Virus record (IMG/VR): IMGVR_UViG_3300032322_002561
Span: 172,310 to 236,309 of that record
Reading direction: 5' to 3' (one strand)
DNA length: 64,000 nucleotides
Below the pieces are notes generated by a model. It did no database searches, was not told the origin of the DNA, and saw only the letters and a list, made by a program, of their open reading frames with translations. This document shows positions 1 to 64,000 of the stretch, one piece after another (the stretch's first letter is position 1; every line of letters begins with the position of its first letter). Made by a program: the position numbers and the translations under genes.

Positions 1-2325
1 TTGAATGTTGCCTGTAGCACTTATTATGCCTGCTGTGCGCAAATTACCACCTTGAATGTTGCCTGTAGCACTGAGTGTGCTGGTCACACCCACGGCCACT
101 GCGGTTACGTTGCTGATCAAACCACCGTCGCCTAGCAAGAACGAAGAAGCCGCTACGTTGCCATTACTGGACACTGTGCCAAATGAATTAATGTTACCGC
201 CAATCACGTTGGCCGAGCTCTGTATTGCGCCCACTGCACTTATGATACCACTGGTGGTGATTGCGCCCGTGCTCACTATGTTTCCACCAATCACGTTGCC
301 CGTGGCACTGACAGTGAGTCCTTGAACCACCACTGCGGCCAAGACATTGCCACCATTGACATTGCCTGTAGCAGTGATCAATCCTGTTGTGCGTATGTTG
401 CCGCCCTGAACGTTGCCGGTGGCAGTAAAGGTGGCTGTTTGCACAACACCAGCTGTGATCAAGTTGGCACCGGTGATATTTCCGCCAGCACTGACTGTGC
501 CGCTGGTGGCAATATTACCACCGGCCACGTTGCCCACGGCACTGACTGCGCCTTGCGCTTCAAGATTACCTACAACCAAGTTACCATAGCTGTTGATGGA
601 AACAATTTCGTTTGTGATAGTGGCCGAAGTCACAGCCAACAGTTTACCTGAAGATGCTTGAAATCCTATAAAGCTACTGCGTTCCTGAGTGTCAAAATAC
701 CAAAGTTGTTCGCCACGGTCCTTGCCATCATTACTGATCAAAGGTGTATTGTTGGCACCGCGGCCAATGCCAATTATGGGATCTTCAATGGCCAAGGTGG
801 ATACATTGGTGTATTCGGCTGTGCCGTTGACAGTGAGATTACCGTTGACCACTGCATCGCCTGTTACAGACATGCTGCCTGGTGTGCTGATGTTGCCGCT
901 GGTCAGAGTGCCAATCACTGTGACAGCATTACTGATTTTGTTGAATGTGAATCCAGCCGTGGCATTTGCATTACCACCATCGTTGAATAGGACCTGAGTG
1001 TTACTACCGCTGACATTTAAGTTACCTGAAATGTTACCAATAACGTTACCAAAGAAAGTTGTGGCTGTGACATTGCCTACAGCAGTGATGTTGGCCGATG
1101 CCAACAAATTGACCCCACGCACATTGGCCGTGGATACCACGTCATTTGTGGAGTTGATGTTGCCACCTGTGACGTTGCCTGTGGCGCTGATTGCGGCAAT
1201 AGTAGTAAAACCAAACACAGCATTGGCACTACCAGCCAGAATTATGTTATTGCCGGAGATGTTTCCAGCAGCACTGACCACACCGCCTGTTATGACATTA
1301 CCACTGGTGATGTTGCCTGACGCACTAATTCTTGCGGCAGTGACCAAAGTTGTTGCGTTGATGTTGTTGGCAGCCACGTTGCCATCCACAAGACCGGCCG
1401 TGATGTTACCGCCAGTGATGTCACCAGTGGTGCTGATACTGGCACCTGTGACCACACCTAGACTTACTAAATTGGCACCAATTACATTGCCACCAGCACT
1501 GACTGTAATGCCCACAGATATATTGTTGCTGGTGATATTTCCTGTGCCGCCCAGACTGTTGGCTACCACTAAACTGTCAAGTGTGCCCACGGTCTGCAAC
1601 GAACTGTTGACCACGTTGGCACTTATTGTGGTACCAGTCAACAGCGCCGCGGCTGTTGTGGCTTGAATACCGGTCAAAAGACTGCCGTTGCCCACAAAAA
1701 AGTTGCCGCTGATGTTGCCTAATGTGCTAATGTTACCAGTGGCTATCAAAGCACCGGTTAGAGTGGCATCTGCACCAAAAATATCGCCTGTAGCACTCAT
1801 AACACCGCCGGTGTTTAGATTCTGGGAAATTAGGTTTCCTGAAGCAGAAATGGTTCCAGCAGTGAGCAAGTTACCGCCAGTGACATTGCCGCCTACAACC
1901 AGCTGCGTGAGTGTGCCCACAGATGTCAGGGTGGAATTCACCACGTTTGCACTCAGCGTGGTTCCTGTGAGTTGTGCCGCATTGGCCTGACTTACCACCC
2001 CAGTCAACAAACTACCATTGCCTATGTAAAATCCACCTGCAGTGATGTTGCCCGTGGCTGAAATTGCAGTGTTAGCTAGAAAAGTGCCTTGGGCAGTAAC
2101 GCCTGTACCAGACACAACCAACACGTTGGCTATGTTGGCCGCACTCATGCTTATGGTGCTGTCTTGTACAATATTGATGTTTGATGTACCATTGGCAATA
2201 CCCGAAATACCACCAATGTTGTAGAGTTCGCTAAAATTATCGTTTGTGATGGTAAACGCGGTTCTTAACGGATCACCAGTGCCATCGTTGGCAGTGTTTC
2301 CAATATCTATAAACTGTTGTGGCAT
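1..2325 (-). CDS. Virion structural / tail-fibre-like protein, C-terminus runs off the window (absent from ORF track)
   Basis: ATG at 2325 gives MPQQFIDIGNTANDGTGDPLRTAF, an ANDGTGD-LR-AF N-terminus typical of T4-like baseplate/fibre proteins; many SATGNI.GGN repeats, still in frame at position 1; TAAATA box at 2346-2351. Confidence 0.85.
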   Translation of the reverse strand, partial: MPQQFIDIGNTANDGTGDPLRTAFTITNDNFSELYNIGGISGIANGTSNINIVQDSTISMSAANIANVLVVSGTGVTAQGTFLANTAISATGNITAGGFYIGNGSLLTGVVSQANAAQLTGTTLSANVVNSTLTSVGTLTQLVVGGNVTGGNLLTAGTISASGNLISQNLNTGGVMSATGDIFGADATLTGALIATGNISTLGNISGNFFVGNGSLLTGIQATTAAALLTGTTISANVVNSSLQTVGTLDSLVVANSLGGTGNITSNNISVGITVSAGGNVIGANLVSLGVVTGASISTTGDITGGNITAGLVDGNVAANNINATTLVTAARISASGNITSGNVITGGVVSAAGNISGNNIILAGSANAVFGFTTIAAISATGNVTGGNINSTNDVVSTANVRGVNLLASANITAVGNVTATTFFGNVIGNISGNLNVSGSNTQVLFNDGGNANATAGFTFNKISNAVTVIGTLTSGNISTPGSMSVTGDAVVNGNLTVNGTAEYTNVSTLAIEDPIIGIGRGANNTPLISNDGKDRGEQLWYFDTQERSSFIGFQASSGKLLAVTSATITNEIVSINSYGNLVVGNLEAQGAVSAVGNVAGGNIATSGTVSAGGNITGANLITAGVVQTATFTATGNVQGGNIRTTGLITATGNVNGGNVLAAVVVQGLTVSATGNVIGGNIVSTGAITTSGIISAVGAIQSSANVIGGNINSFGTVSSNGNVAASSFLLGDGGLISNVTAVAVGVTSTLSATGNIQGGNLRTAGIISATGNIQ

Positions 2326-2395
2326 AAAATCCTGTCCTTGTATGCTATTTACCAAAACTTAGTAGACCGCTAAATACACAAGTTCGGAGCAATCA

Positions 2396-4426
2396 ATGTC
2401 ATATATCATTAATAACAGTCGGGGTCAGGTTGTAGCTGTCGTTGCAGACGGCACTATCAATACTTCTGCCACCAGTTTGGCACTTGTGGGACGTGCTGTC
2501 AGCGGTTATGGCACCAGTGAAAATGAAAATTACTTGTTTTTGTTGGAGAATTTTGCCAATTCCACCGAGCCCAACAACCCAATTCTAGGACAACTATGGT
2601 ACAATTCCAGTACCGATATTCTAAGCGTGTATGCCAGTGATAACAACTGGGCGGCTTTGGCCAGTGAACAGTACGTGGAAGATTCCAAAATTTCGCCAAT
2701 ATTTACAGGCATACCCGAAGCACCCACAGCGGCCCCTGGCACTGCTACAACACAGATTGCAACCACGGCTTTTGTGACCTCAAGTCCGCAATTTTTGGGA
2801 GTGCCACGAGCACCCACTGCCGTGGCCGGTACTGCTAACACACAAATAGCCACCACAGCCTTTGTCACAAACAGCCCACAACTGGCAGGCACACCCACAG
2901 CACCCACAGCGGTTCCCGGAACCAATACCGCACAGATAGCCACCACAGCGTTTGTGACATCGGGTCCAGATTTTGCTGGCTCGCCCACAGCACCCACACT
3001 GCCCACGGTAACCAACAGCACGCAGTTGGCCACTACAGCATTTGTGCAGAACAACAAAGTGAGTCCGGCCTTGTCGGGCACACCCACAGCACCCACCGCC
3101 TCAGCAGGTACAAATACCACACAGATAGCCACCACGGCCTTTGTGCAAGGTGAAAAAGTCAGTCCAGCCTTTTCTGGCACACCCACAGCACCCACAGCGG
3201 CTCCTGGAACCAATACCACACAGATAGCCACCACAGCTTTTGTGCAAGATGTGGCAGGAAACTTGGGCACCATGAGCACTCAGAATGCCAGTTCGGTCAA
3301 CATCACTGGAGGCACCATTTCTGGCATCACACCTTTGCCTGTGTCGTCGGGCGGTACCGGTGCAAGTAACCCGGCTGGTGCACGAAGCAACCTGGATCTT
3401 GGTACCATATCACAACAAAATGCCAACGCGGTGTCCATTTCAGGCGGGGAAATTACAGGTATTGTGGATCTATCTGTGGCCGATGGTGGAACTGGTGCCA
3501 GCACAGCCGCTGGCGCACGTACCAATCTTGGGGTTGGAACGTTAGGCACACAAAATTTCAACAATGTAAACATCACTGGCGGAACAATTACAGGTATTTC
3601 GCCCTTGCCGTTATCTGCAGGCGGCACAGGCGCACCCAATGCCGCACAGGCCAGAACCAATCTTGGACTGGGCGACTTGGCCACCCAATCTGCCAATAAT
3701 GTATCAATTTCTGGTGGAGTCATAGAAGGAGTAAATTTACAAAATCTTGCTGGTCCTTTAGACATCATCTGCGGCGGTACAGGTGCAATCAACGTGGTGC
3801 AGGCTCGCCTTAATTTAGGTCTTGATTCAATGTCCTTGCAGGCCAGCAACGCCGTCAACATCACCGGTGGTAACATCAGCGGTATCAATCCCTTGCCCAT
3901 TTTGTCAGGTGGCACTGGAGCTTCAACAGTGGTGCAAGCACGTACTAATCTAGGTCTTGGCAGCATGGCCTTGCAAAACAGTAGCAACGTCAGCATTGGT
4001 GGCGGATTTATCAACACCTTGAGTGCGCCTTTGAACATTGCAGATGGTGGTACTGGAGCCACCACAGCTGAGCAGGCTAGAAACAATCTTGGACTAGGTA
4101 CAGGCGCCACCGCCAATATTGGTACCATGGCTGGTCAAAATCAAAATGCAGTAACAATAACCGGCGGAACCATTGCTGGCATCACAGATCTTGCTGTGGC
4201 CGATGGCGGCACAGGTGCTTCTAGTGCTTCACAAGCAAGAATCAATTTGGGAGTACCGTCAACTGGTATTACAATATCGGCTGGCGCAGGTTTGTCGGGC
4301 GGTGGAGACCTAAGTGCCAACCGCACCTTAAGCATTGCATCAAACAGCAACGGATTTGGTGTTAGATACATTTCACCAGCATCGCCCACGGGTGGTAACA
4401 ACGGCGATATCTGGTATCAGATTTAA
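2396..4426 (+). CDS. Tail fibre-like protein with two tandem repeat families
   Basis: About 7x PTAPT...GTN.TQIATTAFV, then about 7x GGTGA....AR.NLGLG; C-terminal P.GGNNGDIWYQ; TAAATA at 2371-2376. Confidence 0.85.
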   Translation: MSYIINNSRGQVVAVVADGTINTSATSLALVGRAVSGYGTSENENYLFLLENFANSTEPNNPILGQLWYNSSTDILSVYASDNNWAALASEQYVEDSKISPIFTGIPEAPTAAPGTATTQIATTAFVTSSPQFLGVPRAPTAVAGTANTQIATTAFVTNSPQLAGTPTAPTAVPGTNTAQIATTAFVTSGPDFAGSPTAPTLPTVTNSTQLATTAFVQNNKVSPALSGTPTAPTASAGTNTTQIATTAFVQGEKVSPAFSGTPTAPTAAPGTNTTQIATTAFVQDVAGNLGTMSTQNASSVNITGGTISGITPLPVSSGGTGASNPAGARSNLDLGTISQQNANAVSISGGEITGIVDLSVADGGTGASTAAGARTNLGVGTLGTQNFNNVNITGGTITGISPLPLSAGGTGAPNAAQARTNLGLGDLATQSANNVSISGGVIEGVNLQNLAGPLDIICGGTGAINVVQARLNLGLDSMSLQASNAVNITGGNISGINPLPILSGGTGASTVVQARTNLGLGSMALQNSSNVSIGGGFINTLSAPLNIADGGTGATTAEQARNNLGLGTGATANIGTMAGQNQNAVTITGGTIAGITDLAVADGGTGASSASQARINLGVPSTGITISAGAGLSGGGDLSANRTLSIASNSNGFGVRYISPASPTGGNNGDIWYQI

Positions 4427-4435
4427 AGACACTAG

Positions 4436-5782
4436 ATGGCACAGACAATTATCAGAGCTCTAGGATATGTAGGAGCTAGACAAGTTTTTACTTGGCCTAG
4501 CAGTGCCAGTTTCAACAATTCAATCACAGCCTATCTGTGGGGTGGAGGTGGGGGTGGTGGCGGTTATGATGCTGGCAATTCGGGTGGTTCAGGCAGCGGT
4601 GGTGGTTACAGCCAAGTTACATTTAGTGCCAGCCCTGGCGATGTAATAGAAGTCAGCGTGGGTGGCCCAGGCACGGGTGGTGCCAGCAGTAGAAGCGGAG
4701 CTCCTGGCGGTAGTCCTGGCTTGAGCCTGGTCTTAGCAGGCACTGTGTTTACCACTCTAGACATAGCTGGAGTATTTAGAGTCACCAACGGAGCATATTG
4801 CACGTTCTTGAACAATTTTGGAGTCTGGAACGAGCCCGGTGGCGGCAGTGCCAGTTTTGGTCGCGACATTACTGTAAACTTCCCCAGTTCAGGTTTTTAC
4901 ACATTTGAGTTTTCAGTAGACAATGCAGGTCAAGTTTATCTCGACGGCGCTACAATTTTCAATCTCCAGGGCGAGTACAATTATGGTAACTCTGTTACTA
5001 CAAGAGTGTTTGTTGCTGCCGGTAATCGCTTGTTGCAACTGCGTGGACAAAATTTTCATGGACCGGGCAGTTTTGGCCTGACCATTGCGGGCGGATTGGC
5101 CTTCAGTGGCGGTCGTGGAGGCAATGCGGGTGGTTCGGGCAGTTCTGGCGGAGGTGGCGGAGGTGGCGGTGCCACAGTGTTGAGGAAAAATGGCACAGTG
5201 TTGGCCGTGGCCGGCGGTGGAGGTGGTGGAGGTGGTGCAGGTATCACATCGGGCACTGAGCCTGGAAACGCACCTGGACCATCAGGACAAACCACACCCG
5301 GTATTTCAAACGGCAGTGATGGTGGCGACCGCGGTGGTGATGGCGGAGGTGGCGGAGGTGGCGGAGGTGGCAATGCCGGCGGTAACGGCGGACCACAGGC
5401 TCCCTATGATACCTGGGGCTATGCGGGTTTTTATGGTGGTAATTTAGGAAACCGCAGCGCCAATCCACAAGGAACCACTGCTGGTTTCACAACCAGTCCA
5501 TATTATCCTGGCGGCGTTGGTAGAGGTGGCGGTCCCACAGCATCTGGGACTCCTGGCTATGCAGTGTTAGAATTTGAAATAACCGGAAGTTTTGTTAGGA
5601 ATGGTGGAATATGGAATCCAATACAACAAACCTGGGTCAAACAAGATGACATATGGCAACCCGTGCAAGGAGTCTATGTCAAGTCAGGTGGGGAATGGCA
5701 ACCTGTGGACGGCACCTTGGCTCCAAATTTCTCAGTGACAGGTGGTTCTTTTGGATACAGTTCTAGACCACAGGGTGGTTAG
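4436..5782 (+). CDS. Glycine-rich virion protein with possible PA14-like beta domain
   Basis: Poly-G tracts ([18 protein letters not shown]); [17 protein letters not shown] is PA14-like; C-terminal W.P....VK..G.W repeats; follows the fibre gene. Confidence 0.7.
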
Positions 5783-6102
5783 ACACTGAAACTGCTTCCG
5801 CATCCGCATGTGGTTGTGGCTTGAGGATTTTTTATACTGAAAGCGGCACCGTATTGATCTTCTTTATAATCAATTTCAGCACCTTGCAAATACTGGCTGC
5901 TCATGCCGTCAACTAGGACATTTACTCCGCCTACGTCTAGATCAAAGTCGTCTTCGTTAGTGATTTCGTCTAGAGTAAAGCCATACTGAAATCCTGAGCA
6001 ACCACCACCTTGTACAAACACACGCAATTTCAAAGCAGGATTTTGTTCTTCGGCCAAGATGTCTCGCAGTTTGGCCACTGCTGATTCACTTACTGTTATC
6101 AT
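5779..6102 (-). CDS. erpA: Fe-S cluster insertion protein ErpA/IscA (HesB family)
   Basis: [17 protein letters not shown] and TCGCGSSF motifs; ATGA overlap with sod stop. Confidence 0.95.
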
Positions 6103-6653
6103 AATCTTTCGTTGCAAACATTCCAGTCAATAATTTTCCAGATGTTATCGAGATATTTTTCTTTGTCTGATTGATAATCCAGGGCCCAGGCATGTTCCCA
6201 CCAGTCCACTAACACACATATATCTGTTCTTACCGCATGGTTGGCTATGGTTTTGATGGTACCAGCAGTGCTCAAGTAAACCCACCCAGAACCTTGGATC
6301 TTCATTGCTTCTGTTTTAAACGCTTCCTTGAAATCTTCCCAGGTTTTGAAGTTGCTTTCAATGAGTTCTAGCACAGCACCTCGAGGACGATTGGCACCTC
6401 GCGGTGGTTGCAGTTGTGGAAAAAACTTGTTGTGTAAAAAACTGCCAGCACGATTGAAGTTTGCGTTGCCTTCGCCAGCATTGTATCTTTTTGCATAGCC
6501 CCGAGCCAGGTGTTCATAGTGATAGTCTATGGTTTCCTTGCTCATCACAGGATGCAAGTCACCAGGACCATAGGGCAAGGGCGTGGTTTCCAACTTGGCT
6601 GGACGTGTGCTGGCTTCTAATAGTTCTAGATCTTTGCGGATGTCGTGTTGCAT
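6099..6653 (-). CDS. sodB: Fe/Mn superoxide dismutase with N-terminal extension
   Basis: LPY...L.P.MS.ETI.YHY, H..FF, GSGW, DWWEHAW..DY. Confidence 0.92.
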
Positions 6654-6661
6654 CTTGATAT

Positions 6662-6880
6662 TTACCTACGGCGTGTGACCCTGCCACGGGTGAGATCATA
6701 TGGACTGAATTCTATTTCAACGCGATCTCCCAGGAGTATTTTGATGTTGTGCTGTCGCATCTTGCCAGAAATCACACCAGTTACCAAGGTATCACTCACA
6801 TCTAATTTGATTCTAAACATGGCATTGGGCAAAACATCTACCACAGTGCCTTCCATTTTGAAACCTTCTTCTTTGGCCAT
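6662..6880 (-). CDS. infA: Translation initiation factor IF-1
   Basis: MAKEE..MEG.V...[28 protein letters not shown]. Confidence 0.97.
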
Positions 6881-6883
6881 GTG

Positions 6884-7864
6884 CTAGTTCAACCAGTCGC
6901 CAATGATCTGCATGGTGGTAACATTTGTGGTATCAAACAACACGGATTTTTTGTTGTTGCTGTAGAAGCAGGTAAAGTTGTTGTCCACCCAGGGCATCAA
7001 GAGTTCTAGATTGACCGGATCTTTGACATCAAACAACCACAAATACAAGTCGGTTCGTTTGACCGGGCTGTCGCTTTTTCTATAGGCGCCCACCAAGCGT
7101 CCGTAGTTCCACTCCCACTCACCAGTTTTTTCTGTCACAACATTGCAATGAAACAGTTCACTGGGCTGTATCAGTTTGGCCACGTCTTCGGTGCAGTGAA
7201 CTTCAAGGCTGATTTTTCCGTAGTTTTTGATATTCTTTTGCCAGAAATTATGCACAGTTACACCAGCATTGATGTGTGGCAAGGCCTGATCTTGTTTGTC
7301 GTAAATGGTGTGTCTGATCACACTGCGACAAAATTTTGGCAGGCTTTGTTCACGTTCTTCCAGACTGATTTCATAGTCAAGATTAGTGAGATGAAACATG
7401 GCGTCAAATTCTTGTGTGCTGGAAATACGTTGACACGAATGCAACAAAGGCATGCTGTGTCCCTTGGGTACCAACAACACCAGACTACCAAGAGCCAGAC
7501 CACTGCAGGCAAGAGCCGCAAATCTGGTTGCACCTGCACCAAGCTCAAGTTCACCTGCCGAGTTCAAGGTAGCAAACAAAGGCAACAGAAACTCTTCGTG
7601 TTGGCGTGTCTGACAGAGATGTTGAACAAAACCCAGATGTTTGTAGTCGGTATTCATGTAGGCCTGTTTTATGGCCTGGATTGTTTGATTGCGCCAGCGC
7701 AGATTCAAGTCATGATCAAGATGCCGACACACATAGAGATCACCCAGTGTCAGACAGTATTCAACCCAACCAAACTGTGCGCCATCAACTTCGGTGCTGA
7801 GAGTCTTGCCTTCTTGACTGTCAGAACGATAGCTGATTTTGGTTTTTATGCTAGTATTATTCAT
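6884..7864 (-). CDS. Hypothetical protein (326 aa)
   Basis: Long ORF packed between neighbours on the same strand; no motif recognised. Confidence 0.7.
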   Translation of the reverse strand: MNNTSIKTKISYRSDSQEGKTLSTEVDGAQFGWVEYCLTLGDLYVCRHLDHDLNLRWRNQTIQAIKQAYMNTDYKHLGFVQHLCQTRQHEEFLLPLFATLNSAGELELGAGATRFAALACSGLALGSLVLLVPKGHSMPLLHSCQRISSTQEFDAMFHLTNLDYEISLEEREQSLPKFCRSVIRHTIYDKQDQALPHINAGVTVHNFWQKNIKNYGKISLEVHCTEDVAKLIQPSELFHCNVVTEKTGEWEWNYGRLVGAYRKSDSPVKRTDLYLWLFDVKDPVNLELLMPWVDNNFTCFYSNNKKSVLFDTTNVTTMQIIGDWLN

Positions 7865-7868
7865 GTTG

Positions 7869-8396
7869 TTATTTAATCAGTCTCCAGCCTAGGTCTGCAA
7901 CAGTTTGCCATAGCAGGGTGTCATTTTTAACATCTACAGGTTCAAGCCCAGTTAAATCCTGTTTGAGCACACAGTCACAGTTTATGTAAAACTCTTCCGT
8001 GGTGCGTTGGCGCACAATATTGGTCAAACCCATGGGCCTGGTATGCAAACACATTTGCCAACTCAAGCCCACCACTAACCAATGCTGTATATTCCAGACC
8101 TTGTTGTATTCAAAAAAACGCACAGGATCAGTCACATCAGCAATCAAGCACTGGCGTGCCACCAAGTGGTCACGCAGAACCGGACTGAGTGGGCCAAAAT
8201 CATACATGGCACTACCATAGCATGCGCTTACAGCTATGTCAAACTTGAATTTTTCCAGCACCGGCAACATGTTACGACAGAATCTATCTAGATGGGGATT
8301 GTAATCATTTGAGGGCCAACAGTCAATCATGATTAGTCCGCGTATGTCAGGACAGGGTTCTTGATATTGTTGTAGTAGACTGGGAAGTGTAAGCAT
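7869..8396 (-). CDS. Cysteine hydrolase (isochorismatase-like) fold protein, putative
   Basis: GLIMIDCW (catalytic-Asp strand) and LVVGLSWQMCL (catalytic-Cys loop) resemble the family signature. Confidence 0.5.
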   Translation of the reverse strand: MLTLPSLLQQYQEPCPDIRGLIMIDCWPSNDYNPHLDRFCRNMLPVLEKFKFDIAVSACYGSAMYDFGPLSPVLRDHLVARQCLIADVTDPVRFFEYNKVWNIQHWLVVGLSWQMCLHTRPMGLTNIVRQRTTEEFYINCDCVLKQDLTGLEPVDVKNDTLLWQTVADLGWRLIK

Positions 8397-8794
8397 TAGC
8401 GACGCATTTTACTTATATCGCGAGCCTCATCATCGGTAAAAATTGGCACAGCATTGGACTTGTGCATGGTACCAATGCCCTTGATCTTGGTGCCTGTATA
8501 GGCTTGATCGGTGTGTTTTACACAGGCCACCCAGCCGGTGTCGCGACTCTCAATGTGCGGAGTTTCACGACCTGGAGGAGGTGTCAGTTTAACTGAAAGT
8601 GTACCCCGGGGCTTGGGCGGTGGTGCCGGGGTACGGCTGAATCGTGGCGCCATCTTTTTGAAGTTGCCCAGGCGTTGTTCCCATTCTTCTTGTAACAGTT
8701 CTGCACGTCGTTTGGCTTCAGCACTGGCCCATTTGCGTGGCCCACGCTTCTTACCAGTGGTGCTTAACCAGGGACCTTCAAGATGCATAGTCAT
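8396..8794 (-). CDS. Conserved phage hypothetical protein
   Basis: Basic protein with C-terminal YTGT.IKGIGTMHKSNAVP motif familiar from large phages; own promoter and SD. Confidence 0.75.
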   Translation of the reverse strand: MTMHLEGPWLSTTGKKRGPRKWASAEAKRRAELLQEEWEQRLGNFKKMAPRFSRTPAPPPKPRGTLSVKLTPPPGRETPHIESRDTGWVACVKHTDQAYTGTKIKGIGTMHKSNAVPIFTDDEARDISKMRR

Positions 8795-8822
8795 AAAAAG
8801 ACTCCTATTTCACTATACTAGT

Positions 8823-8851
8823 ATTATAACACGATAGGAGTTTTTGGTCAA
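8823..8851 (-). promoter_or_regulatory. sigma70-type early promoter
   Basis: TTGACC-N17-TATAAT. Confidence 0.8.
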
Positions 8852-8855
8852 CCGT

Positions 8856-9170
8856 TTATTTGAACAGGATCATGGCCATGATAACCGCCTGGGTTATAAA
8901 GCCCAAGCCAATGGTTATGATGTTCAGCATGTCACGCTGGACTACTGCACGGAAGAACAACAAGATCAGGCCGGCCCACATGAACAACACAATGTCTAGA
9001 TTTGGAACAGTGTCCGAAAGTCCTGTGAGCAAGGCCAGTAGTGTGGGTATGGTGGCACAGTGTATGACCACTACTGCCAACCAGCCCAGAGTTTCAGCAC
9101 TTACTTTGGGCAAGTGTTGTTCTAACCAGGTTCTTGAAGAATTCAACCAAGCGTCTAATTTGATTATCAT
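8856..9170 (-). CDS. Small integral membrane protein (about 3 TM)
   Basis: Three hydrophobic stretches; directly downstream of the cell-wall hydrolase. Confidence 0.75.
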   Translation of the reverse strand: MIIKLDAWLNSSRTWLEQHLPKVSAETLGWLAVVVIHCATIPTLLALLTGLSDTVPNLDIVLFMWAGLILLFFRAVVQRDMLNIITIGLGFITQAVIMAMILFK

Positions 9171-9172
9171 GT

Positions 9173-9733
9173 TTAGATTTTTTCCGCATAAAAAATGTGT
9201 CTCCCAAATTTACCTACCACGGGTTTGCCCCATTGTGGTTTCACATAGTCTGCATGAAAATAAAGTGCGTTTTTCATGCTGGGCAGTCTGAAACCTTCTA
9301 GTAGGACCTTTTTCGCTACTTCTTCTGCTTCTTTCCAGTGTGCTGGATATATGGGTCGGATCTTGCTGGATCCATCACAGAACCAGGAAAACTGACATAC
9401 TACCTTGTCATACACAATGTTCTTTTGATAAACCACACCGCAGATGTCTCGGGCAAAACGTCCCGACTCCACACGGTTGATGGTGACCTGTGCCACAGCG
9501 ACCTTGCCTTCAAAGGGCTCGGTTGCGGCTTCCCAGTAGATGTTGCGTGTCAAGCAATCCAACTGCTTGGCTCGATCAGCGGCACTGACAAAGCCTTGAC
9601 GTGCCGCTTCGTTGGTGGCACGCAGAGTTTCTAATTTTGTGTCGGTGACAAACAGCACTGCCACGACCACGGCCATGAAACTGATGGCCTTTACTACTAT
9701 ACTGCCTAGATTGGACTTTGAAGTTGCCTTCAT
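9173..9733 (-). CDS. Cell wall hydrolase, SleB/Hydrolase_2 family, N-terminal TM anchor
   Basis: CL..NIYWEA..E...GK.AVAQV..NRV, ICGVVYQ, CQFSW, ALYFHADYV.P.W, G.HIFY. Confidence 0.93.
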   Translation of the reverse strand: MKATSKSNLGSIVVKAISFMAVVVAVLFVTDTKLETLRATNEAARQGFVSAADRAKQLDCLTRNIYWEAATEPFEGKVAVAQVTINRVESGRFARDICGVVYQKNIVYDKVVCQFSWFCDGSSKIRPIYPAHWKEAEEVAKKVLLEGFRLPSMKNALYFHADYVKPQWGKPVVGKFGRHIFYAEKI

Positions 9734-9744
9734 AGTTTTCTCCC

Positions 9745-10013
9745 GTCAGCTTAGTGAGCTGTTCACCGGAGTGCCCAGGATGGGCGCATTGACAAAGATT
9801 TGGGCAAAAGAAAAGACCTCGGGCCTCCTTTGGCATACTCTCCGAGCGCGGCTTTGTTTCTCACCGGGCCTGTACCATTTGTCAATGAAGAGGATTTCCG
9901 AAGTCCTCTTTGATCAGCTTTGCGGCACTGACCGATCCGTTGTGGAGTAGAAGTTGGGTGTAATCCTCCGCTGATCGATTCTACGACAGCCTGAACTGGT
10001 GTTCTACTCCATA
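9745..10013 (-). ncRNA. Candidate structured RNA leader upstream of the cell-wall hydrolase
   Basis: Six or more inverted repeats: 9943-9952/10002-10011, 9911-9933, 9888-9910, 9787-9796/9878-9887, 9771-9787, 9754-9766. Confidence 0.55.
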
Positions 10014-10088
10014 AAATACTTAGTAACTGATCAATATCAGAAACAAATAAAGTCATTTTTTTAACACTTTTTACCATAATATACACAT

Positions 10089-10117
10089 ATTATAGCACGA
10101 CTAAGTTTTAAAGTCAA
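10089..10117 (-). promoter_or_regulatory. sigma70-type promoter
   Basis: TTGACT-N17-TATAAT. Confidence 0.7.
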
Positions 10118-10440
10118 TCTCGTTCAATTAGATGTCTTTTTTGCTCGATCTTACTCCAATGATCAGCATCAGGCAAAGCATCAACTCGTTTGGTCATAGA
10201 CGGCCATAATTGAGCTAACTCTGCATTGAGCGCAATAAATTCTTGTTGATCTCCAGGAACATCATCTTCGGCATAAATCGCATTTACTGGACATTCTGGT
10301 ACGCAAACAGCACAATCGATACACTCGTTGGGATCAATTACAAGAAAATTTGGCCCTGCTCGAAAACAATCTACTGGACACACATCTACACAATCAGTGT
10401 AACGGCATTTGACACAGGCTTCGGTTACAACAAAAGTCAT
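10114..10440 (-). CDS. fdxA: 7Fe ferredoxin FdxA
   Basis: [22 protein letters not shown] and [12 protein letters not shown]. Confidence 0.96.
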
Positions 10441-10441
10441 A

Positions 10442-11203
10442 TTACTCCTCGAATTTACAAACTGGGATTGGCGTCATTTTGTGCATGTTTTGGGCACGCA
10501 GTTCTCGATAACGTTTTAATTTTTTCCTGTCTTGTGGCGCGGCTCCAAATCCCGCCGCATCCAACTGCATCATGGTTTCCAGTTCAGGATAGGTCATGCC
10601 CAACTGATCTTCATCGGTGCGTCCATCAGCCCAGAGTCCGTCTGTGGGTGCGGCATCAATGATTTCCGGCATGATGCCAAGCTCGCGACCCATGGACCAT
10701 ACGTCGGTCTTCATGCAGTCGCCAATGGGGCTGATGTCCACACCACCATCGCCATACTTGGTAAAAAAGCCCACACCAAAATCCTCGACCCGGTTACCGG
10801 TGCCAACAACAATGCCACTATTGCACTGTGCAATTTGATACAAGGTCATCATGCGTAATCGACTACGGCTGTTGGCAAAGGCCAACTCGTTGTCAAACAC
10901 TGTGCCCATGGCTCGTTCAAATTGTTTAAAAGTAGGTGTAAGATCCAAGGTGTAGTTTTCAGCATTGGGATATTGTGTGGTCAACCAGTAAGCATGCCCT
11001 ACGCTGAGTTCATGAGTGTGTTTGCTCTGTTTTATGGGCATGCACACAGCCATGGTAGGGATACCGGTGCGAGCACACAAGGTGGATACCACAGCTGAGT
11101 CAATGCCGCCCGATACTCCCACCACAAGAGTTTTGATCTTGTTTTTGGTGGCGTAGCTTTTGATCCACTTTGTAATATAATTAATTCTTTGTTTGGGCGT
11201 CAT
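10442..11203 (-). CDS. nadE: NH3-dependent NAD+ synthetase
   Basis: [21 protein letters not shown]...[23 protein letters not shown]. Confidence 0.95.
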
Positions 11204-11733
11204 TCTATTTCTGGAGCGGGCATGGCTTTGATACGATCCCAAGTGGCCTGTTTATCCTTAATATGCTGTTCTAGCTTGCGATATTGTTCACCCAGCTCAC
11301 GCAGGTCCTCCCACTCCTTTTCCAATTCTGGATTGGGTTGGAACAGGCTCAAGCGTTCTTCGATCCTTTTGACCGCTGCTACCAGACTCCAGCCATTGAC
11401 TTCTACATCAGCGCCTTCACCGTTGAGTTGGATTCGGCCGCTGGTAGGACTTTGTGTGAACCAAGGTGTTGCGTTGGTTCCAGTGGAGTAAATGGTGTTG
11501 GACAACGAAAGATTACCAAAGGTAACCGAAGGTGAAATACTGGCTCCAATAGCACCAGTCACAGTGTATGGACTGGTCAGGCTCATGTTGTCCAAAGCCG
11601 AGGTAATGGTTATGGTATCATTTGCAATGTCACTGGCAGTGGGAGTGCTCTCGTACAAGGCAAAGTTGTTGTTTAGGTCCCACTCCTTGACAATTTCCTC
11701 CAAGCGAGTGGGTGCAGATATTTTGGGTTCCAT
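11200..11733 (-). CDS. Hypothetical phage protein
   Basis: S/T-rich middle, C-terminal coiled coil; coupled to neighbours. Confidence 0.7.
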   Translation of the reverse strand: MEPKISAPTRLEEIVKEWDLNNNFALYESTPTASDIANDTITITSALDNMSLTSPYTVTGAIGASISPSVTFGNLSLSNTIYSTGTNATPWFTQSPTSGRIQLNGEGADVEVNGWSLVAAVKRIEERLSLFQPNPELEKEWEDLRELGEQYRKLEQHIKDKQATWDRIKAMPAPEIE

Positions 11734-11918
11734 TACTTGGCGCTCAAGGCTTCTTTTTCTGCTGTGATTTCTTTGCGTCGCTCTTTGATGGCTTTGGACA
11801 TTTCTTGCAGGGCTTTTCTAGCGCGAGCAGCAGATGCTTTAACGCCTTTGCCTGTGAACTTGTCATTTTCGGCGATGTAGGTTTCGAATGCGGTTTTGAT
11901 TGCTTCATGATTGGTCAT
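11733..11918 (-). CDS. Histone H1-like (Hc1-like) small basic protein
   Basis: KF..KGVKASAARARKAL.E..K..KE.RK pattern. Confidence 0.7.
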   Translation of the reverse strand: MTNHEAIKTAFETYIAENDKFTGKGVKASAARARKALQEMSKAIKERRKEITAEKEALSAK

Positions 11919-11956
11919 TTTTGTTCCTTGATTAAATGTGCAGAATGCACTTTGTA

Positions 11957-11984
11957 ATTATACGGCAAAAGTGCAGGGTGTCAA
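11957..11984 (-). promoter_or_regulatory. sigma70-type promoter
   Basis: TTGACA-N16-TATAAT. Confidence 0.65.
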
Positions 11985-12244
11985 ATATTAATATGCCGTT
12001 TTAGCCAAGGATCCCAAACTGCCAGATTGTCCCAACCATGAGTCCAGGTCACAATAAACAAACTTAAAGTATTGTGATCAAATATGTGCATGCGGTTGTC
12101 CTCCACTCTTGCAGATATAGATTTGCTGGTTTGGGTCCATCGGATCAGGCGATCACGGGCTGAGCTGTCTCGGTAAATCACTGTGAAAAGAGGTTGTTCG
12201 CTTCTGTAAGTTGATAAGGTCATGCTAGTGTATGGTTTGATCAC
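11981..12244 (-). CDS. Hypothetical protein
   Basis: ORF in gene run; start may be the second Met. Confidence 0.6.
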   Translation of the reverse strand: MIKPYTSMTLSTYRSEQPLFTVIYRDSSARDRLIRWTQTSKSISARVEDNRMHIFDHNTLSLFIVTWTHGWDNLAVWDPWLKRHINI

Positions 12245-12461
12245 TGCTCCTTGGTTCAGTGATCTCGTTTACATACTTAGCAAACTTGTCGTCCAAAATG
12301 ACCATTTCATCGTCGTGCTCGGCAGCACGGTCGGGGTCTACACCCATGACACGCATGAGACCGCCCACGTGTACTTCGGTGATGCCATGATGATACAACA
12401 CCATCATGAGCTCGTACATGAGCACACGAACTTCTTGTTCCAATTTTGGATCGTCTAGCAT
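12225..12461 (-). CDS. Hypothetical protein
   Basis: Acidic ORF ending in a ..TIH tail. Confidence 0.65.
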   Translation of the reverse strand: MLDDPKLEQEVRVLMYELMMVLYHHGITEVHVGGLMRVMGVDPDRAAEHDDEMVILDDKFAKYVNEITEPRSSDQTIH

Positions 12462-12479
12462 ACTATAATTTATGCTTGA

Positions 12480-12803
12480 AAGAAAGTGCCCGGCTACCTT
12501 ATGTCAAAAGGCCCCGGGCTGGAGTATCATCGTTATCTAGTTCCGCACTAGCCGCGTAGTAGGTTTTAGTCTAACCTACCCAACCCCACACCGTTCTGGT
12601 TGATGCGTTACCCCAGGTATAACCCCCTGGACGGGTGACATTGGTTTTGCTACTGGACTATTTGCTGTAGATCATATGCGTTACTCGAGTTTACATCTTA
12701 TCTCTACAGTTACTCAGGTCTGATCAAACCCATGGCTTCCAATAGCAAAACCAATATCAGGGGACTTATGGTCTGGGCCTACACCCAGCGTCCGGCCCCT
12801 GAG
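12480..12803 (-). ncRNA. Candidate ~320-nt highly structured non-coding RNA
   Basis: 21-bp helix 12637-12657/12738-12758 with two G-U pairs on the minus strand only; hairpins at 12757-12802, 12613-12630, 12559-12579, 12537-12551, 12488-12519; no ORF in track. Confidence 0.65.
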
Positions 12804-12806
12804 CAA

Positions 12807-13142
12807 TTAGGCTACTACTGCATCTACAGACTTGACAGCGGCCTTGGCTTTTAAACCTTTGCCAGCTACTTTGACTTCGCCTTTCTTGGCAACTTTGGTC
12901 TTTTCTGCCAGCTTGTTGGCTACTGCATAACCTGCATCGCCACTCTGACCCAAGCTCTGCAAGTGCTGGAGAGCTTCCAACTTGGTCATTGCACGTGGCA
13001 ATTCGATCAAGTTGATGTCAGTGCAACCTGCCTTGTTTAGGATCTTGATACGAGCTACCAAGTCGTTTGCAAAACGTGCCTTAACAGTACCGTTAGGGTT
13101 TTTTGCTGTGCCTGCTACTGTGAATAATTTTTCTGCTGCCAT
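12807..13142 (-). CDS. Conserved phage basic protein (K/A-rich tail)
   Basis: FTVAG....G..K.RFAND...R.K.L.K.G..DI.L.ELP..MTK; perfect promoter upstream. Confidence 0.8.
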   Translation of the reverse strand: MAAEKLFTVAGTAKNPNGTVKARFANDLVARIKILNKAGCTDINLIELPRAMTKLEALQHLQSLGQSGDAGYAVANKLAEKTKVAKKGEVKVAGKGLKAKAAVKSVDAVVA

Positions 13143-13205
13143 TTTGTGTTGCCTTTCTAAGTTGCCGTACTAGTTGATTAAATTTACTACCTTACTACAA
13201 TAACC

Positions 13206-13234
13206 ATTATACTTGATATTGGTGTCAATGTCAA
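13206..13234 (-). promoter_or_regulatory. Perfect-consensus sigma70 promoter
   Basis: TTGACA-N17-TATAAT. Confidence 0.85.
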
Positions 13235-13268
13235 CCATAATAGCTATATCTGGTTAGCCAAAACTGCC

Positions 13269-13397
13269 TTATTTGGCAGCTTCACGGCTGTACTCTTGTA
13301 CTTTGGTCACGCCAGCATCCAGCATTCTTGCTATACCAGTGAATCCCACTGTGGCAATGACCAAACCAAAAATAGTTCCAATTATGAAGTTTTTCAT
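13269..13397 (-). CDS. Small membrane protein (42 aa, not in ORF track)
   Basis: MKNFIIGTIFGLVIATVGFTGIARMLDAGV...; ATGA overlap with upstream gene. Confidence 0.7.
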   Translation of the reverse strand: MKNFIIGTIFGLVIATVGFTGIARMLDAGVTKVQEYSREAAK

Positions 13398-13603
13398 TTG
13401 GTGTTCGTTCCTTGGTTGGTGGTTGATGAAGTTTTAGAGCCTGACATTTTGTCCCGTGTCCACTCGGCTGATTTGGTAATGTCGGTGCCCATACCGGCCA
13501 CAGTATTGCAACCGGTCAATAACACCACTGCTACCACAATCAGAGCCATGACTCCCAGGGTTGGCATGTTCAGTGCCAAAAAAGCCAATATACGATCTTT
13601 CAT
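13394..13603 (-). CDS. Entericidin EcnA/B family lipoprotein
   Basis: Lipobox LTGC followed by NTVAGMGTDI. Confidence 0.85.
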   Translation of the reverse strand: MKDRILAFLALNMPTLGVMALIVVAVVLLTGCNTVAGMGTDITKSAEWTRDKMSGSKTSSTTNQGTNTK

Positions 13604-13615
13604 GTTGCCTCCTGC

Positions 13616-13888
13616 TTATCTACTCAAATTGATCACACGACCTTGGAAATCCATGAAGCTGGTTCTCCAAGGAACAAACACAATCTTGCCAACTCGGCTG
13701 TGTTCACCTTCGGCCAATACCTCGCCGCCAAACACGTCTCGGGTGACACGAATTTTATAGGCTTGGTAACCTTGGGTTGTGTCGCCACTGTCAATGACTT
13801 CGCCCTCTACAAAACAGTCTTCACGACCCACCATGGGTTTGAAATCATAGCCACGAATTACATCACCGTTTACGATTGTTAGTTCCAT
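13616..13888 (-). CDS. Hypothetical early protein
   Basis: Promoter plus AAGGAG SD; GD.IR.YDF motif. Confidence 0.8.
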   Translation of the reverse strand: MELTIVNGDVIRGYDFKPMVGREDCFVEGEVIDSGDTTQGYQAYKIRVTRDVFGGEVLAEGEHSRVGKIVFVPWRTSFMDFQGRVINLSR

Positions 13889-13919
13889 TTTCTAGCTCCT
13901 TTTTAATTACTATACATAT

Positions 13920-13948
13920 ATTATAGCAAAATGAGCTTTTTTGGTCAA
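13920..13948 (-). promoter_or_regulatory. sigma70-type early promoter cassette
   Basis: TTGACC-N17-TATAAT, then GTATAGT..AAGGAGC. Confidence 0.85.
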
Positions 13949-13953
13949 CCGTT

Positions 13954-14118
13954 TTATAGGGGCTGTAAGTCACTGATTTTAAACTCCAAAATGCTGTCTG
14001 GATAGTCAAATTCGCTGGAATCGTCAATAATTACTGCTTTATTTCCATGCAATTCAATGACTTGCCCTGTAATGCCGGGCTGATCTACTACTTGCACAAA
14101 ATCGCTGATGTTGATCAT
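13954..14118 (-). CDS. Hypothetical protein (54 aa, not in ORF track)
   Basis: MINISDFVQVVDQPGITGQVIELHG...; ATGA overlap. Confidence 0.6.
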   Translation of the reverse strand: MINISDFVQVVDQPGITGQVIELHGNKAVIIDDSSEFDYPDSILEFKISDLQPL

Positions 14119-14387
14119 GCTACCTCCAAAAGATTTGCTGGTACATTGTAACGGCCTTGGGCGGTATCTACCAAGACATATTTCTGTTTGATTCGGTTCA
14201 CTGTGCCCTGAACATCACGTCCTTGTTTGGGATGATAGAATTTCACACTCAAACCCGGACGTAGATCACGTTTGACTTCGTTGCCCAACTGGCTACGGGC
14301 AAACTTGAGAGCACGGGCCACCATTTCCAATTCACGGTTGTCCAGGCGACCACTTGTGAGTTCTGCAACAATTTGATTGACATTCAT
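14115..14387 (-). CDS. Hypothetical protein (SH3/KOW-like C-terminus)
   Basis: G..V.F......G.V..IKQKY..V.....Y.VPA.LL. Confidence 0.7.
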   Translation of the reverse strand: MNVNQIVAELTSGRLDNRELEMVARALKFARSQLGNEVKRDLRPGLSVKFYHPKQGRDVQGTVNRIKQKYVLVDTAQGRYNVPANLLEVA

Positions 14388-14557
14388 TCTGCGGCCTCCC
14401 AGGCTAAAAATCTACGTTCCATTTCTGCTTGATAACACTCAAGTATGACCTCGTCCGTGATGCCACGACTCTGCGATTCTTGATAAAGTTCAATTTTGGC
14501 TTCAAGTTGTTGAGTGGTCAACTGGCGTATTTGTTGTCTAAATTCATTGAGACTCAT
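14384..14557 (-). CDS. Hypothetical protein
   Basis: MSLNEFRQQ start just after upstream stop; ATGA overlap downstream. Confidence 0.6.
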   Translation of the reverse strand: MSLNEFRQQIRQLTTQQLEAKIELYQESQSRGITDEVILECYQAEMERRFLAWEAAE

Positions 14558-14558
14558 G

Positions 14559-14951
14559 TTAGTTGGCCTCATATGCTTGACGAACACGCTCACAGAACTC
14601 GGCACGAATCCGGGCTGCCTGTTTGGGTGTTAGTCGGACATTGTCGTCAACTGCAAGTTCAGAACGCTTGATTTTTACTGTGCGAGCTTTCTTGGGTTTT
14701 GCAAACGGATTTTCATCACGAACTTGTGCGGTATAAAATGCTTCAAGTTCTCGGGCACCGTTGGCATGATCCAAACGAAGCAGTTCTTTGGCAGCATCAG
14801 ATTTGGTGTAAACATCATTGATAATACGCATGTAAACTTCTTCGCCCAAGGCTTCTAACTGTTCAACACGTTTTTGAGTTGTAGCAGTGCGGAAACGCAT
14901 CTTGCCTGTTTTGTCACGACTGTAACCTGCGTATATAATTGCGTCTTTCAT
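14559..14951 (-). CDS. Hypothetical early protein
   Basis: Start MKDAIIY with AAGGAG SD and promoter; distant resemblance to 12807..13142 (AG.S...G.M.FR; TK..A). Confidence 0.75.
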   Translation of the reverse strand: MKDAIIYAGYSRDKTGKMRFRTATTQKRVEQLEALGEEVYMRIINDVYTKSDAAKELLRLDHANGARELEAFYTAQVRDENPFAKPKKARTVKIKRSELAVDDNVRLTPKQAARIRAEFCERVRQAYEAN

Positions 14952-14981
14952 ATCAGCTCCTTTATCAATTACTATACCAAT

Positions 14982-15010
14982 ATTGTAACAAATCGGGCAT
15001 TTTTGGTCAA
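14982..15010 (-). promoter_or_regulatory. sigma70-type early promoter cassette
   Basis: TTGACC-N17-TACAAT, then GTATAGT..AAGGAGC. Confidence 0.8.
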
Positions 15011-15086
15011 CCAAAATACAGTGTGCTAAGTCATTGATTCTATTAGAAAAAATATCTTTATAGATCAATGACTTAGCAGATACCCC

Positions 15087-15635
15087 TTAGATATTGAAAT
15101 ATTCGTAATGTTTGGCTAGATCCCAGACGCTTTGATCAACTGGAGTGCCATCATATGTTTCAATATCAATGTTCAACAGTTGATATCGTTGCCAAAACAT
15201 CCAAGGATTTGGAGTTTTCTTTGTGAGTTTGTTAGACCCCAAAACAGCATTGGCATCGGGCCGGATCAAACACGTAGGCGCATTCAACGCCTGCTCGATA
15301 GTGATCACGCCACCGATCAACATGTTGCGAACAGTACGCAAAGGTATTACATGCTCAAACACATTACCTTTCTTTTCGTACACGCCCACCTGGCGGTAGT
15401 GTGCTTTGATCTTGCCGGCAATGACATAGTCATGGTATCTACGTATCAAGTCATCAATTTCATCGCGTATCAATCTGCCACGTTGCGTGATCTTGGTCAG
15501 TTTGCGATAGGTTGCCAAATGCCGTTCAAGTTCACTGGTAATAAAATCAGTGGTTTCAACATAGGCCTGACCATTCCTTACCACACGATCCGGTTCAACA
15601 TCACGAAATGATTCTATTTGTTCTCTGATCAACAT
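15087..15635 (-). CDS. Putative His-Me (HNH-like) nuclease
   Basis: FEHVIP motif followed by hydrophobic strand and Asn; TAATG-coupled to upstream DGQH gene. Confidence 0.5.
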   Translation of the reverse strand: MLIREQIESFRDVEPDRVVRNGQAYVETTDFITSELERHLATYRKLTKITQRGRLIRDEIDDLIRRYHDYVIAGKIKAHYRQVGVYEKKGNVFEHVIPLRTVRNMLIGGVITIEQALNAPTCLIRPDANAVLGSNKLTKKTPNPWMFWQRYQLLNIDIETYDGTPVDQSVWDLAKHYEYFNI

Positions 15636-16855
15636 TAGAATAGGTCCTTTTTAGCTGGGCTGAACGAGGTTGAAATATTCAATCTAGGCAAGCGCATTGG
15701 ATTGCCGTCATCATCTTTCCAGGATTTGGCCAGTTGGTGCCAGAAAAAAGTACCTCCTTGTGCCCAGTCCTTGTTGAGTTTGACACCCGGACGTAAGCTT
15801 TCGTCCATGTCAGCATGGTAACGTTCGTGCCACTTGGTATAGGCCGATCCCACACGATCCCAGTACGGCCCGTCTTCATTGAATTCAGCACCAAACAAGG
15901 AAATACATAGATATGCCAGGCTTTCAATTTCGCTGTCAGTGTAATCCATGTTGCTGCTCATACGCAAGAAACCCAGAATGATAGGAAGTTCTTTAGTGTT
16001 GATTGGTCTTGGATGCACCGACAGCACAGTGTTGGCATATATTGTGAATTGCCGTACCATTTCTGGTGTCACTGTGTCATTGGCAATATCACCAGGACGT
16101 GTAATAGCACCGGGCTCGTTGTCATCAAAGAACTTGCTGTCAGTCAAGAACAAGTCAACGGCTTCGAGATGTTGTTGCTTTTCCTCAACTGCCATCCAGT
16201 CAGCGTCAACAACTCCATCAAGACGCACCGCGTGAATTTGCTGAGTAATAAAATCAATCGGCGACAGTAATTTTTTACCTTCTTTACCGTTGCCTTTAAG
16301 AAATGTCATGCGGCATTCAAGACGATTCTGCATGTCATACTCTACCACAGGGATTTCTACACAATCAGGATCTTGACCAAAAATCATTGTGGCAATAATC
16401 CAAAACGCAATGGCTGTGTGCTGGCCATCCCAGCTGGCAAAAAATTCATCATCAGGGCCATAGATATCAGGTACTTGAGATTTTGGTACATGATAAACTT
16501 GAACTGGCATGGCTTGATAAGCCACAAAATCTTCGATGATTTTCAAAACCCAGTTTATATCAAGTTGTCGCTGTATGGTGGTATCCACCAAGATGCGACC
16601 AAGTTTACGTCGGATGGCCCGACACAATCTAAACTTAGGATCGTCGAAACTTTTGATATTGGGATATTTTCTTTCAAATGCCTTGATGGCCAATTTGAGC
16701 CGGGTATTGACAGAGTTCTTCTGTTCAATCGGCATTGATGCTAGGACTTCATTCCATCTATCTTTGAGGCTTAGATAGATACTGGCACCATTTTGGTACT
16801 TGGAATTCACCGCTCGCGCATGAGTGCGACTTGTAGGTGTTGTAGGTATTGCCAT
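15635..16855 (-). CDS. ParB/Srx-like (DGQH / DUF262-like) domain protein
   Basis: IQR...W and WDGQHT motifs; own promoter. Confidence 0.65.
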   Translation of the reverse strand: MAIPTTPTSRTHARAVNSKYQNGASIYLSLKDRWNEVLASMPIEQKNSVNTRLKLAIKAFERKYPNIKSFDDPKFRLCRAIRRKLGRILVDTTIQRQLDINWVLKIIEDFVAYQAMPVQVYHVPKSQVPDIYGPDDEFFASWDGQHTAIAFWIIATMIFGQDPDCVEIPVVEYDMQNRLECRMTFLKGNGKEGKKLLSPIDFITQQIHAVRLDGVVDADWMAVEEKQQHLEAVDLFLTDSKFFDDNEPGAITRPGDIANDTVTPEMVRQFTIYANTVLSVHPRPINTKELPIILGFLRMSSNMDYTDSEIESLAYLCISLFGAEFNEDGPYWDRVGSAYTKWHERYHADMDESLRPGVKLNKDWAQGGTFFWHQLAKSWKDDDGNPMRLPRLNISTSFSPAKKDLF

Positions 16856-16939
16856 TTTGTTTCCTTTCAAATTGTAAGTTGTAGCGATTTTATATTCACT
16901 ACAGACTGTGTTGTCTGGCACCATTGCCAGACATAATTC

Positions 16940-16968
16940 ATTATACTACTATGTTACTAAATGGTCAA
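16940..16968 (-). promoter_or_regulatory. sigma70-type promoter
   Basis: TTGACC-N17-TATAAT. Confidence 0.8.
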
Positions 16969-16986
16969 CCACAAGGTGTTGTTTTT

Positions 16987-17718
16987 TTACAACACTCTTA
17001 CTGCTACTTTTTGATGCTTGGAAACACGCCCAATGTATTCATACCGGATTTTGTACTTTTTGACATGTTCTTGCCAGGCACGAAATTCATCCAGTTGCCA
17101 GCCTGGATAGTTCATGTATTCGTCAAAAACAATCACAGTGCCTGGCACGATGTTGTGGCGTAGGTTTTCTAATATGGTCACGGTGCTGGAATACAAGTCA
17201 CAATCTATATGCAACAATTTAATGGGCTTGCGACCGTGTTGTTTCAAGAACGGGGGCAAGGTTTGATCAAACCATCCCACCACCAGTTCACAGTTGTTTC
17301 TCACTCGGGGCAGAGTTTTTCTTGCAAAGAATCCACGGCGCATACGGCTGGTCCAATCTTCAGGCAAGCCTTGGAAGCCGTCGAACCCATACACAGTATC
17401 GCTTGGAAACCAACGAGCAAACTGATTAAGTGTGCGTCCAGTGGCCACTCCAAACTCCAATGTCAGTCCTTGTGCCAAGGAGCCTTTGATCTGGGTGGCG
17501 GCCACCCACCGATGCAAATCATAGTCGGTGTCAAAGTTTGGAACTGTTCGCATGTGCTCTAGCACATAACGAGCCGACTCTTCAGATGCCAATCTTATGG
17601 CAGAGAATTCTGTGTCAATGACGTCTGTGTATTTGCCTAGGAGACATTTTTCTTTGAGAGTGGGTTGAGGATAACGCCACCACTCCTGGATTTTATCTAG
17701 TGTTCTATACAAGTCCAT
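16987..17718 (-). CDS. Class I SAM-dependent methyltransferase (TylF/MycF-like)
   Basis: LEFGV..G, YGFD.F.GLPEDW, VGWF..TL, HIDCDLYSS, GT.IVFDEY. Confidence 0.88.
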   Translation of the reverse strand: MDLYRTLDKIQEWWRYPQPTLKEKCLLGKYTDVIDTEFSAIRLASEESARYVLEHMRTVPNFDTDYDLHRWVAATQIKGSLAQGLTLEFGVATGRTLNQFARWFPSDTVYGFDGFQGLPEDWTSRMRRGFFARKTLPRVRNNCELVVGWFDQTLPPFLKQHGRKPIKLLHIDCDLYSSTVTILENLRHNIVPGTVIVFDEYMNYPGWQLDEFRAWQEHVKKYKIRYEYIGRVSKHQKVAVRVL

Positions 17719-17725
17719 GATGTAA

Positions 17726-18118
17726 TTATACACAACGGCAACGGTTAAGTCTAGCCTGTCTTGCCCGTTCCCAGCTTTCGTCCAGGCCGACACGGAAGAT
17801 ACGATCAAAAATTTGATCGGAGATATCATACCCTAGTTCTTGTCGAGCTTCATAGTAATCATAAGTTATGTTCCAGCGTGCACCTGTGTTGTCCTTGCCG
17901 TGTCCATCATATAAGGCTATTTTGGTATGCCATTGGAACAACAATCTATCTAGTGTTTCCTTCCAGTACCAGCGACTCCAAGTCGACGTGGCTCTGGCCA
18001 AGGCTTCGCGGGCTGAATCTAAACGATTGCCCAAGGCTTCAATTTCAGCACCGATAAATCTATAGTTTTTTAAATCGATGTTAGGATCCAGTGTAAATTT
18101 TTTAGTTTTTAATTTCAT
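17726..18118 (-). CDS. Hypothetical protein
   Basis: ORF in same-strand run. Confidence 0.6.
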   Translation of the reverse strand: MKLKTKKFTLDPNIDLKNYRFIGAEIEALGNRLDSAREALARATSTWSRWYWKETLDRLLFQWHTKIALYDGHGKDNTGARWNITYDYYEARQELGYDISDQIFDRIFRVGLDESWERARQARLNRCRCV

Positions 18119-18149
18119 TTGAGTAGTATCTTGTAGTTGTCAATAGTGT

Positions 18150-18344
18150 TTAGTGCAAAAGATCTCCGCCATCCACACCCCAGAATACCGATCCACCAGC
18201 ATCATATCGTTCTTGCATGGTTTTTTCCATGACAGCTTCCTGCACCAATACCAATACTTCATCCACTTCACTCTTGGTCAACATGTTTTCGGGCAACTTG
18301 CCTTCCAACACTGCCATCACAATCATTTCACGTTCTGGGGTCAA
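18150..18344 (-). CDS. Hypothetical protein
   Basis: TTG start with AAGGAG SD; promoter upstream. Confidence 0.65.
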   Translation of the reverse strand: MTPEREMIVMAVLEGKLPENMLTKSEVDEVLVLVQEAVMEKTMQERYDAGGSVFWGVDGGDLLH

Positions 18345-18363
18345 TTTTAAACTCCTTTATTGT

Positions 18364-18392
18364 ATTGTAAACAACAAAAAATTATTGGTCAA
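18364..18392 (-). promoter_or_regulatory. sigma70-type promoter
   Basis: TTGACC-N17-TACAAT. Confidence 0.75.
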
Positions 18393-18662
18393 TCAAGACC
18401 ATTTCATTATGAAAGCCAGGTAATCACGCTCTTCGTCAAAAAAGAAACAATAACGTCCAGGTTTGATATCTGAACTGATTTCTATCAATTGCCACCGCCA
18501 CTCGCCTGATATTTCACTTTTACACCAGTTCAGTACATGTTCTATTACGCCAAAAGGCTTGATGATTTCATGAGCATGGTGAAAGCTGTCGCGATCCCGC
18601 ATCCAACTCATAGGTGTTAATTTTTTGTCTCCCTGCTTGCGTTTGAGTCTAAGCTGGGTCAT
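18393..18662 (-). CDS. Hypothetical protein (WC...F.F..E.D...F.MKW family)
   Basis: Motif shared with 19043..19306. Confidence 0.7.
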   Translation of the reverse strand: MTQLRLKRKQGDKKLTPMSWMRDRDSFHHAHEIIKPFGVIEHVLNWCKSEISGEWRWQLIEISSDIKPGRYCFFFDEERDYLAFIMKWS

Positions 18663-19056
18663 AGATTAGTCGGTTCAAATACTGCCGGGGTATGCCCCAG
18701 AAATCGTAGCTGTCCACAATGTCACGCACATAACCCGAACCTGGTGTACCGGTCTTGGGTTCATTCATTTCGTAGAAGAAAAATTGTACACCATCCTGGA
18801 TCCAGGTACGTTTGGTGTAGTAGTAGGGAAACCCTTCAAAACGATCCAAGGCCTGCTCACACTCGGCAGTAAGGCTCCATAGCACTCCCGGACATTCCGC
18901 ACCCGGTTTGGGTTCTACAGTGGCATGACAATAAAACTTTAACTGCCAATCACGCAACATAAAAGCACCCTTGGCCTGTGCGTTGGGACAACGCCACTGC
19001 ATTTGGCCTGGGTGCATGTTGGCTCCGTAGGCAAAGTACAAGTTATCTGTAGTCAT
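18649..19056 (-). CDS. Gamma-glutamylcyclotransferase family protein
   Basis: YFAYGANM and LDRFEG.P..Y. Confidence 0.88.
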   Translation of the reverse strand: MTTDNLYFAYGANMHPGQMQWRCPNAQAKGAFMLRDWQLKFYCHATVEPKPGAECPGVLWSLTAECEQALDRFEGFPYYYTKRTWIQDGVQFFFYEMNEPKTGTPGSGYVRDIVDSYDFWGIPRQYLNRLIYDPA

Positions 19057-19306
19057 ATAAATGTGCTAGAGCACCGTATTTGAGTTTCATAAAAACTGCG
19101 TCTTGATCCGTGCGGAAAAACCAAGTCATGTGTTCAGTTGAGATATCTGTGACATAACGATCGCCGGGTAAACCAAAAGTTTCCACGCACCAGATGCTGA
19201 TGTCGTTCCACTGGGTTTCGTTTTCAGCACCGGCACCCCACTGTATGGTCACTGGGTAGTCATATCCTGATTCACGCAACGTAGCGTTTCCTGATATATT
19301 TGTCAC
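19043..19306 (-). CDS. Hypothetical protein (WC.E.FG family); start uncertain
   Basis: WCVETFGLPGDRY...F.F....DA.F..LK. Confidence 0.7.
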   Translation of the reverse strand: MTNISGNATLRESGYDYPVTIQWGAGAENETQWNDISIWCVETFGLPGDRYVTDISTEHMTWFFRTDQDAVFMKLKYGALAHLYDYR

Positions 19307-19517
19307 ACCAGGCTATGTCACCAGGAGCATAATACAAGTGATTGTCAGTTATACCAAAACGATTGCAAAAACTCTGACCATATCGCTGACCGTGCAAGGC
19401 TTCCCAGATAAAATCTCGTCGCCACAGTTCATAATCTTCTTCAGTAATAGAGGTTTGTTCTTGCCCCGACCTATCAGCAAAAGCCACAAATTGTTCAAAC
19501 ACTCGTTCACCAGTCAT
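19272..19517 (-). CDS. Hypothetical protein
   Basis: RYGQSFCN.F motif; TAATG coupling. Confidence 0.7.
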   Translation of the reverse strand: MTGERVFEQFVAFADRSGQEQTSITEEDYELWRRDFIWEALHGQRYGQSFCNRFGITDNHLYYAPGDIAWCDKYIRKRYVA

Positions 19518-19744
19518 TACAATACCTTTATTAAACCATAAACGTAAACCAACAATAAACTAGCATTGACCACAATCAGGCTCCATTCACGCCACATAAT
19601 ACTGGTGATCAACCAGGCCAGGCTACCCAAATTCAGCAGGTAAATGCTGGTAGGGTGCAGGCCTTCCACTATGGCCAAGGCAGCCAGCAACATGATACCA
19701 GTGCTGACCCACTTCATTGTCTCTGTTGCAGATATATTCTTCAT
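19517..19744 (-). CDS. Small membrane protein
   Basis: KW..T hydrophobic helices, W.E.SLIVVN. Confidence 0.75.
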   Translation of the reverse strand: MKNISATETMKWVSTGIMLLAALAIVEGLHPTSIYLLNLGSLAWLITSIMWREWSLIVVNASLLLVYVYGLIKVL

Positions 19745-19750
19745 CTTACT

Positions 19751-19780
19751 ATTATACTACATGATTACCATTGTTGTCAA
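19751..19780 (-). promoter_or_regulatory. sigma70-type promoter
   Basis: TTGACA-N18-TATAAT. Confidence 0.65.
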
Positions 19781-20282
19781 CTTCCACCCAGGTATAATCT
19801 CCCAACCATTTTACCCGGCAAACGTATTCCCAATCCAAGGGTTGACCGGTGGTCCAATCTTCAGGTCCGGTTTGAGTCAATAAGGTTCCGCCGTGTCTAA
19901 GATCATGTGCCAACCAGTAACACTGCCCGTGATAGATTTGGAAACTGTATCGGGCCGCGTGTACCCAATCGGTTATTTCCAATCGACGTCGGACCGATTC
20001 GGCCTGCTGTTGTAAAACTGCTACAAGAGTCATGATACGATCATATTCCTGTTGAGCATGCATCCTGGCCACATTGACCATGATGTCTTTTTGCTTTTCC
20101 ACAGGTATAAGATCAAACGCAGGGCCACCAACTTCGGTGGGATATGGTGTGACATTGCGGTTGATGAATGCCACAAGATCGCCGCCCACTTCCATGTCAG
20201 CACTGGTCCTACCATCCGCAACGTTTGATTTGATCTTGGTCAAGGGATTGTTGGGATCATCGGGTGGCAGAACGAATCCCAT
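19752..20282 (-). CDS. DUF2452-like protein
   Basis: PYPT.VG.PAF, coiled coil, A.Y.F....G..Y.L, L...GP.DW, D.TW. Confidence 0.65.
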   Translation of the reverse strand: MGFVLPPDDPNNPLTKIKSNVADGRTSADMEVGGDLVAFINRNVTPYPTEVGGPAFDLIPVEKQKDIMVNVARMHAQQEYDRIMTLVAVLQQQAESVRRRLEITDWVHAARYSFQIYHGQCYWLAHDLRHGGTLLTQTGPEDWTTGQPLDWEYVCRVKWLGDYTWVEVDNNGNHVV

Positions 20283-21007
20283 CAGTCCCAGAGATTTTCG
20301 TAGTATTTGCCAAACAAGCGGAAGCCATTGGTGATACGAGCTTGTACCTTCTGGGCACCTTCGGCATCATATACATGAGTGTCATTGGGTCCTTTGCGCA
20401 TTTCATAGAAACGGTGCTCGCCCTTGGGCACTTCGTTGCCATCCTTGTCCACTGGCACCCACTTGATGTCATGCTCGCCGCTGTGGAACTCCGCGGCCCA
20501 GTCATCTTTGGCCTTCATTTCAAAGGCAAAGATCATTTCGTCCAGGATCCAGTCCCAACGCTGGTAATGTAGGCTGTCGGTATCCCACTCGTATTCCTTG
20601 GGTTGGGCCATGTGGCTACGCAAGTATTCAGGCACATCCTCATCGTCAGTAAACGGAGCACCATGCTTGGTTTCTCGTAGTTGTCGGAGCATGGGCAAAA
20701 TAATGTCAGCTAAGGTATGATCCATGCTCCAGGTATCCCAGCGATCAATCCGCACATAGTCGATGCGTGGGTGGATTCGGTCCAAGAACCACTGTATGGC
20801 TTGACTGACGGGGCTTAGCCGATCGGCCCAGCGTTCTACCCAGTCCGGTGGTTCAATGTATTTGTATTTGCCGTCGGCTTCGTCAATGGCCGTTTGTAAA
20901 GTGCTCTTGCGACTGCACTTTGACCAGTCAGTCCAAAAGAATACATAGTCCAAAATTTTGTACGGACTGATCCAATGACTGCGATAGCACGATTTATAAA
21001 CTTTCAT
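20282..21007 (-). CDS. Conserved phage hypothetical protein
   Basis: DTWSMDHTLA.II.PML.QL...KHG.P and GF.LFGKYY..LWD. Confidence 0.85.
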   Translation of the reverse strand: MKVYKSCYRSHWISPYKILDYVFFWTDWSKCSRKSTLQTAIDEADGKYKYIEPPDWVERWADRLSPVSQAIQWFLDRIHPRIDYVRIDRWDTWSMDHTLADIILPMLRQLRETKHGAPFTDDEDVPEYLRSHMAQPKEYEWDTDSLHYQRWDWILDEMIFAFEMKAKDDWAAEFHSGEHDIKWVPVDKDGNEVPKGEHRFYEMRKGPNDTHVYDAEGAQKVQARITNGFRLFGKYYENLWD

Positions 21008-21387
21008 TTTAATCCCTTGTCTTCCATTCCTTGTTTGTACCAGTCGATGAATTTGTTGTCTTCAACCGATCGCAAACTGATCATTTGCCCATTTTCAAAT
21101 TCTGCTTCATACTCAATCCAGGCATCGGCTCGATATCCGCCGGCCTCCTGGTTTTCACGATAAAATCTTACAACGCCCGAAAGATCTTCACACAATTTCC
21201 AGTGTCGATTGTGTTGCTCAATGTAACCACCAAACAAAGCACCAGGATCTGCAACCCACTCGGCTTCGTACTGCTCTTCCCATATTCTACCCTGCTCGTC
21301 TATGCGATATTCATCACATAGTTGACGCGGTGTGTCCTTGCTTTGATACCGGTGGCCATCGAACTCCAGCCAGTCAAACATGCCCAT
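21004..21387 (-). CDS. Conserved phage hypothetical protein
   Basis: MGMFD....QSKD, EY.A.F..G. Confidence 0.8.
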   Translation of the reverse strand: MGMFDWLEFDGHRYQSKDTPRQLCDEYRIDEQGRIWEEQYEAEWVADPGALFGGYIEQHNRHWKLCEDLSGVVRFYRENQEAGGYRADAWIEYEAEFENGQMISLRSVEDNKFIDWYKQGMEDKGLK

Positions 21388-21614
21388 TATTTAATGCCTA
21401 ATGTTGCTGGACAGTGATCCAGTTCCTGCACTCCCGGACCTTCGTAAAAATGTGCATCGGCATCTATGATCTTGATACGCATGTCTGTGTGACGAATATC
21501 ATAGTCCTTGAAATCATAGTTGGCATCATACTGTCTAAACACATAACGATCTCCGCCGCACCAGATCAAATAGCCAACTTCTCCATTGGCCGTGCGTGAT
21601 TTTGGTTTTACCAT
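21387..21614 (-). CDS. Hypothetical protein
   Basis: FR.Y.....F.DYDI.H.D, LDH.P.TLG. Confidence 0.75.
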   Translation of the reverse strand: MVKPKSRTANGEVGYLIWCGGDRYVFRQYDANYDFKDYDIRHTDMRIKIIDADAHFYEGPGVQELDHCPATLGIK

Positions 21615-21817
21615 GTGCTTACATCCGTAATGTTTACTGTGGTATCTGTGTCTTTGTCAGCGTCACCAAATGCGTTGAACTTGACTACAATGCCAGTGCC
21701 GATGCCACTGCTGTGATCTGTTTCTATAGTGAACCATTCTACTTCTTTGAAGTGATTGGTTATTTCAAACAACTTTTCTAACTGCCTACGATTTAATGCT
21801 ATTTCTGTCATTACCAT
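21608..21817 (-). CDS. Hypothetical protein
   Basis: SSGIG and ITDVSTW motifs. Confidence 0.75.
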   Translation of the reverse strand: MVMTEIALNRRQLEKLFEITNHFKEVEWFTIETDHSSGIGTGIVVKFNAFGDADKDTDTTVNITDVSTW

Positions 21818-21993
21818 GTGCCGTCATCCTTCCAAGCTCGTACAGTTAAAAACAACCATCCCACTGTGATGGTTTGGGAATGTGGGCCAGCCCACTCGTC
21901 CTGGGCCCAACTGTGCCAGAGCATCCAACGCCAGTGCGCTGGATTCACAGTTATTATAACACTGGCTCCGCTGTATCGCAACCATTTAAACAT
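21811..21993 (-). CDS. Trp-rich hypothetical protein
   Basis: Overlap-coupled ORF ending DDGTW. Confidence 0.65.
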   Translation of the reverse strand: MFKWLRYSGASVIITVNPAHWRWMLWHSWAQDEWAGPHSQTITVGWLFLTVRAWKDDGTW

Positions 21994-22360
21994 CTCGAAC
22001 TCCGCTTTCTAGCCACTGTGCCAAGGGTTCATATTCGATTCGGCTCCAATCAATTTCTTCAGTCAGCACGTCAATCTGGATGCCTTGTTCCTGGGCTTTG
22101 TCAATCATATTACTCAAAACTGTGCCGCCATAGCCGTTGGTGCCATACCTGTCAGCATGGCATCGATACACCGAACCCGAACTTCCATCAAACTCCCAAT
22201 AAGGATCTGCCCAGGTAGCACGAACAATACCTGAATTCAACTTCCAAGAATCTGATCCGGCATATCCGCCCGACCAGGTGGCAAACACCTTGTATAACAC
22301 TTCGGTGGGTGCGTGTATGCGTATGACCATCCAACGGTCTGGGGTATAGTCTGTCATCAA
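21986..22360 (-). CDS. Conserved phage hypothetical protein
   Basis: YTPD.W, W.GGY..SDSW.LNSGI, G.SGSVY.C. Confidence 0.85.
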   Translation of the reverse strand: MMTDYTPDRWMVIRIHAPTEVLYKVFATWSGGYAGSDSWKLNSGIVRATWADPYWEFDGSSGSVYRCHADRYGTNGYGGTVLSNMIDKAQEQGIQIDVLTEEIDWSRIEYEPLAQWLESGVRDV

Positions 22361-22554
22361 CTTCCTCCTCCTACAAATGCATGATGCATCAAATAATTAA
22401 TCACACTGTCTGATCCCTGTGCCCATTGTGCCTCGGGTGTGCGATCATCAAATGCCCGATTGGGACTGGTCCACCAGTCTTCAACATGGTCTGAGCCAAC
22501 CAAGCTGGCCACAAGATTGTTGGCAATGTTGCGAAATTCTTGTTCAGTATTCAT
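22357..22554 (-). CDS. Xre/MbcA/ParS C-terminal (DUF2384)-like small protein
   Basis: W..SPN.AF..RTP resembles the W...pN.al.g.tP toxin-binding signature. Confidence 0.5.
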   Translation of the reverse strand: MNTEQEFRNIANNLVASLVGSDHVEDWWTSPNRAFDDRTPEAQWAQGSDSVINYLMHHAFVGGGS

Positions 22555-23372
22555 CAGTATAAGTCCACGTAAATGAGTTCAAACTCTTTAGCCCGTTGCT
22601 CGTACTGCACGTAGCCTCTGGGATTACATAAAATCCTTGTTCCGCCCACACCATAGTCAAATGGGTCATGAGTGTGACCGTGTATCCATAACTGTATCTG
22701 TGGATTGTCAAGAATAAACTCATCCATGTCTGTGATAAAACAACCGTTCATTAATTTGTCATGCGCATATTTTTCATGAATACTGCCTTTGCTGGGCGCA
22801 TGATGAGTTACAACCACCACACGATTGTCTGTGCGACCACTCTCACGATAATTATCCATGCAGTTTTGTAGATAACCCACCATGCGGCTATGATCACGCA
22901 AGGCATGTTTGGGCAAGAACTTCCAGCTTACTGTGTCGTCTGAGTTCTTGACACCGTGATAGTCGTTCATGGCCGTGGCCGCATTGTGCATGGTAAACGT
23001 GTCCATGTCATTGAAGTCGGTCCACAAGGTGCCGCCGTGAAAGTCATAGCCATCTATCTCAACACTTTGCTTGTCTAATAAGGTGATGTTGGTGATATGG
23101 TGTAGATCACAAAATGTTCTAAACCGCTCAGTACCCTTGGCAAAGTCTCCGCTGTAGTGTTCGTGGTTGCCCATGACATACAAGGTTCTAGGAAACTCTG
23201 CGCTCACACGCTGAAAGAAACCTCTGGCTCGATCGCCACGCTCGCTTTGCTTGTCTAGGTCCTTGAGCATGACAATGTCGCCGGCAAGAATCAAGACATC
23301 GGCACCCTGTTCGTTCACAAGGTTGATGTCTCCAAATTCCACATGTAGATCAGATGCTATGGCCAGCTTCAT
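22554..23372 (-). CDS. Calcineurin-like metallophosphoesterase
   Basis: SDLH.E, LAGD, GNHEHY, THHAP, HGHTH, NPRGY. Confidence 0.92.
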   Translation of the reverse strand: MKLAIASDLHVEFGDINLVNEQGADVLILAGDIVMLKDLDKQSERGDRARGFFQRVSAEFPRTLYVMGNHEHYSGDFAKGTERFRTFCDLHHITNITLLDKQSVEIDGYDFHGGTLWTDFNDMDTFTMHNAATAMNDYHGVKNSDDTVSWKFLPKHALRDHSRMVGYLQNCMDNYRESGRTDNRVVVVTHHAPSKGSIHEKYAHDKLMNGCFITDMDEFILDNPQIQLWIHGHTHDPFDYGVGGTRILCNPRGYVQYEQRAKEFELIYVDLY

Positions 23373-23742
23373 TTTTTTCCTGTTCTTTTAGTTTGCTCAA
23401 TTCGGCTTTGAGTCGTTCAACTAGGGCCGGATCTCCGCCGCTCAAGTAAGCAGTTTTGTCTGGATACTGTTCGCTGAATTTTTTACGAATTTCTGCGATA
23501 TCCACACCTTGGCACAAGAACTGACGATCGGAATCTCTGTAGGCATAAAGTTGTCCACCGTCTTCTTCAACTATGAGCCCAACAAGGCTGGCTCTGACTT
23601 CCTGTAGAGTTTCTTTTACCATGGAATCCAAGTCATTGTGAAAACGCCGTATTACCAACCAAACATAAAGTGCCACAGCACCAATGCCTAGGCCCGCACC
23701 AATCAATATGCTTACTACCAAACCTGTGATATCGTATTCCAC
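23350..23742 (-). CDS. Membrane-anchored hypothetical protein
   Basis: GTG start overlapping upstream TAG; N-terminal TM; Y.Y.....FL.QG motif. Confidence 0.7.
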   Translation of the reverse strand: MEYDITGLVVSILIGAGLGIGAVALYVWLVIRRFHNDLDSMVKETLQEVRASLVGLIVEEDGGQLYAYRDSDRQFLCQGVDIAEIRKKFSEQYPDKTAYLSGGDPALVERLKAELSKLKEQEKNEAGHSI

Positions 23743-24260
23743 TATTTTAGTCCTTTGGCTTCTAGGCCTTCTTTGTACCACTCTGTGAGTGGTTCGGGTT
23801 CTTCATCTTCCACATAACCAAACGCTTCCTCGGCCAACTCCAAATAGCCTTCACGGTCGGTTTGTGCGTCCCTATGATCATCATCTAGGTATTCGCCATC
23901 ATAGCTCACACGACCCGCAAAGGCCATGCCAGGTTCCCAGTATTCCAGAGAGAACTGCACACGTCCGTCCATAGCCGCCCAGGTATGGAAGGCTTCCACA
24001 CAAGGTCCCCAGGCAGTGCTGAACTCAAATGTGATTGAATCTTCTTCGGGCTGATGTTCAAAATACACATCTGAAACGTCCCACTTAGTTCCCCAGTTGT
24101 TGACTCGCCACATGTACCAATCTTGGTCTCCTTCATACTTGGGTTCAGGCACCATCCAACTCAAGAGAGGGGTATCTTCCCGGTTTAGGATTTCTGTGAT
24201 TTCTGCAATCACCGGAGCAGGACCTGAAATGGTCGCACGATTTGAACACCAATTGGGCAT
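23742..24260 (-). CDS. DUF1281/YubB-like protein
   Basis: MPNWC.N, WY.W...NWGTKW, F.TAW.P, Y.EPG..F.G. Confidence 0.85.
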   Translation of the reverse strand: MPNWCSNRATISGPAPVIAEITEILNREDTPLLSWMVPEPKYEGDQDWYMWRVNNWGTKWDVSDVYFEHQPEEDSITFEFSTAWGPCVEAFHTWAAMDGRVQFSLEYWEPGMAFAGRVSYDGEYLDDDHRDAQTDREGYLELAEEAFGYVEDEEPEPLTEWYKEGLEAKGLK

Positions 24261-24288
24261 GTCATCCTCTATTTACTTGTAAAACTAT

Positions 24289-24317
24289 ATTGTAGTTGAT
24301 ATTGAATAATTGGTCAA
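24289..24317 (-). promoter_or_regulatory. sigma70-type promoter
   Basis: TTGACC-N17-TACAAT. Confidence 0.7.
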
Positions 24318-24319
24318 TT

Positions 24320-24350
24320 AAAAGAAAAGCCCCGGCATTGCACCAGGGCC
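24320..24350 (-). terminator. Intrinsic terminator
   Basis: GGCCCTGGTGCAATGCCGGGGC stem followed by TTTTCTTTT on the minus strand. Confidence 0.7.
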
Positions 24351-24388
24351 ATTGAATGATATCACCGAATGGGATATCAGATTGGGAT

Positions 24389-24658
24389 TTAGACCAAACC
24401 CATTGCAAGAGCTTTGTAACCAGCTGCAACAACCTTGCGACTTGGCTTGCCAATCACATACTCTGTCACTTTAACACCATTACCAGCTTTGCGGCTGTTG
24501 GCGTAGACAGCGAAACCAGCTTGGCGAATACGGCTTACTTCGGCCGAAATATTCTTGATACCAAAACGCTTGGCAGCCTGGCTGGCGGTCACAGTTTCAC
24601 CACTGTGTAAAGCATTGAACAACTTGTAAGTCTTAGTTTCTGGATTGAAACGCATCAT
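24389..24658 (-). CDS. Winged helix-turn-helix DNA-binding protein
   Basis: L.SGE..TA.Q...RFGI.N..A.VS.IR..G..VY.N. Confidence 0.75.
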   Translation of the reverse strand: MMRFNPETKTYKLFNALHSGETVTASQAAKRFGIKNISAEVSRIRQAGFAVYANSRKAGNGVKVTEYVIGKPSRKVVAAGYKALAMGLV

Positions 24659-24782
24659 TTTAAATTACCTTTCTAAAAGATAGCTGTTTGCACAGCATTT
24701 TGTTATTATACAATTCATGATTGCACAATACAATATCTTTTGGAGAATAAATCACCAAAATTGTAGGATTTGGCCAAGCAGT

Positions 24783-25130
24783 CTAGGTGAATTGCTTGAT
24801 GTGTCGGCATTGATTCCTAAATTTGAATCCAGAACAGGTACAGGTCCATACCTCGTTCTCTTTGGTCATAGTGTACTCATCGCCTCGACTTCCCACAACT
24901 TTATAAGTCTGACCAACTGGTGTTGATTCCGGTATTTGATAATTGTAACTGTTGGCAACTTCCTTGAACTGGCGCCCACGTGTGTGGAACTGCATGGGTT
25001 TATTGAATTCAATGACTTCGTTGGTACCTTGTTTGACATAAGCATACAATTTGCTTTTGCTGTCATTTAAAAGATAAACATGGTTGGCCCAGTTACCTTT
25101 CCATTTGGTGGTTTCAAGAAAAAATTTCAT
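24783..25130 (-). CDS. SWIM zinc-finger protein
   Basis: V.GS.G..Y, WTCTC.GF.FR..C.H. Confidence 0.8.
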   Translation of the reverse strand: MKFFLETTKWKGNWANHVYLLNDSKSKLYAYVKQGTNEVIEFNKPMQFHTRGRQFKEVANSYNYQIPESTPVGQTYKVVGSRGDEYTMTKENEVWTCTCSGFKFRNQCRHIKQFT

Positions 25131-25134
25131 TGCG

Positions 25135-25545
25135 TCACCATGAACTATTGTAAAAAACACGCAGACCTAAAAATAGTTCTGCCCTGGCGTTTTTGATAAA
25201 CTCAAGATCTTGTTCTTGGTAGTAGTCGTCCGACGGGTTACCAAAAAAGAATCCCGGTGTCACTGGCAACTCTTTGTTCCTTACTGCATGCTCGAGTCGG
25301 TCAAGCATGTCCCAGGTTATCTCAAGTTCGTCACCGTTGAAATCACCGGTATTGCCTTGACTGATCCATTCCTGGCGGAACCAACCATGCAAACCAGAAT
25401 GTTTGCGCCAGTAAGCTAATTCTCTGGGTTTGGTAAGTGCTGTATTGACAAATTCTTTAGTGCTTGCATCCATTGTGGCACCGGCCCACCAGTCGCTGTT
25501 CTGACCAGGACGGCTGGCAATGTAGGCATACATGTCCAGACCCAT
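25135..25545 (-). CDS. Conserved phage hypothetical protein
   Basis: MGLDMY, YWRKH..LHGW, GFFFG, Y.SSW. Confidence 0.85.
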   Translation of the reverse strand: MGLDMYAYIASRPGQNSDWWAGATMDASTKEFVNTALTKPRELAYWRKHSGLHGWFRQEWISQGNTGDFNGDELEITWDMLDRLEHAVRNKELPVTPGFFFGNPSDDYYQEQDLEFIKNARAELFLGLRVFYNSSW

Positions 25546-25760
25546 TATTTCATCTCCATTATGCGTCGAATTGCGGCTGTGGCTTCTGGAAAGCCTTGAC
25601 GCTCACGACTTGATACCATGGCTTCAATCAGTTCCATCTGTGTTTCGTGCAGGCCACCCACAAAGGTCATGATCTGGTCTCGTGTGAGTGTCATCTTGAT
25701 GTTGGCAATGGTGTACTTTTTGCGTTGCTCACGATCTTCTTCAAAATCATCTTCGTACAT
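25545..25760 (-). CDS. Hypothetical protein
   Basis: TAATG-coupled. Confidence 0.65.
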   Translation of the reverse strand: MYEDDFEEDREQRKKYTIANIKMTLTRDQIMTFVGGLHETQMELIEAMVSSRERQGFPEATAAIRRIMEMK

Positions 25761-25963
25761 TACACAGTCTCCTGTTCGTTGATTGAACTCAACCCACCGT
25801 CAAGATCAATTTCCAGATTTTCTTCGTCACAGTCACGAGCAAAAATACGCTCAACGTCATCATATGAAACATAATCCTTGAAATAGATATAGGTTTCAAG
25901 GCTGGTGCGGCCACGGGCCTGCCACTCCATGATTTCAATTTCGATGTCTTTGAAGAATCCCAT
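25760..25963 (-). CDS. Hypothetical protein
   Basis: MGFFKD start, TAATG-coupled. Confidence 0.65.
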   Translation of the reverse strand: MGFFKDIEIEIMEWQARGRTSLETYIYFKDYVSYDDVERIFARDCDEENLEIDLDGGLSSINEQETV

Positions 25964-26274
25964 TATTGTGCCTCCGCATAAAATTCTGCATCCAAATCGG
26001 CTGACCATTCGGCATACTCTTGTGGATTGATAACATCGGGCTCATCTTCCACTACCCAACCGGCCGCACGCAATTCGGCACGACCTTGTGGTGTCTCTTT
26101 CATGGCATCCATGACGTCATGGATACGGTTGATCTGCTCAACCAGGAACGCACGGTCCTGCCACTGCTCTGGAGTGGCACTCCTAGGACGCCAACCATAA
26201 AAGTCCTTGTGGAAATCGCTGTAATAGCCTTGTAGATCTTCTACTGTAAGTTCTGCAAAATTGCTGTGTGCCAT
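25963..26274 (-). CDS. Conserved phage early protein
   Basis: YSD.HKD.YG.RPR motif; promoter and SD. Confidence 0.8.
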   Translation of the reverse strand: MAHSNFAELTVEDLQGYYSDFHKDFYGWRPRSATPEQWQDRAFLVEQINRIHDVMDAMKETPQGRAELRAAGWVVEDEPDVINPQEYAEWSADLDAEFYAEAQ

Positions 26275-26303
26275 TGCTTTGCTCCTTTATTGTTTATAAT
26301 TGT

Positions 26304-26332
26304 ATTATAACAAATGGGCCTTTTTTGGTCAA
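26304..26332 (-). promoter_or_regulatory. sigma70-type early promoter
   Basis: TTGACC-N17-TATAAT. Confidence 0.8.
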
Positions 26333-26383
26333 TCTGCTAGATGTTGTTTTAATACAACGGTTTCAGCAGTTACTAAGTATGGC

Positions 26384-27514
26384 ATGCACTGTCAATTTTT
26401 AAATCACGGTCTAGCTCTGAGTTACGATCAAGTGGTCAAACCATGTTGTCTTTGGAACTATGATTCCGCTTGGTCAAAAAACAACAAACTTGGTCAAACG
26501 GATCTACAAAATTGGCACCAAAGCGCACAGGTAATTGCCATAAGAAATGAACTAGAACAAGGACAGTGGCCAAAACACTGTTCAGCCTGCCAAGAGGTTG
26601 AAGCACATGGTCGAGGCGACAGCATTCGCGGCAATGGTAATCAGGCCTATCAACACTATGCCAAAAATGACATTACCTTGGAAATTCGACCTGGTTCGGT
26701 GTGTAATTTTGCTTGCCAAACCTGTTGGCCAGAAGCATCTAGTCGAGTGGCACAATATTATCATCAAGCCAATCTGATAGATATAAAAAACATTGATTCG
26801 CATGAATACAAAAATTTTGATTTTTTATTGCCAGTGGCACCACGTATCAAAGATGTCATAGTACTGGGTGGAGAACCATTCTTTGACAAAGACTGTTTGA
26901 ATTTTCTTGACTGGGCCTCTCAACATTTACGTTCCAAAATTACTTTGTTTACAAATGGCAGCCAAGTTAGATGGGACTGGATCCACAATTATAAAGACCC
27001 AATTGTCATGGTTTTTAGTCTTGACGCTACGAATCGTCAAGCTGAATATATTCGTTTTGGTACTGACTGGAACACTGTGGTAAAAAACTTTGAGCGTGCT
27101 CGACAAATAGCGCATGTTGAAGCAAGAGTCAACATCACTGTATCGGTCTATAACTATCACTATGTGGGAAATTTGATTGAGTATCTATTACAAGATTGGC
27201 CCAGTGTGGTCAGTTTTGGCACGGCCTGGCAAGATCACTTGCAGGAATGTGTGGTTCCTTTAGCACATAGACCTGCCATAATTGATAGCTTGCTGAAAAC
27301 CATACAAAAACTTGAATCTAGCACAGTAGAATTCAATCAGCGACAAAATGCCATAAATGCTCTACTAGCCACTGTGAACAATCTAACACAGGTAGACTTT
27401 GATCCCGTGTTGTTTGAAAAATTTCAGCAGTTTGTGACGTCTATGGATCAAGTCAAAAAAATCAACATTCATAATTATTGTCCAGAAGTAAGCGAATATT
27501 TTTCATGTGATTGA
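26384..27514 (+). CDS. Radical SAM protein with N-terminal SPASM/Twitch-like Cys cluster
   Basis: CNFACQTC (CxxxCxxC), GGEP, TNG, SLD, YIR.G..W; PCC...C..C at N-terminus. Confidence 0.9.
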   Translation: MHCQFLNHGLALSYDQVVKPCCLWNYDSAWSKNNKLGQTDLQNWHQSAQVIAIRNELEQGQWPKHCSACQEVEAHGRGDSIRGNGNQAYQHYAKNDITLEIRPGSVCNFACQTCWPEASSRVAQYYHQANLIDIKNIDSHEYKNFDFLLPVAPRIKDVIVLGGEPFFDKDCLNFLDWASQHLRSKITLFTNGSQVRWDWIHNYKDPIVMVFSLDATNRQAEYIRFGTDWNTVVKNFERARQIAHVEARVNITVSVYNYHYVGNLIEYLLQDWPSVVSFGTAWQDHLQECVVPLAHRPAIIDSLLKTIQKLESSTVEFNQRQNAINALLATVNNLTQVDFDPVLFEKFQQFVTSMDQVKKINIHNYCPEVSEYFSCD

Positions 27515-28616
27515 CAGCGTTTTTTTGATCACTCAAGGCCTTGGTCAATCCTGGCACATTTTTTTCAATCAAGGCACGACTCACAGTGCTGTTCATGATT
27601 TGTGCCAGTGCTAGATCTTGCGGCAAATGCAAAAACATCTTGAACAAATCTAAATCGCGCAAGGGTGTCCATGTGATAGTATTACCAAGATGCCAGTGTT
27701 GCCAGTCATTGATATTGATATTACACAGCGTCCATACCAGATCATTCCAATCCTTGGCTGGCTGATAAGTGGTCATCTGTGTGGCAAATAATTCTGTGTA
27801 CTGTTTGAAGTATTCACTGTGCAAACATTTTGGATCCTGCATTAACTGATTTAAAATGCTAGTTCCATGGTGCAACAAATAGTAATTGGCGGTGACCGGA
27901 CTACGTAGAGTAAACTCATCTCCAGGAGTTCCAGACACCAACACCGTGGACTTGGTCCAGTGATGTATCTGTGTATATCCCCAATTTTTTTGAATAGTGC
28001 TGTGATTGCTCAACCAAAACCAATCAAAATCACAGTGCTGGTTCCACACTAACTCGTGTGGTAGGTCATAGAATTTTACGTAGCTGTACAGCAACAAGGT
28101 ATCCACCCCGCCACTTAAAAATACCTTGAGAGGACTTTGCAACTGCTTGGAAAATTCTAATATCTTGCTCGACAACAAATCATCAATGTCACTGATGGTG
28201 GTTGGAGCACAATCAACTTGACCAATCACATCAAATTTGCTTTCCACCACAGTCAAGTCCTCATGTAACTCAATAACACTGTCACACCAGGCCGTGCGGC
28301 TCTTGGCCAACAAGTTATTGACTCCAGTGTGGTCAATGTAAATGGGGAAACTTCTATATTTGTCGGTATGAATCTTGAGCACCTGGTCTTTGACTGCCAG
28401 CACACAAAAATTACCGGTTAAACTGGGAGTGGTCTGATTGATCACCTGTTCCAACAAGGATTCCAACGGCGCTGTGTCTACATAGCCTTTGTATAAAATT
28501 TCAATCTGGTTGATTTTGCCACGTTGCCATCCAGAGTCTGTGCTGACTAGAAAATTACCCAGGTGCCAATGGCAAGGATAATTTTCTTGGTGTTGTTTTG
28601 CTATTTCAAAAAACAT
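27462..28616 (-). CDS. Asparagine synthetase-like / PP-loop ATPase
   Basis: D.YRSFPIY, FLSGGVDT, G..GDE. Confidence 0.7.
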   Translation of the reverse strand: MFFEIAKQHQENYPCHWHLGNFLVSTDSGWQRGKINQIEILYKGYVDTAPLESLLEQVINQTTPSLTGNFCVLAVKDQVLKIHTDKYRSFPIYIDHTGVNNLLAKSRTAWCDSVIELHEDLTVVESKFDVIGQVDCAPTTISDIDDLLSSKILEFSKQLQSPLKVFLSGGVDTLLLYSYVKFYDLPHELVWNQHCDFDWFWLSNHSTIQKNWGYTQIHHWTKSTVLVSGTPGDEFTLRSPVTANYYLLHHGTSILNQLMQDPKCLHSEYFKQYTELFATQMTTYQPAKDWNDLVWTLCNININDWQHWHLGNTITWTPLRDLDLFKMFLHLPQDLALAQIMNSTVSRALIEKNVPGLTKALSDQKNAVNHMKNIRLLLDNNYEC

Positions 28617-29206
28617 CAGCGTTTGGTAATAATTTTATCTGCTAGACCATAGGCCACCGCTTCCTCGGCACTCATAAAAAAATCACGTTCCATGTCTGCG
28701 GTGAGTTCGTCAAATGTTTTGCCTGCAGAATTGTGTTTGACATATATTTCAGTTAGATACTGTTTCATTTTTAGTATTTCTTGTGCTTGAATTTGTATGT
28801 CGGTGGCTTGTCCACGAGCACCACCACTGGGTTGATGTATCATGTGTCGAGCATTGGGCAGGATCATGCGTTTTCCTGGCGCACCGGCCTGGGCCAGCAA
28901 CGAACCCATGGAGCAGGCCTGCCCCATGACAATGGTTTGTACGTCAGGTTTAATAAACTGCATGGTGTCATATATGGCCATGCCAGCTGTGACCACACCA
29001 CCCGGGCTGTTGATGTAAAAATTGATGTCGCGATCAGGATCATCGCTTTCTAAAAACAACATTTGTGCCACAATCAAGCTGGCCGAATGTTCACTGACTT
29101 CGGTGTCTAACATAATGATTCGATCTTTCAACAATCGGCTGTAGATATCATAACTGCGTTCGCCTTTTGATGTTTGTTCAAGCACAATGGGCACTAGATT
29201 TGGCAC
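28616..29206 (-). CDS. clpP: ATP-dependent Clp protease proteolytic subunit
   Basis: GTG start with AGGAG; [43 protein letters not shown]. Confidence 0.96.
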
Positions 29207-29262
29207 AGCTTCTCCTTGTAGTATTGATAAGTAATTATAACATATTTTAACCAACAACACAA

Positions 29263-30849
29263 ATGCGCGACTTACTCAATCAATTAGACAACATTTTGCT
29301 GGAAAAATCTCGCGGCTTGCTGTACCGAGAAAAAGGTGATGGTTTTTTTCAGGGCAACAAGGATAACCCCACAGCCGAAATAGTGTTCGATCGTGTGGAT
29401 TATTTCCCTGGCCAACCTGGTGCCTATGCCAACTATGAAGAAATGGCTCAGGCCGGGCAGGAGTTGTTTAAACAATACCCTAATATTCAGTGGAGCAACA
29501 AGCCCACACAGGCCAGCAAGGCCTTTGCCATCATAACCTTTGATGGTCCCGGCAAAGGACAAAAAACCTATTATGGTCGCTTCTTCAGTGAGATCAAACA
29601 AGACATGGCCGGACTATGGAAAAATAACGAACTACCCGGCGGCTGGCAACTCAACAAGCAGGTCAGTCTTAAAGGCAGTTACTACAAATTGAAACCCGTG
29701 GATCTGTTTCCAGTCAACAGCACGTTTGCCACTCCTGCTGATGCTGTGGCGGCCATGGGCACCAGACCAGGAACCACACCCGATGAGTTGGCCAACATAG
29801 ACAAAATCCGCCCAGGCATGGACCAACTGTTGACCGGCAAGTTACCAACATTTGCCGATGTAGGCGAAATGTCCACGGCTGTGCGTGATGACCTAGGCGA
29901 AACCATTGGTCCCATAGCCTTGGTGCAAGGCATGATTCGTTCGGGTGGTGCCGAGGCTGCAAGAAAAGACATCTTGGGACCACAGGGTTCGTTTGAAGGC
30001 AGCGCCATAAATTTTCCAGCGGCCAAGAACAACGGCTTGGTAGACAGTTACCTGTTGCATCCGTCGGGTGTAGAAATTGGTATCAGTAGCAAAGGCGAAA
30101 AAGGTGCGTCGGCCAGTGTGAAAAACATCGCCGATGGTATTGCGGCAGCACGGGCCAAGGGCATGGACAAGTTGTTAAAAACTTATGCCCCTCAGGTGGA
30201 AGTTATCGAAGACATTGGCAAGCTCAGTGCGCAGATGTTTCCTATTAAATATGGCATTGAACAGAAACTAATTAACGACACCACCGGACAAGAAATTTTA
30301 AATTTAATCAAGACCAGTGCCACTACCACTGACAACCCTGCGGTGTTAGATTTAATGAAAGACATCAAGGCCAAGACTGACAATCCCAGATACAATGCTG
30401 GTTATCATGCCCTGGCTGCTTTGGCACGTCGTGTGTCAGCCAACATCAACCAGGATCCCAAGTTTGGTGAAGCCTGTTTGAAATTTTTAAATACCAGTCC
30501 AATCATACAGTTACACCTCAACGGCACAGACAAGTCGAGCACCTACACAGTGACTGGATTTACTTCAAAATATCCACCTGACTTCAAAGGCACAGTGGGA
30601 CTGGACGCCGGCAAGGTTTATGCTGCTACAGGAATCATTGGACGTGTGAGTTTCAGTTACAACGGTGGTGGTGACAAGGACACAGATGTCGCAGTAGATA
30701 CCACTCCAGTGGGCGACGTTGATGCTGAAACAGAAAAATTAGATAAAGTCACCAAGAGATCGCGATTGACTGGCCCTGGAGTGCGTGCGGCCAAACAACG
30801 AGAGCCTGACACAAGTGTGGCGGCTCTTGGACGTGAAAAGCGTCGTTGA
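29263..30849 (+). CDS. Hypothetical protein (possible virion-internal protein)
   Basis: 528-aa ORF; MRDLLN.L...LLE N-terminus; D.....I.ISSK segment weakly nuclease-like. Confidence 0.7.
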
Positions 30850-31431
30850 TTATTTTTTACTTAGATCACTGACGTAATCACAGATGCCCAGTTCCAGGGC
30901 TTCATTGGCATTCAGCCAAACGTCATGTGGTGGTAGCAGTTTTTCACGTATGGTGGCATGGTCAAGCCCGGTGGTAGTGGCATAGTGTCTGATCATGCGT
31001 TCCTGAGCAAGTCCAAATTCTTTGGTGATCGCCCATAATTCATGATGTTTGCCTTCACTGCCCCAAGAATACTGATGACTCAATATGCTGGTATCGGGAG
31101 TGAGCACACGACGTCCAGGAGTCCCGGTCAAAAAGATCAGCAAACCACAGCTGGCTATCTGCCCCAAGCCCACGGTCTTGATTGGGATGGCACTGGATTT
31201 CATGACATCAATTAGTGCAAAAGCACTTTCCATGCTGCCGCCCTCGCTACAGATCATGAGCAAGAGCTCTTTTTTCTTCTTTTTGTTGACGTGATTTTCC
31301 ACCAAGATCCACTCGATCACAGGCTTGATGGTTTCGGGAGAAACATCATCCATAAACACATACATGCCAGCTTCTTGAAGCAATTTTGAAGGATCTTTTT
31401 CGGTAAGATCGGGTTCTGGTGCAGTTGCCAT
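30850..31431 (-). CDS. Second, divergent ClpP-like protease
   Basis: ICSEGG, GQIASCG (Ser), LSHQ (His), DVWL.A.EALELG.CD (Asp). Confidence 0.88.
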   Translation of the reverse strand: MATAPEPDLTEKDPSKLLQEAGMYVFMDDVSPETIKPVIEWILVENHVNKKKKKELLLMICSEGGSMESAFALIDVMKSSAIPIKTVGLGQIASCGLLIFLTGTPGRRVLTPDTSILSHQYSWGSEGKHHELWAITKEFGLAQERMIRHYATTTGLDHATIREKLLPPHDVWLNANEALELGICDYVSDLSKK

Positions 31432-31516
31432 TGTTGAAATTAAAAAAATAATGTACGTATATTATAGCACTGGGCTATACAAGGACTCGAGTACTTATGA
31501 CTAAATTGCTCGAACC

Positions 31517-32599
31517 TTAATTAACACATTGGCTGTTTCGGATAACATCAATTTCCACGCGATCGAACTGATTTACTGGCATGTTGGCCAAGCTGATATA
31601 GCCGTCAAATCGCTTGCTTCTGGCACCGTTTACCTGGACTCGCCCTGGGCCCACGTCTACAAAATACCAAGGGCGATACTGGCTGTGATCTAGTTCGGGC
31701 GCACTCATGCAGGTTTTTAACACCTCACGACCGCTGGTGTTTCGTATGGTTACCTGTATAGTGGGCTGACTTCGAATCATTTGAGCATGCATGAGATTCC
31801 AGGCTACGTCGTCATCAAACCAACTCTGACTGTTTGCGGCATATCCGGGCATGGCCACTTGCACGGTCTGTAGGTGCGGGCAATTATTGAGCCAGGCACT
31901 GCATCCGGTTCGCTGATTTATGGTACGAACAGCTTCGCCCAAGGCATCCAAATAACCTCGATTCCACGACAGGTCAAATGCTATGTAAAGATGTGGTGTA
32001 CGACTTTGATCCACCACAACCTTGGTGGGCAACAAGGTCACATTGAAGGCTCTGCGTGGATAGTCATTTAGAACAGTTTTTAGCAAACGATCACCGGCCT
32101 GTCGCTGTTGCTGAAAACTTTGGATTTGAGCATGAACTCGTTCGCCCTCGACCTGACCGGCACCGGCACTTTGATTCAGCAAACGATTGGCCAAGGCCGA
32201 ATGTGCTACCCAGACCTTCATTTTGATGGTCACACGATTTCCTACATCCTGCCGATCTACAATTTCAAAACGATCCACATAGCCCGAAGCATAGGTAATA
32301 ATGTCATCACGCACTATGCGGCTGTTGCGAACTTCGGTTTCGCTCACAATCATGGTACCCACGGCTTGTTCCACAGCCAACCTAAAGGCCTCTGCTCGAG
32401 CTTCATCAAACGAATTGGCCTGACTTTGAACTTCGATATAGAAAACTCGTTTATTGTCACGAGTCATCAACCACTGCCCCACCGTGAGAGCAATACTCAC
32501 AGGGCTAGGCATCAAGAGTTGTGCAGGATTTACAGCTTGAGCTGACACCGAAGCAGAAAACATGGCAACACACACTGCAACTGCAAGTTTGGCAAGCAT
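31517..32599 (-). CDS. Exported protein with FlgT-N/LPP20-like domain
   Basis: Signal peptide; A...A...AVEQAVG..I.SE......D.I...ASGYV..F.I. Confidence 0.65.
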   Translation of the reverse strand: MLAKLAVAVCVAMFSASVSAQAVNPAQLLMPSPVSIALTVGQWLMTRDNKRVFYIEVQSQANSFDEARAEAFRLAVEQAVGTMIVSETEVRNSRIVRDDIITYASGYVDRFEIVDRQDVGNRVTIKMKVWVAHSALANRLLNQSAGAGQVEGERVHAQIQSFQQQRQAGDRLLKTVLNDYPRRAFNVTLLPTKVVVDQSRTPHLYIAFDLSWNRGYLDALGEAVRTINQRTGCSAWLNNCPHLQTVQVAMPGYAANSQSWFDDDVAWNLMHAQMIRSQPTIQVTIRNTSGREVLKTCMSAPELDHSQYRPWYFVDVGPGRVQVNGARSKRFDGYISLANMPVNQFDRVEIDVIRNSQCVN

Positions 32600-32600
32600 T

Positions 32601-33299
32601 TTACTGTGCCATTAAATTACGAATCTGTTTGCGTGTTTCGGTGTGCTTGGCGTCCCAGCGATAAATCACTTGTACATTTTTTCCATCGTTGATCACACGA
32701 CCTTCTACCAAATACAGACCACCCAAAATTCCACGATTTTGTGTGACAATAGTGGTACTGACACGACTGGCAATGGTCAAAGCATCGTTTCGTGTGGCAG
32801 TGTTTTCTTCACGATTGATTTCGCCAGAATTTGAACCTGGTTCGCCTACGAGATCAGTATCTGCGGTCATGGCCACAATGTTGTCGCGACCTCGATTGGT
32901 GGCAAATTTATTGTTCTTGTTGTCGCGAGCCTTTTCTAAATTCATGCTGATCATGCGCACAGATGTGGTGCTACGAATAGTTTCTTTGTTGATAAAATCA
33001 TTTAGACTTTTTTTGGCCTCCAGTTCGGCCACTCTAAAAGCTTCACGAGCGGCACTTTCACTGTTGCCCCAGACCGGAGCATAGCCAGTGGTTTCAATGG
33101 CTTCAAGAGAGCCACCAAGTGAATAAATCAATTTGACACCTTGTCGCTTGAAATTACTTTCCAACCGCTGATCCGAGATACCTTGTTGGGCACCGGCTGA
33201 AATAGGTGCGCCTTGGTCTACCTTGGCTGTTTTTGTTGAACTGCAAGCTGTGAGTCCCATGACCGAAATTATGGCCATACTCAAAAGAGTGTGTTTCAT
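32601..33299 (-). CDS. Lipoprotein (LPP20-like)
   Basis: Lipobox LTAC-SS; G.AP......A...AEL.AK..L..FI, G.L.G. Confidence 0.75.
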   Translation of the reverse strand: MKHTLLSMAIISVMGLTACSSTKTAKVDQGAPISAGAQQGISDQRLESNFKRQGVKLIYSLGGSLEAIETTGYAPVWGNSESAAREAFRVAELEAKKSLNDFINKETIRSTTSVRMISMNLEKARDNKNNKFATNRGRDNIVAMTADTDLVGEPGSNSGEINREENTATRNDALTIASRVSTTIVTQNRGILGGLYLVEGRVINDGKNVQVIYRWDAKHTETRKQIRNLMAQ

Positions 33300-33329
33300 G
33301 TTGTGCCTTTTTTAGTTACAATACTGTCC

Positions 33330-33358
33330 ATTATAGACGAAACAGGATAAAAAGTCAA
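33330..33358 (-). promoter_or_regulatory. sigma70-type promoter
   Basis: TTGACT-N17-TATAAT. Confidence 0.75.
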
Positions 33359-33386
33359 AAAGAAAGGAACCAAATTGGTTCCCTTC
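33357..33386 (-). terminator. Intrinsic terminator
   Basis: GGAACCAATTTGGTTCC stem plus TTTCTTTTT. Confidence 0.65.
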
Positions 33387-33407
33387 GTGTTGCATCAAAA
33401 CAACAGA

Positions 33408-33674
33408 TTAGGCAGCTACTTTGGTGGCCTTTTCGATGTTTTTGGTGATTTCTTTTTGTGCTTCTTTGGCCACAGCTTCTACAGTTTCCGCAAACTCTTT
33501 GACAGCCTTGTTGGTTGTACGGATCAAGCTGAACTGTGCATCTACCACGGTATGAGCACTTTTGCGAACATGCTCGGGCATGTAGGTGATCAAGGTTGTG
33601 GCACCTTTGTGCATGTTGTCAATGGCAACAGTTACATCAAACAATTTTGCAAAATCAATTTTTTGAAATTCCAT
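33408..33674 (-). CDS. Amphipathic helical protein (phasin-like?), preceded by ROSE-like leader
   Basis: All-helical A/K/E-rich 88 aa; strong SD. Confidence 0.7.
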   Translation of the reverse strand: MEFQKIDFAKLFDVTVAIDNMHKGATTLITYMPEHVRKSAHTVVDAQFSLIRTTNKAVKEFAETVEAVAKEAQKEITKNIEKATKVAA

Positions 33675-33734
33675 GTTAATTCTCCTTAGAAATTAAGCGA
33701 GTTTTAGCGAAGTCCCAAACCATTTGGCAACTTC
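33675..33734 (-). promoter_or_regulatory. ROSE-like RNA thermometer leader (copy 1)
   Basis: GAAGU-UG-CCAAA/UUUGG-G-ACUUC stem, then CUCGCUUA...UAAGGAG hairpin with bulged G over the SD. Confidence 0.65.
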
Positions 33735-33807
33735 TTTCTCTCTGACTTATTTATGATTATATTGTGCAACGCAACAATTTACTAGTGTTTTAGAACAAAT
33801 TCTCAAA

Positions 33808-33832
33808 TAAAAACCCCCAAAATTTGGGGGTA
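33808..33832 (-). terminator. Intrinsic terminator
   Basis: ACCCCCAAATTTTGGGGGT stem plus T-run. Confidence 0.65.
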
Positions 33833-33858
33833 CTGTTTGACCACGCAAACAGATTTTT

Positions 33859-34008
33859 TTACTTCTTCTCAGCTGGTTTTGCAGCAGGTGCAGCTGGAGC
33901 AGCTGGTTTAGCGGCTTCTTTCTTTGGTTCTTCTTTCTTTGCTGGAGCTGTTTGAGCGGCTACAGATAACGCGAATGCGGATGCTACGATTGCTAGTAAT
34001 GCTTTCAT
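33859..34008 (-). CDS. Small exported Ala/Lys/Pro-rich protein (49 aa, not in ORF track)
   Basis: MKALLAIVASAFALSVAA signal plus QTAPAKKEEPKKEAAKPAAPAAPAAKPAEKK; AAGGA SD. Confidence 0.8.
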   Translation of the reverse strand: MKALLAIVASAFALSVAAQTAPAKKEEPKKEAAKPAAPAAPAAKPAEKK

Positions 34009-34096
34009 TTCTATTTCCTTTCGAAAGTTTAAATTTGCACTTTTAACGGTGCTGTATATTTAACGCCAGCCAAGCGGCATGCGTTGATTTTTTAGG

Positions 34097-34807
34097 CTAA
34101 TTTTGTTGACGCAGTTTTGCCAAACCCAGAATCTGCAGAATTCGTATGTACATCCACCCAATATCAAATTCCCACCAACGTTGGCTGAATTTGGCACTGG
34201 CTCCGTCAGCATGGTGACCGTTGTGTAGTTCTTCGCCGCCGATCCAAATGGCTATGGGCCATAGATTACGGCTGGTATCTTTGGTGTCGACGTTACGGTA
34301 GCCCCACCAGTGGCTGAGTCCGTTTATGACACCGGCCGCCCAGAACGGAATCCAGATCATCTGCACACCCCAGACCAACAAGCCCCAGGGACCAAACACA
34401 GCCAGGTCAATAATGAACATGATCATAATGCCTAGTCGGCTGTGCCGGGCATACAAATTGCGCTCGATCCAGTCGTCGGGGGTGCCTGTGCTTAGATCTT
34501 TGACCATGCCACGATCCCGGCTGGCCTTGTGATATAGAAATGCACCACCAAACAGCACACGCCAAATACCGTAGATTTGAGGACTGTGCGGGTCTCCTGG
34601 TTGGTCACTCTTTTGGTGATGTCGGCGGTGTATGGCCACCCATTCACGAGTGATCATGCCAGTGGTGAGCCACAACCAAAAACGCATGAAGTGAACTACC
34701 ATAGGATGAAACTGCACAGCTCTGTGAGCTTGGCTTCTGTGCAGATACAGCGTCACACAGGCTATGGTAATTTGGACCATTACCAAGGTCGCGATGATTG
34801 CGGACAT
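34097..34807 (-). CDS. desA: Delta-9 type fatty-acid desaturase
   Basis: His boxes HRSQAH, HRRHH, HNGHH; DPHSP; GGEELHN; WWEFDIGW. Confidence 0.93.
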   Translation of the reverse strand: MSAIIATLVMVQITIACVTLYLHRSQAHRAVQFHPMVVHFMRFWLWLTTGMITREWVAIHRRHHQKSDQPGDPHSPQIYGIWRVLFGGAFLYHKASRDRGMVKDLSTGTPDDWIERNLYARHSRLGIMIMFIIDLAVFGPWGLLVWGVQMIWIPFWAAGVINGLSHWWGYRNVDTKDTSRNLWPIAIWIGGEELHNGHHADGASAKFSQRWWEFDIGWMYIRILQILGLAKLRQQN

Positions 34808-34824
34808 GTTTATATTTAGCTGTT

Positions 34825-35382
34825 TTAAACGCAGCTTTCCTGGAAAGGAAAAAACGTACGGTTCAAAAATAGGGTAAAAATGCGTTTGCTCACATCCGCG
34901 GTTTCTTGTTGCAGACTGTACCAACTGGATGGTGCCAATCGTGCCACCACATCGATGTCGCCATCACGATGGATCATTTGCAAATCGTGTTTTTCAGCCA
35001 AGTGCGCCATGGTGGTGTTCCATTTCACACAATGCAGATACAACTGTTTGTAGCCACGATTTCTAGCCCAGGTGATACCTTCTTTTAGTAGATCACTGCC
35101 AAGGCCAAAGTTGCGATATTCCTCATACACACTGAGACCAAACTCTATGCTAAGGCTGTTGATCTGGGCAATGTGCAACACTCCTAACCATCCGGTACAG
35201 TTGTAACTGACTAGAAATGTGTGCTGAGTGGGATCATTTTGGATGCGTGCTACTAGATCATCAATATAATCATCTGAAACAACAATACCAAAATACATTC
35301 TACGATCTTCAGCACTGAGGCCCTTGAGCCAGTGCCCAAATTTTGGGTATTCTTCAGTGTTGAGAAATCGTGTGCTGATCAT
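34825..35382 (-). CDS. GNAT-family acetyltransferase
   Basis: EFGLSV...YR..GLGS.L......A..RG...L...C...N..M..LA.K. Confidence 0.85.
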   Translation of the reverse strand: MISTRFLNTEEYPKFGHWLKGLSAEDRRMYFGIVVSDDYIDDLVARIQNDPTQHTFLVSYNCTGWLGVLHIAQINSLSIEFGLSVYEEYRNFGLGSDLLKEGITWARNRGYKQLYLHCVKWNTTMAHLAEKHDLQMIHRDGDIDVVARLAPSSWYSLQQETADVSKRIFTLFLNRTFFPFQESCV

Positions 35383-35513
35383 TAGTTTTTATACAGTGAC
35401 TGGGCCTCGGACCATTTTTGATTGCGGGCTAGTTCTGCTGCATATTTGGCTTCGCCAGTGGCGCATAGGATTTCCCATATGGTGCTTGCTATTGCTTTGA
35501 TTGAGTTTAACAT
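35382..35513 (-). CDS. Small hypothetical protein (43 aa)
   Basis: MLNSIKAIA start with AAGGA SD; TAATG coupling. Confidence 0.6.
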   Translation of the reverse strand: MLNSIKAIASTIWEILCATGEAKYAAELARNQKWSEAQSLYKN

Positions 35514-35643
35514 AATTTTTCCTTTTGAGTAAATTAAACAGTAGAGACTCATGGTTTCTACTGAGATATTTATGTTGTGGTGCAACAGATAATAACAAAA
35601 CTTAATGGTAAACGCAACTAAATATTTCACAAGGAGAATCAAC

Positions 35644-35874
35644 ATGTTGAAATTTATTGCTAACTTTTTTGGATCTAAAAAAGCTCCAGAATCCACTGTG
35701 CCTTACAAAGTGGAACCACCTGTAGATGTTCCCGTTGTGAATTCCCCCAAACCAGTGGTCAATGGTCGCAAACAAGCACCTAAAAAATCCACCACAACCA
35801 CAGCACCAGGCAATAGCCCGGCAAAGAAATCTTCTGCCAGCAAAAAAGCCACCACTACAAAAAATAAAAAATAA
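35644..35874 (+). CDS. Small basic protein
   Basis: AAGGAG SD, TAAATA at 35619-35624; K/T/P-rich tail. Confidence 0.7.
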   Translation: MLKFIANFFGSKKAPESTVPYKVEPPVDVPVVNSPKPVVNGRKQAPKKSTTTTAPGNSPAKKSSASKKATTTKNKK

Positions 35875-35929
35875 ACTAGTTGTAATTTAATTCATGGTCC
35901 CTGTGTAAATAATTTACACGGGGATTGTC

Positions 35930-36373
35930 ATGAAAACAACAATAATAGGCGCCCTGGCGATGGTGTTTGTCAACGGGAGCTATGCTGCAGAACTGGTACA
36001 TCAGTTCAATTCACCTTCCTTTTCGGGTCAGGGATATTCAAGTCATGTCTTGACCATTGAGCAACTGGAGGCCAGCCGTAGAAAAACCATAGCCGACGCA
36101 CAACGAGCCGCACAAGAAAAAGCCGAACGCGATGCCAAAAATACCAATCTGGCCAAGTTCTTGGTCAATGTTGAGTCACGAATTTACGCTCAACTCAGCA
36201 AGCAGTTGGCTGATGCTATGTTTGCTGACAACAATGCCACTTCGGGTACCATGGATTTCCAAGGAACCAACATTTCGTGGGTCAAAACCGGCACAGATGT
36301 CACACTAACCATTATAGAGTCCAACGGTAATAGAACAGACATCACAGTGCCTCTTGCGAGTTTTGCGTTCTAA
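35930..36373 (+). CDS. csgF: CsgF-like curli assembly protein
   Basis: Signal peptide, then ELVHQFNSPSFSG (cf. CsgF FQF.NP.FGG); F..N.ESRI..QL; G.M; T.I.VP. Confidence 0.75.
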   Translation: MKTTIIGALAMVFVNGSYAAELVHQFNSPSFSGQGYSSHVLTIEQLEASRRKTIADAQRAAQEKAERDAKNTNLAKFLVNVESRIYAQLSKQLADAMFADNNATSGTMDFQGTNISWVKTGTDVTLTIIESNGNRTDITVPLASFAF

Positions 36374-37410
36374 TGCGTAAACTGCTCTTGATCCTTTTTG
36401 TTGCGGTGTTGCCGGGTTGTGCCTACATACACATGGAAGTGGCACAGGAAGAACCTGTGAAGGTTACACCCAAAAAAAATCTCATGGATCAATTGCCGGT
36501 GCTGGATGGTCCGCCCATGACCGTGGCCGTGTACGGATTCAGAGATCTTACCGGACAGAACAAACCCAATGATCGTTTGGCCCTGTTTTCAAAGGCAGTA
36601 ACACAAGGTGCTGAAGTATTTCTCATCAAGAGCCTACAAGATTCAAAGAACTGGTTCCGTGTGGTGGAACGTGTGGGTCTGGACAACTTGATCAAAGAAC
36701 GTCAGTTAATAAGAAATCAGCGTGAAGTCTACGAAGGCAAAGAAGCCAAGCCCTTAAAGCCCTTGACCGTGGCCGGTATCTTGCTGGAAGGCGGTATCAT
36801 AGGCTATGACAGCAATATCAGGTCAGGCGGTAATGGTGCCAGGTTCCTGGGCATAGGTGGCAGCCAGCAGTATCGTGTGGACGAAGTCACAGTGAGTCTT
36901 AGATTGATCAGTATCAGTAGTGGCGAAGTTCTGATGACCAATGCTGTGACCAAGACCATATATTCAACAGCACACAATGTGGGCGTGTTGAGATTTGTGG
37001 ATGCTGGAACCAAGGCCCTGGAGTTGGAAAATGGACAGGCGTTGAACGAGCCCACTACCTATGCTGTGCGTGTGGCCATTGAACAAGCCGTGTATGAACT
37101 GATTGTGGAAGGTCAGAAGAAAGGCTTATGGAGTTACCGGCGTCCTGAGGAGAAACGCAATGATGTCAATCCTGCTACAACAGGCACAGAAACAAAGCCA
37201 TTGCCACCAAAAGCCACTGTGGTCACAATAATGAAACTGCGTGAAGCATCATATATCTATCGTGATCCAGACGAACGTAGCCAGCGTACCTGGATGTTGA
37301 AGGAAAACACAGAATTGACCGTGACACCAGGCCAGGATGGCTGGGTTGCGGTACAAGATTCAGCCGGTCGCAAGGGCTGGGTCAAAAGTGACAGGTTAAT
37401 TCAGCCATGA
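36373..37410 (+). CDS. csgG: CsgG curli secretion channel lipoprotein with C-terminal SH3-like domain
   Basis: Lipobox LPGC; VAVY.F.D.TGQ.KP, S.AVTQG, WF.VVER.GL.NL.KERQ.IR, EGGI.GYDSN, QYR.D.VTV.LR; tail W..V....G..GWV. Confidence 0.92.
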   Translation: MRKLLLILFVAVLPGCAYIHMEVAQEEPVKVTPKKNLMDQLPVLDGPPMTVAVYGFRDLTGQNKPNDRLALFSKAVTQGAEVFLIKSLQDSKNWFRVVERVGLDNLIKERQLIRNQREVYEGKEAKPLKPLTVAGILLEGGIIGYDSNIRSGGNGARFLGIGGSQQYRVDEVTVSLRLISISSGEVLMTNAVTKTIYSTAHNVGVLRFVDAGTKALELENGQALNEPTTYAVRVAIEQAVYELIVEGQKKGLWSYRRPEEKRNDVNPATTGTETKPLPPKATVVTIMKLREASYIYRDPDERSQRTWMLKENTELTVTPGQDGWVAVQDSAGRKGWVKSDRLIQP

Positions 37411-37516
37411 ACGCCTGTAAATATACAAGTGCGATAATCGCACTTGATAATAATAAGGTCGCAAAGACCAAGGAGCTGATTGGACAATAACAAAAACAAA
37501 TCCAATCTGAAAACAA

Positions 37517-38143
37517 ATGGAAAAGAGATGGACAGGCACTGGCGGACTGCCGAGAAAATTATCCGCAATTCTGGTGGTCGCTGCAATGTGGTCACTGGGT
37601 GCTCAGGCCAATGAAGTTTACATTGAACAGGTAGGCAGTGGTTCAACCATAAACATCACGCAACAGGGCACAGACAACCGCATTGGTGACAGCACCACCG
37701 CGGCCTATATAGGATCAGGATCCAACACAGTGACCATAGATCAGATTGGTTCAACCAACGCTCTGGACATGGTGGTCAATGGCGCTGGTACAGATGTCAC
37801 GGTCAGCACTACCGGTGACAACAACACGCAAACCATTAACTGTGGGACCACACAGTCGGCGGGCTGTAGCGGCAGCGTGATCAGTGCTACCATTGCTGGT
37901 GACAGCAACATCACCACGCAAAATCTTGGTGCTGGAGCCAATCATACCAGTAACATTTCCATCACTGGAGACACCAACACTGTTACCCATACCAGCACTG
38001 CCACAGGTACTACTTTGGCAGATATTACTGTGTCGGGCAATACCAACACAGTGGCAGTCACACAATCGGGAATGTTGAACAAGAGTGTCACAGTTACCAG
38101 CACTGGCAACAGTAATACTATTAATATTACTCAGTCAGACTAG
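37517..38143 (+). CDS. Curlin-like secreted repeat protein
   Basis: Signal peptide plus N/T/G/S-rich repeats of type N.V.I.Q.G..N. Confidence 0.75.
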   Translation: MEKRWTGTGGLPRKLSAILVVAAMWSLGAQANEVYIEQVGSGSTINITQQGTDNRIGDSTTAAYIGSGSNTVTIDQIGSTNALDMVVNGAGTDVTVSTTGDNNTQTINCGTTQSAGCSGSVISATIAGDSNITTQNLGAGANHTSNISITGDTNTVTHTSTATGTTLADITVSGNTNTVAVTQSGMLNKSVTVTSTGNSNTINITQSD

Positions 38144-39164
38144 TTGGGCTTCAGTGGGCCGCGTGGTTGAACAGACCGGACCCACTGAAATAGTGCGCAA
38201 CAAAAAGAGTCTGAGCAGTAGTGTGAATGCACCTGTGGAGATGTTGGACACTATTGTTACTGCCCGTGCCAAGGCCAAAGTGGAGTTTGTGGACAAGACC
38301 ACGGTCAACATTACTGAGCAGAGCAAGATACTCATAGATGACTTTGTGTATGACCCCCGGGCCGGATCGGGCAAGTTGGCCATGAAGATGGTACAAGGCA
38401 CTGCCAGATATGCGTCGGGTCAGATAGCCAAGAACTCACCACAGAATGTAAACATAACCACACCCACTGCCGCTGTGGCCGTGCGTGGCACAGACTTCTC
38501 AATGACCGTAGATGAACTAGGCCGTAGTCTTATCATGTTGTTGCCCAGTTGCGATGCCAAGTCTTGTGTAACAGGATCAATCAGTGTGAGCAATGACGGT
38601 GGATCTGTGATCTTGGACGTGGCCTATCAGGTCACTGTGGTCACAAGTTTATCAACACCTCCTTCTGCGCCCACGGTGATACAGATTGACCCCAGCAACA
38701 TCAACAACCTGCTGATCGTGGCACCACCATCGGCGGTTCGTGAGGCCCTACAACCCGTGCAACAGACAGCGTTGGATATTAATTTTCTAAACAAGGACCT
38801 GCTGAAGTATGACGAGCTGAATGTGAATTATCTGGAAAAATTCCGGCAGTTGGATGTGAACTTTTTGGACATTGATTTCCTGGTCAATTTGCTGGATCTC
38901 AGCAATCAACAACTCAGTGCCAGCCTGGATGCCATGAGTCGTGAAGCCAGCTTGTTGCCGGCCTATGATCCCAATTCGGGACTGAGATATTTTTTTAACG
39001 ATGATGAAAGCAAGGTCACTGTGCGACTAAACACCGGGCACATGGCCGAAGTCACTGTGGGAGTAGAGCACGATGCTGTAGTAACCGTAAATCAAGCAGG
39101 TTGGGCAGTCACACAACAGATCAACCGTGGTGGGACCAGCATAATTAATATTGTACAGAAATAA
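38085..39164 (+). CDS. FecR-domain exported protein
   Basis: Signal peptide; D.I.T......F.D.T.V...EQS...ID.FVY, G..RY.SG, I.TPTA...VRGTDF. Confidence 0.88.
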   Translation: MSQLPALATVILLILLSQTSWASVGRVVEQTGPTEIVRNKKSLSSSVNAPVEMLDTIVTARAKAKVEFVDKTTVNITEQSKILIDDFVYDPRAGSGKLAMKMVQGTARYASGQIAKNSPQNVNITTPTAAVAVRGTDFSMTVDELGRSLIMLLPSCDAKSCVTGSISVSNDGGSVILDVAYQVTVVTSLSTPPSAPTVIQIDPSNINNLLIVAPPSAVREALQPVQQTALDINFLNKDLLKYDELNVNYLEKFRQLDVNFLDIDFLVNLLDLSNQQLSASLDAMSREASLLPAYDPNSGLRYFFNDDESKVTVRLNTGHMAEVTVGVEHDAVVTVNQAGWAVTQQINRGGTSIINIVQK

Positions 39165-39174
39165 GGAGATGACC

Positions 39175-39345
39175 ATGGAAGGAAGCACAATCAAGACCTT
39201 GGCCGAATACATTGTATCTTTACATCATAAAAAACAACAATTAGATCAACAATACGGCAATTCAGTAACTGACACCAACGGTGTAGAACAAGACTGGGAG
39301 GATACTGAATACGTTGAAACGTTTTGGCCACCCAACACTAAATAA
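39175..39345 (+). CDS. Small hypothetical protein
   Basis: AAGGAG SD directly after FecR stop. Confidence 0.55.
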   Translation: MEGSTIKTLAEYIVSLHHKKQQLDQQYGNSVTDTNGVEQDWEDTEYVETFWPPNTK

Positions 39346-39390
39346 CTTTATTAAAATAAAACTAATAGCAGTATATAATAAGGAGCTAAC

Positions 39391-39669
39391 ATGGGAGAAT
39401 TCTTCCGACTAGTCGCAGAACTAGGATTTCCAATAGCTGCTGCCATAGCAGCCGGATACTTTGTATTCCTGACTCTCAAATTTATTCTCGCTGGTGTTAC
39501 CAGCAGTGTCAAAGGCATGGCCGGCATAATCGGCGCACTAGACAAACGTGTGGCCACCATGAATCACGATGTCATGCGCATAGACACCAAAGTTAGCCAT
39601 GCTCTGGGACTACAGCCGGATCTAGATCGTATTGCTCGTGCTGAACAAAGCGATGCCAGGAGAGATTAA
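39391..39669 (+). CDS. Single-TM coiled-coil protein (YvrJ/holin-like), paralog A
   Basis: LGFPIAAA..AGYFVF TM, then LD.R...M..D..R.D.KV. Confidence 0.75.
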   Translation: MGEFFRLVAELGFPIAAAIAAGYFVFLTLKFILAGVTSSVKGMAGIIGALDKRVATMNHDVMRIDTKVSHALGLQPDLDRIARAEQSDARRD

Positions 39670-39857
39670 TGTTATACGTTGATTACGCCTGGGATTTAGA
39701 ACCCAATAGAATTCTATTAGACGAAGAACTTGACATTGACCGGTTGGGCTGGCGAGGCGGTGACTATTTTCAAGTCAAAAACGTCAATGGTCGTGCCATG
39801 TTGGTCAAGGTCGATCCCTTGGTAAAATTCCTAAAGGACGGAGAAAAAAATGAATAA
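39669..39857 (+). CDS. Small AbrB/SpoVT-like beta-barrel protein
   Basis: LGW..GD.F.V....G...L.K; TAATG coupling. Confidence 0.6.
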   Translation: MLYVDYAWDLEPNRILLDEELDIDRLGWRGGDYFQVKNVNGRAMLVKVDPLVKFLKDGEKNE

Positions 39858-39996
39858 ATGGACAGCCTGGTATGACAGCTTGCCCGAACATACCAAACGA
39901 TATCTTGATACTCGAGCAGTATGGCATGATCGTGATTTGTTTGTGGTTGCAGCTATGACTTTTGTGCTGGGTATTTTTGTTGGACTGGCCATATAA
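39850..39996 (+). CDS. Small membrane protein (48 aa, not in ORF track)
   Basis: MNKWTAWYDSLPEHTKRYL...FVLGIFVGLAI; overlaps both neighbours. Confidence 0.7.
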   Translation: MNKWTAWYDSLPEHTKRYLDTRAVWHDRDLFVVAAMTFVLGIFVGLAI

Positions 39997-40187
39997 TGTT
40001 AGAAGTTACCTACGCATTTATTGGATTTATTATGGGCGGTGCGGCATTGATCATCAGTCTATATGTCTGGTTGACCATGGACGAGGCTTTAGAAAATGGT
40101 CGTTCGTGGATGCAACTTAATCGCGAGTTGAAAGAAAAAATAGAACAGATGGAACGTGCTAGTCCATCATCACCTTGGAAGAAATAA
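39996..40187 (+). CDS. Small membrane protein
   Basis: N-terminal TM plus coiled coil; TAATG coupling. Confidence 0.65.
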   Translation: MLEVTYAFIGFIMGGAALIISLYVWLTMDEALENGRSWMQLNRELKEKIEQMERASPSSPWKK

Positions 40188-40188
40188 C

Positions 40189-40479
40189 ATGGACATTGTA
40201 ACCTTAATCAACAAATACGGATTCCCTATAGTGGCCGCCGGCGGCATGGGATATCTCATTTTCTACGTATGGAAATGGGCCACCACAGAAATCAAACCTG
40301 TACTTAGCGAGGCAAATACAACTCTCATTGCCTTGATTGATCGTATCCGTATGTTAGACAATGATTTAATCAGACTCAATCAAAAGGTCAATGTGACCTT
40401 GCACCTGCGTGGCCGAAGCATCGAAGCCGAACGCATGGCCCAAGACGAAACAATTAATACACCTAAGAACGACAAATAG
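40189..40479 (+). CDS. Single-TM coiled-coil protein (YvrJ/holin-like), paralog B
   Basis: YGFPIVAAGGMGYLIF TM, then LIDRIRMLDNDLIRL..KV. Confidence 0.75.
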   Translation: MDIVTLINKYGFPIVAAGGMGYLIFYVWKWATTEIKPVLSEANTTLIALIDRIRMLDNDLIRLNQKVNVTLHLRGRSIEAERMAQDETINTPKNDK

Positions 40480-40616
40480 AACTGGCCTTGATTCCATTCA
40501 ATGTGAACTGACTGACCCACTTGTCAGTGTCACTGTACAAGCCAGGAATGCGATGTGGCAGATACCAAAGATTCAAAAAAGTCCAGACAGCACAATCCCA
40601 ATACCAATCCGTGTAA

Positions 40617-42632
40617 CTATTTAGATGTTGCCTTATAGGTTCCCATCCAGTCACTTGGCTTACCTGCCGCAAGTCGTTCATCCATGGCCCCATAATATGC
40701 CTCCAGTTCTGGGCAGGCTTGTTTGCATCCTGGAATCAAGGCCTGTGCTTTTTTCCATTCGCCTGCGTAATACAAGCTGATAAAATCTTTATGCAAATCT
40801 GTTTCTGTTGCCAATGTATATATGCGTACACCTTCGTTCTTGCCTTTGACAGCTATACAGTCTAGTTCCGTAACCGAGTAGGTATCTCGGACAAGCTCAG
40901 CAGTACGCGATCCCAATACAATGCGAACGCCATAAGGCTTTGACTGACCTTCGAGTCGGCTTGCCAGATTAACGCTGTCACCAAGGCAGGTGTAATCAAA
41001 ACGCTGACTGCTGCCCATATTACCAACGACAACGGTACCAGTGTTGATACCAAGGCCCATGCCAAAAGGCGGAACGCCTTCTGCACTGATTTCACGATTG
41101 AATTCATCCAAACTCTCCATCATTTGTAAAGCAGTACGCACAGCATTTCGAGCATGATCTGGATCATCCAAGGGTGCGTTCCAAAATGCCATCTGTGCAT
41201 CGCCAATATATTTGTCCAAGGTACCTGCATTTTCAAGTATCTTGGCAGTCATGGCTGTCATATAACGATTCATAATCTTTGTGAGTCCTTGCACGTCGGC
41301 ACCATAGTGTTCGCTGATGGTGGTAAATCCACGCACATCTGTGAACATGATGCTGAGTTCTCTGCTTTCACCGCCCAAGGTCAGTAGCTCGGGATTCTTT
41401 TGTAGACGTTCAACCATGGCTGGACTCAAGTATGTGCCAAACTGTTTCTTTATTTGTTGTTTAGCAAGATATTCAGATACAAAACGTACTCCGTAACTGT
41501 GAAGAAGCACAAGCACAAGGCCAGCAACAACCAAAGTGCCGTCCGTGAGCCAAGCATGACTCGAGTACAGAGCATGAGGAAGCCATAAACAAACACCAAG
41601 AACAACAACACTACCAGCAATACCAACATAGGTCCATCTCCCTAAAAATATCAGTGCTACACTTAGCAACACCAATGTTAAAATCTCTGCACCGTCGGCC
41701 CAGTCAGGTCTGGTGATGGCTGGACGTATTTTGTTGGCCATCACTGTAGAAATAACTGCGGCCTGCAAGTCCTGTGGCAACATTTCACCCAGACTGGTGG
41801 CCACTGGATTGGCCAAGCCCGCAGCACTGACACCTACAATCACTATCTCACCATCAAAGTCCTTTGGTAGATTCATCAAACTATGACGTTCTGGCGTTAG
41901 ACTCCAGTCAATCCAGATTCTACTGAGACTGTCTGTGGTTATCGGACCAAACTGTGGAATGCGTATTTTTTCCACACCAGATTCGTTGACTTTGACTTGT
42001 ATGGTTGAGTCGCCTGCGGCCACACGCATGACTTCTACGGCTAGACTGGGATATAATTGTCCGTTGTGGGCCACAACCATGGGCATGCGTCTGACCACAC
42101 CATCTATTTCAGGAAAAGTGTTGACTATGCCTACTCCAGCGGCGGCCTGTTCCACTGCAGGGATATTGGCGATGATACCACCGTAGTTCACAAAAGCATC
42201 TTGTCCATAGGGACCTATCTGCGCTGATCCTGGAGCTCGAGGTTGGTTGCGAGTCTGTGTGCTGCCTATGCTGGGCAACACTACTGGATGGCGTTTTAAG
42301 GTTTGGACGTAAGTTTGATCTCGGCCAAAACGATCGCTATCTGGAGTGAGCACGTTAAAAACAACAAGCCCAGCATTACGGCTGTAAAGGTCCTCAATGA
42401 TGGCAGCATATCTATCACGGCTAAAAGGAAATTGTCCATAACGTTCCAAAGCTTTCTCATCTATGTTTACCACATGCACTCCGGTGACTTCTGCTGGCTT
42501 GCTGGTCACAAGAGTATCAAAATAACGTAATCTTACACTTTCTACAAAGGCAGGATCTGCTATGCGTATACCCACAATCACAGCCAGGGTAAACAAGGCT
42601 GTCCAGGGGCTGGTTAGAATTTTTCTTAGCAT
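40617..42632 (-). CDS. CHASE2-domain class III adenylate cyclase
   Basis: TM, CHASE2 (V.IDE..L..YGQ.P..R; DG.VRR.P; Y.SL..E), 3 TM, cyclase FTDVRGFT, DKYIGDA.MAFW, GINTG...VGNMG, YT.LGD.VNLASRLEG, VKGK. Confidence 0.95.
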   Translation of the reverse strand: MLRKILTSPWTALFTLAVIVGIRIADPAFVESVRLRYFDTLVTSKPAEVTGVHVVNIDEKALERYGQFPFSRDRYAAIIEDLYSRNAGLVVFNVLTPDSDRFGRDQTYVQTLKRHPVVLPSIGSTQTRNQPRAPGSAQIGPYGQDAFVNYGGIIANIPAVEQAAAGVGIVNTFPEIDGVVRRMPMVVAHNGQLYPSLAVEVMRVAAGDSTIQVKVNESGVEKIRIPQFGPITTDSLSRIWIDWSLTPERHSLMNLPKDFDGEIVIVGVSAAGLANPVATSLGEMLPQDLQAAVISTVMANKIRPAITRPDWADGAEILTLVLLSVALIFLGRWTYVGIAGSVVVLGVCLWLPHALYSSHAWLTDGTLVVAGLVLVLLHSYGVRFVSEYLAKQQIKKQFGTYLSPAMVERLQKNPELLTLGGESRELSIMFTDVRGFTTISEHYGADVQGLTKIMNRYMTAMTAKILENAGTLDKYIGDAQMAFWNAPLDDPDHARNAVRTALQMMESLDEFNREISAEGVPPFGMGLGINTGTVVVGNMGSSQRFDYTCLGDSVNLASRLEGQSKPYGVRIVLGSRTAELVRDTYSVTELDCIAVKGKNEGVRIYTLATETDLHKDFISLYYAGEWKKAQALIPGCKQACPELEAYYGAMDERLAAGKPSDWMGTYKATSK

Positions 42633-42659
42633 AGTGTATTTAATGTAAATATCAGCACT

Positions 42660-43010
42660 ATGTATTGGGGATATCATTTACTGTTAGATTGCAGCGGCTG
42701 TAAAAACATAGACAGCCGAGACAATATCTACCGTTTTGTCAAAGATTTGGTAGCTCGTATAGACATGACTGCACATGGCGAACCCATTATTGAATACTTG
42801 TTACCGGGTGATCCCAAACAGGGCTACAGTTTGATGCAGTTAATTACCACTTCAAACATTGCTGGACACTTTATGGAACTGGATGGCACCGCTTACTTTG
42901 ATATATTCAGTTGCAAAGAATTTGATATAGAAACAGCCAAACAAGTGGTGCACGATTATTTTGCACCCGAACGTATGCGTGTGAATTTCTTAACACGTCA
43001 TGCCGATTGA
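42660..43010 (+). CDS. speD: S-adenosylmethionine decarboxylase proenzyme-like
   Basis: G.HL.LD, GYS...LI.TS.I..H, Y.D.FSC. Confidence 0.8.
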   Translation: MYWGYHLLLDCSGCKNIDSRDNIYRFVKDLVARIDMTAHGEPIIEYLLPGDPKQGYSLMQLITTSNIAGHFMELDGTAYFDIFSCKEFDIETAKQVVHDYFAPERMRVNFLTRHAD

Positions 43011-43740
43011 GTTTCCTGTCAAGGTTCCTTACACCACAGCACCCAACATGGTGCGCAACACAGGCGAAGTTTTTAATCGTCGACCCAATAAGCGCATCCT
43101 AGAACTCAAACGCCAAGAACTGATCCGGCATAACAAAGATCTGTACGCCCAAACTGACCTGGCAGCCAATTTACGTCTGGTAGGACATGCTTTAGACTTT
43201 TGCGGCCTGCCCAACTATTATGGCCTACAACAGTTGGCCATGAGCATCGAAGAAGACATTGCTATCATGCACAAGGGTAGGTTAGAAGCTATTTGTTTTT
43301 GTTTTCCTAGTAGCTGGATACCTCGAGAACGCATAGGTCAGACCTTGGCAGACATACATGCACCAGTGGCCGACGGTGACAAGTTAAGACAAATGAGCCA
43401 ACGCATAGCCGAGACCATGGCTGATCCAGCACAAGGCAGTTTCCGCAGACATGTATGGACCATTGCCAACAGCGGCGAGCTCAGTCAACATCCGGCCAGC
43501 AAGAGCAATCTGGTGCCCACCAGCATCGAAGATCTTTGGTTTAGACTGGAAACACAGACCACGCATCCTGTGGGCGATGGTGTTACTAGTTTGTTTTTTG
43601 TGCGAGTGGAAACAGAACCATTGTCAATGATTTGGAATGACTCGCACCGACGCCAGATCTTGATAGACAGTGTCAACAGCATGTCCGATGCTGTGTTGAC
43701 CTACAAAAACTTACACGAGATCAAAAAACTGCTGATCTAG
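43000..43740 (+). CDS. DUF3445 (heme-dependent oxidative N-demethylase alpha-like) protein
   Basis: EDI, CFPS.W...ER.G..L..IH.PV, R..W, R.E.QT, LF. Confidence 0.8.
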   Translation: MPIEFPVKVPYTTAPNMVRNTGEVFNRRPNKRILELKRQELIRHNKDLYAQTDLAANLRLVGHALDFCGLPNYYGLQQLAMSIEEDIAIMHKGRLEAICFCFPSSWIPRERIGQTLADIHAPVADGDKLRQMSQRIAETMADPAQGSFRRHVWTIANSGELSQHPASKSNLVPTSIEDLWFRLETQTTHPVGDGVTSLFFVRVETEPLSMIWNDSHRRQILIDSVNSMSDAVLTYKNLHEIKKLLI

Positions 43741-44027
43741 TTCATTAATAATCTGATAAGTCCAACTGTGTCAATGGTGATCATCAGCAGGTAGTTGGCC
43801 AGCATTCCTGAACTACGACGAGTCCATGCGGCCCAGGCCAGCAGGCTACAAGTTACAATAAACGCAGGATAGATCCAGTAAAAGGGCGGGTTAGGCAAGG
43901 TCACTGCCATGGTTACAGCCACCACCACACTCACAATCCAGGCTACAAACTCGGCGGCAAAGCGTAAAGGATAACTGCGATAATCTTCCTGTATCCAACT
44001 CCAGGTTCGTTGTATAGTATCTATCAT
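43737..44027 (-). CDS. Small membrane protein
   Basis: Three hydrophobic helices; ATGA coupling to uvsE. Confidence 0.75.
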   Translation of the reverse strand: MIDTIQRTWSWIQEDYRSYPLRFAAEFVAWIVSVVVAVTMAVTLPNPPFYWIYPAFIVTCSLLAWAAWTRRSSGMLANYLLMITIDTVGLIRLLMN

Positions 44028-45055
44028 ACCAATCCTAACTCCACTGCACGATTGTAAACCTGCTCACTGGCCAGGTTCTTGCCTTTGCTTTCGCACTGTA
44101 TGTCAAACTGGTCCCAGAAGCCCAACACCCAGTCAGTGGCGGCCTGATTCCAATAAAAATCTGAGTGTGCTCGTAATTTTTGTTTTTTGAATCCAGACTC
44201 TAGCAGACTTGCATGATCTGGTTTATGGTGAACGGCATGGTCAACAAGTAGATCTTCACGGCTAACGCTGTAGTGCATAGCAGGACGCACACCGCGCCAA
44301 CTGTCAACAACACGTTTGACCCTATCGTCATCAGGCTGGATGTATTCGCCCGTTTTAATCCAGTGATGATGAACATCAAGAACAGTAGGAACAATATCAG
44401 CCAGCTCCAGGCAATGATCCAGCCCATGTGTTATTTCCTCGTTTTCAAAGGTGATACAGTTGCGTGCTTCTGTACTTAGTCGAGACCAGGCACGACGAGC
44501 ACCAGCGGCACCGGCCTTGCCGGAGATATGCACATTGATCTTCATGTCTTGAAACTGACGACCAAAGCCCATCCAACGAGCCATGTCGGCATGATACTCG
44601 AACTCTTCTATACTGCGATCTACGATTTCTTGGCTTTCACTACCCAACACACAAAACTGCCCTGGATGAAAGCTGACTCGCACATCTAGTCTACGGGCGG
44701 TTTCGCCAATGGGTGCAAAAATACGTTCACAGTGTGCTTGGATCTCAGGGCGTTGCCACCAGGCCTTCCAATCCTTTTCTGTGTAGCCCTGTAGCATTTC
44801 TGATCCTAAGCGCACCATCCTACGATTGGCCGGCAATGAAGCCACACGCTCAATCAGTCGGACAGCAGCCGCAGTATTGTGGTTCATGATGTCCCACTGG
44901 CGTTGTTCGGCTTCCTCAGGATGCTCACGCAACCAACGCATGGTCGTGCTACGGCCATTTAGGTCACGGTCTTTGGCATTGACTTTCATGCCGCCGCATT
45001 CGCTGGGATCATTGAGCCATTTGCAACAGAAACCAATGCGTTTGAGTGTAGTCAT
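44024..45055 (-). CDS. uvsE: UV damage endonuclease UvsE/UVDE
   Basis: RIGF.C, R.SFHPGQF.VL, N.H, EN.E, LD.HHHW, HYS, AHSD, E.K.K. Confidence 0.92.
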   Translation of the reverse strand: MTTLKRIGFCCKWLNDPSECGGMKVNAKDRDLNGRSTTMRWLREHPEEAEQRQWDIMNHNTAAAVRLIERVASLPANRRMVRLGSEMLQGYTEKDWKAWWQRPEIQAHCERIFAPIGETARRLDVRVSFHPGQFCVLGSESQEIVDRSIEEFEYHADMARWMGFGRQFQDMKINVHISGKAGAAGARRAWSRLSTEARNCITFENEEITHGLDHCLELADIVPTVLDVHHHWIKTGEYIQPDDDRVKRVVDSWRGVRPAMHYSVSREDLLVDHAVHHKPDHASLLESGFKKQKLRAHSDFYWNQAATDWVLGFWDQFDIQCESKGKNLASEQVYNRAVELGLV

Positions 45056-45060
45056 AAGCT

Positions 45061-45090
45061 ATTATAGCATGACTAATGATTTTTTGTCAA
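45061..45090 (-). promoter_or_regulatory. sigma70-type promoter
   Basis: TTGACA-N18-TATAAT. Confidence 0.65.
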
Positions 45091-46004
45091 TGACGCCGCT
45101 GAGTATCCAAAGTTACACAATGAAATCCACCTCCCAAGGTTCTGGAGTGGCTTAATGCTAGTGGTATGGTATCAAAACCTTTGGATTTCAATAGTTCTAT
45201 CAAATGCGGCTGTGCAGAATCCAATATCACGGTTTCTGGATCCACAGCCAGCATGTTCATGGCTATCCATTTTGATGCATAAGGATATTGGTAGAAACTT
45301 TGCGGCACAATCATTTCATCTGTCACCCAAATCTTTTCCCAGTAATCAAATGCTCGCGGACAGTTGTCTTTGTTGACTCGGCTGGCATTTAGCAAGACTA
45401 GGCCTTCTCGCAAGGGCACAATGGTTGAATCAATGTGTACACCTGCGTAGAAATTGCACGATTCGATCTTGACTTGTGGAAACTTTTTTGCCAACCATTC
45501 ATAAGCGGCTCTGTTGCCTGAGGCTGATTCCAAAAACAACCAAGTATCGCCTAATCTGCAAACGTTGGCTGCATCCATGATCATTCCTGAATCTCTGGGC
45601 ATGGTCAGAATATTACTGGCTTCGGCCAACAATCTTGTGTAGTTTGTGATTTCTTGGTTGCGACACGGATACATCATGTTGACATCAACCACAGTGTCTT
45701 TCCAGATCAAGAGACGATCTCTGGGGCAATAATTATACATGCCTTCTGTTTCTACAAAATTCATGGGTCGGGGCCTGTAAACAGTGACTCCCAGACGCAA
45801 CAAGGTTTCACTCAGCGTGTCAAGTTCTCTATTGGCCTGATCGACAATGTGTTGCGGTACCGGGCCTGAAGGCACCGGTGTTTCCTTCCAAGTGGTTTTT
45901 TTGCCTTCTTCAGCAAATACTGGATCCGATGTGGGCCAGTTGGCGTGGGTAGCACTGCCCACAACTATTTTTTCTAACGGATCCCACTCATTGATTGAAT
46001 ACAT
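45087..46004 (-). CDS. Amidinotransferase (glycine/inosamine-phosphate amidinotransferase family)
   Basis: NEWDPL..IVVG, CPRD, DAA, HIDST, MN.L, LGGGFHC.TLD. Confidence 0.92.
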   Translation of the reverse strand: MYSINEWDPLEKIVVGSATHANWPTSDPVFAEEGKKTTWKETPVPSGPVPQHIVDQANRELDTLSETLLRLGVTVYRPRPMNFVETEGMYNYCPRDRLLIWKDTVVDVNMMYPCRNQEITNYTRLLAEASNILTMPRDSGMIMDAANVCRLGDTWLFLESASGNRAAYEWLAKKFPQVKIESCNFYAGVHIDSTIVPLREGLVLLNASRVNKDNCPRAFDYWEKIWVTDEMIVPQSFYQYPYASKWIAMNMLAVDPETVILDSAQPHLIELLKSKGFDTIPLALSHSRTLGGGFHCVTLDTQRRH

Positions 46005-46519
46005 CACACATGTCCTGTAACTTGCAAAGTATATCTGGGCACTATGCCGCAATTGGCTGCCATATGCGGAGTGTCATAGGGCCATTCTACAACATCTCCG
46101 GCTCCCCAATTTACAAAAGGCGAATCCATGTATTCAGCATAGTGTCCGGGTTGCCAGTCTTGTAAAAAAATCACAGCACGTCGTATGTTGTGTTCTTGTC
46201 CGTGCAAATTGAACAACTCAATATATTTGATGTAAAGATCACTGTGTGTGGGTAATATGGTACCGGGCATCATTCTATAGTAACTGGTACCTATGTCTTT
46301 CCATCCAAGATTAGCAAATATGCTAATGAATTGTTGATTCCATGATGGTTGTGAACTGCGCATGTCGCACATGTCACCTGTGAATCGATTTGGGAATCCC
46401 AACGACAACCAACGTTGCAAGTTGGGGTTGTCGTTGAATGGTTCGTTTATGTATTCAAGATGAACAAATTCATCATCCCAAAATTTCTTAAGCCGGTACT
46501 TTGTGATTGATCTGTCCAT
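46004..46519 (-). CDS. 2OG-Fe(II) oxygenase / cupin-like protein
   Basis: PG..LP.H.D...H...N....RYTLQ.TG. Confidence 0.75.
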   Translation of the reverse strand: MDRSITKYRLKKFWDDEFVHLEYINEPFNDNPNLQRWLSLGFPNRFTGDMCDMRSSQPSWNQQFISIFANLGWKDIGTSYYRMMPGTILPTHSDLYIKYIELFNLHGQEHNIRRAVIFLQDWQPGHYAEYMDSPFVNWGAGDVVEWPYDTPHMAANCGIVPRYTLQVTGHV

Positions 46520-47777
46520 ATTTGACGTTGGTTTCGAAGTTGGTATTTCTAGTGTTACCATAATGAATCACCGTGATACCACTGACGTCGACCATTTTCC
46601 TCCAGGGATCCACAACCACACTGCCAGCTTGGATTTCGCAGTACGGTAAAGTATCCTGTTGTTCACCGGTGTATTCGTAGGTGATTTTTCTGTTGTGTGC
46701 CCAAAGATACACAGCTGGGCCATCAACAGATTCTACTACATCTGTAGAATCGTCGGCCAAGGGATCCACATAAGTCACAGTCATGCCGGCTTCCTTGACA
46801 TAGTGGCCAACCAAGGTTGAATAACTGCCAATGCAATAGGGCACATCGGGCTTGTAGGCCTTGCCGTGTATGACTATGGGTAGATTGTGTTGTCGAGCCT
46901 TATCTACCAGGAACAAGGCCAAATTTTTGGCCTGTACTTCTCGTGCCAGCATGATGGTATCAAACAAGTCGTAACCAACATCATATTCTTCGGCCAGCCA
47001 ACGCAGCGCAATGTTGTCTCTGGGATGACAAGCGCCAGCATCGCCCATGCCTGCTGTCATGTACTTGGGTCCCATGATACGCATGGTGCTGCGAGCCAAG
47101 GCATTTGTTACTACGTCTACGTTGATGTTGCCAATCCGCATGGCAAAATCTTGAATCATGTTGGCCAGGCCGACCTTGGCACTAATAAATGTGTTGTAGA
47201 AAATCTTAATGGCTTCGCATTCATCCCAGGTTCCGATTTCGTATCTGGGGTTATTTTGCATGATGGTTTTGTAAATGTCAATCAATTCACCAGCCAAGGT
47301 GTTGGGATTTCCGTCTTCGGTGCCAATCATGACCATTTCTGGATTGACCATGTCCCACTTTACACTTCCCATGGCGATCAGATAAGGGTTGTATAAAAAT
47401 TGATGTTTTTTATCTAAAAGCGTAATAAAATGACGTCGTGTTGTGCCCGGTAACACTGTGCTGATCAGCACAACTTTTTTTGAGGATTTGGCATGTTGAT
47501 TTATCTTGCTTATGGCATCTTTGACAGCATCATGTCCAAAATCTTTGGGCTTCATGTGTGAACTAGGAACGCTGCCATCATAGCCTTCTTCGTGCGGAGT
47601 AGGCACAGCAATAAAAATCCACTCACTTTGATTGACCACTTCGTCAATGTCACAAACTTTGACGCTGTCACTTTGGCGTGGGTAAATATCATATCCCCTA
47701 ACGGTGTGTTTTTCAGCAAAGACTTCAGCACAATCTAGACCCAGTTTACCTAGACCAATAAATCCTATATTTTTCAT
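46488..47777 (-). CDS. UDP-glucose/GDP-mannose dehydrogenase family
   Basis: GFIGLGKLG, IAVPTP, STVLPGT, K.FYNTF...K, G.G..G.CHPRD, G.AYKP. Confidence 0.92.
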   Translation of the reverse strand: MKNIGFIGLGKLGLDCAEVFAEKHTVRGYDIYPRQSDSVKVCDIDEVVNQSEWIFIAVPTPHEEGYDGSVPSSHMKPKDFGHDAVKDAISKINQHAKSSKKVVLISTVLPGTTRRHFITLLDKKHQFLYNPYLIAMGSVKWDMVNPEMVMIGTEDGNPNTLAGELIDIYKTIMQNNPRYEIGTWDECEAIKIFYNTFISAKVGLANMIQDFAMRIGNINVDVVTNALARSTMRIMGPKYMTAGMGDAGACHPRDNIALRWLAEEYDVGYDLFDTIMLAREVQAKNLALFLVDKARQHNLPIVIHGKAYKPDVPYCIGSYSTLVGHYVKEAGMTVTYVDPLADDSTDVVESVDGPAVYLWAHNRKITYEYTGEQQDTLPYCEIQAGSVVVDPWRKMVDVSGITVIHYGNTRNTNFETNVKYGQINHKVPA

Positions 47778-47778
47778 T

Positions 47779-48948
47779 ATGAGTGTTCCTTTAGATAGAT
47801 TATACAACTACTTGCAAGACATTGTCAAGATTGATATTGTAATTTATCGCTGGTATCCACACGGATCAAAAAAACCCATCTACATACGTCCCTTGAAACA
47901 CTATGACACAATGAGCTTGCAACAAGGACCCTTTGTGCTCATGCATGATCAAGAACCCCTGGGCATGGATCAATACAGTGATCAAGATCTTATAGAATTT
48001 AAAAATTGGATAGCAGAACGTGCACCAGAAGTACATTCAGTTGGTGTCAACACTTTCATGGAAACCTTGAGAAACAACAATCTGGGAGGATTCTTGCCCG
48101 TGGATAATAACCAACCTGTGGTTGTAGTTCACAGTGAGCAGAACAGTAATGAAGTAAAAATTCTTGAAAGCACCGGTCATTTTCCAGTGTATTATTGGAG
48201 CCATGCTCTACTTGCACGAGATTGGTATCGTTATGCTGAACATGATCCCAAATTATCTTGCAAAGAATTACAACAAACCTTTCTCATCTACAGTCGTGCT
48301 TGGTCAGGCACACGCGAATATAGATTAAAGTTTTCTGAACTATTGGTTGATAATGACATGGTAGATCATTGTCGCATGAGTTTTAGCCCAACTGATTCGG
48401 ATCGGCCTTACACAAATCATGTGTATAAAAATCCCATTTTCGCCATCAACACCCAACTAGAAAATTATTTTTCAATCAATCACACAGAGTCAGATGCCAG
48501 TGCTGACTATTGCACCCAAGATTATCAAGCCACCAAGATGGAGGTGGTGTTGGAAACATTGTTTGATGATCATCGCTGGCATCTCACAGAAAAAATTCTA
48601 CGGCCCATTGCGTGTGGACATCCTTTTATTTTGGTTTCAACTCCGGGCAGTCTTAGATACTTGCGTAGTTATGGATTTAAGACTTTTGATGATGTCATTG
48701 ACGAATCATATGACAACATAGTTGATCCTTTGGCGCGACTAAAAGCCGTAGTTGAAGTCATGAAACATTTGCTGTCAGCTGATGCACATACATGGAGCAT
48801 GCTCAAGACCACAGCCGAATACAACAAATCCCTGTTTTTCTCTGCAGAATTTCAGCGTAGAATAGTTGACGAATTCTCAGCAAACTTTGATCAGGCACTT
48901 TTTAATATGACACCATCCCAGTCTGGGTCAGGCGGATTATCAACATAG
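47779..48948 (+). CDS. Putative glycosyltransferase (GT10-like TEK motif)
   Basis: V.ET......LTEK..RPI..G.PF......G.L.YLR..GFKTF...IDESYD. Confidence 0.65.
   Translation: MSVPLDRLYNYLQDIVKIDIVIYRWYPHGSKKPIYIRPLKHYDTMSLQQGPFVLMHDQEPLGMDQYSDQDLIEFKNWIAERAPEVHSVGVNTFMETLRNNNLGGFLPVDNNQPVVVVHSEQNSNEVKILESTGHFPVYYWSHALLARDWYRYAEHDPKLSCKELQQTFLIYSRAWSGTREYRLKFSELLVDNDMVDHCRMSFSPTDSDRPYTNHVYKNPIFAINTQLENYFSINHTESDASADYCTQDYQATKMEVVLETLFDDHRWHLTEKILRPIACGHPFILVSTPGSLRYLRSYGFKTFDDVIDESYDNIVDPLARLKAVVEVMKHLLSADAHTWSMLKTTAEYNKSLFFSAEFQRRIVDEFSANFDQALFNMTPSQSGSGGLST
47799..47828 (-). promoter_or_regulatory. sigma70-type promoter inside the divergent glycosyltransferase ORF
   Basis: TTGACA-N18-TATAAT plus AAGGA SD before ATG 47777. 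Confidence 0.6.
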
Positions 48949-49247
48949 CGATTGACCCGCTGTAGTAGATTTTCATAAAAGCTGTCTAACTCACCACCCC
49001 AACGTCCTGTCAGCGACTTTATGGCACTTTGACAGTATTCCCAATTGCGTTGACGATATTCAACCAAAAGTTGATTGTGTGCTTGTCGGTAGTCATCTAA
49101 GGTGGGAAATTCATGCAAAGGTATATTTTCTACTACACAATAGGCTTTGACTACATCATCTGCTCCGGCAAATTTAAAATTGTCCAGTTCCAAAATCGTG
49201 TAATTGTCTGGCAAGTCTTTGATGTCATCTCCAAATATTATGTTCAT
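48891..49247 (-). CDS. Stand-alone homologue of the adenylate cyclase C-terminal region (non-catalytic)
   Basis: I.FG....L.D.Y...ELD.....G....V..Y ... H.....Y....W ... EL..FY....R ... P.DW.G aligns with the last ~100 aa of 40617..42632. Confidence 0.75.
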   Translation of the reverse strand: MNIIFGDDIKDLPDNYTILELDNFKFAGADDVVKAYCVVENIPLHEFPTLDDYRQAHNQLLVEYRQRNWEYCQSAIKSLTGRWGGELDSFYENLLQRVNRYVDNPPDPDWDGVILKSA

Positions 49248-49271
49248 ATGTTTTCCTTTTAAATATGTATC

Positions 49272-50063
49272 ATGAAACTGGCGTTTGACTTAATTTCTGA
49301 TCTACATCTTGAAACATGGCCCACAGCCTTTGATTGGCAAGGTCTTGCAACCAGTCCTTTTTGCATTGTAGCCGGAGACGTATCACGTGATCGCAACATC
49401 CTAATAGAAACCCTGCGGCATCTTGGCACCTGTTATCAGGCTGTGTTTTACATAGATGGCAATGATGAGCACCGGCATTATTATGATGATCTAGCCTCCA
49501 GCTACAAGGATCTTGAAAAGCAGTTGCAGAATATTCCACATGTTACCTATCTACAAGGCAATGTTGTGGTAATTGATGGTGTAGCAATTTTGGGTACCAA
49601 TGGCTGGTGGGGATTTGATTTTGACAAAAACATTGATCCCACACAGTGCGCTTTATGGTATCAAGAAAAAGTTGCCTGTGCCGGACACACTGTGCGCAGT
49701 ATTGGCAACATGGCCACAACAGATGCTATATATCTTACCAACAGTGTGACCAAACTACAGGCTCACCTGGATGTGCAACAAATAATTGTGGTCACTCACA
49801 CAGTGCCTAGCCCCGAATTGGTGTCACATGACATTGATCTAGTAGGCGACTATCGGTTCAATTGTATAGGTAACGAAGGAATGTTGCAGGCCTTGCAGGC
49901 AGACTTTGGCAACAAAATCCATACTTGGTGTTTTGGACACTATCATGGCAGTGTGGATCAAGTCAAACACGGTGTAAGATTTGTCAACAACTGTCGGGGT
50001 CGACACGACACAAAATGGTGCAAACATGTATTCCACCCCTTGCGTATTGAAGTAGAAATTTAG
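49272..50063 (+). CDS. Calcineurin-like metallophosphoesterase
   Basis: SDLH.E, VAGD, GNDEH, THTVP, FGHYH, NN.RG. Confidence 0.88.
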   Translation: MKLAFDLISDLHLETWPTAFDWQGLATSPFCIVAGDVSRDRNILIETLRHLGTCYQAVFYIDGNDEHRHYYDDLASSYKDLEKQLQNIPHVTYLQGNVVVIDGVAILGTNGWWGFDFDKNIDPTQCALWYQEKVACAGHTVRSIGNMATTDAIYLTNSVTKLQAHLDVQQIIVVTHTVPSPELVSHDIDLVGDYRFNCIGNEGMLQALQADFGNKIHTWCFGHYHGSVDQVKHGVRFVNNCRGRHDTKWCKHVFHPLRIEVEI

Positions 50064-50371
50064 AGTACGTCTTCGGGTTCCAGTTTGACCTGCAACGGAT
50101 AACTTTGAGCTCGCGCACTCACAGTGACTTCGATGCCTTTTTGTTCAGCTATTTCATACGGCAACACAGCCACAATGGCACTGCCTTCTTGATGTATATC
50201 AATGGTGATACGTTCGGCACTTTCAGCAGTGTAATCAAAATGTTCTATCAAACTTTCTATCACAAATTCCATGCTGGTTTGATTGTCATTGAGATATATT
50301 ACACGAAACAGGGGCGGTTCTTTGATTTTTTCTACAGGTTTAATTCTTGTACGTGGTTCTGCATTTGCCAT
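50060..50371 (-). CDS. clpS: Clp protease adaptor ClpS
   Basis: P.LF.V..LND..T.MEFV..L...F, IH..G.A.V, EIAE.K, YPL...E. Confidence 0.93.
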   Translation of the reverse strand: MANAEPRTRIKPVEKIKEPPLFRVIYLNDNQTSMEFVIESLIEHFDYTAESAERITIDIHQEGSAIVAVLPYEIAEQKGIEVTVSARAQSYPLQVKLEPEDVL

Positions 50372-50386
50372 GAGTTTTCCTTGAAT

Positions 50387-50411
50387 CAGTAGCGGGACAG
50401 TCCCGCTACTG
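50387..50411. terminator. Stem-loop between hsp20 and clpS
   Basis: CAGTAGCGGGACAGTCCCGCTACTG perfect inverted repeat. Confidence 0.55.
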
Positions 50412-50425
50412 TATTTACTATTTTA

Positions 50426-50863
50426 TTAGTCTTGATAGGTAATTGCAATACTCTTTGGCTTGGCACTGTCAGGAATCTTGCGTTCTAGATACACGGTCAA
50501 GATACCATCCTTTTGTCCAGCACTGTTTACTTCCACATATTCTCCTAGACTAAAGGTACGAATGAACTTTCTTGCACTGATGCCCTGATGTCTATAAATG
50601 TAGTCAGGATTCACAGGTTCATTTTTTTCACCTGTAATGATCAGTTCGCCCTCTTTTACCGTGATATCAATTTCGCCTTGACCAAAGCCGGCCACGGCTA
50701 GTTGTATCTCGTAAAGATTTTCCATGGTTTCTACAATATTGTAGGGTGGATAGTTTACATTTGATGCATGGTCAAGTTGGTTTACAATGCGATCAAACAA
50801 TCTATCTACACCAATGGCATTGCGATAAAATGGTGTCAAATCATAACTTGTAATCTTAGTCAT
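50426..50863 (-). CDS. Small heat-shock protein Hsp20 (IbpA-like)
   Basis: IG.DR.F, NYPPYNI, LAVAGF, H.GIS.R.F.R.F.L, DGIL.V.L. Confidence 0.95.
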   Translation of the reverse strand: MTKITSYDLTPFYRNAIGVDRLFDRIVNQLDHASNVNYPPYNIVETMENLYEIQLAVAGFGQGEIDITVKEGELIITGEKNEPVNPDYIYRHQGISARKFIRTFSLGEYVEVNSAGQKDGILTVYLERKIPDSAKPKSIAITYQD

Positions 50864-50918
50864 TTGTTTTCTCCTTATTAAGCAAGTTGACTATTGGCGG
50901 CCCCAAACGGGCACCGCC
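50864..50918 (-). promoter_or_regulatory. ROSE-like RNA thermometer leader (copy 2, hsp20)
   Basis: GGCGG-UG-CCC/GGG-G-CCGCC stem, then CUUGCUUAAUAAGGAG. Confidence 0.75.
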
Positions 50919-50930
50919 TACTGAGTTTCC

Positions 50931-52811
50931 TCAGTCTTTCTTTTCGGTAAAGTCTGCATCGACCACAGTGTCTTCTGGCTTGGATTCTGCTGTGGTTTTC
51001 TTAGACTTTGCTTCAAAGATGGGTTGGCTGACTGCCATGACTTCGTTTATCTTACCGGTCATGGCTTCACGATCTGCGCCTTTGGCTACTTCTTCTAGTT
51101 CGTTCAAGGCTCGTTCAATAGATTCAATTTGGTCAGCGGTGAGTTCAGTTCGTACTTCGGCTAGATCTTGCCGAATCATGTGCAGTGTGCTGTCAGCATT
51201 GTTGCGTGCCTGAATTAGATCGCGTTGACGTCGATCCTCTTCGGCATTGGCTTCTGCGTCCTTGATCATGCGTTGAATTTCTTCATCAGTGAGTCCACTA
51301 TTGGCCTTGATGGTGATTTTGTTTTCTTTGCCAGTGGCTTTGTCCTTGGCTGAAACATGCATGATACCATTGGCGTCGATGTCTAAGGTCACTTCAATTT
51401 GTGGTGTGCCACGACGTGCTGGTGCTATACCTTCAAGATTGAATTCACCCAAGAGCTTGTTGTGCTGACACAATTCACGCTCGCCTTGAAATACCTTGAT
51501 GGTCACAGCAGGCTGATTGTCTTCTGCGGTACTAAAAATTTGGCTGTGTTTGGTTGGAATAGTTGTATTTTTTTGAATCAGTTTGGCCATTACGCCGCCC
51601 ATGGTTTCAATCCCAAGACTGAGTGGTGTAACATCCAACAATAATACGTCTTTTCTGTCACCAGCCAGCACTGCACCTTGAATTGCAGCACCCACTGCCA
51701 CGGCTTCGTCAGGATTTACATCCTTGCGTGGTGTTTTACCAAACAGTTGCTCAACTGCCTCTTGTACCTTTGGCATGCGTGTTTGTCCACCGACAAGGAT
51801 GACTTCGTCAATATCGCTAGCGCCAACACCGGCATCTTTCATGGCTTGACGACAAGGAGCCAAACTGCGTTGAATTAGTTCTTCAACTAAGCTTTCTAAT
51901 TTTGCACGTGTGAGTTTGACATTTAAGTGCTTGGGTCCTGAGGCATCGGCAGTGATGTATGGTAGGTTTACATCAGTCTGGTTGCTGTTAGAAAGTTCAA
52001 TCTTGGCTTTTTCTGCGGCATCTTTTAGACGTTGTAAGGCAAGCATGTCTTTTTTGAGATCAACACCGCTTTCTTTCTTGAATTCATCTACCAAATAATC
52101 CATAATGCGTTGGTCAAAGTCTTCACCGCCTAGGAACGTGTCACCATTTGTTGACAATACTTCAATTTGTTTTTCACCGTCAATGTTGGCAATTTCAATG
52201 ATGCTGACGTCAAATGTACCACCCCCCAGGTCATACACAGCTACCTTGCGATCGGTTTTATCTTGTTTGTCAACACCATAGGCCAAGGCAGCTGCCGTGG
52301 GTTCGTTGATGATGCGTAGCACTTCCAAGCCTGCGATGCGTCCGGCATCCTTGGTGGCCTGACGCTGGCTGTCATTGAAGTAGGCCGGTACTGTGATCAC
52401 TGCTTGTGTGACTTCTTGGCCTAGATAGTCTTCGGCAGTTTTTTTCATTTTGCGAAGAACTTCGGCACTGATTTGTGGAGGTGCCAATTCTTGATTTTGA
52501 GCTCGGATCCAGGCATCACCGTTTGAAGCCTTGATGATTTCATAAGGCATGAGGTCTATGTCTTTTTGCACAGCTTCCTCTTCAAACTTGCGCCCGATCA
52601 GTCGCTTGGCAGCGTAGATTGTGTTTTTTGGATTGGTTACTGCTTGTCGTTTGGCACTGGCACCAACCATGATTTCATCGTCGGTATAGGCGATGATAGA
52701 GGGTGTGGTTCTAGCACCTTCGCTGTTTTCTATTACTCGGGGATTTCCGTTTTCAATAATGGCCACACACGAATTTGTGGTGCCCAGGTCAATACCTATG
52801 ACTTTGCTCAT
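50931..52811 (-). CDS. dnaK: Chaperone DnaK (Hsp70)
   Basis: [37 protein letters not shown]; full length. Confidence 0.98.
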
Positions 52812-52870
52812 TTGCGTTCTCCTTATGTTAAGCAAGATTTTTTTGTAGCCCGACCATCGGCACTACAAAA
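52812..52870 (-). promoter_or_regulatory. ROSE-like RNA thermometer leader (copy 3, dnaK)
   Basis: UUUUGUAG-UG-CCGA/UCGG-G-CUACAAAA stem, then CUUGCUUAACAUAAGGAG. Confidence 0.7.
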
Positions 52871-52872
52871 CT

Positions 52873-52903
52873 TATTTATACAACAATTTTTCTACTGTGT
52901 CAA
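52873..52903 (-). promoter_or_regulatory. Composite promoter for dnaK
   Basis: TTGACA-N17-TATAAA whose -10 is also an exact T4 late box TATAAATA. Confidence 0.65.
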
Positions 52904-52905
52904 AT

Positions 52906-53133
52906 CTAATATAATTTTTTGGGCAATTGCTGGCTGGCCAATTGTTTTTGCCAACGTTTAGAAGCAGCATTGCGTTTGAGTTTGCGTCTAGTAGTGGGTT
53001 TGATATAGCACTCACGATCTCGCAAGTCATTGAGGATTCCTGAAGCCTGTATCTTCTTTTTAAATTTGCGCAGGGCTTTTTCGACATTGCCGTCGTTTAC
53101 CAGCACACTGCGTCCGCGAAAATAATTACTCAT
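52906..53133 (-). CDS. rpsU: Ribosomal protein bS21
   Basis: V....VEKALRKFKKK....G...DLR.RE.Y.KPT..RK. Confidence 0.93.
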   Translation of the reverse strand: MSNYFRGRSVLVNDGNVEKALRKFKKKIQASGILNDLRDRECYIKPTTRRKLKRNAASKRWQKQLASQQLPKKLY

Positions 53134-54325
53134 TGACTTTTTTCAGTTCCTTGGGAGTATTTACCATGCTTTCATCAATAACCACACAGTTTATTTTATT
53201 GCGCTGATACTCGGGCAAGCGGTACATGTGAGGTAAAAGCACACGTTCAAGTTCACTGTGCAAGCCACGAGCACCGGTTCGATTCTGTATGGTATTTGTG
53301 GCTATGAGTTCTAGAGCTTGATCAGTAAACTGCAATTCCACATGGTCCTGATCAAACAACCACTTGTATTGTGCCACATAACTGTGTTTGATATCAATAA
53401 GTATCTTCACCAGGTCCTGCTTGGTAAGTGCATCAAGAGCTACCCAAGTAGGAAATCTACCAACAAATTCTGGTATCAAGCCAAACTTGATCAAATCATC
53501 TGGAGTAGTTTGATTAACGCTGGTGGCCTGCGCTGTTACATCCGCAGAAAATCCTATACTGGTGCCTTGAATTCGATTTTTAACAATATTGTCAAGACCC
53601 ACAAAGGCGCCGCCGGCAATGAACAAAATGTTAGTGGTATCAATTTCTACAGTTTCCCCACTGGGGTGTTTTCTACCGCCTTGTGGTACTATTCTACACC
53701 GAGTACCCTCAACTAATTTTAGCAAGGCTTGTTGCACACCCTCACCCGATACGTCGCGTGTGATGCTGGCACTTTCACTGCGCCGGCTAATTTTGTCAAT
53801 CTCATCTATGAACACAATGCCTCGTTCACAGCGTTTTACATCATAATCTGCTGCGGCATACAACCGACTTATCAAACTTTCTACATCATCGCCCACATAC
53901 CCTGCTTCGGTTAGACTAGTGGCATCGGCTATTACAAAAGGCACATCCAAATATCGTGCCACGCTGCGTGCCAATAAAGTTTTGCCTGATCCCGTGGGTC
54001 CAAGCATGAGAATATTTACTTTTTCAATTTCGTTGTTTTTTTCTTGACTGTTTATGCGCTTGTAGTGATTTGTTATAGCCACACTAAGCACAATCTTGGC
54101 TGCGTCCTGACCGATCACGTACTGATCCAAGTGTGCCTTTATAGCCGCGGGATCAGCCAAGGGTGCCATGGGTGATATGTCTTTGTCTTCTTGCCTGAGC
54201 AAGTTTTCACAAAGATCTACACATTCGTTGCAGATGCTTACGGCATCACCAACAATCAGTTTGGCCACTGCATCTTTGTGTTTGTTACAGAAACTGCAAG
54301 TGGTTATTGGTGTTTCTTTGCTCAT
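53126..54325 (-). CDS. clpX: ATP-dependent Clp protease ATPase ClpX
   Basis: CSFC...ICNECV zinc finger, GPTGSGKT, DEIDK, RDVSGEGVQQALLK, GGRKHP, IGF loop, TGARGL. Confidence 0.97.
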   Translation of the reverse strand: MSKETPITTCSFCNKHKDAVAKLIVGDAVSICNECVDLCENLLRQEDKDISPMAPLADPAAIKAHLDQYVIGQDAAKIVLSVAITNHYKRINSQEKNNEIEKVNILMLGPTGSGKTLLARSVARYLDVPFVIADATSLTEAGYVGDDVESLISRLYAAADYDVKRCERGIVFIDEIDKISRRSESASITRDVSGEGVQQALLKLVEGTRCRIVPQGGRKHPSGETVEIDTTNILFIAGGAFVGLDNIVKNRIQGTSIGFSADVTAQATSVNQTTPDDLIKFGLIPEFVGRFPTWVALDALTKQDLVKILIDIKHSYVAQYKWLFDQDHVELQFTDQALELIATNTIQNRTGARGLHSELERVLLPHMYRLPEYQRNKINCVVIDESMVNTPKELKKVNE

Positions 54326-55776
54326 TTATCAGTGCGTGATTGAAGTTGTTGAGTAATTTGTTCGCGTTCACCTTCACTTAGTAAGTCGATATCTAATTCT
54401 CCTGAAGCAATTTTATCTATCAAGTGAGAGATGTAGGCTGTATCATAAGTGTAATTGTCTGTGGCAGTTTTGTCAACCTGTATCCAGTTTTTACCATTAA
54501 ACTTGTATAATACTGAAGGCAACTGATCTACTCGAACAAACAAATCACCTTTGGCAGGATCATCTGGCCAATGTGTACCAAATCCTGATTTGTTTTCTTT
54601 TACCACATGATTGTCGGCTACTAGATCCAGCCAAGGCAGTGTGGCAATTTTTCCTTGTTCCAGCAAGTGTCTTTGATGTTTAAGTGTATCGTCGGGATTT
54701 TGTTCTTTCCATAGACGCATGGCTTCCTTGATTTCAGGAGTTTCGTGTTCGTCTTGATCCACATGATCATACCAGCGTTCTGTATCGGGCTGGACTGTTT
54801 GATAAGGATTTGTTTCTTCTGGAGCTTGATATGTGCCAGCGTCTAACTCTTGAGCAACCGTGCGAGCTCGATCAAAAAACTCTTCGGCACTGTCTGGTTC
54901 TTGTTGGCGTGGGAACGGCCAAAACTGTGTGGCTATAGGCCAAAAACTTTTTTGAGATTTTTCTTGTGAGGATTCTATATCCGTTTCTTGACTGTTTCGA
55001 AACGTGCTACCCCGAAGTCCTTGTCGTTCCCATTTAATGCTTTCTGTAGCGGCAAGAACCATCATTATGGCCAAGGGATCAAATACTATAACCAAGATGA
55101 TTATGACCCAGCGCACTGCTTTTTCCAGCACATTGGCTTCAAGGTTGTCACCATAGATCAAGGCCGCGATGTACTTGATGGGTCCTACTTCAGCTTCGAC
55201 CTTGCGCACTTCGGCACGTATAGGAGCGGCTTCTTCATTGAGTGCCTGAATTTTTTTCTGCTCCGATTCGATCTCTCGCAACAATCGTCCACGTTCAGCC
55301 TGTTGACTACGACGTATTTGCACAGCACGTTCGGCACCACGCTCATCGTTGCTTCGACTCATGGTCTGATCCACAGCGGCATCTAGTTGTGTGAGTGCTC
55401 GGCGATTGGCTTCAATGTTGTCTCGGGCTGTTCGAATCTTTTCATCGTAGATGGCAATCCGAGCCTGAACATCGCCTGATACAAGATTTTGATCGGTGTG
55501 GGCTTTTGATAAAAATCCAAATATGCCCATGCTGGTGATGAACATAAGCAACACCACCGATGTGGTAAGTTGGACTTTCATGCCGCGGCGACAATACTGC
55601 CAATATTCGTGTAACCATATTGTCACAGTGATTTTGGCCACTTCCATGACACCACCCATGATGATGATAGGAACCACGGCGGCAGCAAAAATTGCGGCGA
55701 GGCCGGCAATGCTGTACCAGGCAGCAATTAAACTCAATGAAAGAGCAACTGCAAGAGTCCAATAACTCAATATCAT
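54322..55776 (-). CDS. Membrane protein with long coiled coil
   Basis: N-terminal TMs (TSMGIFGFLS), coiled coil, EVGPIKY.A, VFDPLA TM; C-terminal FG..WP..P.KGD.F.RVD. Confidence 0.85.
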   Translation of the reverse strand: MILSYWTLAVALSLSLIAAWYSIAGLAAIFAAAVVPIIIMGGVMEVAKITVTIWLHEYWQYCRRGMKVQLTTSVVLLMFITSMGIFGFLSKAHTDQNLVSGDVQARIAIYDEKIRTARDNIEANRRALTQLDAAVDQTMSRSNDERGAERAVQIRRSQQAERGRLLREIESEQKKIQALNEEAAPIRAEVRKVEAEVGPIKYIAALIYGDNLEANVLEKAVRWVIIILVIVFDPLAIMMVLAATESIKWERQGLRGSTFRNSQETDIESSQEKSQKSFWPIATQFWPFPRQQEPDSAEEFFDRARTVAQELDAGTYQAPEETNPYQTVQPDTERWYDHVDQDEHETPEIKEAMRLWKEQNPDDTLKHQRHLLEQGKIATLPWLDLVADNHVVKENKSGFGTHWPDDPAKGDLFVRVDQLPSVLYKFNGKNWIQVDKTATDNYTYDTAYISHLIDKIASGELDIDLLSEGEREQITQQLQSRTDK

Positions 55777-55780
55777 AGAT

Positions 55781-56086
55781 TTATTTATTGGGAGCTTCCA
55801 CAGGTCTTACTGCTAATTTAACGGAAACCCAGGTGGCAAACTTGGGATCAGGCACATCAAACCAGACTGTAACCGAGGTTGTACCATATTTTTCAAGTTT
55901 GCGTTTGACTCGTGGTTGTGTTTTCCAATTTTTTCCAAACCATGTCCGAGCTTCGCTCATGACACAGTACCAAGCTTCTATGGTGTGGAGTTCAAAATAA
56001 ATTCGGTGCATGTCCAAGGGCGTTGTTTCAAGAGAGCTGAGTGATGTCGGCATACTCTGCGCAGAGACCTCGATATCAACAGACAT
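55781..56086 (-). CDS. Hypothetical protein downstream of structured leader
   Basis: AAGGA SD; W....EAR..FG.NW..Q, WFDVPD..FATW..VK. Confidence 0.7.
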   Translation of the reverse strand: MSVDIEVSAQSMPTSLSSLETTPLDMHRIYFELHTIEAWYCVMSEARTWFGKNWKTQPRVKRKLEKYGTTSVTVWFDVPDPKFATWVSVKLAVRPVEAPNK

Positions 56087-56101
56087 ACTGCATCCTTTCA
56101 C

Positions 56102-56272
56102 TGTAAATTCCTCTATAACGGCATACCCCCGGGGTATCAGCCCAGGTTTTGATTTCTCAAGGACAGTGTCTCAACCTATGTGACTTACGCCTACTTGCCA
56201 CGGGCAAACCATTGGGTCCGGATCTAGCTATCCCTCTGGCCCATTAGACAGCACCATCTCCTTGAACATGCC
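56102..56272 (-). ncRNA. Candidate structured 5' leader / small RNA
   Basis: Starts at predicted TSS; helices GGCAU/AUGCC, UCAAGGA/UCCUUGA, UUGCC/GGCAA, AUACCC/GGGUAU. Confidence 0.5.
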
Positions 56273-56277
56273 TTGTT

Positions 56278-56306
56278 ATTATACAGTATAGTATGGCAAT
56301 AGTCAA
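56278..56306 (-). promoter_or_regulatory. sigma70-type promoter
   Basis: TTGACT-N17-TATAAT. Confidence 0.75.
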
Positions 56307-56309
56307 TGG

Positions 56310-56723
56310 TTAGCACCATGTTCGGTGTTTTTCTGCCACCCATTCATTGCCATCATATTCTTGTATTTCCCACTCTACGTCAGCAGGAATTCGAACAACC
56401 TTTAAACGGGCGTGATCTCCCCAGGAATCCTTGCCCATTTCTTTTACTATGGCCACCAGGATGGGATCGTCTCTGGCAATATCTCTGTCATTCCAGTGCA
56501 GGCCATTGACCAAGATATATGGTCCCCAACGCTCATTGTCATAACGAGCTTCTCGAGGTTCTTGCGTGTAAGGTATTTGGTTGCGCTCTAACCAATTTTT
56601 TTGAGCTTGCTTGCTAAGTCCAAATCCACCGTGACAGGTGTTGATCACAATGTCACGCACTCCTTTGATGTGTTGAATGAGATTCTGATAGTCTTGATCG
56701 CAATTTACTTTTTGCCTGGCCAT
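56310..56723 (-). CDS. Conserved phage hypothetical protein
   Basis: VIN.C.GGFGLS, R.DP.LV..V, IP.DV.W.I.EYDG.EWV.E.HRTW. Confidence 0.88.
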   Translation of the reverse strand: MARQKVNCDQDYQNLIQHIKGVRDIVINTCHGGFGLSKQAQKNWLERNQIPYTQEPREARYDNERWGPYILVNGLHWNDRDIARDDPILVAIVKEMGKDSWGDHARLKVVRIPADVEWEIQEYDGNEWVAEKHRTWC

Positions 56724-56932
56724 GTCTTGCTAAACAAGTTAAATTCGCGTTCGTTGGTTATAATGCGATGTTCTAATCTATCCACTCTGCGTTGCAAGTT
56801 TATGGTTCTGATCAGGAGGATAACCAAGGCCACTGCCATGACTGTGAAAGTAACTCCCCAGCCTGCTATGATACCATATGTCCACCACCAAAGATTGTCA
56901 ATAGCTGTGGTCAAGATTTGAATAGCGTTCAT
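56705..56932 (-). CDS. Small membrane protein with coiled coil
   Basis: TM plus heptad tail; overlaps neighbours. Confidence 0.7.
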   Translation of the reverse strand: MNAIQILTTAIDNLWWWTYGIIAGWGVTFTVMAVALVILLIRTINLQRRVDRLEHRIITNEREFNLFSKTWPGKK

Positions 56933-57672
56933 GCGGAAACCTGTTTAAAAAACAATCGAAACAACCAATAGTGCGGGTTGATCCAGGGACAATGCCAGGC
57001 TTCTAGACTGTTGTAGTCTTTGTGATGTGTGATGTGCCAGCTGTTGTTAAAATACAGAGGGAACAGCCATGGTTTGTCCTTGGCATTGGGACTGGAATGA
57101 AATGCCATGTCATGGATTTTTTCTGTTACATAAAAAAAGAATTGCTGTGCTATTATCATGTAGAAAAACATAGTAAACCCAAACATGCTTATCAAGAAAA
57201 AATACACGGAAAATTTTATAAAATAAAAATTATCATTGACAAATTTTACACGACTGTCCGGCAATGAATTCACTGGCGTGATGGCACAAGGTTCGGTAAT
57301 ACCCACATAGTATCTGATTGGACCTTGTGCTATTTCTGACGCGGTTGGGTCTTTGGCAGTTAGCCAGGTTTTGTGATGTTGTATATGATAGCTTTTGACA
57401 TCTCGAAAGGGCCAAAAACTATACACGCACATCATTATCAATGACAACCATTCCAAAAATGAGTTTTTCAAAGTCACCTGGTCATGATTAAATTTAAGAT
57501 GCGTGACCAAAGTCATGAAAGGTGACAGTATCAAAACATGAAATATCAAACTAATTAGCAAGGCCTTGACAGAAATATCAAGGCCAAGTAAACCAGCCAC
57601 AAACAACACATGCACATATAGAAAGTGCTGAAATTTTTTCTTGTGCAACAGTTGTTTGACAGTATTGATCAT
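56929..57672 (-). CDS. Second, divergent fatty-acid desaturase/hydroxylase-like membrane protein
   Basis: His boxes HLKFNH, HIQHH, HITHH; DP after the second box. Confidence 0.7.
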   Translation of the reverse strand: MINTVKQLLHKKKFQHFLYVHVLFVAGLLGLDISVKALLISLIFHVLILSPFMTLVTHLKFNHDQVTLKNSFLEWLSLIMMCVYSFWPFRDVKSYHIQHHKTWLTAKDPTASEIAQGPIRYYVGITEPCAITPVNSLPDSRVKFVNDNFYFIKFSVYFFLISMFGFTMFFYMIIAQQFFFYVTEKIHDMAFHSSPNAKDKPWLFPLYFNNSWHITHHKDYNSLEAWHCPWINPHYWLFRLFFKQVSA

Positions 57673-57836
57673 ACTGGCATATCACTCATCTTGGCTTTTT
57701 CTTTACGCTGAGCGTGTTTGTTAAGAGCATCGGCACTGCGTTGTTGGAAGTCTACCATCCTGTGATAACCCATCTGATAGCAAGGACAGTAATTGCCCAA
57801 GATCTTTCTGGCCAACCAAATTCTAAATCGTTTCAT
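57669..57836 (-). CDS. Small hypothetical protein (55 aa, not in ORF track)
   Basis: MKRFRIWLARKILGNYCPCY...; GAGG SD; ATGA coupling. Confidence 0.6.
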   Translation of the reverse strand: MKRFRIWLARKILGNYCPCYQMGYHRMVDFQQRSADALNKHAQRKEKAKMSDMPV

Positions 57837-58230
57837 GTATTTCCTCTGCGAGATATCGTTGTAATTCTTTGTCGGTGGGCTCTACTGTGTAGTTGTGTTT
57901 GAAAAAGATTTCATAACTGTCTGATCCGTATTTGCCAATGCCATATAACATTGTAGCATCGTTGCCGTCCCAGGTCAAGAAATCCTCAGTCATTTTTCGT
58001 AGCCGCTGGCAACGCACATTCGCCATGCCCAGACTCTGGATAACCTGTTTGATTTCCTGTTCTGTGGCCTGCAAAAACAGTTCCGGTGTGGGCCAGCGAT
58101 CTAGGAATTCGGGCAACACGGTTTTCACAGGTTTACGTCCAGTTTGATTCAGCATGATGACGCCGACCATGTGTTGCCAGGCGCCATCAATCTGTTGCTG
58201 TACCATTAGATCATCGCGCAGGGCCTGCAT
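57823..58230 (-). CDS. HhH-GPD DNA glycosylase, MBD4-like
   Basis: W.......LNQT, F...WP, LG....R, L.GIGKYG.DSY.IF, P.DK.L..Y. Confidence 0.85.
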   Translation of the reverse strand: MQALRDDLMVQQQIDGAWQHMVGVIMLNQTGRKPVKTVLPEFLDRWPTPELFLQATEQEIKQVIQSLGMANVRCQRLRKMTEDFLTWDGNDATMLYGIGKYGSDSYEIFFKHNYTVEPTDKELQRYLAEEIHETI

Positions 58231-58231
58231 G

Positions 58232-58906
58232 TTAGTCGTCGTTGCGTCCACCAAACAACTGCAACAGACTCATGAAAATGTTGATAAAGTTCAAGTATAG
58301 GCTGAGTGCGCCAACCACATCGGCCTTTTTGTCCGGATCTGCCACACTGACTTCCTCACGGATGCGCTGTGTGTCATAGGCAGTGAGTCCTAGGAACACG
58401 ATGATGGCCACTGCCGAAACTACCATGGCCAGAGTTGAGTTGCCCAGGAAAATGTTCACGATGCTGGTGATGACTAATGCAATCACACCCACCATCAAAA
58501 ACGATCCCCACGACTCCAGGCTCCGCTTGGTAAAATATCCCCATAGGCTCATGGTGGCAAACAATACTGCGGCGCCCAAGAAGGCTGTGACAATGCTGGT
58601 GGCGGTGAATGTGATGAATATGGTGCTCATGCTCAAGCCCATCAGTGCGGCAAAGCCGTACAAGAAGGCCTGCGCTTCGGTTCGGGTAGCACGATTCATC
58701 ACAAAGCCCATGGCCAGGATCACTGCCAAGGGCGCAAAGATCACGATCCATTTGACCCATGAGCCAAATAAGAAACTCATCAGTGCTGGACTTGATGCTA
58801 CCGCCATGCTCACAATCATGCTGACTACCACAGCCAAGAACATGTTGTTGTAGACCGACAGCATGCGGCTGTTTACTTCACTTGCACTTGCATATAATGT
58901 TGTCAT
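58232..58906 (-). CDS. Bax inhibitor-1 / YccA family membrane protein
   Basis: 7 TM; GY.TKR.L, LTAYDTQ.I, GAL.LYL.FIN.F..LL. Confidence 0.93.
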   Translation of the reverse strand: MTTLYASASEVNSRMLSVYNNMFLAVVVSMIVSMAVASSPALMSFLFGSWVKWIVIFAPLAVILAMGFVMNRATRTEAQAFLYGFAALMGLSMSTIFITFTATSIVTAFLGAAVLFATMSLWGYFTKRSLESWGSFLMVGVIALVITSIVNIFLGNSTLAMVVSAVAIIVFLGLTAYDTQRIREEVSVADPDKKADVVGALSLYLNFINIFMSLLQLFGGRNDD

Positions 58907-58914
58907 TGTTTCTC

Positions 58915-59097
58915 CTAAAAATATTTTACTGAAACCACAATAATCACCAACAGACCCACTGCTACCGCAACTTTAATCATGCGTTCGCGAAAAGTTTCTG
59001 TCTCGGGATCACGAATACGAAAATAAATGTCGCTGTCATAATCGTACATGTACATGCGTCCATCTATTTCGATCATGTTATTGTTAATTTTTTTCAT
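58915..59097 (-). CDS. Small C-terminally anchored membrane protein
   Basis: Y.YD.D.D.Y motif plus TM. Confidence 0.6.
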   Translation of the reverse strand: MKKINNNMIEIDGRMYMYDYDSDIYFRIRDPETETFRERMIKVAVAVGLLVIIVVSVKYF

Positions 59098-59101
59098 TGC
59101 T

Positions 59102-59344
59102 TCAAGTGATATTGGGTGTGGGCTTGGCTCCGGTGCAACTACCACCGTTGTCAAACCATAAACTCATGGCCTGATCACGATAGGCTTCTAGTTCGTCCTG
59201 TCGCGTTATTTGTGCCTGGGACTCCTCGTACTCGGCCCGTCGTTGCTGGTAAGCTTCTTCTGTAAGTGCATGCCAGCCACAGCATTGACCCGTGGGACTA
59301 CGACCACATCCGCAAGTATTTTGAGCTTCAAGCTTGACCATCAT
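59102..59344 (-). CDS. CDGSH-like Fe-S/Zn protein
   Basis: CGCGRS..G.C.G.H. Confidence 0.65.
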   Translation of the reverse strand: MMVKLEAQNTCGCGRSPTGQCCGWHALTEEAYQQRRAEYEESQAQITRQDELEAYRDQAMSLWFDNGGSCTGAKPTPNIT

Positions 59345-59571
59345 GACAGACTTCCAATCCATTTATCCACACGAGCTTCGGCTTCGGCCTGGCTTATGGC
59401 ATGTACCATGATCCTAGCCGGCTCACCGTGACGGTGACGCACAGTGTACCTAAACTCGCCCGAAAACGGCACATCTTCTATGTCCCTTAACACTTCAAAC
59501 TCTTGTAGATTACGAACACGATCAATGGCATCCGCAGTCATTTCCTTGACATCGATAGAGCGTTTTCTCAT
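59341..59571 (-). CDS. Hypothetical protein
   Basis: GGAGG SD, ATGA coupling. Confidence 0.7.
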   Translation of the reverse strand: MRKRSIDVKEMTADAIDRVRNLQEFEVLRDIEDVPFSGEFRYTVRHRHGEPARIMVHAISQAEAEARVDKWIGSLS

Positions 59572-60953
59572 GCTTCCTCCTTAAGTGATTCAAATTGACG
59601 CCAAGCATTGGGCTTGACTGTTTTGTTGTTTTCATCCTTCCATACCTTGCCAGTCCAGGTCAACACAGCTTCGTTGGGCCAGGGCCACGTGGGCAGTTTA
59701 GCCAACTGACATTCGTATATACCTTTTTCCGCAGGCGGAGTCTCTGCCGGAGTCCAGGGTGCTTCAAAAGTGCCGTGCTGTTCAAAGTCTGTCAGGATCT
59801 TTTCTAACTCTGCTGCTGGATCCCAGTCAACTGGAATGCAATATTTGTCACGGTTTTTGCGACCTTTGGCTGTGTCTGGATCATAGTCAATCCATGAAAA
59901 CTCTGTGCCATCACAGTCGGGACAGTGGCTATTATAGTCTTCATCATCACGGCGATCATCGCTTGAGCCCACCCAACCACACTTTTTGTTGTCGCAGATC
60001 AAGGTAGGCGGTTCCGGAGGTTGATTGGTCCACGATGTTGTGTCCCAGTTGTAGCCTTGCCAAGTCACAATACCGTCATCGTCCTTGGCATGGAACTTGC
60101 CGTATTCCCAGTCACCAAAGTGGTTACCATCCCAATACAGACTACCATAGGTGCTGCCATAGCCATAGTTACAACTATAGTATCCAGGATGTACCGGTTT
60201 GTGATCCTTGAACTTGAAGCTAGGGCTCTTTTCCCAGTCGCTGGGGCTGGTGCCATATTCAGGATGACCCCAGTCCTTTTCCTCGGGCTCATACCGTTCC
60301 CAATTGCCCTCATCATCAATAAGCCGCACCATGTCCATGTCCGAGCTCTTGCCATCGGTGCTGCCACCATAGTTTTCGATCTCTTCGTCGTCGTAGTAGA
60401 CACTGTTGACGATTTCTTCACCGTCAACTTCATCGTAGTTTAACACCAATTTTTCAATGTCGAACGGTGCCCGCAGTGGGATATCACCTTCGAAGAATGT
60501 GCCTTTTTCGTTGGAACTACCAATGAACACTACTTCACCCTTTTTGGCCATGCCCACCCAGACTTCGTCGTTGCAACTCCAACCCGGGCTGTCATCGCAA
60601 CCGTCACAGTCTTCCAATCGCTTTTCAAACACAGTCGTGCCGTTTTCGTCTTCAATCTGTATGGTGCCAGCGTTGCGGCTAACTCCATTGACATGTGCCA
60701 TGCCATCGCACTCGTACCACGAACCTGGAGTGAATGGTAACATGTCTTCATCCAGCCCCATTTCTTCACAGGCATCATGGTTCCAGGCAATATCAACCAA
60801 GTCTACTTGATGCTCCATGCAGTAGTCCCAGACCTTGGGATCTACACGGCCCATGACCTTTTCACCACCGTAACCCCACAGGCTGATTTTGTAGGTCCTG
60901 GGTGTAAATTTCAGTGTGTCGATTAATTGTTGCTGTTCTTCTTGAGTTGCCAT
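59568..60953 (-). CDS. Acidic hypothetical protein with zinc ribbon
   Basis: GYGGE, EKG.FF, C....CGW.G...CP.C; 461 aa. Confidence 0.8.
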   Translation of the reverse strand: MATQEEQQQLIDTLKFTPRTYKISLWGYGGEKVMGRVDPKVWDYCMEHQVDLVDIAWNHDACEEMGLDEDMLPFTPGSWYECDGMAHVNGVSRNAGTIQIEDENGTTVFEKRLEDCDGCDDSPGWSCNDEVWVGMAKKGEVVFIGSSNEKGTFFEGDIPLRAPFDIEKLVLNYDEVDGEEIVNSVYYDDEEIENYGGSTDGKSSDMDMVRLIDDEGNWERYEPEEKDWGHPEYGTSPSDWEKSPSFKFKDHKPVHPGYYSCNYGYGSTYGSLYWDGNHFGDWEYGKFHAKDDDGIVTWQGYNWDTTSWTNQPPEPPTLICDNKKCGWVGSSDDRRDDEDYNSHCPDCDGTEFSWIDYDPDTAKGRKNRDKYCIPVDWDPAAELEKILTDFEQHGTFEAPWTPAETPPAEKGIYECQLAKLPTWPWPNEAVLTWTGKVWKDENNKTVKPNAWRQFESLKEEA

Positions 60954-60962
60954 TGCGTTTCC

Positions 60963-61172
60963 TTACTGGTAGTCCTTGTTTAGTTGTGCCCATGACATCC
61001 AGGCCTTGAATGCATTATACACTGTTTCGGCTTCGCGGTCATCCTGAGCGACTTTGACACCACGCACCCAAAATCCATCCGGACCGACTCGTAGCATTTC
61101 TGCTCCGCCGGCCAAGCAGGTTATGGTGTTAGATGGCTCGTGAGCCATGACATGAAACTCGTATCCGCTCAT
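60963..61172 (-). CDS. Hypothetical protein
   Basis: EMLR....GF.VRG......EA..VY..F..W. Confidence 0.75.
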   Translation of the reverse strand: MSGYEFHVMAHEPSNTITCLAGGAEMLRVGPDGFWVRGVKVAQDDREAETVYNAFKAWMSWAQLNKDYQ

Positions 61173-61252
61173 GCCACAAACTGGCGGATGCGTTTGATTG
61201 CTTTTTCAATGCGCCACTTGATATAGGCTATCCATTCTCGAGGATGTATCAT
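61169..61252 (-). CDS. Very small basic protein (27 aa)
   Basis: ATGA overlaps at both ends, GGAG SD. Confidence 0.45.
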   Translation of the reverse strand: MIHPREWIAYIKWRIEKAIKRIRQFVA

Positions 61253-61392
61253 CGTTGATCTCCGTTTAAAAAATCTATTGTTTTACTGACTACCAATCCT
61301 AGTATCAAAGCACCACCTATCACAGCCAGGGCTTCAACCAGCCATGGTTCCAGCCATGATAAATCGAAAAGTTTTGTATATTGTTCAAACAT
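61249..61392 (-). CDS. Small membrane protein (47 aa)
   Basis: TGATG overlap with ligase stop; one TM. Confidence 0.55.
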   Translation of the reverse strand: MFEQYTKLFDLSWLEPWLVEALAVIGGALILGLVVSKTIDFLNGDQR

Positions 61393-62759
61393 CATATCTT
61401 CTCCCCGGCTTCAAAGCCACGAAAACGCACAAATCTTGGAAACCTCAGGCTGTAGGTTCCATCTTGATTTTGGGTTACAGCGTCTGCCGCAACCTCAACC
61501 ACTCGGCCAAGTAGGTCATCTCGGGCACTCCAATATTCATCACGATTCTCATCGGTAAGTCCACTGCCCACATTAACACGAATAGCTCGATCCGCATCGG
61601 TTCCTTCACAGATTATAGCACCCAATCTACCTTCATTGCGACCTGTGCCTTCCTCAAAGCCCACTATGTTCAAGTCCACGGTAATCACCGGTTTCCACTT
61701 CATCCAGAACGTGGTACGTTTACACTCATAAGGTGCGCCCACATCCTTGATCATGATGCCTTCAAAGCCATCGGCCACTGCATCATTGGCAAAGCGTCGC
61801 ATGATGTCCTGCCCTTCGGCAGTGCCGAGATCCACATCCATGCCTGGCATCACACGCAGATTTGGTTCGGATTCGATGTGTTCTTGATTCGTGCTCAACA
61901 TCAAGGTTCGCTTGTGTTGTTGCGCATTCCAAAATCCACGTTCAAAGTCTGCCAAGGGAATCACATCAAAGATGTAATACATCATGTCCTTGGTTTTTGC
62001 GTTGTCCTTGCGCTGGGCCTGTTTCATGAGGGCCTGGAAACTTTCGCCCACGATTTCGCCATCCAACACAAAAGGACCCTTGGTTTCCAAACTAATGCGG
62101 CCCTTGACCCGAGCGATCTGTTCTTCGATGTCAGGAAAGTTTTCAAACTGTTTGCCGTTGCGACTGTAAAGTGTCACACGGTTCTTGGTGCAGAGAGCCA
62201 AAACACGCACACCATCCAACTTACACTCTATGCGTTTGACACCTTTCATCTTGCTGGCATGGTCGTTGCTATCTGTGGCCAACTGACAAGTGAACACAGG
62301 AATGCGCCATTCAGTCTTGCCCACAACCTTGTTGATGGTTTTTTCTGAAATGCCACAGCGTAGGTCTTTGATGATGACCCTGCGGCATAAGCCATTCCAC
62401 TCTTCCGAGTCAAACTCTTGGCTCATTGCTTCAATGGCTTCTCGTGCGGCATTGCCAGTGACACTTCTAGTTCTCAAGGCTTCCAACAAGGCCCAAAATC
62501 TAGGCCAGGGATTGGGTCTATCCACAAGTCCTTGGGTTTCTGCCACCTGGCGCACACCAAACACATGGAAGGGGTTGTAGGCTTCGTAGCAGTTGAACAA
62601 AAAGCATTGAGCATTGGCCGAACCTAGCTTGGCAGCCATGAGCGCCTTTTCGATCACCTTTTCCTTGTGTATTCTGCTGTCTGAGCTTTCGAGATCACGG
62701 ATCCAGTCTGCGGCCAACTTGAGTCCTTCGAACTTGACATCTTGCATGTCCAATGCCAT
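61392..62759 (-). CDS. ATP-dependent DNA ligase
   Basis: KLDGVR, LDGE, FD, EGIMIK, W.KWK, VGSG, SLRFPRF. Confidence 0.95.
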   Translation of the reverse strand: MALDMQDVKFEGLKLAADWIRDLESSDSRIHKEKVIEKALMAAKLGSANAQCFLFNCYEAYNPFHVFGVRQVAETQGLVDRPNPWPRFWALLEALRTRSVTGNAAREAIEAMSQEFDSEEWNGLCRRVIIKDLRCGISEKTINKVVGKTEWRIPVFTCQLATDSNDHASKMKGVKRIECKLDGVRVLALCTKNRVTLYSRNGKQFENFPDIEEQIARVKGRISLETKGPFVLDGEIVGESFQALMKQAQRKDNAKTKDMMYYIFDVIPLADFERGFWNAQQHKRTLMLSTNQEHIESEPNLRVMPGMDVDLGTAEGQDIMRRFANDAVADGFEGIMIKDVGAPYECKRTTFWMKWKPVITVDLNIVGFEEGTGRNEGRLGAIICEGTDADRAIRVNVGSGLTDENRDEYWSARDDLLGRVVEVAADAVTQNQDGTYSLRFPRFVRFRGFEAGEKI

Positions 62760-62929
62760 TATTTAATGCCCTGTTGTTGATGTTTATACTCGCGCTTTAA
62801 CCAATACTTGTACATGCGGAAATAAGTTGCGGCATCACAAACTGGAAAACCATAAATGCTGGCTTCATCTTTGTGTTCCATGTAGATTCGCATGAGCCAC
62901 AATTTAAATGGGGTTTCAAAATTTTTCAT
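62759..62929 (-). CDS. Hypothetical protein
   Basis: MKNFETPF start; F..W......EH.DE, YF..YK.WLKREY. Confidence 0.65.
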   Translation of the reverse strand: MKNFETPFKLWLMRIYMEHKDEASIYGFPVCDAATYFRMYKYWLKREYKHQQQGIK

Positions 62930-63089
62930 GTTTAACTTTCGTTTCATCCATAAAAGTGTCCAGTGCGGCCAACTGTTCTGGTGTGAGCAGTCGCACGTTT
63001 CTGACCATGTGCTCCACAGCCGACAGATCATCTTGATCTCGATCCACGGCGTAGAGTCTCATGATCGCCAGGGCCTGTTCCAGCACCAT
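62916..63089 (-). CDS. Hypothetical protein (57 aa, not in ORF track)
   Basis: TAATG coupling; MVLEQALAIMRLY... Confidence 0.55.
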   Translation of the reverse strand: MVLEQALAIMRLYAVDRDQDDLSAVEHMVRNVRLLTPEQLAALDTFMDETKVKHEKF

Positions 63090-63427
63090 TAGTCCAACCT
63101 CGAGCCAGCATAAGCACGGAAGCCATACTTCTCAAAAACCTTTGCGGCTGCCTCGGCACCGGCTTCAAGGGTGTCAATGTTCTGGCAACCATAGCCTGCA
63201 GGATTCCAGATCTGGAAACTGCCGGTGTAACTCTTGCGTAGGCCGGCTGCTTTCAAATAGCGACCGATCTTGGTGTTGCCTTTGATGCCAAAAATGTCTA
63301 CCCAGGCAAAACCACAGGCATACTGATCGCGTCCGCCCAACTTGTCTTTGAAAAACGCATCGGCTGAAATATAAGCCGCTGTCTTGGCTTCTTCTACAAT
63401 TTCGTTGATTTGTTCTTGCGTGTACAT
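63089..63427 (-). CDS. Conserved phage early protein
   Basis: CGFAWV, Q..D..E.GA.A.A.V....G..AY..SRLD. Confidence 0.85.
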   Translation of the reverse strand: MYTQEQINEIVEEAKTAAYISADAFFKDKLGGRDQYACGFAWVDIFGIKGNTKIGRYLKAAGLRKSYTGSFQIWNPAGYGCQNIDTLEAGAEAAAKVFEKYGFRAYAGSRLD

Positions 63428-63459
63428 AACTGGCTCCTTATTTCTAACTGTATAATAAT

Positions 63460-63488
63460 ATTATAGCAAATTGGTAATTTTTGGTCAA
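63460..63488 (-). promoter_or_regulatory. sigma70-type early promoter cassette
   Basis: TTGACC-N17-TATAAT plus AAGGAGC. Confidence 0.85.
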
Positions 63489-63492
63489 CCGC

Positions 63493-63720
63493 TTAAAAAT
63501 GTGGGTCCAAATACTCGTGTTTGCCGGCCATCAAGTAGACGTACTTACAGCCAGTTTGGTTGTAGTGAACACTGCCATCTCTAGCCACCTTGCGGGTGTA
63601 TTGACGACCCGAATCAGTGAAAATAAACCGTTTGGTAATTCTGGTAATTTTACCATCGTAGTAACGATCACAATTGATACCGTAACTTACATCGTCACCA
63701 ACTTTGTATTCTGTAGCCAT
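63493..63720 (-). CDS. Hypothetical early protein (SH3-like)
   Basis: VGD.VSY..N.D.Y..G.I..IT; ends DPHF. Confidence 0.8.
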   Translation of the reverse strand: MATEYKVGDDVSYGINCDRYYDGKITRITKRFIFTDSGRQYTRKVARDGSVHYNQTGCKYVYLMAGKHEYLDPHF

Positions 63721-63750
63721 TTTCAGCTCCTTTTTATTAACTATACAACT

Positions 63751-63779
63751 ATTATAACCGATTTGTCATTATTGGTCAA
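63751..63779 (-). promoter_or_regulatory. sigma70-type early promoter cassette
   Basis: TTGACC-N17-TATAAT, then GTATAGT..AAGGAGC. Confidence 0.85.
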
Positions 63780-63853
63780 CCATTGTCCCGGACTTAGGAT
63801 TTACAAGTTAGTACGCACTAACCTACCCTGGTTGCCGCCGAGCTGGAGATTGC

Positions 63854-64000
63854 TTATGCGTAAATTCCGCAGGCCCGCATAAATCGAGCCCAATCAAAGT
63901 TTGAGTTGCTGACTGCACAGGCCGCACCCACTGCCATGGCTGCTTTTTTACGAGCTTGTTCGTCGTCGATGAAACTGATATTTTTGGCGAGTAGTTCAAA
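63854..64000 (-). CDS. Hypothetical phage protein, N-terminus outside window
   Basis: Open frame ending N..FD..RF..ACGIYA*. Confidence 0.65.
   Translation of the reverse strand, partial: FELLAKNISFIDDEQARKKAAMAVGAACAVSNSNFDWARFMRACGIYA

What the first reader, a model, noticed from the sequence alone, without database searches (positions are those of the whole stretch)
35930..42632. Phage curli-like secretion operon converging on a CHASE2 adenylate cyclase: candidate surface-sensing cAMP system
Seen: csgF-like, csgG, curlin-like and FecR-domain genes plus six small, mostly membrane, genes on +, meeting tail-to-tail with a CHASE2/class III cyclase on -. The cyclase has all catalytic motifs (FTD, DKYIGD, T, N..SR; Lys specifies ATP). 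The units carry TAAATA late-type boxes (35906, 37418, 39339, 42637). Known: CsgG/CsgF form the type VIII curli pore; FecR proteins relay outer-membrane signals across the periplasm; FecR and CHASE2-cyclase genes are neighbours in some bacteria; csgF/csgG have been reported in pelagimyophages without a function. Inference: the phage builds a trans-envelope relay (CsgFG pore + curlin-like ligand -> FecR -> CHASE2 -> cAMP) that lets the infected cell sense secondary adsorption or neighbours and tune lysis timing or CRP-dependent transcription, rather than make biofilm curli (no csgE/csgD seen).
Basis: partly seen in the sequence, partly recalled or inferred. Interest (0 to 1): 0.88.

Follow-up and report, generated by a model that had tools for sequence, protein, structure and literature searches.

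The report
Phage curli-pore, FecR, cAMP-cyclase gene module
A large phage carries a tightly linked set of genes for a curli-type outer-membrane pore, a curlin-like fibre subunit, a periplasmic FecR-type protein and a membrane sensor adenylate cyclase. The set is real and very widespread, but it was already described in marine pelagiphages in 2022 and its function is still unknown.

Summary
The linkage is not chance. In IMG/VR, 37 of 38 cyclase-anchored loci and 45 of 45 CsgG-anchored loci with enough flank carry the whole set, and so do 18 of 18 pelagiphage-type loci. Two conserved small membrane paralogs also belong to it.

The cluster is not new. Wittmers et al. 2022 (PMC9599517) described "HK"-CsgF-CsgG-CsgA/B-FecR-(CsgA/B)-adenylate cyclase in pelagiphages. 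This window is a rearranged copy in a 236-kb, 45% GC phage: the cyclase is inverted, CsgG is fused to SH3, and there is no second curlin.

New points from this work:
- FecR-domain protein plus CHASE2 cyclase is a recurrent bacterial two-gene sensor pair, found without curli genes.
- The phage FecR-like protein co-evolves with CsgF, CsgG and curlin (r about 0.9). The periplasmic CHASE2 domain tracks it weakly (r 0.3). The catalytic domain does not.
- The FecR-like C-terminus resembles curlin repeats.
- A Caulobacteraceae chromosomal copy nests inside the phage clade.

The "TAAATA late boxes" are not enriched. Sensing of superinfection or control of lysis timing is untested. Verdict: a new member of a known kind.

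The parts
35898..35922 (.). 25-nt near-perfect palindrome just upstream of csgF. Its role is unknown.
   Evidence: Sequence read. Unique in the window (expected 0.01).
35930..36373 (+). CsgF-like protein with a signal peptide. The N-terminal motif F-x-[S/N]-P-x-F-x-G-x-G corresponds to the CsgF segment that inserts into the CsgG barrel.
   Evidence: Pfam CsgF 3e-16; phrog_35372 6e-50. Motif residues are 94-99% conserved in 107 relatives.
36373..37410 (+). CsgG lipoprotein (lipobox L-P-G-C) with an extra C-terminal bacterial SH3 domain (aa 295-342).
   Evidence: Pfam CsgG 3e-54 and SH3_4 7e-7. PDB CsgG 1e-49. Lipobox Cys 99% conserved. The SH3 tail is found in about 20 related loci.
37517..38143 (+). 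Secreted curlin-repeat protein (repeats of N-x3-I-x-Q-x-G-x-x-N), predicted to form a beta-solenoid. Candidate fibre subunit or substrate of the pore.
   Evidence: Pfam Curlin_rpt 1e-7. Alignments A2/A4. AlphaFold2 pLDDT 85, all-beta with about 14 strands. Fold hits are only generic beta-helices, with the CsgA fibril at rank 8.
38085..39164 (+). Periplasmic FecR-like protein: signal peptide, FecR domain (aa ~25-200), low-confidence linker with LDxNFL repeats, and a C-terminal six-strand domain ending in a curlin-like strand.
   Evidence: Pfam FecR 7e-13. Alignments A1/A3. AF2 model. Foldseek top hit is the PupR C-terminal cell-surface signalling domain 6ovk, E 4e-5. hhalign of the C-terminus against curlin-like proteins gives E 3e-4, prob 40%.
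39175..39345 (+). Small soluble ORF (56 aa) with a good ribosome-binding site. Conserved only in the closest relatives, where it sits between FecR and the cyclase.
   Evidence: Sequence. tblastn hits in L004/L084 (56%) and L019 (42%).
39391..39669 (+). Small single-pass membrane protein 'o92' (phrog_18771), a conserved component of the module.
   Evidence: PHROG 2e-35. Present in nearly all related loci. Alignment A5.
39669..39857 (+). Small soluble ORF 'o62', an accessory gene found next to o92 in about 30 related loci.
   Evidence: tblastn.
39850..39996 (+). Small ORF 'o48' with a C-terminal transmembrane segment. Accessory, seen in about 13 loci.
39996..40187 (+). Small ORF 'o63' with an N-terminal transmembrane segment. 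Found only in the closest relative.
40189..40479 (+). Small membrane protein 'o96', a paralog of o92 (phrog_18771) and a conserved component of the module. The published pelagiphage description calls these genes 'HK'.
   Evidence: PHROG 8e-33. Alignment A5. No kinase similarity in Pfam or in a PDB profile search.
40617..42632 (-). Membrane receptor adenylate cyclase: N-terminal TM helix, periplasmic CHASE2 domain, three TM helices, and a cytoplasmic class III (Lys/Thr, IIIb-type) catalytic domain.
   Evidence: Pfam; phrog_35576 3e-259. PDB alignments to Cya2, CyaB and CyaC. Residue conservation and hydropathy.

Best explanation
This is a rearranged copy of the viral type VIII secretion (curli-like) module with FecR and adenylate cyclase, already described in pelagiphages. 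Here it sits in a 236-kb phage of a different, higher-GC lineage.

**Shown**
- CsgG is a lipoprotein and CsgF keeps its pore-inserting N-terminal motif, so they can be expected to form the outer-membrane channel.
- The curlin-repeat protein is secreted and is predicted to be a beta-solenoid.
- The FecR-like protein is periplasmic.
- The cyclase has a periplasmic CHASE2 domain and an intact cytoplasmic ATP-type catalytic site.
- All of these, plus two small membrane paralogs, are inherited together.

**Inferred**
The FecR-like protein is the coupling piece. Its N-terminal FecR domain is the partner of CHASE2, as in the bacterial FecR/CHASE2 gene pairs. Its curlin-like C-terminus engages the curlin subunit or the CsgGF channel. 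The infected cell's cAMP synthesis would then report the state of curlin export or assembly at the envelope.

**Open**
Whether the ultimate input is external (another phage, a surface, neighbouring cells) or internal (secretion flux) is not known. What reads the cAMP is also not known.
For: - Domain calls and motifs.
- Co-occurrence: 37/38 cyclase-anchored and 45/45 CsgG-anchored loci; 18/18 pelagiphage-type loci with at least 6 kb downstream. The same six GenBank phages are hit by every component.
- The set stays together despite rearrangement: 112 loci co-directional, 13 convergent like the window.
- Bacterial FecR-domain genes lie directly beside full-length CHASE2 cyclases in at least 20 of 73 loci, with no CsgG, CsgF or curlin. 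FecR plus CHASE2 kinase operons are in the literature.
- The FecR-like model matches the PupR cell-surface signalling domain.
- Distance correlations: FecR with CsgF/CsgG/curlin, r 0.87-0.91. CHASE2 with FecR, r 0.30. CHASE2 with curlin, r 0.34. Both CHASE2 correlations have p 0.001 and persist after controlling for CsgG. The catalytic domain with FecR gives r 0.06, not significant.
- The C-terminal 70 aa of the FecR-like protein align end-to-end with the C-terminus of the curlin-like protein.
Against: - No physical interaction was tested, and no multimer modelling was possible.
- The FecR/CHASE2 co-variation is weak. Permutation tests ignore shared ancestry.
- The catalytic domain is so conserved that its distances carry little signal.
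- The hhalign match is only 40% probability.
- PMC9599517 reports that some podovirus copies lack the cyclase. The secretion block with FecR can therefore exist without it.
- No cNMP-binding receptor was found in the window or the phage loci (a single-sequence search only).
- Locus L072 has the cyclase and the small membrane pair but no secretion block within 10 kb.
Confidence: 0.4

Rival explanations
1. Fibre-making adhesion module. The channel exports curlin-like subunits that form amyloid-like fibres on the infected cell. These fibres aggregate cells ('sibling capture') or shield the cell from other phages. FecR, the cyclase and the small proteins only regulate production. This is the view of PMC7029224 and PMC9599517.
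For: - CsgF, CsgG and one or two curlin-repeat proteins are always present.
- The curlin-like protein has Q-x-G-x-x-N repeats and a confident beta-solenoid model.
- The published papers report metatranscript expression.
Against: - Buchholz et al. saw no clumping in Melnitz infections.
- This view does not explain why a periplasmic sensor cyclase and a FecR-type protein are kept with the secretion genes across hundreds of phages.
- Phage genes have no obvious need for a cAMP loop to be expressed.
- It is compatible with the best explanation rather than exclusive of it.
Confidence: 0.25
2. Lysis-timing or leak pore. CsgG, with or without CsgF, acts as an ungated outer-membrane channel, since no CsgE is present. 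It depolarises or permeabilises the envelope to time lysis (Buchholz et al. 2022) or to import cofactors. The two small membrane proteins would act like holin/antiholin-type factors.
For: - No CsgE, CsgC or CsgD was found among the module ORFs.
- o96 has a weak match to a holin PHROG (E 8e-4 over 19 residues).
- The o92/o96 N-termini weakly resemble membrane-active leaderless two-peptide bacteriocins (E 0.02-0.04).
- The o96 helix is Gly/Ala-rich and weakly hydrophobic.
Against: - All these similarities are below significance.
- The CsgF plug motif and the curlin substrate are strongly conserved, which points to a working secretion channel rather than an open hole.
- An outer-membrane pore alone does not depolarise the inner membrane.
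Confidence: 0.15
3. Independent host reprogramming. The cyclase simply raises host cAMP to rewire metabolism. It sits near the curli genes only because both lie in a hypervariable accessory region.
For: - The cyclase phylogeny is largely decoupled from the secretion block, and its position and strand vary.
- The window region is rich in accessory genes: speD, desaturase, GNAT, UvdE and chaperones.
Against: - Linkage is near-perfect in three independent samples.
- It survives inversion and relocation, across 37-100% protein identity.
- The cyclase keeps a periplasmic sensor domain whose usual bacterial neighbour, FecR, is in the module.
Confidence: 0.1
4. Envelope-triggered exclusion or abortive switch. 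The sensor cyclase makes a cyclic nucleotide that activates a membrane effector when a second phage attacks. This would be analogous to cyclic-nucleotide defence systems.
For: In the Caulobacteraceae chromosomal copies, a Pycsar-type membrane effector (PF18967 PycTM) directly follows the cyclase (L245 and L163). A calcineurin-like phosphoesterase gene directly precedes csgF, and an MscS channel with a cNMP-binding domain lies further upstream.
Against: - No such effector or cNMP-binding domain was found in the phage loci.
- The specificity residues are adenylate-type, not pyrimidine-cyclase-type.
- The evidence is a single bacterial lineage.
Confidence: 0.1

Closest known systems
Viral T8SS (curli) cluster of pelagiphages: 'HK'-CsgF-CsgG-CsgA/B-FecR-(CsgA/B)-adenylate cyclase. 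Sources: Wittmers et al. 2022, PMC9599517; earlier partial reports in PMC7029224 and PMC9004378; isolates HTVC008M and Melnitz.
   Same: - Same protein families in the same core order.
- The window proteins are 37-58% identical to those of Melnitz and HTVC008M.
- The same two small upstream paralogs are present.
   Different: - The host phage is a 236-kb, 45% GC contig with DnaK, Hsp20 and ClpS, not a 140-kb low-GC pelagimyophage.
- The cyclase is inverted (convergent).
- The small membrane pair has moved to between FecR and the cyclase.
- CsgG carries an SH3 domain.
- There is no second curlin gene.
E. coli curli secretion system (CsgG/CsgF channel, CsgA/CsgB subunits, CsgE, CsgC, CsgD)
   Same: - CsgG matches at E 1e-49 and has a lipobox.
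- The CsgF N-terminal motif is kept.
- The curlin repeat signature Q-x-G-x-x-N is present.
   Different: - No CsgE, CsgC or CsgD.
- The CsgG constriction loop keeps only the Phe (E. coli Y51/N55 equivalents are Asn/Leu).
- The curlin-like protein is longer and has a conserved Cys pair.
- It is linked to FecR and a cyclase, which canonical curli operons lack.
Bacterial FecR-domain protein plus CHASE2 sensor gene pairs: the CHASE2 cyclases found here in Alphaproteobacteria, Myxococcota and others; the Burkholderia 'BiofilmReg' LysM-FecR plus CHASE2 histidine kinase operon, PMC5192318.
   Same: - A periplasmic FecR-domain protein is encoded beside a CHASE2 membrane sensor.
- Identity is about 30% over the FecR domain.
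- The full-length CHASE2 cyclases match the phage profile at E 1e-100 to 1e-169.
   Different: - The bacterial pairs lack CsgG, CsgF and curlin, and often have a cNMP-binding protein nearby.
- The phage cyclases form a separate clade (100/100 support).
- The phage FecR protein has a curlin-like C-terminus.
[quoted passage not shown]
   Same: CHASE2 adenylate cyclases make cAMP in response to an extracellular protein signal, which requires an outer-membrane protein.
   Different: - NsrA is not a CsgG homologue.
- The receiver, Clr, is known in that system. No receiver is known here.
FecA-FecR-FecI and PupB-PupR cell-surface signalling
   Same: The FecR periplasmic domain fold is shared. The top structural match is the PupR C-terminal domain.
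   Different: - The phage protein has only a signal peptide. It has no cytoplasmic anti-sigma domain and no membrane anchor.
- No TonB-dependent transducer or ECF sigma factor lies next to it.

Membership tests
Viral T8SS-FecR-adenylate cyclase module (PMC9599517) | Co-located small 'HK' gene(s), CsgF, CsgG, a curlin-repeat gene, FecR and an adenylate cyclase. | tested here: met
   All are present within 35930-42632. Homologous to the Melnitz and HTVC008M clusters.
Viral T8SS-FecR-adenylate cyclase module (PMC9599517) | Conserved co-directional order ending in a second curlin gene and the cyclase. | tested here: not met
   The cyclase is on the opposite strand and there is no second curlin gene. 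The small pair lies after FecR. 13 of 126 related loci share the convergent layout. This is a layout variant, not an exclusion.
Curli type VIII secretion system | CsgG outer-membrane lipoprotein: sequence family plus lipobox Cys. | tested here: met
   Pfam 3e-54. PDB 1e-49. L-P-G-C lipobox; Cys 99% conserved.
Curli type VIII secretion system | CsgF with the N-terminal segment that plugs into CsgG. | tested here: met
   Pfam CsgF 3e-16. F-x-[S/N]-P-x-F-x-G-x-G is 94-99% conserved. There is no direct PDB sequence hit.
Curli type VIII secretion system | Secreted curlin-repeat subunit able to form amyloid fibres. | tested here: inconclusive
   The repeats and the beta-solenoid model are present. 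Fold matches are non-specific. Amyloid formation is not testable here.
Curli type VIII secretion system | Accessory factors CsgE, CsgC or CsgH, and the regulator CsgD. | tested here: not met
   No such Pfam hit in any module ORF or in neighbouring ORFs.
Class III adenylate cyclase (IIIb type) | Two metal-binding Asp, substrate Lys plus Thr/Asp, and transition-state Asn and Arg. | tested here: met
   Alignment to Cya2, CyaB and CyaC structures. D, K, D and R are invariant in 114 relatives. The Thr position is Thr in 88 and Asp in 25. The Asn position is Asn in 89 and Ser in 25.
Class III adenylate cyclase (IIIb type) | Measured cAMP synthesis. | not testable with these tools
   Needs an enzyme assay or cyaA complementation.
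CHASE2 membrane sensor | CHASE2 domain placed between an N-terminal TM helix and a TM cluster, i.e. periplasmic. | tested here: met
   Pfam CHASE2 2e-38. Hydrophobic segments at about 12-30 and 312-385 of the 671-aa protein.
FecR/PupR-type anti-sigma cell-surface signalling regulator | Periplasmic FecR domain. | tested here: met
   Pfam 7e-13. Foldseek hits 6ovk and 4m0h, E 4e-5 to 3e-4.
FecR/PupR-type anti-sigma cell-surface signalling regulator | Cytoplasmic anti-sigma domain with a membrane anchor, and a partner TonB-dependent transducer and ECF sigma factor. | tested here: not met
   The protein has only a cleavable-looking signal peptide before the FecR domain. None of the neighbouring ORFs searched is annotated as a TonB-dependent transducer or ECF sigma factor. 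It should not be filed as an iron-citrate regulator.
Histidine kinase (published label for the small upstream genes) | HisKA and HATPase domains. | tested here: not met
   The proteins are 92-96 aa with one hydrophobic helix. No Pfam hit at E <= 0.1. The profile search against PDB finds no kinase.
T4-type late promoter | TATAAATA upstream of late genes, enriched over chance. | tested here: not met
   One copy in 64 kb against 1.2 expected, and not in the module. TAAATA occurs 29 times against 27.7 expected.

The most novel reading that the evidence does not exclude
The module is a phage-built trans-envelope sensor. The FecR-like protein is a tether whose curlin-like C-terminus sits in the CsgGF channel or on the curlin fibre, and whose FecR domain contacts CHASE2. 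Events at the cell surface, such as a second phage, a neighbouring cell or a surface, would then change cAMP inside the infected cell. That cAMP change would set lysis timing or exclusion, with the two conserved small membrane proteins possibly acting as effectors.
Probability: 0.15. Interest if true: 0.8.

Novelty: new member of a known kind. Interest (0 to 1): 0.4.

Why it matters
The module is one of the most widespread accessory gene sets of large aquatic phages. At least 590 IMG/VR contigs carry the cyclase, and at least 3,033 FecR-like proteins were found. It gives infected cells an envelope apparatus that the hosts SAR11 and OM43 do not have, yet nobody knows what it does.

Reading FecR plus CHASE2 as a borrowed bacterial sensor pair, rather than as an iron regulator plus a generic cyclase, turns a vague "regulation" idea into specific binding and cAMP experiments. 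Those experiments could also show what CHASE2 domains and their FecR partners sense in bacteria, which is still unknown.

This window shows the module is not confined to pelagiphages and that it tolerates rearrangement.

Tried and rejected
- **T4-type late promoters.** TATAAATA and TAAATA counts are at chance. However, 13 of the 29 TAAATA copies lie 0-40 nt upstream of a same-strand start, against 2-25% for same-composition hexamers. Some local signal may therefore exist, but many copies are too close to the ATG to be a -10 element.\n- **Sigma-70 promoters and intrinsic terminators** in 35400-43100: at chance. No clear terminator lies in the convergent gap.\n- **Histidine kinase identity of the small proteins:** rejected.\n- **A phage-encoded cNMP receptor.** phmmer with the L245 cNMP-binding channel, PycTM and phosphoesterase found nothing in the window or the phage loci.

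Full report
**What is there.** The region 35930-42632 holds, on the + strand:
- a CsgF-like gene (Pfam 3e-16);
- a CsgG gene (3e-54) with an added C-terminal SH3 domain;
- a curlin-repeat gene (1e-7);
- a FecR-domain gene (7e-13).

On the - strand it holds a CHASE2 plus class III cyclase gene (2e-38 and 3e-22). PHROGs already contains a family for most of these.

CsgG matches solved E. coli CsgG at E 1e-49 over residues 1-265 and has an L-P-G-C lipobox. Of the three E. coli constriction residues, only the Phe is kept.

CsgF has no direct PDB sequence hit. Its N-terminal F-x-[S/N]-P-x-F-x-G-x-G motif is 94-99% conserved in 107 relatives.

The cyclase aligns to Cya2, CyaB and CyaC. It has both metal Asp residues, the ATP-specifying Lys, a Thr at the second specificity position, and the Asn and Arg of the transition state. 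Across 114 relatives, D, K, D and R are invariant. Hydropathy places CHASE2 in the periplasm and the catalytic domain in the cytoplasm.

Six small ORFs separate FecR from the cyclase.
- Two of them (39391-39669 and 40189-40479) are paralogs of phrog_18771 and are conserved parts of the module.
- The others are accessory or lineage-restricted.
- The ORF at 40409-40624 is doubtful.

**What genome it is.** The window is part of IMG/VR contig 3300032322_002561, which is 236 kb. It also encodes a tail-fibre protein, speD, UvdE, DNA ligase, DnaK, Hsp20, ClpS, a fatty-acid desaturase and many orphan ORFs. GC content is about 45%. It has no tRNA genes and no Rfam matches. Related loci carry T4-type replication genes.

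**Is the linkage real?** Yes.
- A scan with the cyclase found at least 590 viral contigs.
- Among cyclase-anchored loci with at least 5 kb on both sides, 37 of 38 also carry CsgF, CsgG, curlin and FecR.
- Among CsgG-anchored loci, 45 of 45 carry the cyclase.
- A third sample, anchored on the distant HTVC008M CsgG, gave 18 of 18 loci with at least 6 kb downstream. There, a second curlin gene sits before the cyclase.
- In GenBank phages, each component hits the same six records: four Melnitz and two HTVC008M. CsgG and the catalytic domain of the cyclase also give a few partial hits in unrelated records.
- The order CsgF-CsgG-curlin-FecR never varies. The cyclase and the small membrane pair move around it: 112 loci are co-directional and 13 are convergent like this window.

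**Prior art.** Two papers discuss only csgF/csgG in pelagimyophages and Melnitz, and neither mentions a cyclase or FecR. Wittmers et al. 2022 (PMC9599517) describes the full cluster in podo- and myo-pelagiphages: "HK", CsgF, CsgG, CsgA/B, FecR, a second CsgA/B and adenylate cyclase. That paper includes phylogenies, ocean-wide distribution and transcript evidence.
- It treats FecR as the ferric-citrate regulator and does not mention CHASE2.
- It notes that the cyclase is less often present in podoviruses.

The composition and co-occurrence are therefore known. This window adds a new lineage and a new layout.

**Where the parts come from.** A scan of 185,579 species genomes with a FecR-like alignment was searched with profiles built from the phage families. 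It gave two kinds of hit.
- Seven loci hold full-length FecR-like matches, and most of them carry most or all of the module. Those checked are either a phage contig binned into a MAG (L164 has a clamp loader and a ligase) or a real chromosomal island in Caulobacteraceae.
- The island (L162/L163/L245) is flanked by methylmalonyl-CoA mutase, acyl-CoA dehydrogenase and other housekeeping genes.
- The other 73 loci match only the FecR domain, at about 30% identity. At least 20 of them have a full-length CHASE2 cyclase directly adjacent, and none has CsgG, CsgF or curlin. Several also have a cNMP-binding protein nearby.

The literature adds FecR-domain plus CHASE2 histidine kinase operons. It also adds S. 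meliloti CHASE2 cyclases that sense an external protein through an outer-membrane barrel, NsrA.

In a cyclase tree, all module cyclases form one clade (100/100 support), separate from the bacterial FecR-adjacent ones. The Caulobacteraceae copy nests inside the phage clade. Capture from a phage is therefore the simpler reading. The nearest relatives of the Caulobacteraceae FecR protein (52-55% identity) sit in T4-like phage contexts.

**How the parts relate.** Pairwise distance matrices over 76 loci gave these correlations:

| Pair | r | Note |
|---|---|---|
| CsgF, CsgG, curlin and FecR with each other | 0.80-0.91 | evolve as one block |
| CHASE2 with FecR | 0.30 | p 0.001; still 0.20 after controlling for CsgG |
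| CHASE2 with curlin | 0.34 | p 0.001; still 0.26 after controlling for CsgG |
| CHASE2 with CsgG, controlling for FecR | -0.06 | not significant |
| Catalytic domain with FecR | 0.06 | not significant |

These are weak signals with known confounders, but they point the way a FecR-CHASE2 contact would predict.

The AlphaFold2 model of the FecR-like protein has three regions:
- a confident FecR domain;
- a poorly defined linker;
- a six-strand C-terminal domain.

Its best structural matches are the PupR cell-surface signalling domain and related anti-sigma factors. A small "cell surface anchoring domain" (5ix9) is a further lead.

The last 70 residues align end-to-end with the C-terminus of the curlin-like protein (hhalign E 3e-4, probability 40%).

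The curlin-like protein models confidently as an all-beta solenoid. It has no specific structural match.

**The small membrane pair.** These proteins are the most conserved in the module. They are not histidine kinases. Their N-termini weakly resemble leaderless two-peptide bacteriocins, and one has a marginal holin-PHROG hit. I treat these only as leads.

**Promoter claim.** The four TAAATA hexamers exist, but the hexamer is not enriched. The T4 late consensus is at chance.
- TAAATA does sit unusually often just upstream of start codons, frequently too close to the ATG to be a -10 box.
- The copy at 35906 is the loop of a unique 25-nt palindrome that overlaps the csgF ribosome-binding site.
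- The copy at 37418 abuts another hairpin.

The best-supported working model is a secretion-plus-signalling unit. In it, the FecR-like protein couples the curlin/CsgGF apparatus to the CHASE2 cyclase.

Noticed in passing
window 36373-37410 (aa 295-342 of CsgG): CsgG carries a C-terminal bacterial SH3 domain (SH3_4, 7e-7). The fusion occurs in about 20 related loci forming a sub-group, and it is absent from Melnitz, HTVC008M and E. coli CsgG. It might anchor the channel to the cell wall.
   Followed up: partly
window 35898-35922 and 37426-37446: A unique 25-nt near-perfect palindrome sits immediately upstream of csgF and overlaps its ribosome-binding site. A 9-bp-stem hairpin lies between csgG and the curlin gene. 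Their function is unknown.
   Followed up: partly
window, whole: TAAATA is not enriched overall. However, 13 of the 29 copies lie 0-40 nt upstream of a same-strand start codon, against 2-25% for hexamers of the same composition. This may be a phage-specific start-region signal, or a by-product of stop-start gene junctions.
   Followed up: partly
window 50060-55776 (- strand): A cluster of proteostasis genes: ClpS (50060-50371), Hsp20 (50426-50863), a DnaK about 68% identical to gammaproteobacterial DnaK (50931-52835), and an AAA+/Lon-like ATPase (53126-54325).
   Followed up: no
window 34097-34924 (-); also L005, L006, L087, L090, L092, L098, L099, L105, L121, L131-133: A fatty-acid desaturase gene recurs next to the module in many related loci, often directly after the cyclase. 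It may be a membrane-related accessory gene.
   Followed up: no
L245 5350-13617; L163 13545-14138; L162/L246: Chromosomal copy in Caulobacteraceae: phosphoesterase (Metallophos)-CsgF-CsgG-curlin-curlin-FecR-cyclase, without the small membrane pair. In L245 and L163 a Pycsar-type membrane effector (PF18967) directly follows the cyclase. L245 also has an MscS channel with a cNMP-binding domain and an IS240 transposase fragment upstream.
   Followed up: partly
L171, L172, L179, L183, L193, L195, L213, L225: Bacterial FecR plus CHASE2 cyclase pairs often have a cNMP-binding protein (channel-type or CRP-sized) within a few kb. This suggests complete three-part signalling cassettes.
   Followed up: no
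L180 6548-11506 (Pelagibacteraceae single-cell genome AG-920-J04): A SAR11 genome encodes its own FecR-domain protein. About 1.4 kb upstream is a protein that matches only the CHASE2 part of the phage cyclase profile, so it has a different output domain.
   Followed up: no
L072 (IMGVR_UViG_3300025120_009955): The only informative exception: the cyclase and the two small membrane genes are present, but CsgF, CsgG, curlin and FecR are absent within 10 kb on either side.
   Followed up: no
L024, L027, L028, L107, L108, L115, L081: In these loci, about 2.4 kb of extra DNA separates csgF from csgG. The inserted gene was not examined.
   Followed up: no
window 39391-39669 and 40189-40479; alignment A5: The two small paralogs, published as 'HK', have a conserved G-F-P-I start to a Gly/Ala-rich helix and a coiled-coil-like tail. 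Their first 42 residues weakly resemble enterocin 7A/7B (E 0.02-0.04).
   Followed up: partly
window 42660-43740 and 44024-45055: Accessory genes beside the module: S-adenosylmethionine decarboxylase (speD), a haem-dependent oxidative N-demethylase-like protein, and a UvdE UV-endonuclease.
   Followed up: no

What the first reader, a model, noticed from the sequence alone, without database searches (positions are those of the whole stretch)
48891..50063. Stand-alone dead copy of the cyclase C-terminus, head-to-head with a metallophosphoesterase
Seen: the 118-aa protein NIIFGDDIKDLPDNYTILELDNFKFAGADDVVKAY...HNQLLVEYRQRNW...ELDSFY...PDPDWDG aligns by eye with the cyclase tail RIVLGSRTAELVRDTYSVTELDCIAVKGKNEGVRIY...HKDFISLYYAGEW...ELEAYY...PSDWMG. 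It lacks the metal-binding Asps, N..R and the KGK lysines. It is an intact ORF with an SD, divergent (24-bp gap) from a calcineurin-like phosphoesterase. Known: class III cyclases work as dimers; CpdA-type cAMP phosphodiesterases belong to this fold. Inference: a cyclase-mimic inhibitor/adaptor plus a cyclic-nucleotide eraser that completes the cAMP circuit, or acts against host cyclic-nucleotide immunity.
Basis: partly seen in the sequence, partly recalled or inferred. Interest (0 to 1): 0.75.

Follow-up and report, generated by a model that had tools for sequence, protein, structure and literature searches.

The report
Stand-alone phage copy of cyclase tail
A 118-residue protein of a huge freshwater phage is a real, strongly selected, free-standing copy of the non-catalytic C-terminal part of adenylate cyclases, and it founds a large virus-only family. 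The proposed cAMP circuit with the neighbouring phosphoesterase is not supported.

Summary
ORF 48891-49247(-), here called X118, is homologous end to end to the last ~100 residues of the window's CHASE2 adenylate cyclase (40617-42677(-)). A profile of cyclase tails finds every X118 copy among 4598 ORFs, and the next unrelated hit has E 0.9. hhalign gives E 1.4e-7. A confident AF2 model matches almost only the extreme C-termini of class III cyclases.

X118 is not decaying. dN/dS is about 0.1-0.2, many residues are invariant, and 795 cluster representatives match, nearly all viral and with no Pfam family.

The proposed circuit fails on several counts:
- Six of 8 near-complete phage genomes with an X118-family gene have no class III cyclase.
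- The cyclase belongs to an accessory curli (T8SS)-FecR cassette already described in pelagiphages.
- A second X118 subfamily (about 100-106 aa) has no phosphoesterase neighbour and often sits directly upstream of that cassette.
- The phosphoesterase is catalytically intact, but its fold is nearest to YotB and PptH rather than CpdA, and its motif III is GNDEH.

My best reading is a non-catalytic mimic of the cyclase C-terminal module that acts on class III cyclase signalling. That mechanism is inferred, not shown. Co-folding gave no answer.

The parts
48891..49247 (-). X118: a 118-aa stand-alone homologue of the cyclase C-terminal module. The model has strand, short helix, two-strand hairpin, three TPR-like helices and a terminal strand.
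49254..49271 (.). An 18-nt stretch of the 24-bp divergent intergenic region. Read on the X118 strand it is GATACATATTTAAAAGGA, which includes the X118 Shine-Dalgarno sequence and abuts the phosphoesterase ATG. It is nearly invariant in 60 distinct related loci.
   Evidence: unique in the window; no sigma-70 consensus match
49272..50063 (+). Metallophosphoesterase, 263 aa, with all metal-ligand motifs invariant (DxH, GD, GNDEH, H176, GHYH). Substrate unknown.
40632..40928 (-). The segment of the CHASE2 adenylate cyclase gene (residues 584-682) that is homologous to X118.
40617..42677 (-). CHASE2 plus class III cyclase, 686 aa, with catalytic residues intact.
35930..39164 (+). CsgF, CsgG, curlin-repeat and FecR genes. 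This is the accessory curli/T8SS cassette to which the cyclase belongs.
47779..48948 (+). Unknown 389-aa ORF (start uncertain), convergent with X118 and overlapping its 3' end by 58 bp.
50060..50863 (-). ClpS and Hsp20 genes. They are the conserved upstream anchor of the block that carries X118 in both phage lineages.

Best explanation
Shown:
- X118 is a free-standing, selected paralogue of the non-catalytic C-terminal module of class III (CHASE2-type) cyclases. That module consists of the last strands of the catalytic domain plus a TPR-like helical tail.
- The AF2 model is a confident, compact single domain and contains none of the catalytic residues.
- It is a fixed gene of two lineages of huge aquatic tailed phages. 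It sits just after Hsp20-ClpS, at the edge of a variable region that often carries the curli-FecR-cyclase cassette.

Inferred:
- It most likely arose from the 3' end of such a phage cyclase gene.
- It most likely works by mimicry. It would present the conserved surface of the cyclase tail (H57, Y91 and R97 are invariant in both X118 subfamilies and in the cyclases) to whatever that tail normally contacts. That could be the catalytic core of a class III cyclase or a factor that reads the tail. The effect would be to tune cAMP output of the host's cyclases and, where present, of the phage's own.
- It does not need the phage cyclase or the neighbouring phosphoesterase.

I put the identity and origin at about 0.95 and the mimicry mechanism at about 0.3.
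For: - Homology: (77 of 80 short-subfamily members hit by the tail profile).
- Fold: AF2 pLDDT 88.9, pTM 0.81. In AFDB clusters, nearly all of hits 2-30 align to the C-terminal ~115 aa of cyclase-domain proteins with CHASE2, response-regulator or GAF sensors, TM by query 0.67-0.79. The ESM Atlas search by shape gives the same result, TM 0.76-0.84.
- Selection: median dN/dS 0.17, and 0.08-0.13 for the closer pairs. There are 17 invariant columns.
- Family size and range: 795 representatives, with the best 150 all 80-151 aa. There are 182 and 195 IMG/VR loci against 1 in 185,579 prokaryote species genomes.
- Shared invariant residues with the cyclases.
- Positional link to the cassette in a second, independent arrangement: CsgF is the next gene in 50 of 80 loci, with a modal spacer of 67 bp.
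Against: - No direct evidence of binding. The co-fold of the cyclase catalytic-domain dimer, the phosphoesterase and X118 gave 'no answer'.
- Six of 8 near-complete genomes have no phage cyclase, so the target would have to be a host protein, and the host is unknown.
- Nearness to the cassette may only reflect a shared hot spot for accessory genes.
- The shared H/Y/R residues could be purely structural.
- No expression data could be found.
Confidence: 0.4

Rival explanations
1. X118 inhibits or adapts the phage's own cyclase, and the divergent phosphoesterase erases cAMP or immune cyclic nucleotides. The three genes form one module.
For: The homology is real. X118 and the phosphoesterase are head to head in 81 of 81 loci, mostly with a 24-bp gap. 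The phosphoesterase active site is intact. Some relatives in this fold, such as MPPED2 and CpdA, hydrolyse cNMPs.
Against: Three of 5 near-complete lineage-1 genomes and 3 of 3 near-complete lineage-2 genomes lack any PF00211 domain. The cyclase co-occurs with CsgG, not with X118. The phosphoesterase is missing from all 80 short-subfamily loci and from their genomes. CpdA and Rv0805 are only distant fold neighbours, and the GNH[ED] motif is not met. All 81 loci belong to one syntenic lineage, so the adjacency amounts to one observation.
Confidence: 0.1
2. X118 is a regulatory or specificity subunit of the neighbouring phosphoesterase, unrelated to cAMP.
For: The divergent pairing is invariant, the 18-nt intergenic stretch is nearly invariant, and synonymous sites are conserved in the first ~10 phosphoesterase codons.
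Against: The pairing is confined to one lineage. In the sister subfamily the upstream neighbours are Rv2179c-like, YfbR-like or IMPDH-like genes and there is no phosphoesterase. Relatives of the phosphoesterase occur in phage G, Atu_ph07 and Phosso, where tblastn finds no X118. The co-fold gave no answer.
Confidence: 0.1
3. X118 is a relic of a cyclase 3' end that was taken over for a job with no link to cyclases, for example within the Hsp20/ClpS/ClpX proteostasis block. Its nearness to the cassette only marks an insertion hot spot.
For: X118 is always within a few genes of Hsp20-ClpS in both lineages. It persists without cyclase, cassette or phosphoesterase. It has its own 12-residue insertion and invariant residues that the cyclases lack.
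Against: No positive evidence for any particular other function. The polar residues shared with cyclase tails (H57, Y91, R97, D22) are kept over ~25% identity.
Confidence: 0.3
4. X118 is a chance ORF or a decaying pseudogene fragment.
For: It is short and has no Pfam, PHROG or NCBIfam hit.
Against: dN/dS is about 0.1-0.2. Hundreds of full-length homologues exist with invariant residues. The fold prediction is confident.
Confidence: 0.01

Closest known systems
C-terminal segment of class III (CHASE2-type) adenylate/guanylate cyclases (Pfam PF00211 end plus the un-named helical tail)
   Same: Homologous over its whole length. Same predicted fold. Shared invariant residues L21, D22, H57, Y64, Y91, R97, W110 and G112.
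   Different: Stand-alone and 118 aa long. It lacks the metal Asps, the substrate Lys, N..R and KGK. It has a 12-residue insertion after the hairpin. It is found almost only in viruses.
Viral curli (T8SS)-FecR-adenylate cyclase module of pelagiphages and Melnitz (PMC9599517)
   Same: The window's cyclase and its CsgF, CsgG, curlin and FecR neighbours are this module. Short X118 genes sit directly upstream of it.
   Different: X118 is not described as part of that module. It is absent from Melnitz and HTVC008M. It persists where the module is absent.
Class III cyclic-nucleotide phosphodiesterases (CpdA, Rv0805)
   Same: Same metallophosphoesterase superfamily and dimetal ligand set as the neighbouring gene.
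   Different: Only distant fold neighbours (TM 0.41-0.55). YotB and PptH are closer (0.65-0.71). Motif III is GNDEH, not GNH[ED].
SPbeta prophage YotB and M. tuberculosis PptH (phosphopantetheinyl hydrolase, 6UNC)
   Same: Best structural matches of the phosphoesterase. The best real PDB sequence hit is 6UNC, which is weak at E 0.11.
   Different: About 16-17% identity. PptH has the canonical GNHE motif. The substrate cannot be transferred.

Membership tests
Class III nucleotidyl cyclase catalytic domain (PF00211) | Complete catalytic core with two metal-binding Asp, a substrate-specifying Lys, the N..R transition-state pair and the KGK phosphate lysine | tested here: not met
   X118 aligns only to cyclase residues 584-682, after N570/R574. 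KGK is replaced by AGADD. No Pfam hit.
Cyclase C-terminal module (last strands plus TPR-like tail) | Significant sequence-profile match over the whole module | tested here: met
   Tail HMM E 1.8e-10 for P0001. All 81 copies found, with the next unrelated hit at E 0.9. hhalign E 1.4e-7.
Cyclase C-terminal module (last strands plus TPR-like tail) | Same three-dimensional arrangement | tested here: met
   AFDB and ESM Atlas matches are to the C-termini of cyclases, TM by query 0.67-0.84. No solved structure covers the module.
Metallophosphoesterase superfamily (the neighbour, 49272-50063) | DxH, GD, GNx[DE], H and GHxH metal ligands, and the calcineurin-like fold | tested here: met
   D10, H12, D36, N64, H176 and H223 are invariant and H225 nearly so. 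phrog_1649 E 2e-24. 86 PDB fold matches at E<=0.001, the listed ones all metallophosphoesterase-fold enzymes.
Class III cNMP phosphodiesterase (CpdA/Rv0805) | GNH[E/D] motif III (the signature is recalled from the literature) and closest similarity to CpdA or Rv0805 | tested here: not met
   Motif III is GNDEH. Rv0805 TM 0.41-0.46 and CpdA 0.49-0.55, against PptH and YotB at 0.65-0.71.
Class III cNMP phosphodiesterase (CpdA/Rv0805) | Hydrolysis of 3',5'-cAMP or cGMP | not testable with these tools
   Needs an enzyme assay.
Known anti-defence families in PADLOC, and PHROG functional classes | Profile match | tested here: not met
   No PADLOC hit for X118 or the phosphoesterase. No PHROG hit for X118.

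The most novel reading that the evidence does not exclude
X118 is the first example of a phage-encoded 'cyclase-tail mimic'. This would be a small protein, derived from a cyclase's own C-terminal module, that docks on host (and viral) class III cyclases or on their tail-binding partner to take over cAMP signalling during infection. It would also reveal that this widespread, unstudied tail is a regulatory interface.
Probability: 0.25. Interest if true: 0.75.

Novelty: new variant of a known kind. Interest (0 to 1): 0.5.

Why it matters
If the mimicry reading is right, it would give a handle on two unknowns at once. The first is what the conserved C-terminal tail does. It is found on many bacterial cyclases with CHASE2, response-regulator, GAF/PAS or HAMP sensors, and I found no solved structure of it. 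The second is how huge aquatic phages interfere with host cAMP signalling.

Even without a mechanism, this is a large virus-restricted family with no Pfam, PHROG or NCBIfam match and a clear evolutionary origin. It is a clean case of a domain fragment becoming an independent gene.

The work also corrects the tempting but unsupported picture of a cyclase-inhibitor-eraser circuit.

Tried and rejected
- Co-folding of the cyclase catalytic-domain dimer, the phosphoesterase and X118 returned 'no answer', score 0.00. It is not used as evidence either way.
- No RNA sequencing run could be listed for the region, so there are no expression or transcript-end data.
- The sequence-profile and Foldseek searches of the PDB with X118 gave nothing significant. 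VIA-align gave only middling TPR-like helix matches, Z<=6.3.
- No sigma-70-type promoter is found in or around the 24-bp gap. The 14-mer core of the conserved stretch is unique in the window. The only upstream motif enriched genome-wide is TATAATA, and it is not present here.
- I tested whether the small ORFs upstream of CsgF in phage Melnitz are X118 relatives. They are not. In podovirus pelagiphages the corresponding genes are annotated as 'histidine kinase'.
- I tested whether the Haliscomenobacter MAG that carries one X118 contig has cyclases with this tail. The six best of its 12 cyclase-domain genes do not. The contig carries the phage block and is probably a mis-binned phage contig.
- The pseudogene and chance-ORF readings are rejected by dN/dS and conservation.
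- I did not attempt a rooted phylogeny of X118 against cyclase tails, because I had no bacterial tail sequences to use as an outgroup.
Full report
**Setting.** The window is bases 172310-236309 of a 236-kb IMG/VR virus record that CheckV rates 68% complete. It is a tailed phage. It has tail-fibre and virion PHROG hits and a DNA ligase, and GC is 46%. DNA runs that hold the region are metagenomes, one labelled lake water.

**Observation.** ORF 48891-49247(-) encodes 118 aa (P0001, here X118).
- An AAAGGA Shine-Dalgarno sequence lies 6 nt before its ATG.
- 24 bp separate it from the divergent ORF 49272-50063(+) (P0003).
It carries CHASE2 (E 2e-38) and Guanylate_cyc (E 3e-22) domains.

**Is the resemblance real?** Pairwise BLASTP is only modest (E 5e-4, residues 1-46 against 584-630), so I tested it with profiles.
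- A profile of 44 X118 homologues aligned all 121 related phage cyclases in register at their C-termini, at 6-27 bits.
- The reverse test is cleaner. An HMM of the last 105 residues of 123 phage cyclases, with no X118 sequence in it, was searched against all 4598 ORFs of 50 aa or more from 81 related loci. It found three cyclases and all 81 X118 ORFs at E<0.01 (best 3e-12). The next ORF had E 0.9.
- P0001 scores 39 bits (E 1.8e-10) over residues 3-113.
- hhalign of the X118 alignment against an alignment of the cyclase catalytic region gives probability 94% and E 1.4e-7. X118 residues 1-115 match cyclase residues 584-682.
- The profile also recognises the tail of the cyclase of the cultured phage Melnitz, at 30.7 bits.
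- The tail HMM hits 77 of 80 members of a second X118 subfamily.

**Structure agrees independently.**
- The AF2 model is confident: pLDDT 88.9, pTM 0.81. Its order is strand, short helix, two-strand hairpin, three helices, terminal strand.
- Against AFDB fold clusters, hit 1 is a 117-aa uncharacterised protein. Nearly all of hits 2-30 align to the C-terminal ~115 residues of cyclase-domain proteins, with N-terminal domains named as CHASE2, response regulator or GAF. TM by query is 0.67-0.79.
- The ESM Atlas search by shape gives the same picture for CHASE2, response-regulator, GAF/PAS, HAMP and dCache cyclases of Pseudomonadota, Spirochaetota and Verrucomicrobiota, with TM 0.76-0.84.
- No solved structure covers the module. 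The helices look TPR-like only at a middling Z.

So the module is a common but unstudied C-terminal part of cellular class III cyclases, and X118 is a free-standing copy of it.

**Catalytic residues.** X118 starts after the N..R helix, and AGADD replaces KGKNE. The metal Asps and the substrate Lys lie far upstream in the cyclase. X118 cannot be a cyclase.

**Not a dead gene.**
- More than 230 homologues of about 116-120 aa were found at 44-75% identity.
- In the library of 1.84 billion representatives, 795 match at E<=0.001. The best 150 are all 80-151 aa.
- Seventeen columns are invariant.
- dN/dS has a median of 0.17 over 149 pairs, and 0.08-0.13 for pairs with dS<0.7.
- There is no Pfam, PHROG, NCBIfam or PADLOC family for it.
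- The family is essentially viral. There are 182 confirmed IMG/VR loci against one contig in 185,579 prokaryote species genomes. That contig carries the same phage gene block.
- tblastn finds no match in 50,697 deposited phage genomes.
- ESM Atlas clusters of the family are 88-98% viral.

**Context in lineage 1, the window's lineage.** All 81 related loci share one gene order: o106, o484, ClpX, [DnaK], Hsp20, ClpS, phosphoesterase (opposite strand), X118, o414 (opposite strand), UGDH-like, o185, o321, UvdE, o96.
- The phosphoesterase and X118 are head to head in 81 of 81 loci, nearly always 24 bp apart.
- Because the whole block is syntenic, this adjacency is one inherited arrangement. It is not 81 independent associations.
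- Within the gap, 18 nt are at least 98% identical in 60 distinct sequences. Read on the X118 strand they are GATACATATTTAAAAGGA (window 49254-49271).
- Synonymous sites of the first ~10 phosphoesterase codons are also fixed, while third codon positions elsewhere vary.
- The phosphoesterase has no Shine-Dalgarno sequence.
- This looks like a shared regulatory element. Its type is unknown, with no sigma-70 match and no other copy in the window.

**The cyclase belongs elsewhere.** Next to the cyclase lie CsgF (35930-36373), CsgG (36373-37410), a curlin-repeat gene (37517-38143) and a FecR-domain gene (38085-39164).
- The same cassette flanks the homologous cyclase of Methylophilales phage Melnitz.
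- It has been described for pelagiphages as a viral T8SS/curli module with FecR and adenylate cyclase (PMC9599517).
- Among five lineage-1 genomes that are 92-100% complete, cyclase and CsgG are both present in two and both absent in three. All five carry X118 and the phosphoesterase.

**A second subfamily.** More distant X118 relatives are about 100-106 aa and about 37% identical, and they lack the last strand. They occur in 195 further IMG/VR loci, again in phages of up to 354 kb and again a few genes after Hsp20-ClpS.
- None of the 80 loci examined has the phosphoesterase. Their near-complete genomes lack its orthologue.
- Upstream neighbours include Rv2179c-like, YfbR-like and IMPDH-like genes.
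- In 50 of 80 loci the very next gene is CsgF, with a modal spacer of 67 bp.
- Of 44 loci with at least 2 kb of downstream sequence, 23 continue directly with CsgF-CsgG-curlin, most of them on to FecR, a second curlin gene and, in three loci, the cyclase. Two more have the cassette a few genes further on, and 19 have no cassette.
- Three near-complete genomes of this lineage (91-100%) have no class III cyclase domain.
- Overall, 6 of 8 near-complete genomes with an X118-family gene have no class III cyclase.

**The phosphoesterase.**
- All dimetal ligands are invariant in 30 orthologues: D10, H12, D36, N64, H176 and H223, with H225 nearly so. Motif III reads GNDEH.
- Family matches are phrog_1649 (E 2e-24) and, weakly, TIGR03729 and Metallophos_2.
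- The AF2 model has pLDDT 93.4.
- The nearest solved fold is PptH of M. tuberculosis (6UNC, TM 0.67-0.71), followed by MPPED2, Dbr1 and UshA. Rv0805 scores 0.41-0.46.
- In Swiss-Prot models, SPbeta YotB is nearest (0.67), then MPPED1/2 (0.54-0.56) and PptH (0.65). CpdA-type enzymes score 0.49-0.55.
- It is an active-looking enzyme of unknown substrate. Nothing singles out cyclic nucleotides, and nothing excludes them.
- Distant relatives occur in phages G, Atu_ph07 and Phosso, where tblastn finds no X118.

**Interpretation.** The following is shown:
- X118 is a selected, autonomous, non-catalytic copy of the cyclase C-terminal module.
- It is a fixed gene in two lineages of huge aquatic phages.
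- It does not depend on the phage cyclase or on the phosphoesterase.

The following is inferred:
- Origin from the 3' end of a cassette-type cyclase. Both occur in the same phage lineages, and the cassette, where present, lies next to X118 or a few kb from it.
- A mimicry mechanism. H57, Y91 and R97 are invariant in both X118 subfamilies and in the cyclases. D22, Y64, W110 and G112 are shared with lineage 1. This suggests a surface, or a buried polar network, that is kept for a reason.

A soluble copy of that module could compete for whatever the tail contacts. Because most genomes lack a phage cyclase, the usual target would be a host protein.

I rate this mechanism at about 0.3. The main rival, at about 0.3, is co-option for an unrelated role in the conserved Hsp20/ClpS block. 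Co-folding gave no answer and no RNA data could be found.

**Novelty and score.** Viral curli-FecR-cyclase modules and phage metallophosphoesterases are known (PMC9599517, PMC12287305). I found no family or description for a stand-alone cyclase-tail family. It is a new variant of a known kind: a domain fragment turned into a gene. Interest is 0.5. It is a solid and fairly surprising family with a testable hypothesis, but no demonstrated function, and the more exciting circuit is not supported.

Noticed in passing
window 35930-42677: CsgF, CsgG (with an SH3 domain), curlin-repeat and FecR genes lie next to the CHASE2 cyclase. This is the viral T8SS/curli-FecR-cyclase module known from pelagiphages and Melnitz, here in a huge freshwater phage. 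It is present or absent as a unit among related genomes.
   Followed up: yes
window 49254-49330: The 18 nt between X118 and the phosphoesterase are nearly invariant, and so are synonymous sites of the first ~10 phosphoesterase codons, in 60 distinct loci. The phosphoesterase has no Shine-Dalgarno sequence. This may be an overlapping divergent promoter or operator, or a leaderless start.
   Followed up: partly
window 50858-50920 (-): A ROSE_3-like RNA thermometer match (33.6 bits, E 4.8e-4, below the gathering score of 43) lies exactly in front of the phage Hsp20 gene. Seven related loci gave no match at gathering threshold.
   Followed up: partly
window 52906-53133 (-): A phage-encoded ribosomal protein S21 (Pfam E 6e-18) lies between DnaK and ClpX. 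An S21 gene also lies near the block in the distant locus L086.
   Followed up: no
window 50931-52835 (-): A DnaK/Hsp70 gene lies between Hsp20 and ClpX in only 6 of 81 lineage-1 loci. It is a variable insertion into an otherwise fixed gene order.
   Followed up: partly
window 48891-48948: X118 and the convergent unknown ORF o414 overlap by 58 bp at their 3' ends. In related loci the overlap varies from 4 to 97 bp.
   Followed up: partly
window 42660-47807: A run of metabolic genes lies between the cyclase and X118: a SAM-decarboxylase-like gene, a HODM alpha-subunit-like gene, UvdE, an ORF with a weak dimethylargininase (DDAH) match at its C-terminus, and a UDP-glucose dehydrogenase-like gene.
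   Followed up: no
whole genome G000: TATAATA is the only 7-mer strongly enriched within 45 nt upstream of ORF starts (17 of 265 ORFs, about 20-fold). It is a candidate phage promoter core and is absent from the X118-phosphoesterase gap.
   Followed up: partly
L002 (NZ_JBBAKG010000110.1, Haliscomenobacter MAG): The only prokaryote-genome hit for X118 is an 18.5-kb contig that carries the phage block. It is probably a phage contig binned into the MAG. The six best of the MAG's 12 cyclase-domain genes lack the tail module.
   Followed up: partly
L084 / G002:C1:135749-137578: One search reported a TAA inside the cyclase match of a 100%-complete relative. The six-frame reading nevertheless gives an open 683-aa frame with an intact tail, so the stop is probably an artefact at the match boundary.
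   Followed up: partly

What the first reader, a model, noticed from the sequence alone, without database searches (positions are those of the whole stretch)
50864..52870. Covarying ROSE-like RNA thermometers on phage dnaK and hsp20
Seen: the leaders of hsp20 (50864-50918), dnaK (52812-52870) and an unknown gene (33675-33734) share one architecture. Each has a hairpin with different but fully compensatory stems around an identical UG/G internal loop, followed by CUYGCUUA...UAAGGAG that pairs over the SD with a bulged G. Known: U(U/C)GCU paired to the SD with a bulged G is the hallmark of ROSE thermometers on alpha/gamma-proteobacterial small-HSP mRNAs. Inference: the phage runs its own temperature-gated translational regulon. 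A ROSE-like element on dnaK is atypical, and the conserved UG/G loop may be an extra protein-binding site.
Basis: partly seen in the sequence, partly recalled or inferred. Interest (0 to 1): 0.75.

Follow-up and report, generated by a model that had tools for sequence, protein, structure and literature searches.

The report
Phage ROSE-like thermometers on chaperone genes
A large lake-water phage puts the same short two-hairpin RNA leader, of the ROSE heat-sensor type known from bacterial small heat-shock genes, in front of its own dnaK, hsp20 and a small unknown gene, and the same leader turns out to be widespread on chaperone genes of many other phages.

Summary
Three minus-strand leaders (hsp20, dnaK, an 88-aa ORF) share hairpin I (variable stem, a Y·G pair, a bulged G, a C-G pair) followed by CUYGCUU pairing over AAGGAG with a bulged G. 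They are the only three copies in the 236-kb phage record.

A covariance model built only from other phages' copies finds exactly these three (52.6, 47.9 and 33.1 bits; next best 12.5). Rfam ROSE_3 matches two of them end to end but below its cut-off. One related phage copy passes the cut-off.

The element is a large phage-borne family:
- 87 model hits in IMG/VR loci, with strong covariation in hairpin I and a nearly invariant hairpin II.
- In an unselected sample of 78 contigs, 65 copies precede DnaK, Hsp20 or GroES genes and 12 precede small helical proteins of 80-91 aa.
- It also precedes hsp20 in cultured phages (Melnitz, HTVC103P, Phosso, Atu_ph07).
- It is absent from the 80 nearest bacterial dnaK loci.

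Most likely it is a ROSE-like gate that masks the Shine-Dalgarno (SD) site and limits chaperone translation. Temperature dependence itself is untested, and energy-model predictions are mixed.

The 'UG/G loop' is already part of the ROSE_3 consensus. The phage Hsp20 keeps the IbpA residues needed for binding its own leader, so feedback by the protein is a live alternative.

The parts
52875..52903 (-). sigma-70-like promoter of dnaK: TTGACA (52903-52898), 17-nt spacer, TATAAA (52880-52875). The predicted transcript start falls at or within a few bases of the foot of hairpin I.
   Evidence: Read directly. The consensus scan missed it because the -10 hexamer ends in A. The start site is inferred, not mapped.
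52841..52870 (-). dnaK leader hairpin I: 9-bp outer stem ending in a U·G pair, bulged G at 52861, 4-bp inner stem CCGA/UCGG, 3-nt loop.
   Evidence: Fold; parse; model R1 hit 52806-52867 at 52.6 bits, E 1.6e-10.
52819..52836 (-). dnaK leader hairpin II: anti-SD CUUGCUUA (bulged G at 52833) paired with UAAGGAG (SD 52824-52819).
   Evidence: Predicted dG at 37 C is -1.4 kcal/mol and the hairpin opens at about 47 C. P(SD unpaired) rises from 0.17 at 20 C to 0.63 at 42 C.
50931..52811 (-). dnaK coding sequence (626 aa, ATG at 52811).
   Evidence: Pfam HSP70, E 1.8e-260. 76-81% identical to DnaK on other viral contigs and 67-76% (78% over one partial match) to bacterial DnaK, the closest being Burkholderiales.
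50921..50934 (-). Small hairpin CUGAG-GAAA-CUCAG overlapping the dnaK stop codon (TGA 50933-50931), just upstream of the hsp20 leader.
   Evidence: Its role is unknown.
50896..50918 (-). hsp20 leader hairpin I: GGCGGU, bulged G at 50912, CCC, loop GUUU, GGG, GCCGCC.
   Evidence: R1 hit 50858-50918 at 47.9 bits. Rfam ROSE_3 33.6 bits over model positions 1-69.
50871..50886 (-). hsp20 leader hairpin II: CUUGCUU (bulged G at 50883), loop AAU, AAGGAG (SD 50876-50871).
   Evidence: In the energy model this is the weakest of the three: dG at 37 C is about 0 and it opens at about 37 C.
50426..50863 (-). hsp20 coding sequence (145 aa), IbpA-like.
   Evidence: Pfam HSP20, E 2.4e-15. 38% identical over its full length to Pseudomonas citronellolis IbpA. 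Keeps the equivalents of E. coli IbpA Arg93 (R98) and Tyr34 (Y38).
33709..33734 (-). orf88 leader hairpin I: GAAGUU, bulged G at 33728, CCAAA, loop UGG, UUUGG, GACUUC.
   Evidence: R1 hit 33669-33734 at 33.1 bits. ROSE_3 26.5 bits.
33682..33701 (-). orf88 leader hairpin II: CUCGCUUA (bulged G at 33698), loop AUUUC, UAAGGAG. Its third pair is C-G where the other two copies have U·G.
   Evidence: dG at 37 C is -4.2 kcal/mol, equal to the Pseudomonas citronellolis ibpA hairpin II.
33408..33674 (-). orf88: conserved 88-aa helical protein of unknown function, found only in viral and metagenomic sequence.
   Evidence: 198 homologous clusters, the 120 listed at 75-94% identity, with no Pfam family. 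Atlas clusters are all viral. AF2 gives pLDDT 82 and a helical hairpin with no significant fold match. Orthologues on 40-339 kb contigs keep the leader (33.6-37 bits).
33362..33386 (-). Terminator-like hairpin after orf88. Together with the terminator-like site at 33813-33831 upstream, it frames orf88 as a single-gene transcription unit.
   Evidence: 8 terminator-like sites in this stretch against 0.9 expected.

Best explanation
The three leaders belong to a phage-borne lineage of short, two-hairpin ROSE-like translational control elements. The closest described relative is Rfam ROSE_3, the short ROSE-like thermometer type of Pseudomonas ibpA.

Shown:
- The conserved architecture.
- Its restriction to the phage's chaperone-type genes.
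- Selection on the hairpin I structure.
- A nearly invariant anti-SD segment complementary to the SD.

Inferred, by analogy with tested ROSE elements:
- At low temperature the weak hairpin II (6-7 pairs, mostly A-U and G·U, interrupted by a bulged G) holds the Shine-Dalgarno (SD) sequence AAGGAG against the anti-SD CUYGCUU and limits 30S binding.
- Warming, or any other destabilisation, melts hairpin II and frees the SD. DnaK, the IbpA-like Hsp20 and orf88 are then made when folding stress is high.
- Hairpin I is stable and does not sense temperature. It sits at or near the 5' end of the dnaK transcript and probably stabilises the mRNA or helps hairpin II fold.
- Transcription of dnaK comes from an ordinary sigma-70-type promoter, so the stress input would be purely translational.
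For: 1. Only three copies exist in 236 kb, far above chance.
2. Model R1 was built from 10 copies of other phages, with no window sequence in it. It finds exactly these three at 52.6, 47.9 and 33.1 bits; the next hit scores 12.5 bits.
3. Rfam ROSE_3 aligns over its full length to two window copies, to the Melnitz phage copy (34.1 bits) and to L082:6860-6926 above its gathering score (44.4 vs 43).
4. Covariation on 84 distinct copies:
   - 97.8% of cells are paired.
   - 8 of 9 hairpin I pairs show changes on both sides.
   - 193 compensatory cells against 50.7 in shuffles (0 of 500 shuffles reach this).
   - Slid controls give 47-66% paired.
5. Hairpin II is 100% paired. The anti-SD C, U, Y, bulged purine, C, U, U is nearly invariant, and the bulge is G in 73 copies and A in 11.
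6. Gene association:
   - In loci chosen by protein: 57 Hsp20, 53 DnaK, 4 GroES and 5 rubredoxin genes.
   - In an unselected 18-mer sample: DnaK 21, Hsp20 35, GroES 9, small helical proteins 12, unclear 1, out of 78.
   - Two complete relatives of 383 and 364 kb have exactly 2 copies each.
7. Tested ROSE-like elements have the same defining features, and hairpin II alone confers thermoregulation (PMC3669281).
8. Hairpin II is predicted to be marginally stable. Across 78 copies the median opening temperature is 44 C (interquartile range 43-47). The dnaK leader shows the largest predicted rise in SD accessibility from 20 to 42 C among 177 gene starts in the genome.
Against: - No experiment or transcript data exist. 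Only DNA metagenomes from lake water hold the sequence.
- Nearest-neighbour predictions do not single out hsp20 or orf88. At 20 C, P(SD unpaired) is 0.46 and 0.36, ranking 102 and 82 of 177. For orf88 the predicted trend with temperature is reversed.
- Hairpin II pairs never vary on both sides, so its pairing is supported by complementarity and conservation only, not by covariation.
- All three window copies are below Rfam's ROSE_3 cut-off, and the dnaK copy gives no ROSE_3 hit at all.
- These phages come from cool lakes and oceans, where classical heat shock is rare. Temperature may therefore not be the physiological signal.
- The sequence conservation in hairpin I (Y·G pair, purine bulge, C-G pair) goes beyond what a mere stabilising stem needs.
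Confidence: 0.6

Rival explanations
1. Protein-mediated feedback (an aggregation sensor) is the main control. The phage's IbpA-like Hsp20 binds the shared leader (hairpin I and/or II) and represses translation of hsp20, dnaK and orf88. When unfolded or aggregating proteins titrate Hsp20 away, all three are derepressed. Temperature would act only indirectly. This can coexist with thermosensing.
For: - E. coli, Cedecea and Vibrio IbpA repress their own translation by binding the ibpA 5' UTR thermometer. This needs Arg93 and an aromatic residue at position 34, and E. coli IbpA also controls rpoH translation (PMC10474464; PMC10410725, listed).
- In alignment A6, Arg93 and Tyr34 are conserved in the window Hsp20 (R98, Y38) and in all 7 phage Hsp20s aligned. 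E. coli IbpB, which lacks the activity, has Gln and Phe there.
- Hairpin I carries sequence-specific conservation (Y·G pair, purine bulge, invariant C-G) shared by all target genes.
- The phages live in cool water, where a stress sensor makes more sense than a heat sensor.
Against: - No binding data exist for any phage Hsp20.
- Arg93 is general to alpha- and gamma-proteobacterial IbpAs, so its presence may simply reflect ancestry.
- The Lys98 equivalent is not conserved.
- The RNA determinants of IbpA binding are not defined in the papers read.
- Some copies (L008, L010) lack hairpin I yet keep hairpin II.
Confidence: 0.22
2. The element is a constitutive expression module with no sensing role. 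Hairpin I is a 5' stabiliser, and a weak SD hairpin merely sets a fixed translation rate for abundant chaperone mRNAs. It may have been carried along when an ibpA-type gene was captured.
For: - Hairpin I begins at the predicted 5' end of the dnaK transcript. 5' stem-loops are discussed as mRNA stabilisers for Pseudomonas ibpA.
- Predicted SD occlusion is modest for hsp20 and orf88.
Against: - A passive passenger would not keep the anti-SD nearly invariant and hairpin I compensated across phages whose Hsp20 proteins are only about 40% identical.
- It would not have spread to dnaK, groES, rubredoxin and small-protein genes.
- It would not be limited to 2-3 genes per 236-383 kb genome.
- The bulged purine that weakens the helix is conserved, which argues for tuned lability.
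Confidence: 0.13
3. It is a DNA-level signal (promoter, operator or recombination site) or a chance resemblance, not an RNA element.
For: - A TA(T/A)AAT hexamer lies within 45 nt upstream in 27 of 78 copies.
- CTTGCTT loosely resembles the sigma-32 -35 box (my own recollection).
Against: - The element always sits on the coding strand, at a fixed 5-9 nt from the start codon, and includes the SD.
- Compensatory changes preserve RNA pairing, including G·U.
- A -35 box placed about 25 nt before the ATG leaves no room for a -10 box and a leader.
- TATAAATA is not enriched in this genome: 7 found against 15 expected.
- Chance is excluded.
Confidence: 0.03

Closest known systems
Short ROSE-like RNA thermometers of Pseudomonas ibpA (Krajewski et al. 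2013, PMC3669281). That Rfam ROSE_3 (RF02523) was built from these is my own recollection, not a tool result.
   Same: - Two hairpins: a stable, conserved hairpin I and a short hairpin II.
- In hairpin II, U(U/C)GCU pairs imperfectly with the SD and carries a bulged G; the AUG lies outside the hairpin.
- The ROSE_3 consensus hairpin I (GAUGCCG...CGGGUC) holds the same Y·G pair, bulged G and C-G pair.
- The downstream sHSP is IbpA-like.
- Full-length ROSE_3 alignments are obtained, and one phage copy is above the cut-off.
   Different: - The elements are carried by phages, not bacteria.
- They also control dnaK, groES, a rubredoxin gene and small unknown proteins.
- The top of hairpin II is U-A where Pseudomonas has the G-C 'clamp' (CUUGCUUA against CUUGCUGA), so the helix is as weak or weaker.
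- Some copies have A at the bulge.
- Some dnaK leaders carry a third, middle hairpin.
- Most copies score below the ROSE_3 gathering score.
- dnaK has a sigma-70-type rather than a sigma-32 promoter.
Classical ROSE (Rfam RF00435, rhizobial hsp genes) and ROSE_2 (RF01832, enterobacterial ibpA)
   Same: SD masking by U(U/C)GCU with a bulged G in the hairpin nearest the start codon, upstream of small heat-shock genes.
   Different: - These elements have 3-4 hairpins and are longer.
- The window leaders give no hit to them at E<=10, whereas the E. coli ibpA leader scores 100 bits against ROSE_2 in the same tool.
IbpA self-repression through its own 5' UTR (E. coli and other gamma-proteobacteria; PMC10474464, PMC10410725)
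   Same: An IbpA-type sHSP is encoded behind a ROSE-type leader, and the Arg93 and Tyr34 equivalents are conserved in the phage protein.
   Different: RNA binding by the phage protein is untested. Here the putative targets would include dnaK and orf88 rather than rpoH.
Other phage-associated RNA thermometers: lambda cIII (my own knowledge) and the fourU element of blyA in prophage SPbeta (PMC10586365, listed)
   Same: Temperature-responsive translation signals carried on phage genomes.
   Different: They have unrelated structures and unrelated target genes (lysis-lysogeny and autolysin genes, not chaperones), and they are single cases rather than a conserved multi-gene family.

Membership tests
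ROSE-like RNA thermometers (functional class) | Lies in the 5' untranslated leader directly upstream of a heat-shock or chaperone gene | tested here: met
   The leaders end 7 nt before the AUGs of Hsp20 (Pfam HSP20) and DnaK (Pfam HSP70). The third target, orf88, has no known function.
ROSE-like RNA thermometers (functional class) | Two to four hairpins, with the SD inside the hairpin nearest the start codon | tested here: met
   Two hairpins are predicted in all three leaders. The consensus structure is kept in 84 distinct copies, with 97.8% of cells paired.
ROSE-like RNA thermometers (functional class) | Conserved U(U/C)GCU anti-SD paired imperfectly with the SD | tested here: met
   The anti-SD is CUUGCUU in two leaders and CUCGCUU in one, paired with AAGGAG. 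These columns are nearly invariant in the family. Pairing rests on complementarity only, because the pairs do not covary.
ROSE-like RNA thermometers (functional class) | Bulged G opposite the SD that weakens the helix | tested here: met
   G at 50883, 52833 and 33698. Across the family the bulge is G in 73 copies and A in 11.
ROSE-like RNA thermometers (functional class) | Temperature-dependent melting of hairpin II and temperature-dependent translation | not testable with these tools
   Only energy-model estimates are available. dnaK goes from 0.17 to 0.63 P(SD unpaired) between 20 and 42 C, hsp20 from 0.46 to 0.64, and orf88 from 0.36 to 0.15. A Pseudomonas ibpA reference goes from 0.18 to 0.32. 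Inconclusive.
Rfam ROSE_3 (RF02523) | Score at or above the curated gathering score (43 bits) | tested here: not met
   Window copies: hsp20 33.6 bits, orf88 26.5 bits, dnaK no hit at E<=10. A relative, L082:6860-6926, passes at 44.4 bits, and Melnitz-3 scores 34.1 bits. The phage lineage therefore straddles the family boundary.
Rfam ROSE_3 (RF02523) | Hairpin I with the conserved core: Y·G pair, bulged G, GCC...GGG | tested here: met
   The ROSE_3 consensus ugCGgGAUGCCG..CGGGUCcCGca aligns with hairpin I of the hsp20 and orf88 leaders. The motif is found in 78 of 88 non-redundant phage copies.
IbpA-type self-regulating sHSP (RNA-binding IbpA) | Arg93 (irreplaceable) and an aromatic residue at position 34, E. 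coli numbering | tested here: met
   In alignment A6 with E. coli IbpA and IbpB, the window Hsp20 has R98 and Y38 at these columns. All 7 phage Hsp20s aligned (window copy included) keep both, while IbpB has Q and F. The requirement is taken from PMC10474464.
IbpA-type self-regulating sHSP (RNA-binding IbpA) | Binds its own leader and represses its translation | not testable with these tools
   This needs filter-binding or PURE-system assays. The complex-prediction tool gives no verdict for protein-RNA pairs, so it was not used.

The most novel reading that the evidence does not exclude
Large phages carry a self-contained proteostasis regulon that does not depend on sigma-32. The phage's IbpA-like Hsp20 binds the shared leader, with the conserved motif of Y·G pair, purine bulge and C-G pair in hairpin I as its handle. 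It thereby represses translation of hsp20, dnaK, groES and a set of small helical proteins (orf88 and its analogues). Aggregating proteins during infection, or heat, titrate Hsp20 away and melt hairpin II. The virus would then sense folding stress in the infected cell by itself and answer with its own chaperones. The small 80-91 aa proteins would be new stress proteins or co-chaperones.
Probability: 0.22. Interest if true: 0.8.

Novelty: new variant of a known kind. Interest (0 to 1): 0.66.

Why it matters
ROSE elements are textbook bacterial RNA thermometers, described on small heat-shock genes of alpha- and gamma-proteobacteria. Here the same device is a conserved feature of phage genomes.

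- It was found on at least 120 IMG/VR contigs for one exact sequence variant alone.
- It occurs in cultured phages of OM43 (Methylophilales), SAR11 (Pelagibacter), Sinorhizobium and Agrobacterium.
- It has been extended to dnaK, groES and unknown small proteins.

This implies that phages regulate their auxiliary chaperone genes after transcription, in response to stress in the infected cell, instead of simply expressing them. It also gives a sequence handle (model R1) for finding phage stress regulons in metagenomes. It flags orf88-like proteins as candidate stress proteins. Finally, it supplies dozens of natural variants of a minimal thermometer tuned for cool-water hosts, which could be useful for RNA-thermometer biophysics and as low-temperature genetic switches.

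I found no paper describing this in the searchable library. The Melnitz phage paper mentions hsp20 once and thermometers not at all.

Tried and rejected
- **Rfam at gathering thresholds:** no hit on the whole window.
- **The genome search with RF02523 on the own genome:** no match, although cmscan on short stretches gives 33.6 and 26.5 bits. I attribute this to the tool's first-look filter, not to absence.
- **MAFFT alignments A1 and A2:** they misaligned the SD region. I therefore used a same-geometry seed of 10 non-window copies (A3) with a hand-written structure.
- **Thermodynamic screening:** it did not single out hsp20 or orf88 among 177 crude gene starts. It is kept as a caveat, not as evidence.
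- **T4-like late promoter TATAAATA:** it occurs before many relatives' leaders, but it is not enriched in this genome (7 against 15 expected) and lies within 45 nt in only 27 of 78 copies.
- **Host origin:**
  - No element next to the 80 nearest bacterial dnaK genes.
  - No true hit in 5 named genomes or in 121 sampled Burkholderiales genomes. The four weak hits are not SD hairpins and do not precede chaperone genes. The filters may miss weak copies.
  - The Pseudomonas citronellolis ibpA leader was recovered at 22 bits, which serves as a positive reference.
- **Function of orf88:** Pfam, PHROGs, Atlas, AF2 plus Foldseek (AFDB clusters and PDB) gave nothing significant. A Phasin_2 lead at score 0.83 is too weak to use.
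- **Homology of orf88 to the other small ROSE-controlled proteins (MFTADAF... family):** not shown; hhalign probability 1.8%.
- **RNA-seq evidence:** only DNA runs from lake water hold the sequence.
- **blastn of Pseudomonas ibpA against E. coli genomes:** no match. E. coli ibpA and ibpB were fetched by coordinates instead.
- **Weak Rfam 'freshwater-2' hits (16-21 bits):** they reflect only the shared AAGGAGAAAACAAAUG tail.
- **Cyanophage S-RIM4 hsp20:** no convincing copy (15.8 bits).
Full report
**What is there**

The window is the last 64 kb of a 236,309-bp IMG/VR virus record: GC 45%, linear, CheckV completeness 68%. It has tail-fibre and other phage genes. Near-identical DNA occurs only in lake-water metagenomes.

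All three leaders lie on the minus strand. Each has two parts:
- **Hairpin I.** An outer stem of 6-9 pairs differs in sequence between copies. It ends in a U·G pair, followed by one bulged G, an inner stem starting with C-G, and a 3-4 nt loop.
- **Hairpin II.** After a 4-9 nt spacer, CUUGCUU or CUCGCUU pairs with AAGGAG around a bulged G. The AUG follows 7 nt after the SD.

Exact coordinates are in the parts list. The longest ORF's TTG at 52835 lies inside the leader.

**Is it more than chance?**

GCTTA-N(1-12)-TAAGGAG occurs 3 times in the window against 0.02 expected. It occurs 3 times in the whole record, even with relaxed or A-bulge patterns.

I built covariance model R1 from ten copies taken from other viral contigs, with no window sequence in the seed. 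Scanning the whole record with R1 returns the dnaK leader (52.6 bits, E 1.6e-10), the hsp20 leader (47.9 bits) and the orf88 leader (33.1 bits). The next hit scores 12.5 bits.

**Relation to ROSE**

At gathering thresholds Rfam reports nothing. Searched sensitively, ROSE_3 (RF02523, cut-off 43 bits) gives these results:

| Leader | ROSE_3 score |
|---|---|
| window hsp20 | 33.6 bits, E 7.8e-6, full length |
| window orf88 | 26.5 bits, E 5e-4, full length |
| window dnaK | no hit at E<=10 |
| relative L082:6860-6926 | 44.4 bits (above cut-off) |
| Melnitz-3 hsp20 | 34.1 bits |

The same tool scores the E. coli ibpA leader at 100 bits against ROSE_2, which serves as a positive control.

The ROSE_3 consensus hairpin I already contains GAUGCCG...CGGGUC. 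Krajewski et al. (PMC3669281) describe these features of the class:
- two hairpins;
- U(U/C)GCU paired imperfectly with the SD in hairpin II;
- hairpin II alone sufficient for thermoregulation;
- hairpin II melting between 25 and 42 C;
- hairpin I highly conserved, insensitive to temperature and of unclear role, possibly mRNA stabilisation.

**A large phage family**

The same leader appeared in front of genes on many related contigs. These were fetched as relatives of the Hsp20 (L001-L016) and of the DnaK (L017-L096, 76-81% identity).
- 119 pattern matches were found, of which 85 differ by more than 15%.
- R1 gives 87 hits at E<=1e-3.
- On the resulting alignment of 84 distinct rows, 97.8% of cells are paired. 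Eight of nine hairpin I pairs change on both sides. There are 193 compensatory cells against 50.7 in shuffles (0 of 500 shuffles reach this). Sliding the partners drops pairing to 47-66%.
- The alignment was fitted to the model, which favours the structure. An alignment-free parse finds the same motif with a perfect outer stem of at least 4 pairs in 78 of 88 copies.
- The pair next to the bulge is U·G in 55 copies and C-G in 20. This shows it is a pair, not an internal loop.
- Hairpin II is 100% paired but essentially invariant; only U·G alternates with C-G at one pair. Its support is therefore conservation plus complementarity, not covariation.
- The bulge is G or A in both hairpins: G 67 and A 8 in hairpin I, G 73 and A 11 in hairpin II.

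**Which genes carry it**

| Sample | Hsp20 | DnaK | GroES | Rubredoxin | Small helical proteins | Unclear |
|---|---|---|---|---|---|---|
| Protein-selected loci | 57 | 53 | 4 | 5 | - | - |
| 78 contigs with the exact 18-mer CTTGCTTAATTAAGGAGA | 35 | 21 | 9 | - | 12 | 1 |

- The 18-mer sample is unselected for gene content.
- The 12 small proteins have 80-91 aa and fall into two families. Hairpin I is recognisable in 67 of the 78 copies.
- Two complete relatives of 383 and 364 kb have exactly two copies each.
- In this phage the J-domain gene, clpX, clpS and clpP lack the element.
- orf88 orthologues on 40-339 kb contigs keep the leader with different, compensated hairpin I stems (33.6-37 bits).

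**Cultured phages**

Cultured phages also carry it before hsp20:

| Phage | R1 score (bits) |
|---|---|
| Methylophilales phage Melnitz-3 | 44.8 |
| Pelagibacter phage HTVC103P | 35.8 |
| Sinorhizobium phage Phosso | 29.0 |
| Agrobacterium phage Atu_ph07 | 23.3 |
| Phage C48C1 | 22.5 |

A cyanophage (S-RIM4) did not give a convincing copy.

**Not simply copied from the presumed host**

The nearest bacterial DnaKs are mostly from Burkholderiales (67-76% identity over the full-length matches).
- None of these 80 loci has the element.
- None of 121 sampled Burkholderiales genomes gave a true hit. The search filters may miss weak copies.
- R1 does recover the Pseudomonas citronellolis ibpA leader (22 bits). 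Its hairpin II reads CUUGCUGA...UCAGGAG, so the phage version replaces the upper G-C 'clamp' by U-A.

**How it probably works**

*Shown:* the architecture, its selective conservation, and its restriction to chaperone-type genes.

*Inferred from tested ROSE elements:* hairpin II masks the SD in the cold and melts on warming.

Energy-model numbers agree in part:

| Leader | Hairpin II dG at 37 C (kcal/mol) | Opens at (C) | P(SD unpaired), 20 to 42 C |
|---|---|---|---|
| hsp20 | 0 | 37 | 0.46 to 0.64 |
| dnaK | -1.4 | 47 | 0.17 to 0.63 |
| orf88 | -4.2 | 68 | 0.36 to 0.15 |
| Pseudomonas ibpA reference | -4.2 | not reached up to 80 C | 0.18 to 0.32 |

- Across 78 copies the median opening temperature is 44 C.
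- The dnaK rise is the largest among 177 gene starts in the genome.
- hsp20 and orf88 are not outliers. The model does not capture the non-canonical geometry of the bulged-G helix.
- dnaK has a sigma-70-type promoter (TTGACA, 17 nt, TATAAA) placed so that hairpin I starts the transcript. hsp20 has no recognisable promoter of its own and probably rides on the dnaK transcript.

**A second reading that the data do not exclude**

The window Hsp20 is IbpA-like: 38% identical to Pseudomonas IbpA. E. coli, Cedecea and Vibrio IbpA bind their own thermometer-type leader and repress translation. This needs Arg93 and an aromatic residue at position 34 (PMC10474464).

Both residues are conserved in the window protein (R98, Y38) and in every phage Hsp20 aligned. 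IbpB, which lacks the activity, has Gln and Phe.

A shared leader on dnaK, hsp20 and orf88 could therefore also be a shared Hsp20 binding site. That would make the regulon a sensor of aggregation rather than, or as well as, a sensor of temperature. This fits phages from cool lakes and oceans. It is inference only.

**Verdict**

- The ROSE-like reading is right in kind. The elements form a distinct phage-borne branch next to ROSE_3 that mostly falls below Rfam's threshold.
- Putting dnaK, groES and small unknown proteins under such control is new as far as the searchable literature shows.
- Temperature dependence remains to be tested. Several cultured phage-host pairs now offer a way to do so.

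Noticed in passing
window 30850-31431 (-), 50060-50371 (-), 53126-54325 (-); genome C1:147954-148130 (-): The phage carries a broad proteostasis set besides dnaK and hsp20: ClpP (Pfam E 2.3e-27), ClpS, ClpX and, outside the window, a J-domain protein. None of these has the ROSE-like leader. No Cpn10 was found in the record.
   Followed up: partly
L212:2534-2803, L226:8116-8388, L215:3364-3606 and similar loci: In other phages the same leader precedes two further families of small (80-91 aa) helical proteins, starting MFTADAF... and MVNAKDFQFDT... They resemble orf88 in size and N-terminal pattern. Homology to orf88 is not demonstrated (hhalign probability 1.8%) and they have no Pfam family.
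   Followed up: partly
L018:2935-3009, L040:2925-3006, L047:2026-2101 and other dnaK leaders: Many dnaK leaders of related phages have a three-hairpin version, with an extra GGGCA...UGCCC hairpin between hairpin I and the SD hairpin (spacer 19-28 nt). The Pseudomonas citronellolis ibpA leader also has a middle hairpin.
   Followed up: no
L008:726-869, L009, L010, L012, L013: A 47-48 aa rubredoxin gene (Pfam PF00301, at its cut-off) sits behind a full two-hairpin leader directly upstream of hsp20. The hsp20 gene that follows keeps only hairpin II.
   Followed up: partly
window 33859-34008 (-), terminator-like hairpin 33813-33831: A 49-aa ORF with a signal-peptide-like N-terminus and an Ala/Pro/Lys-rich tail lies just upstream of orf88 and is followed by a strong terminator-like hairpin. 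Downstream of orf88 lie two ORFs of 232 and 360 aa whose N-termini look like a lipoprotein and a secreted protein, with no Pfam match.
   Followed up: no
window 34097-35382 (-) and L185-L190: The gene order GNAT acetyltransferase, fatty-acid desaturase, orf88, two unknown genes, ClpP is largely conserved on 155-339 kb contigs of related phages.
   Followed up: partly
window 50387-50411: A perfect 11-bp palindromic hairpin (CAGTAGCGGGAC/GTCCCGCTACTG) lies between hsp20 and clpS. It was flagged as terminator-like on the plus strand only. It may end the dnaK-hsp20 transcript or be a processing site.
   Followed up: no
whole record G000: the genome search with Rfam family RF02523 reports no match in the record, although cmscan on 121-131 nt stretches gives 33.6 and 26.5 bits. 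Negative results from the genome-wide first-look filter should be read with care.
   Followed up: yes
L199 (G097:C64:12317-12367): A Burkholderiales genome has a lone hairpin with the same motif (Y·G pair, bulged G, C-G pair: CACGGUGCUUGGAUAAGGCCGUG) upstream of a membrane-protein gene, without an SD hairpin. This may be chance, or the hairpin I motif may occur on its own.
   Followed up: no
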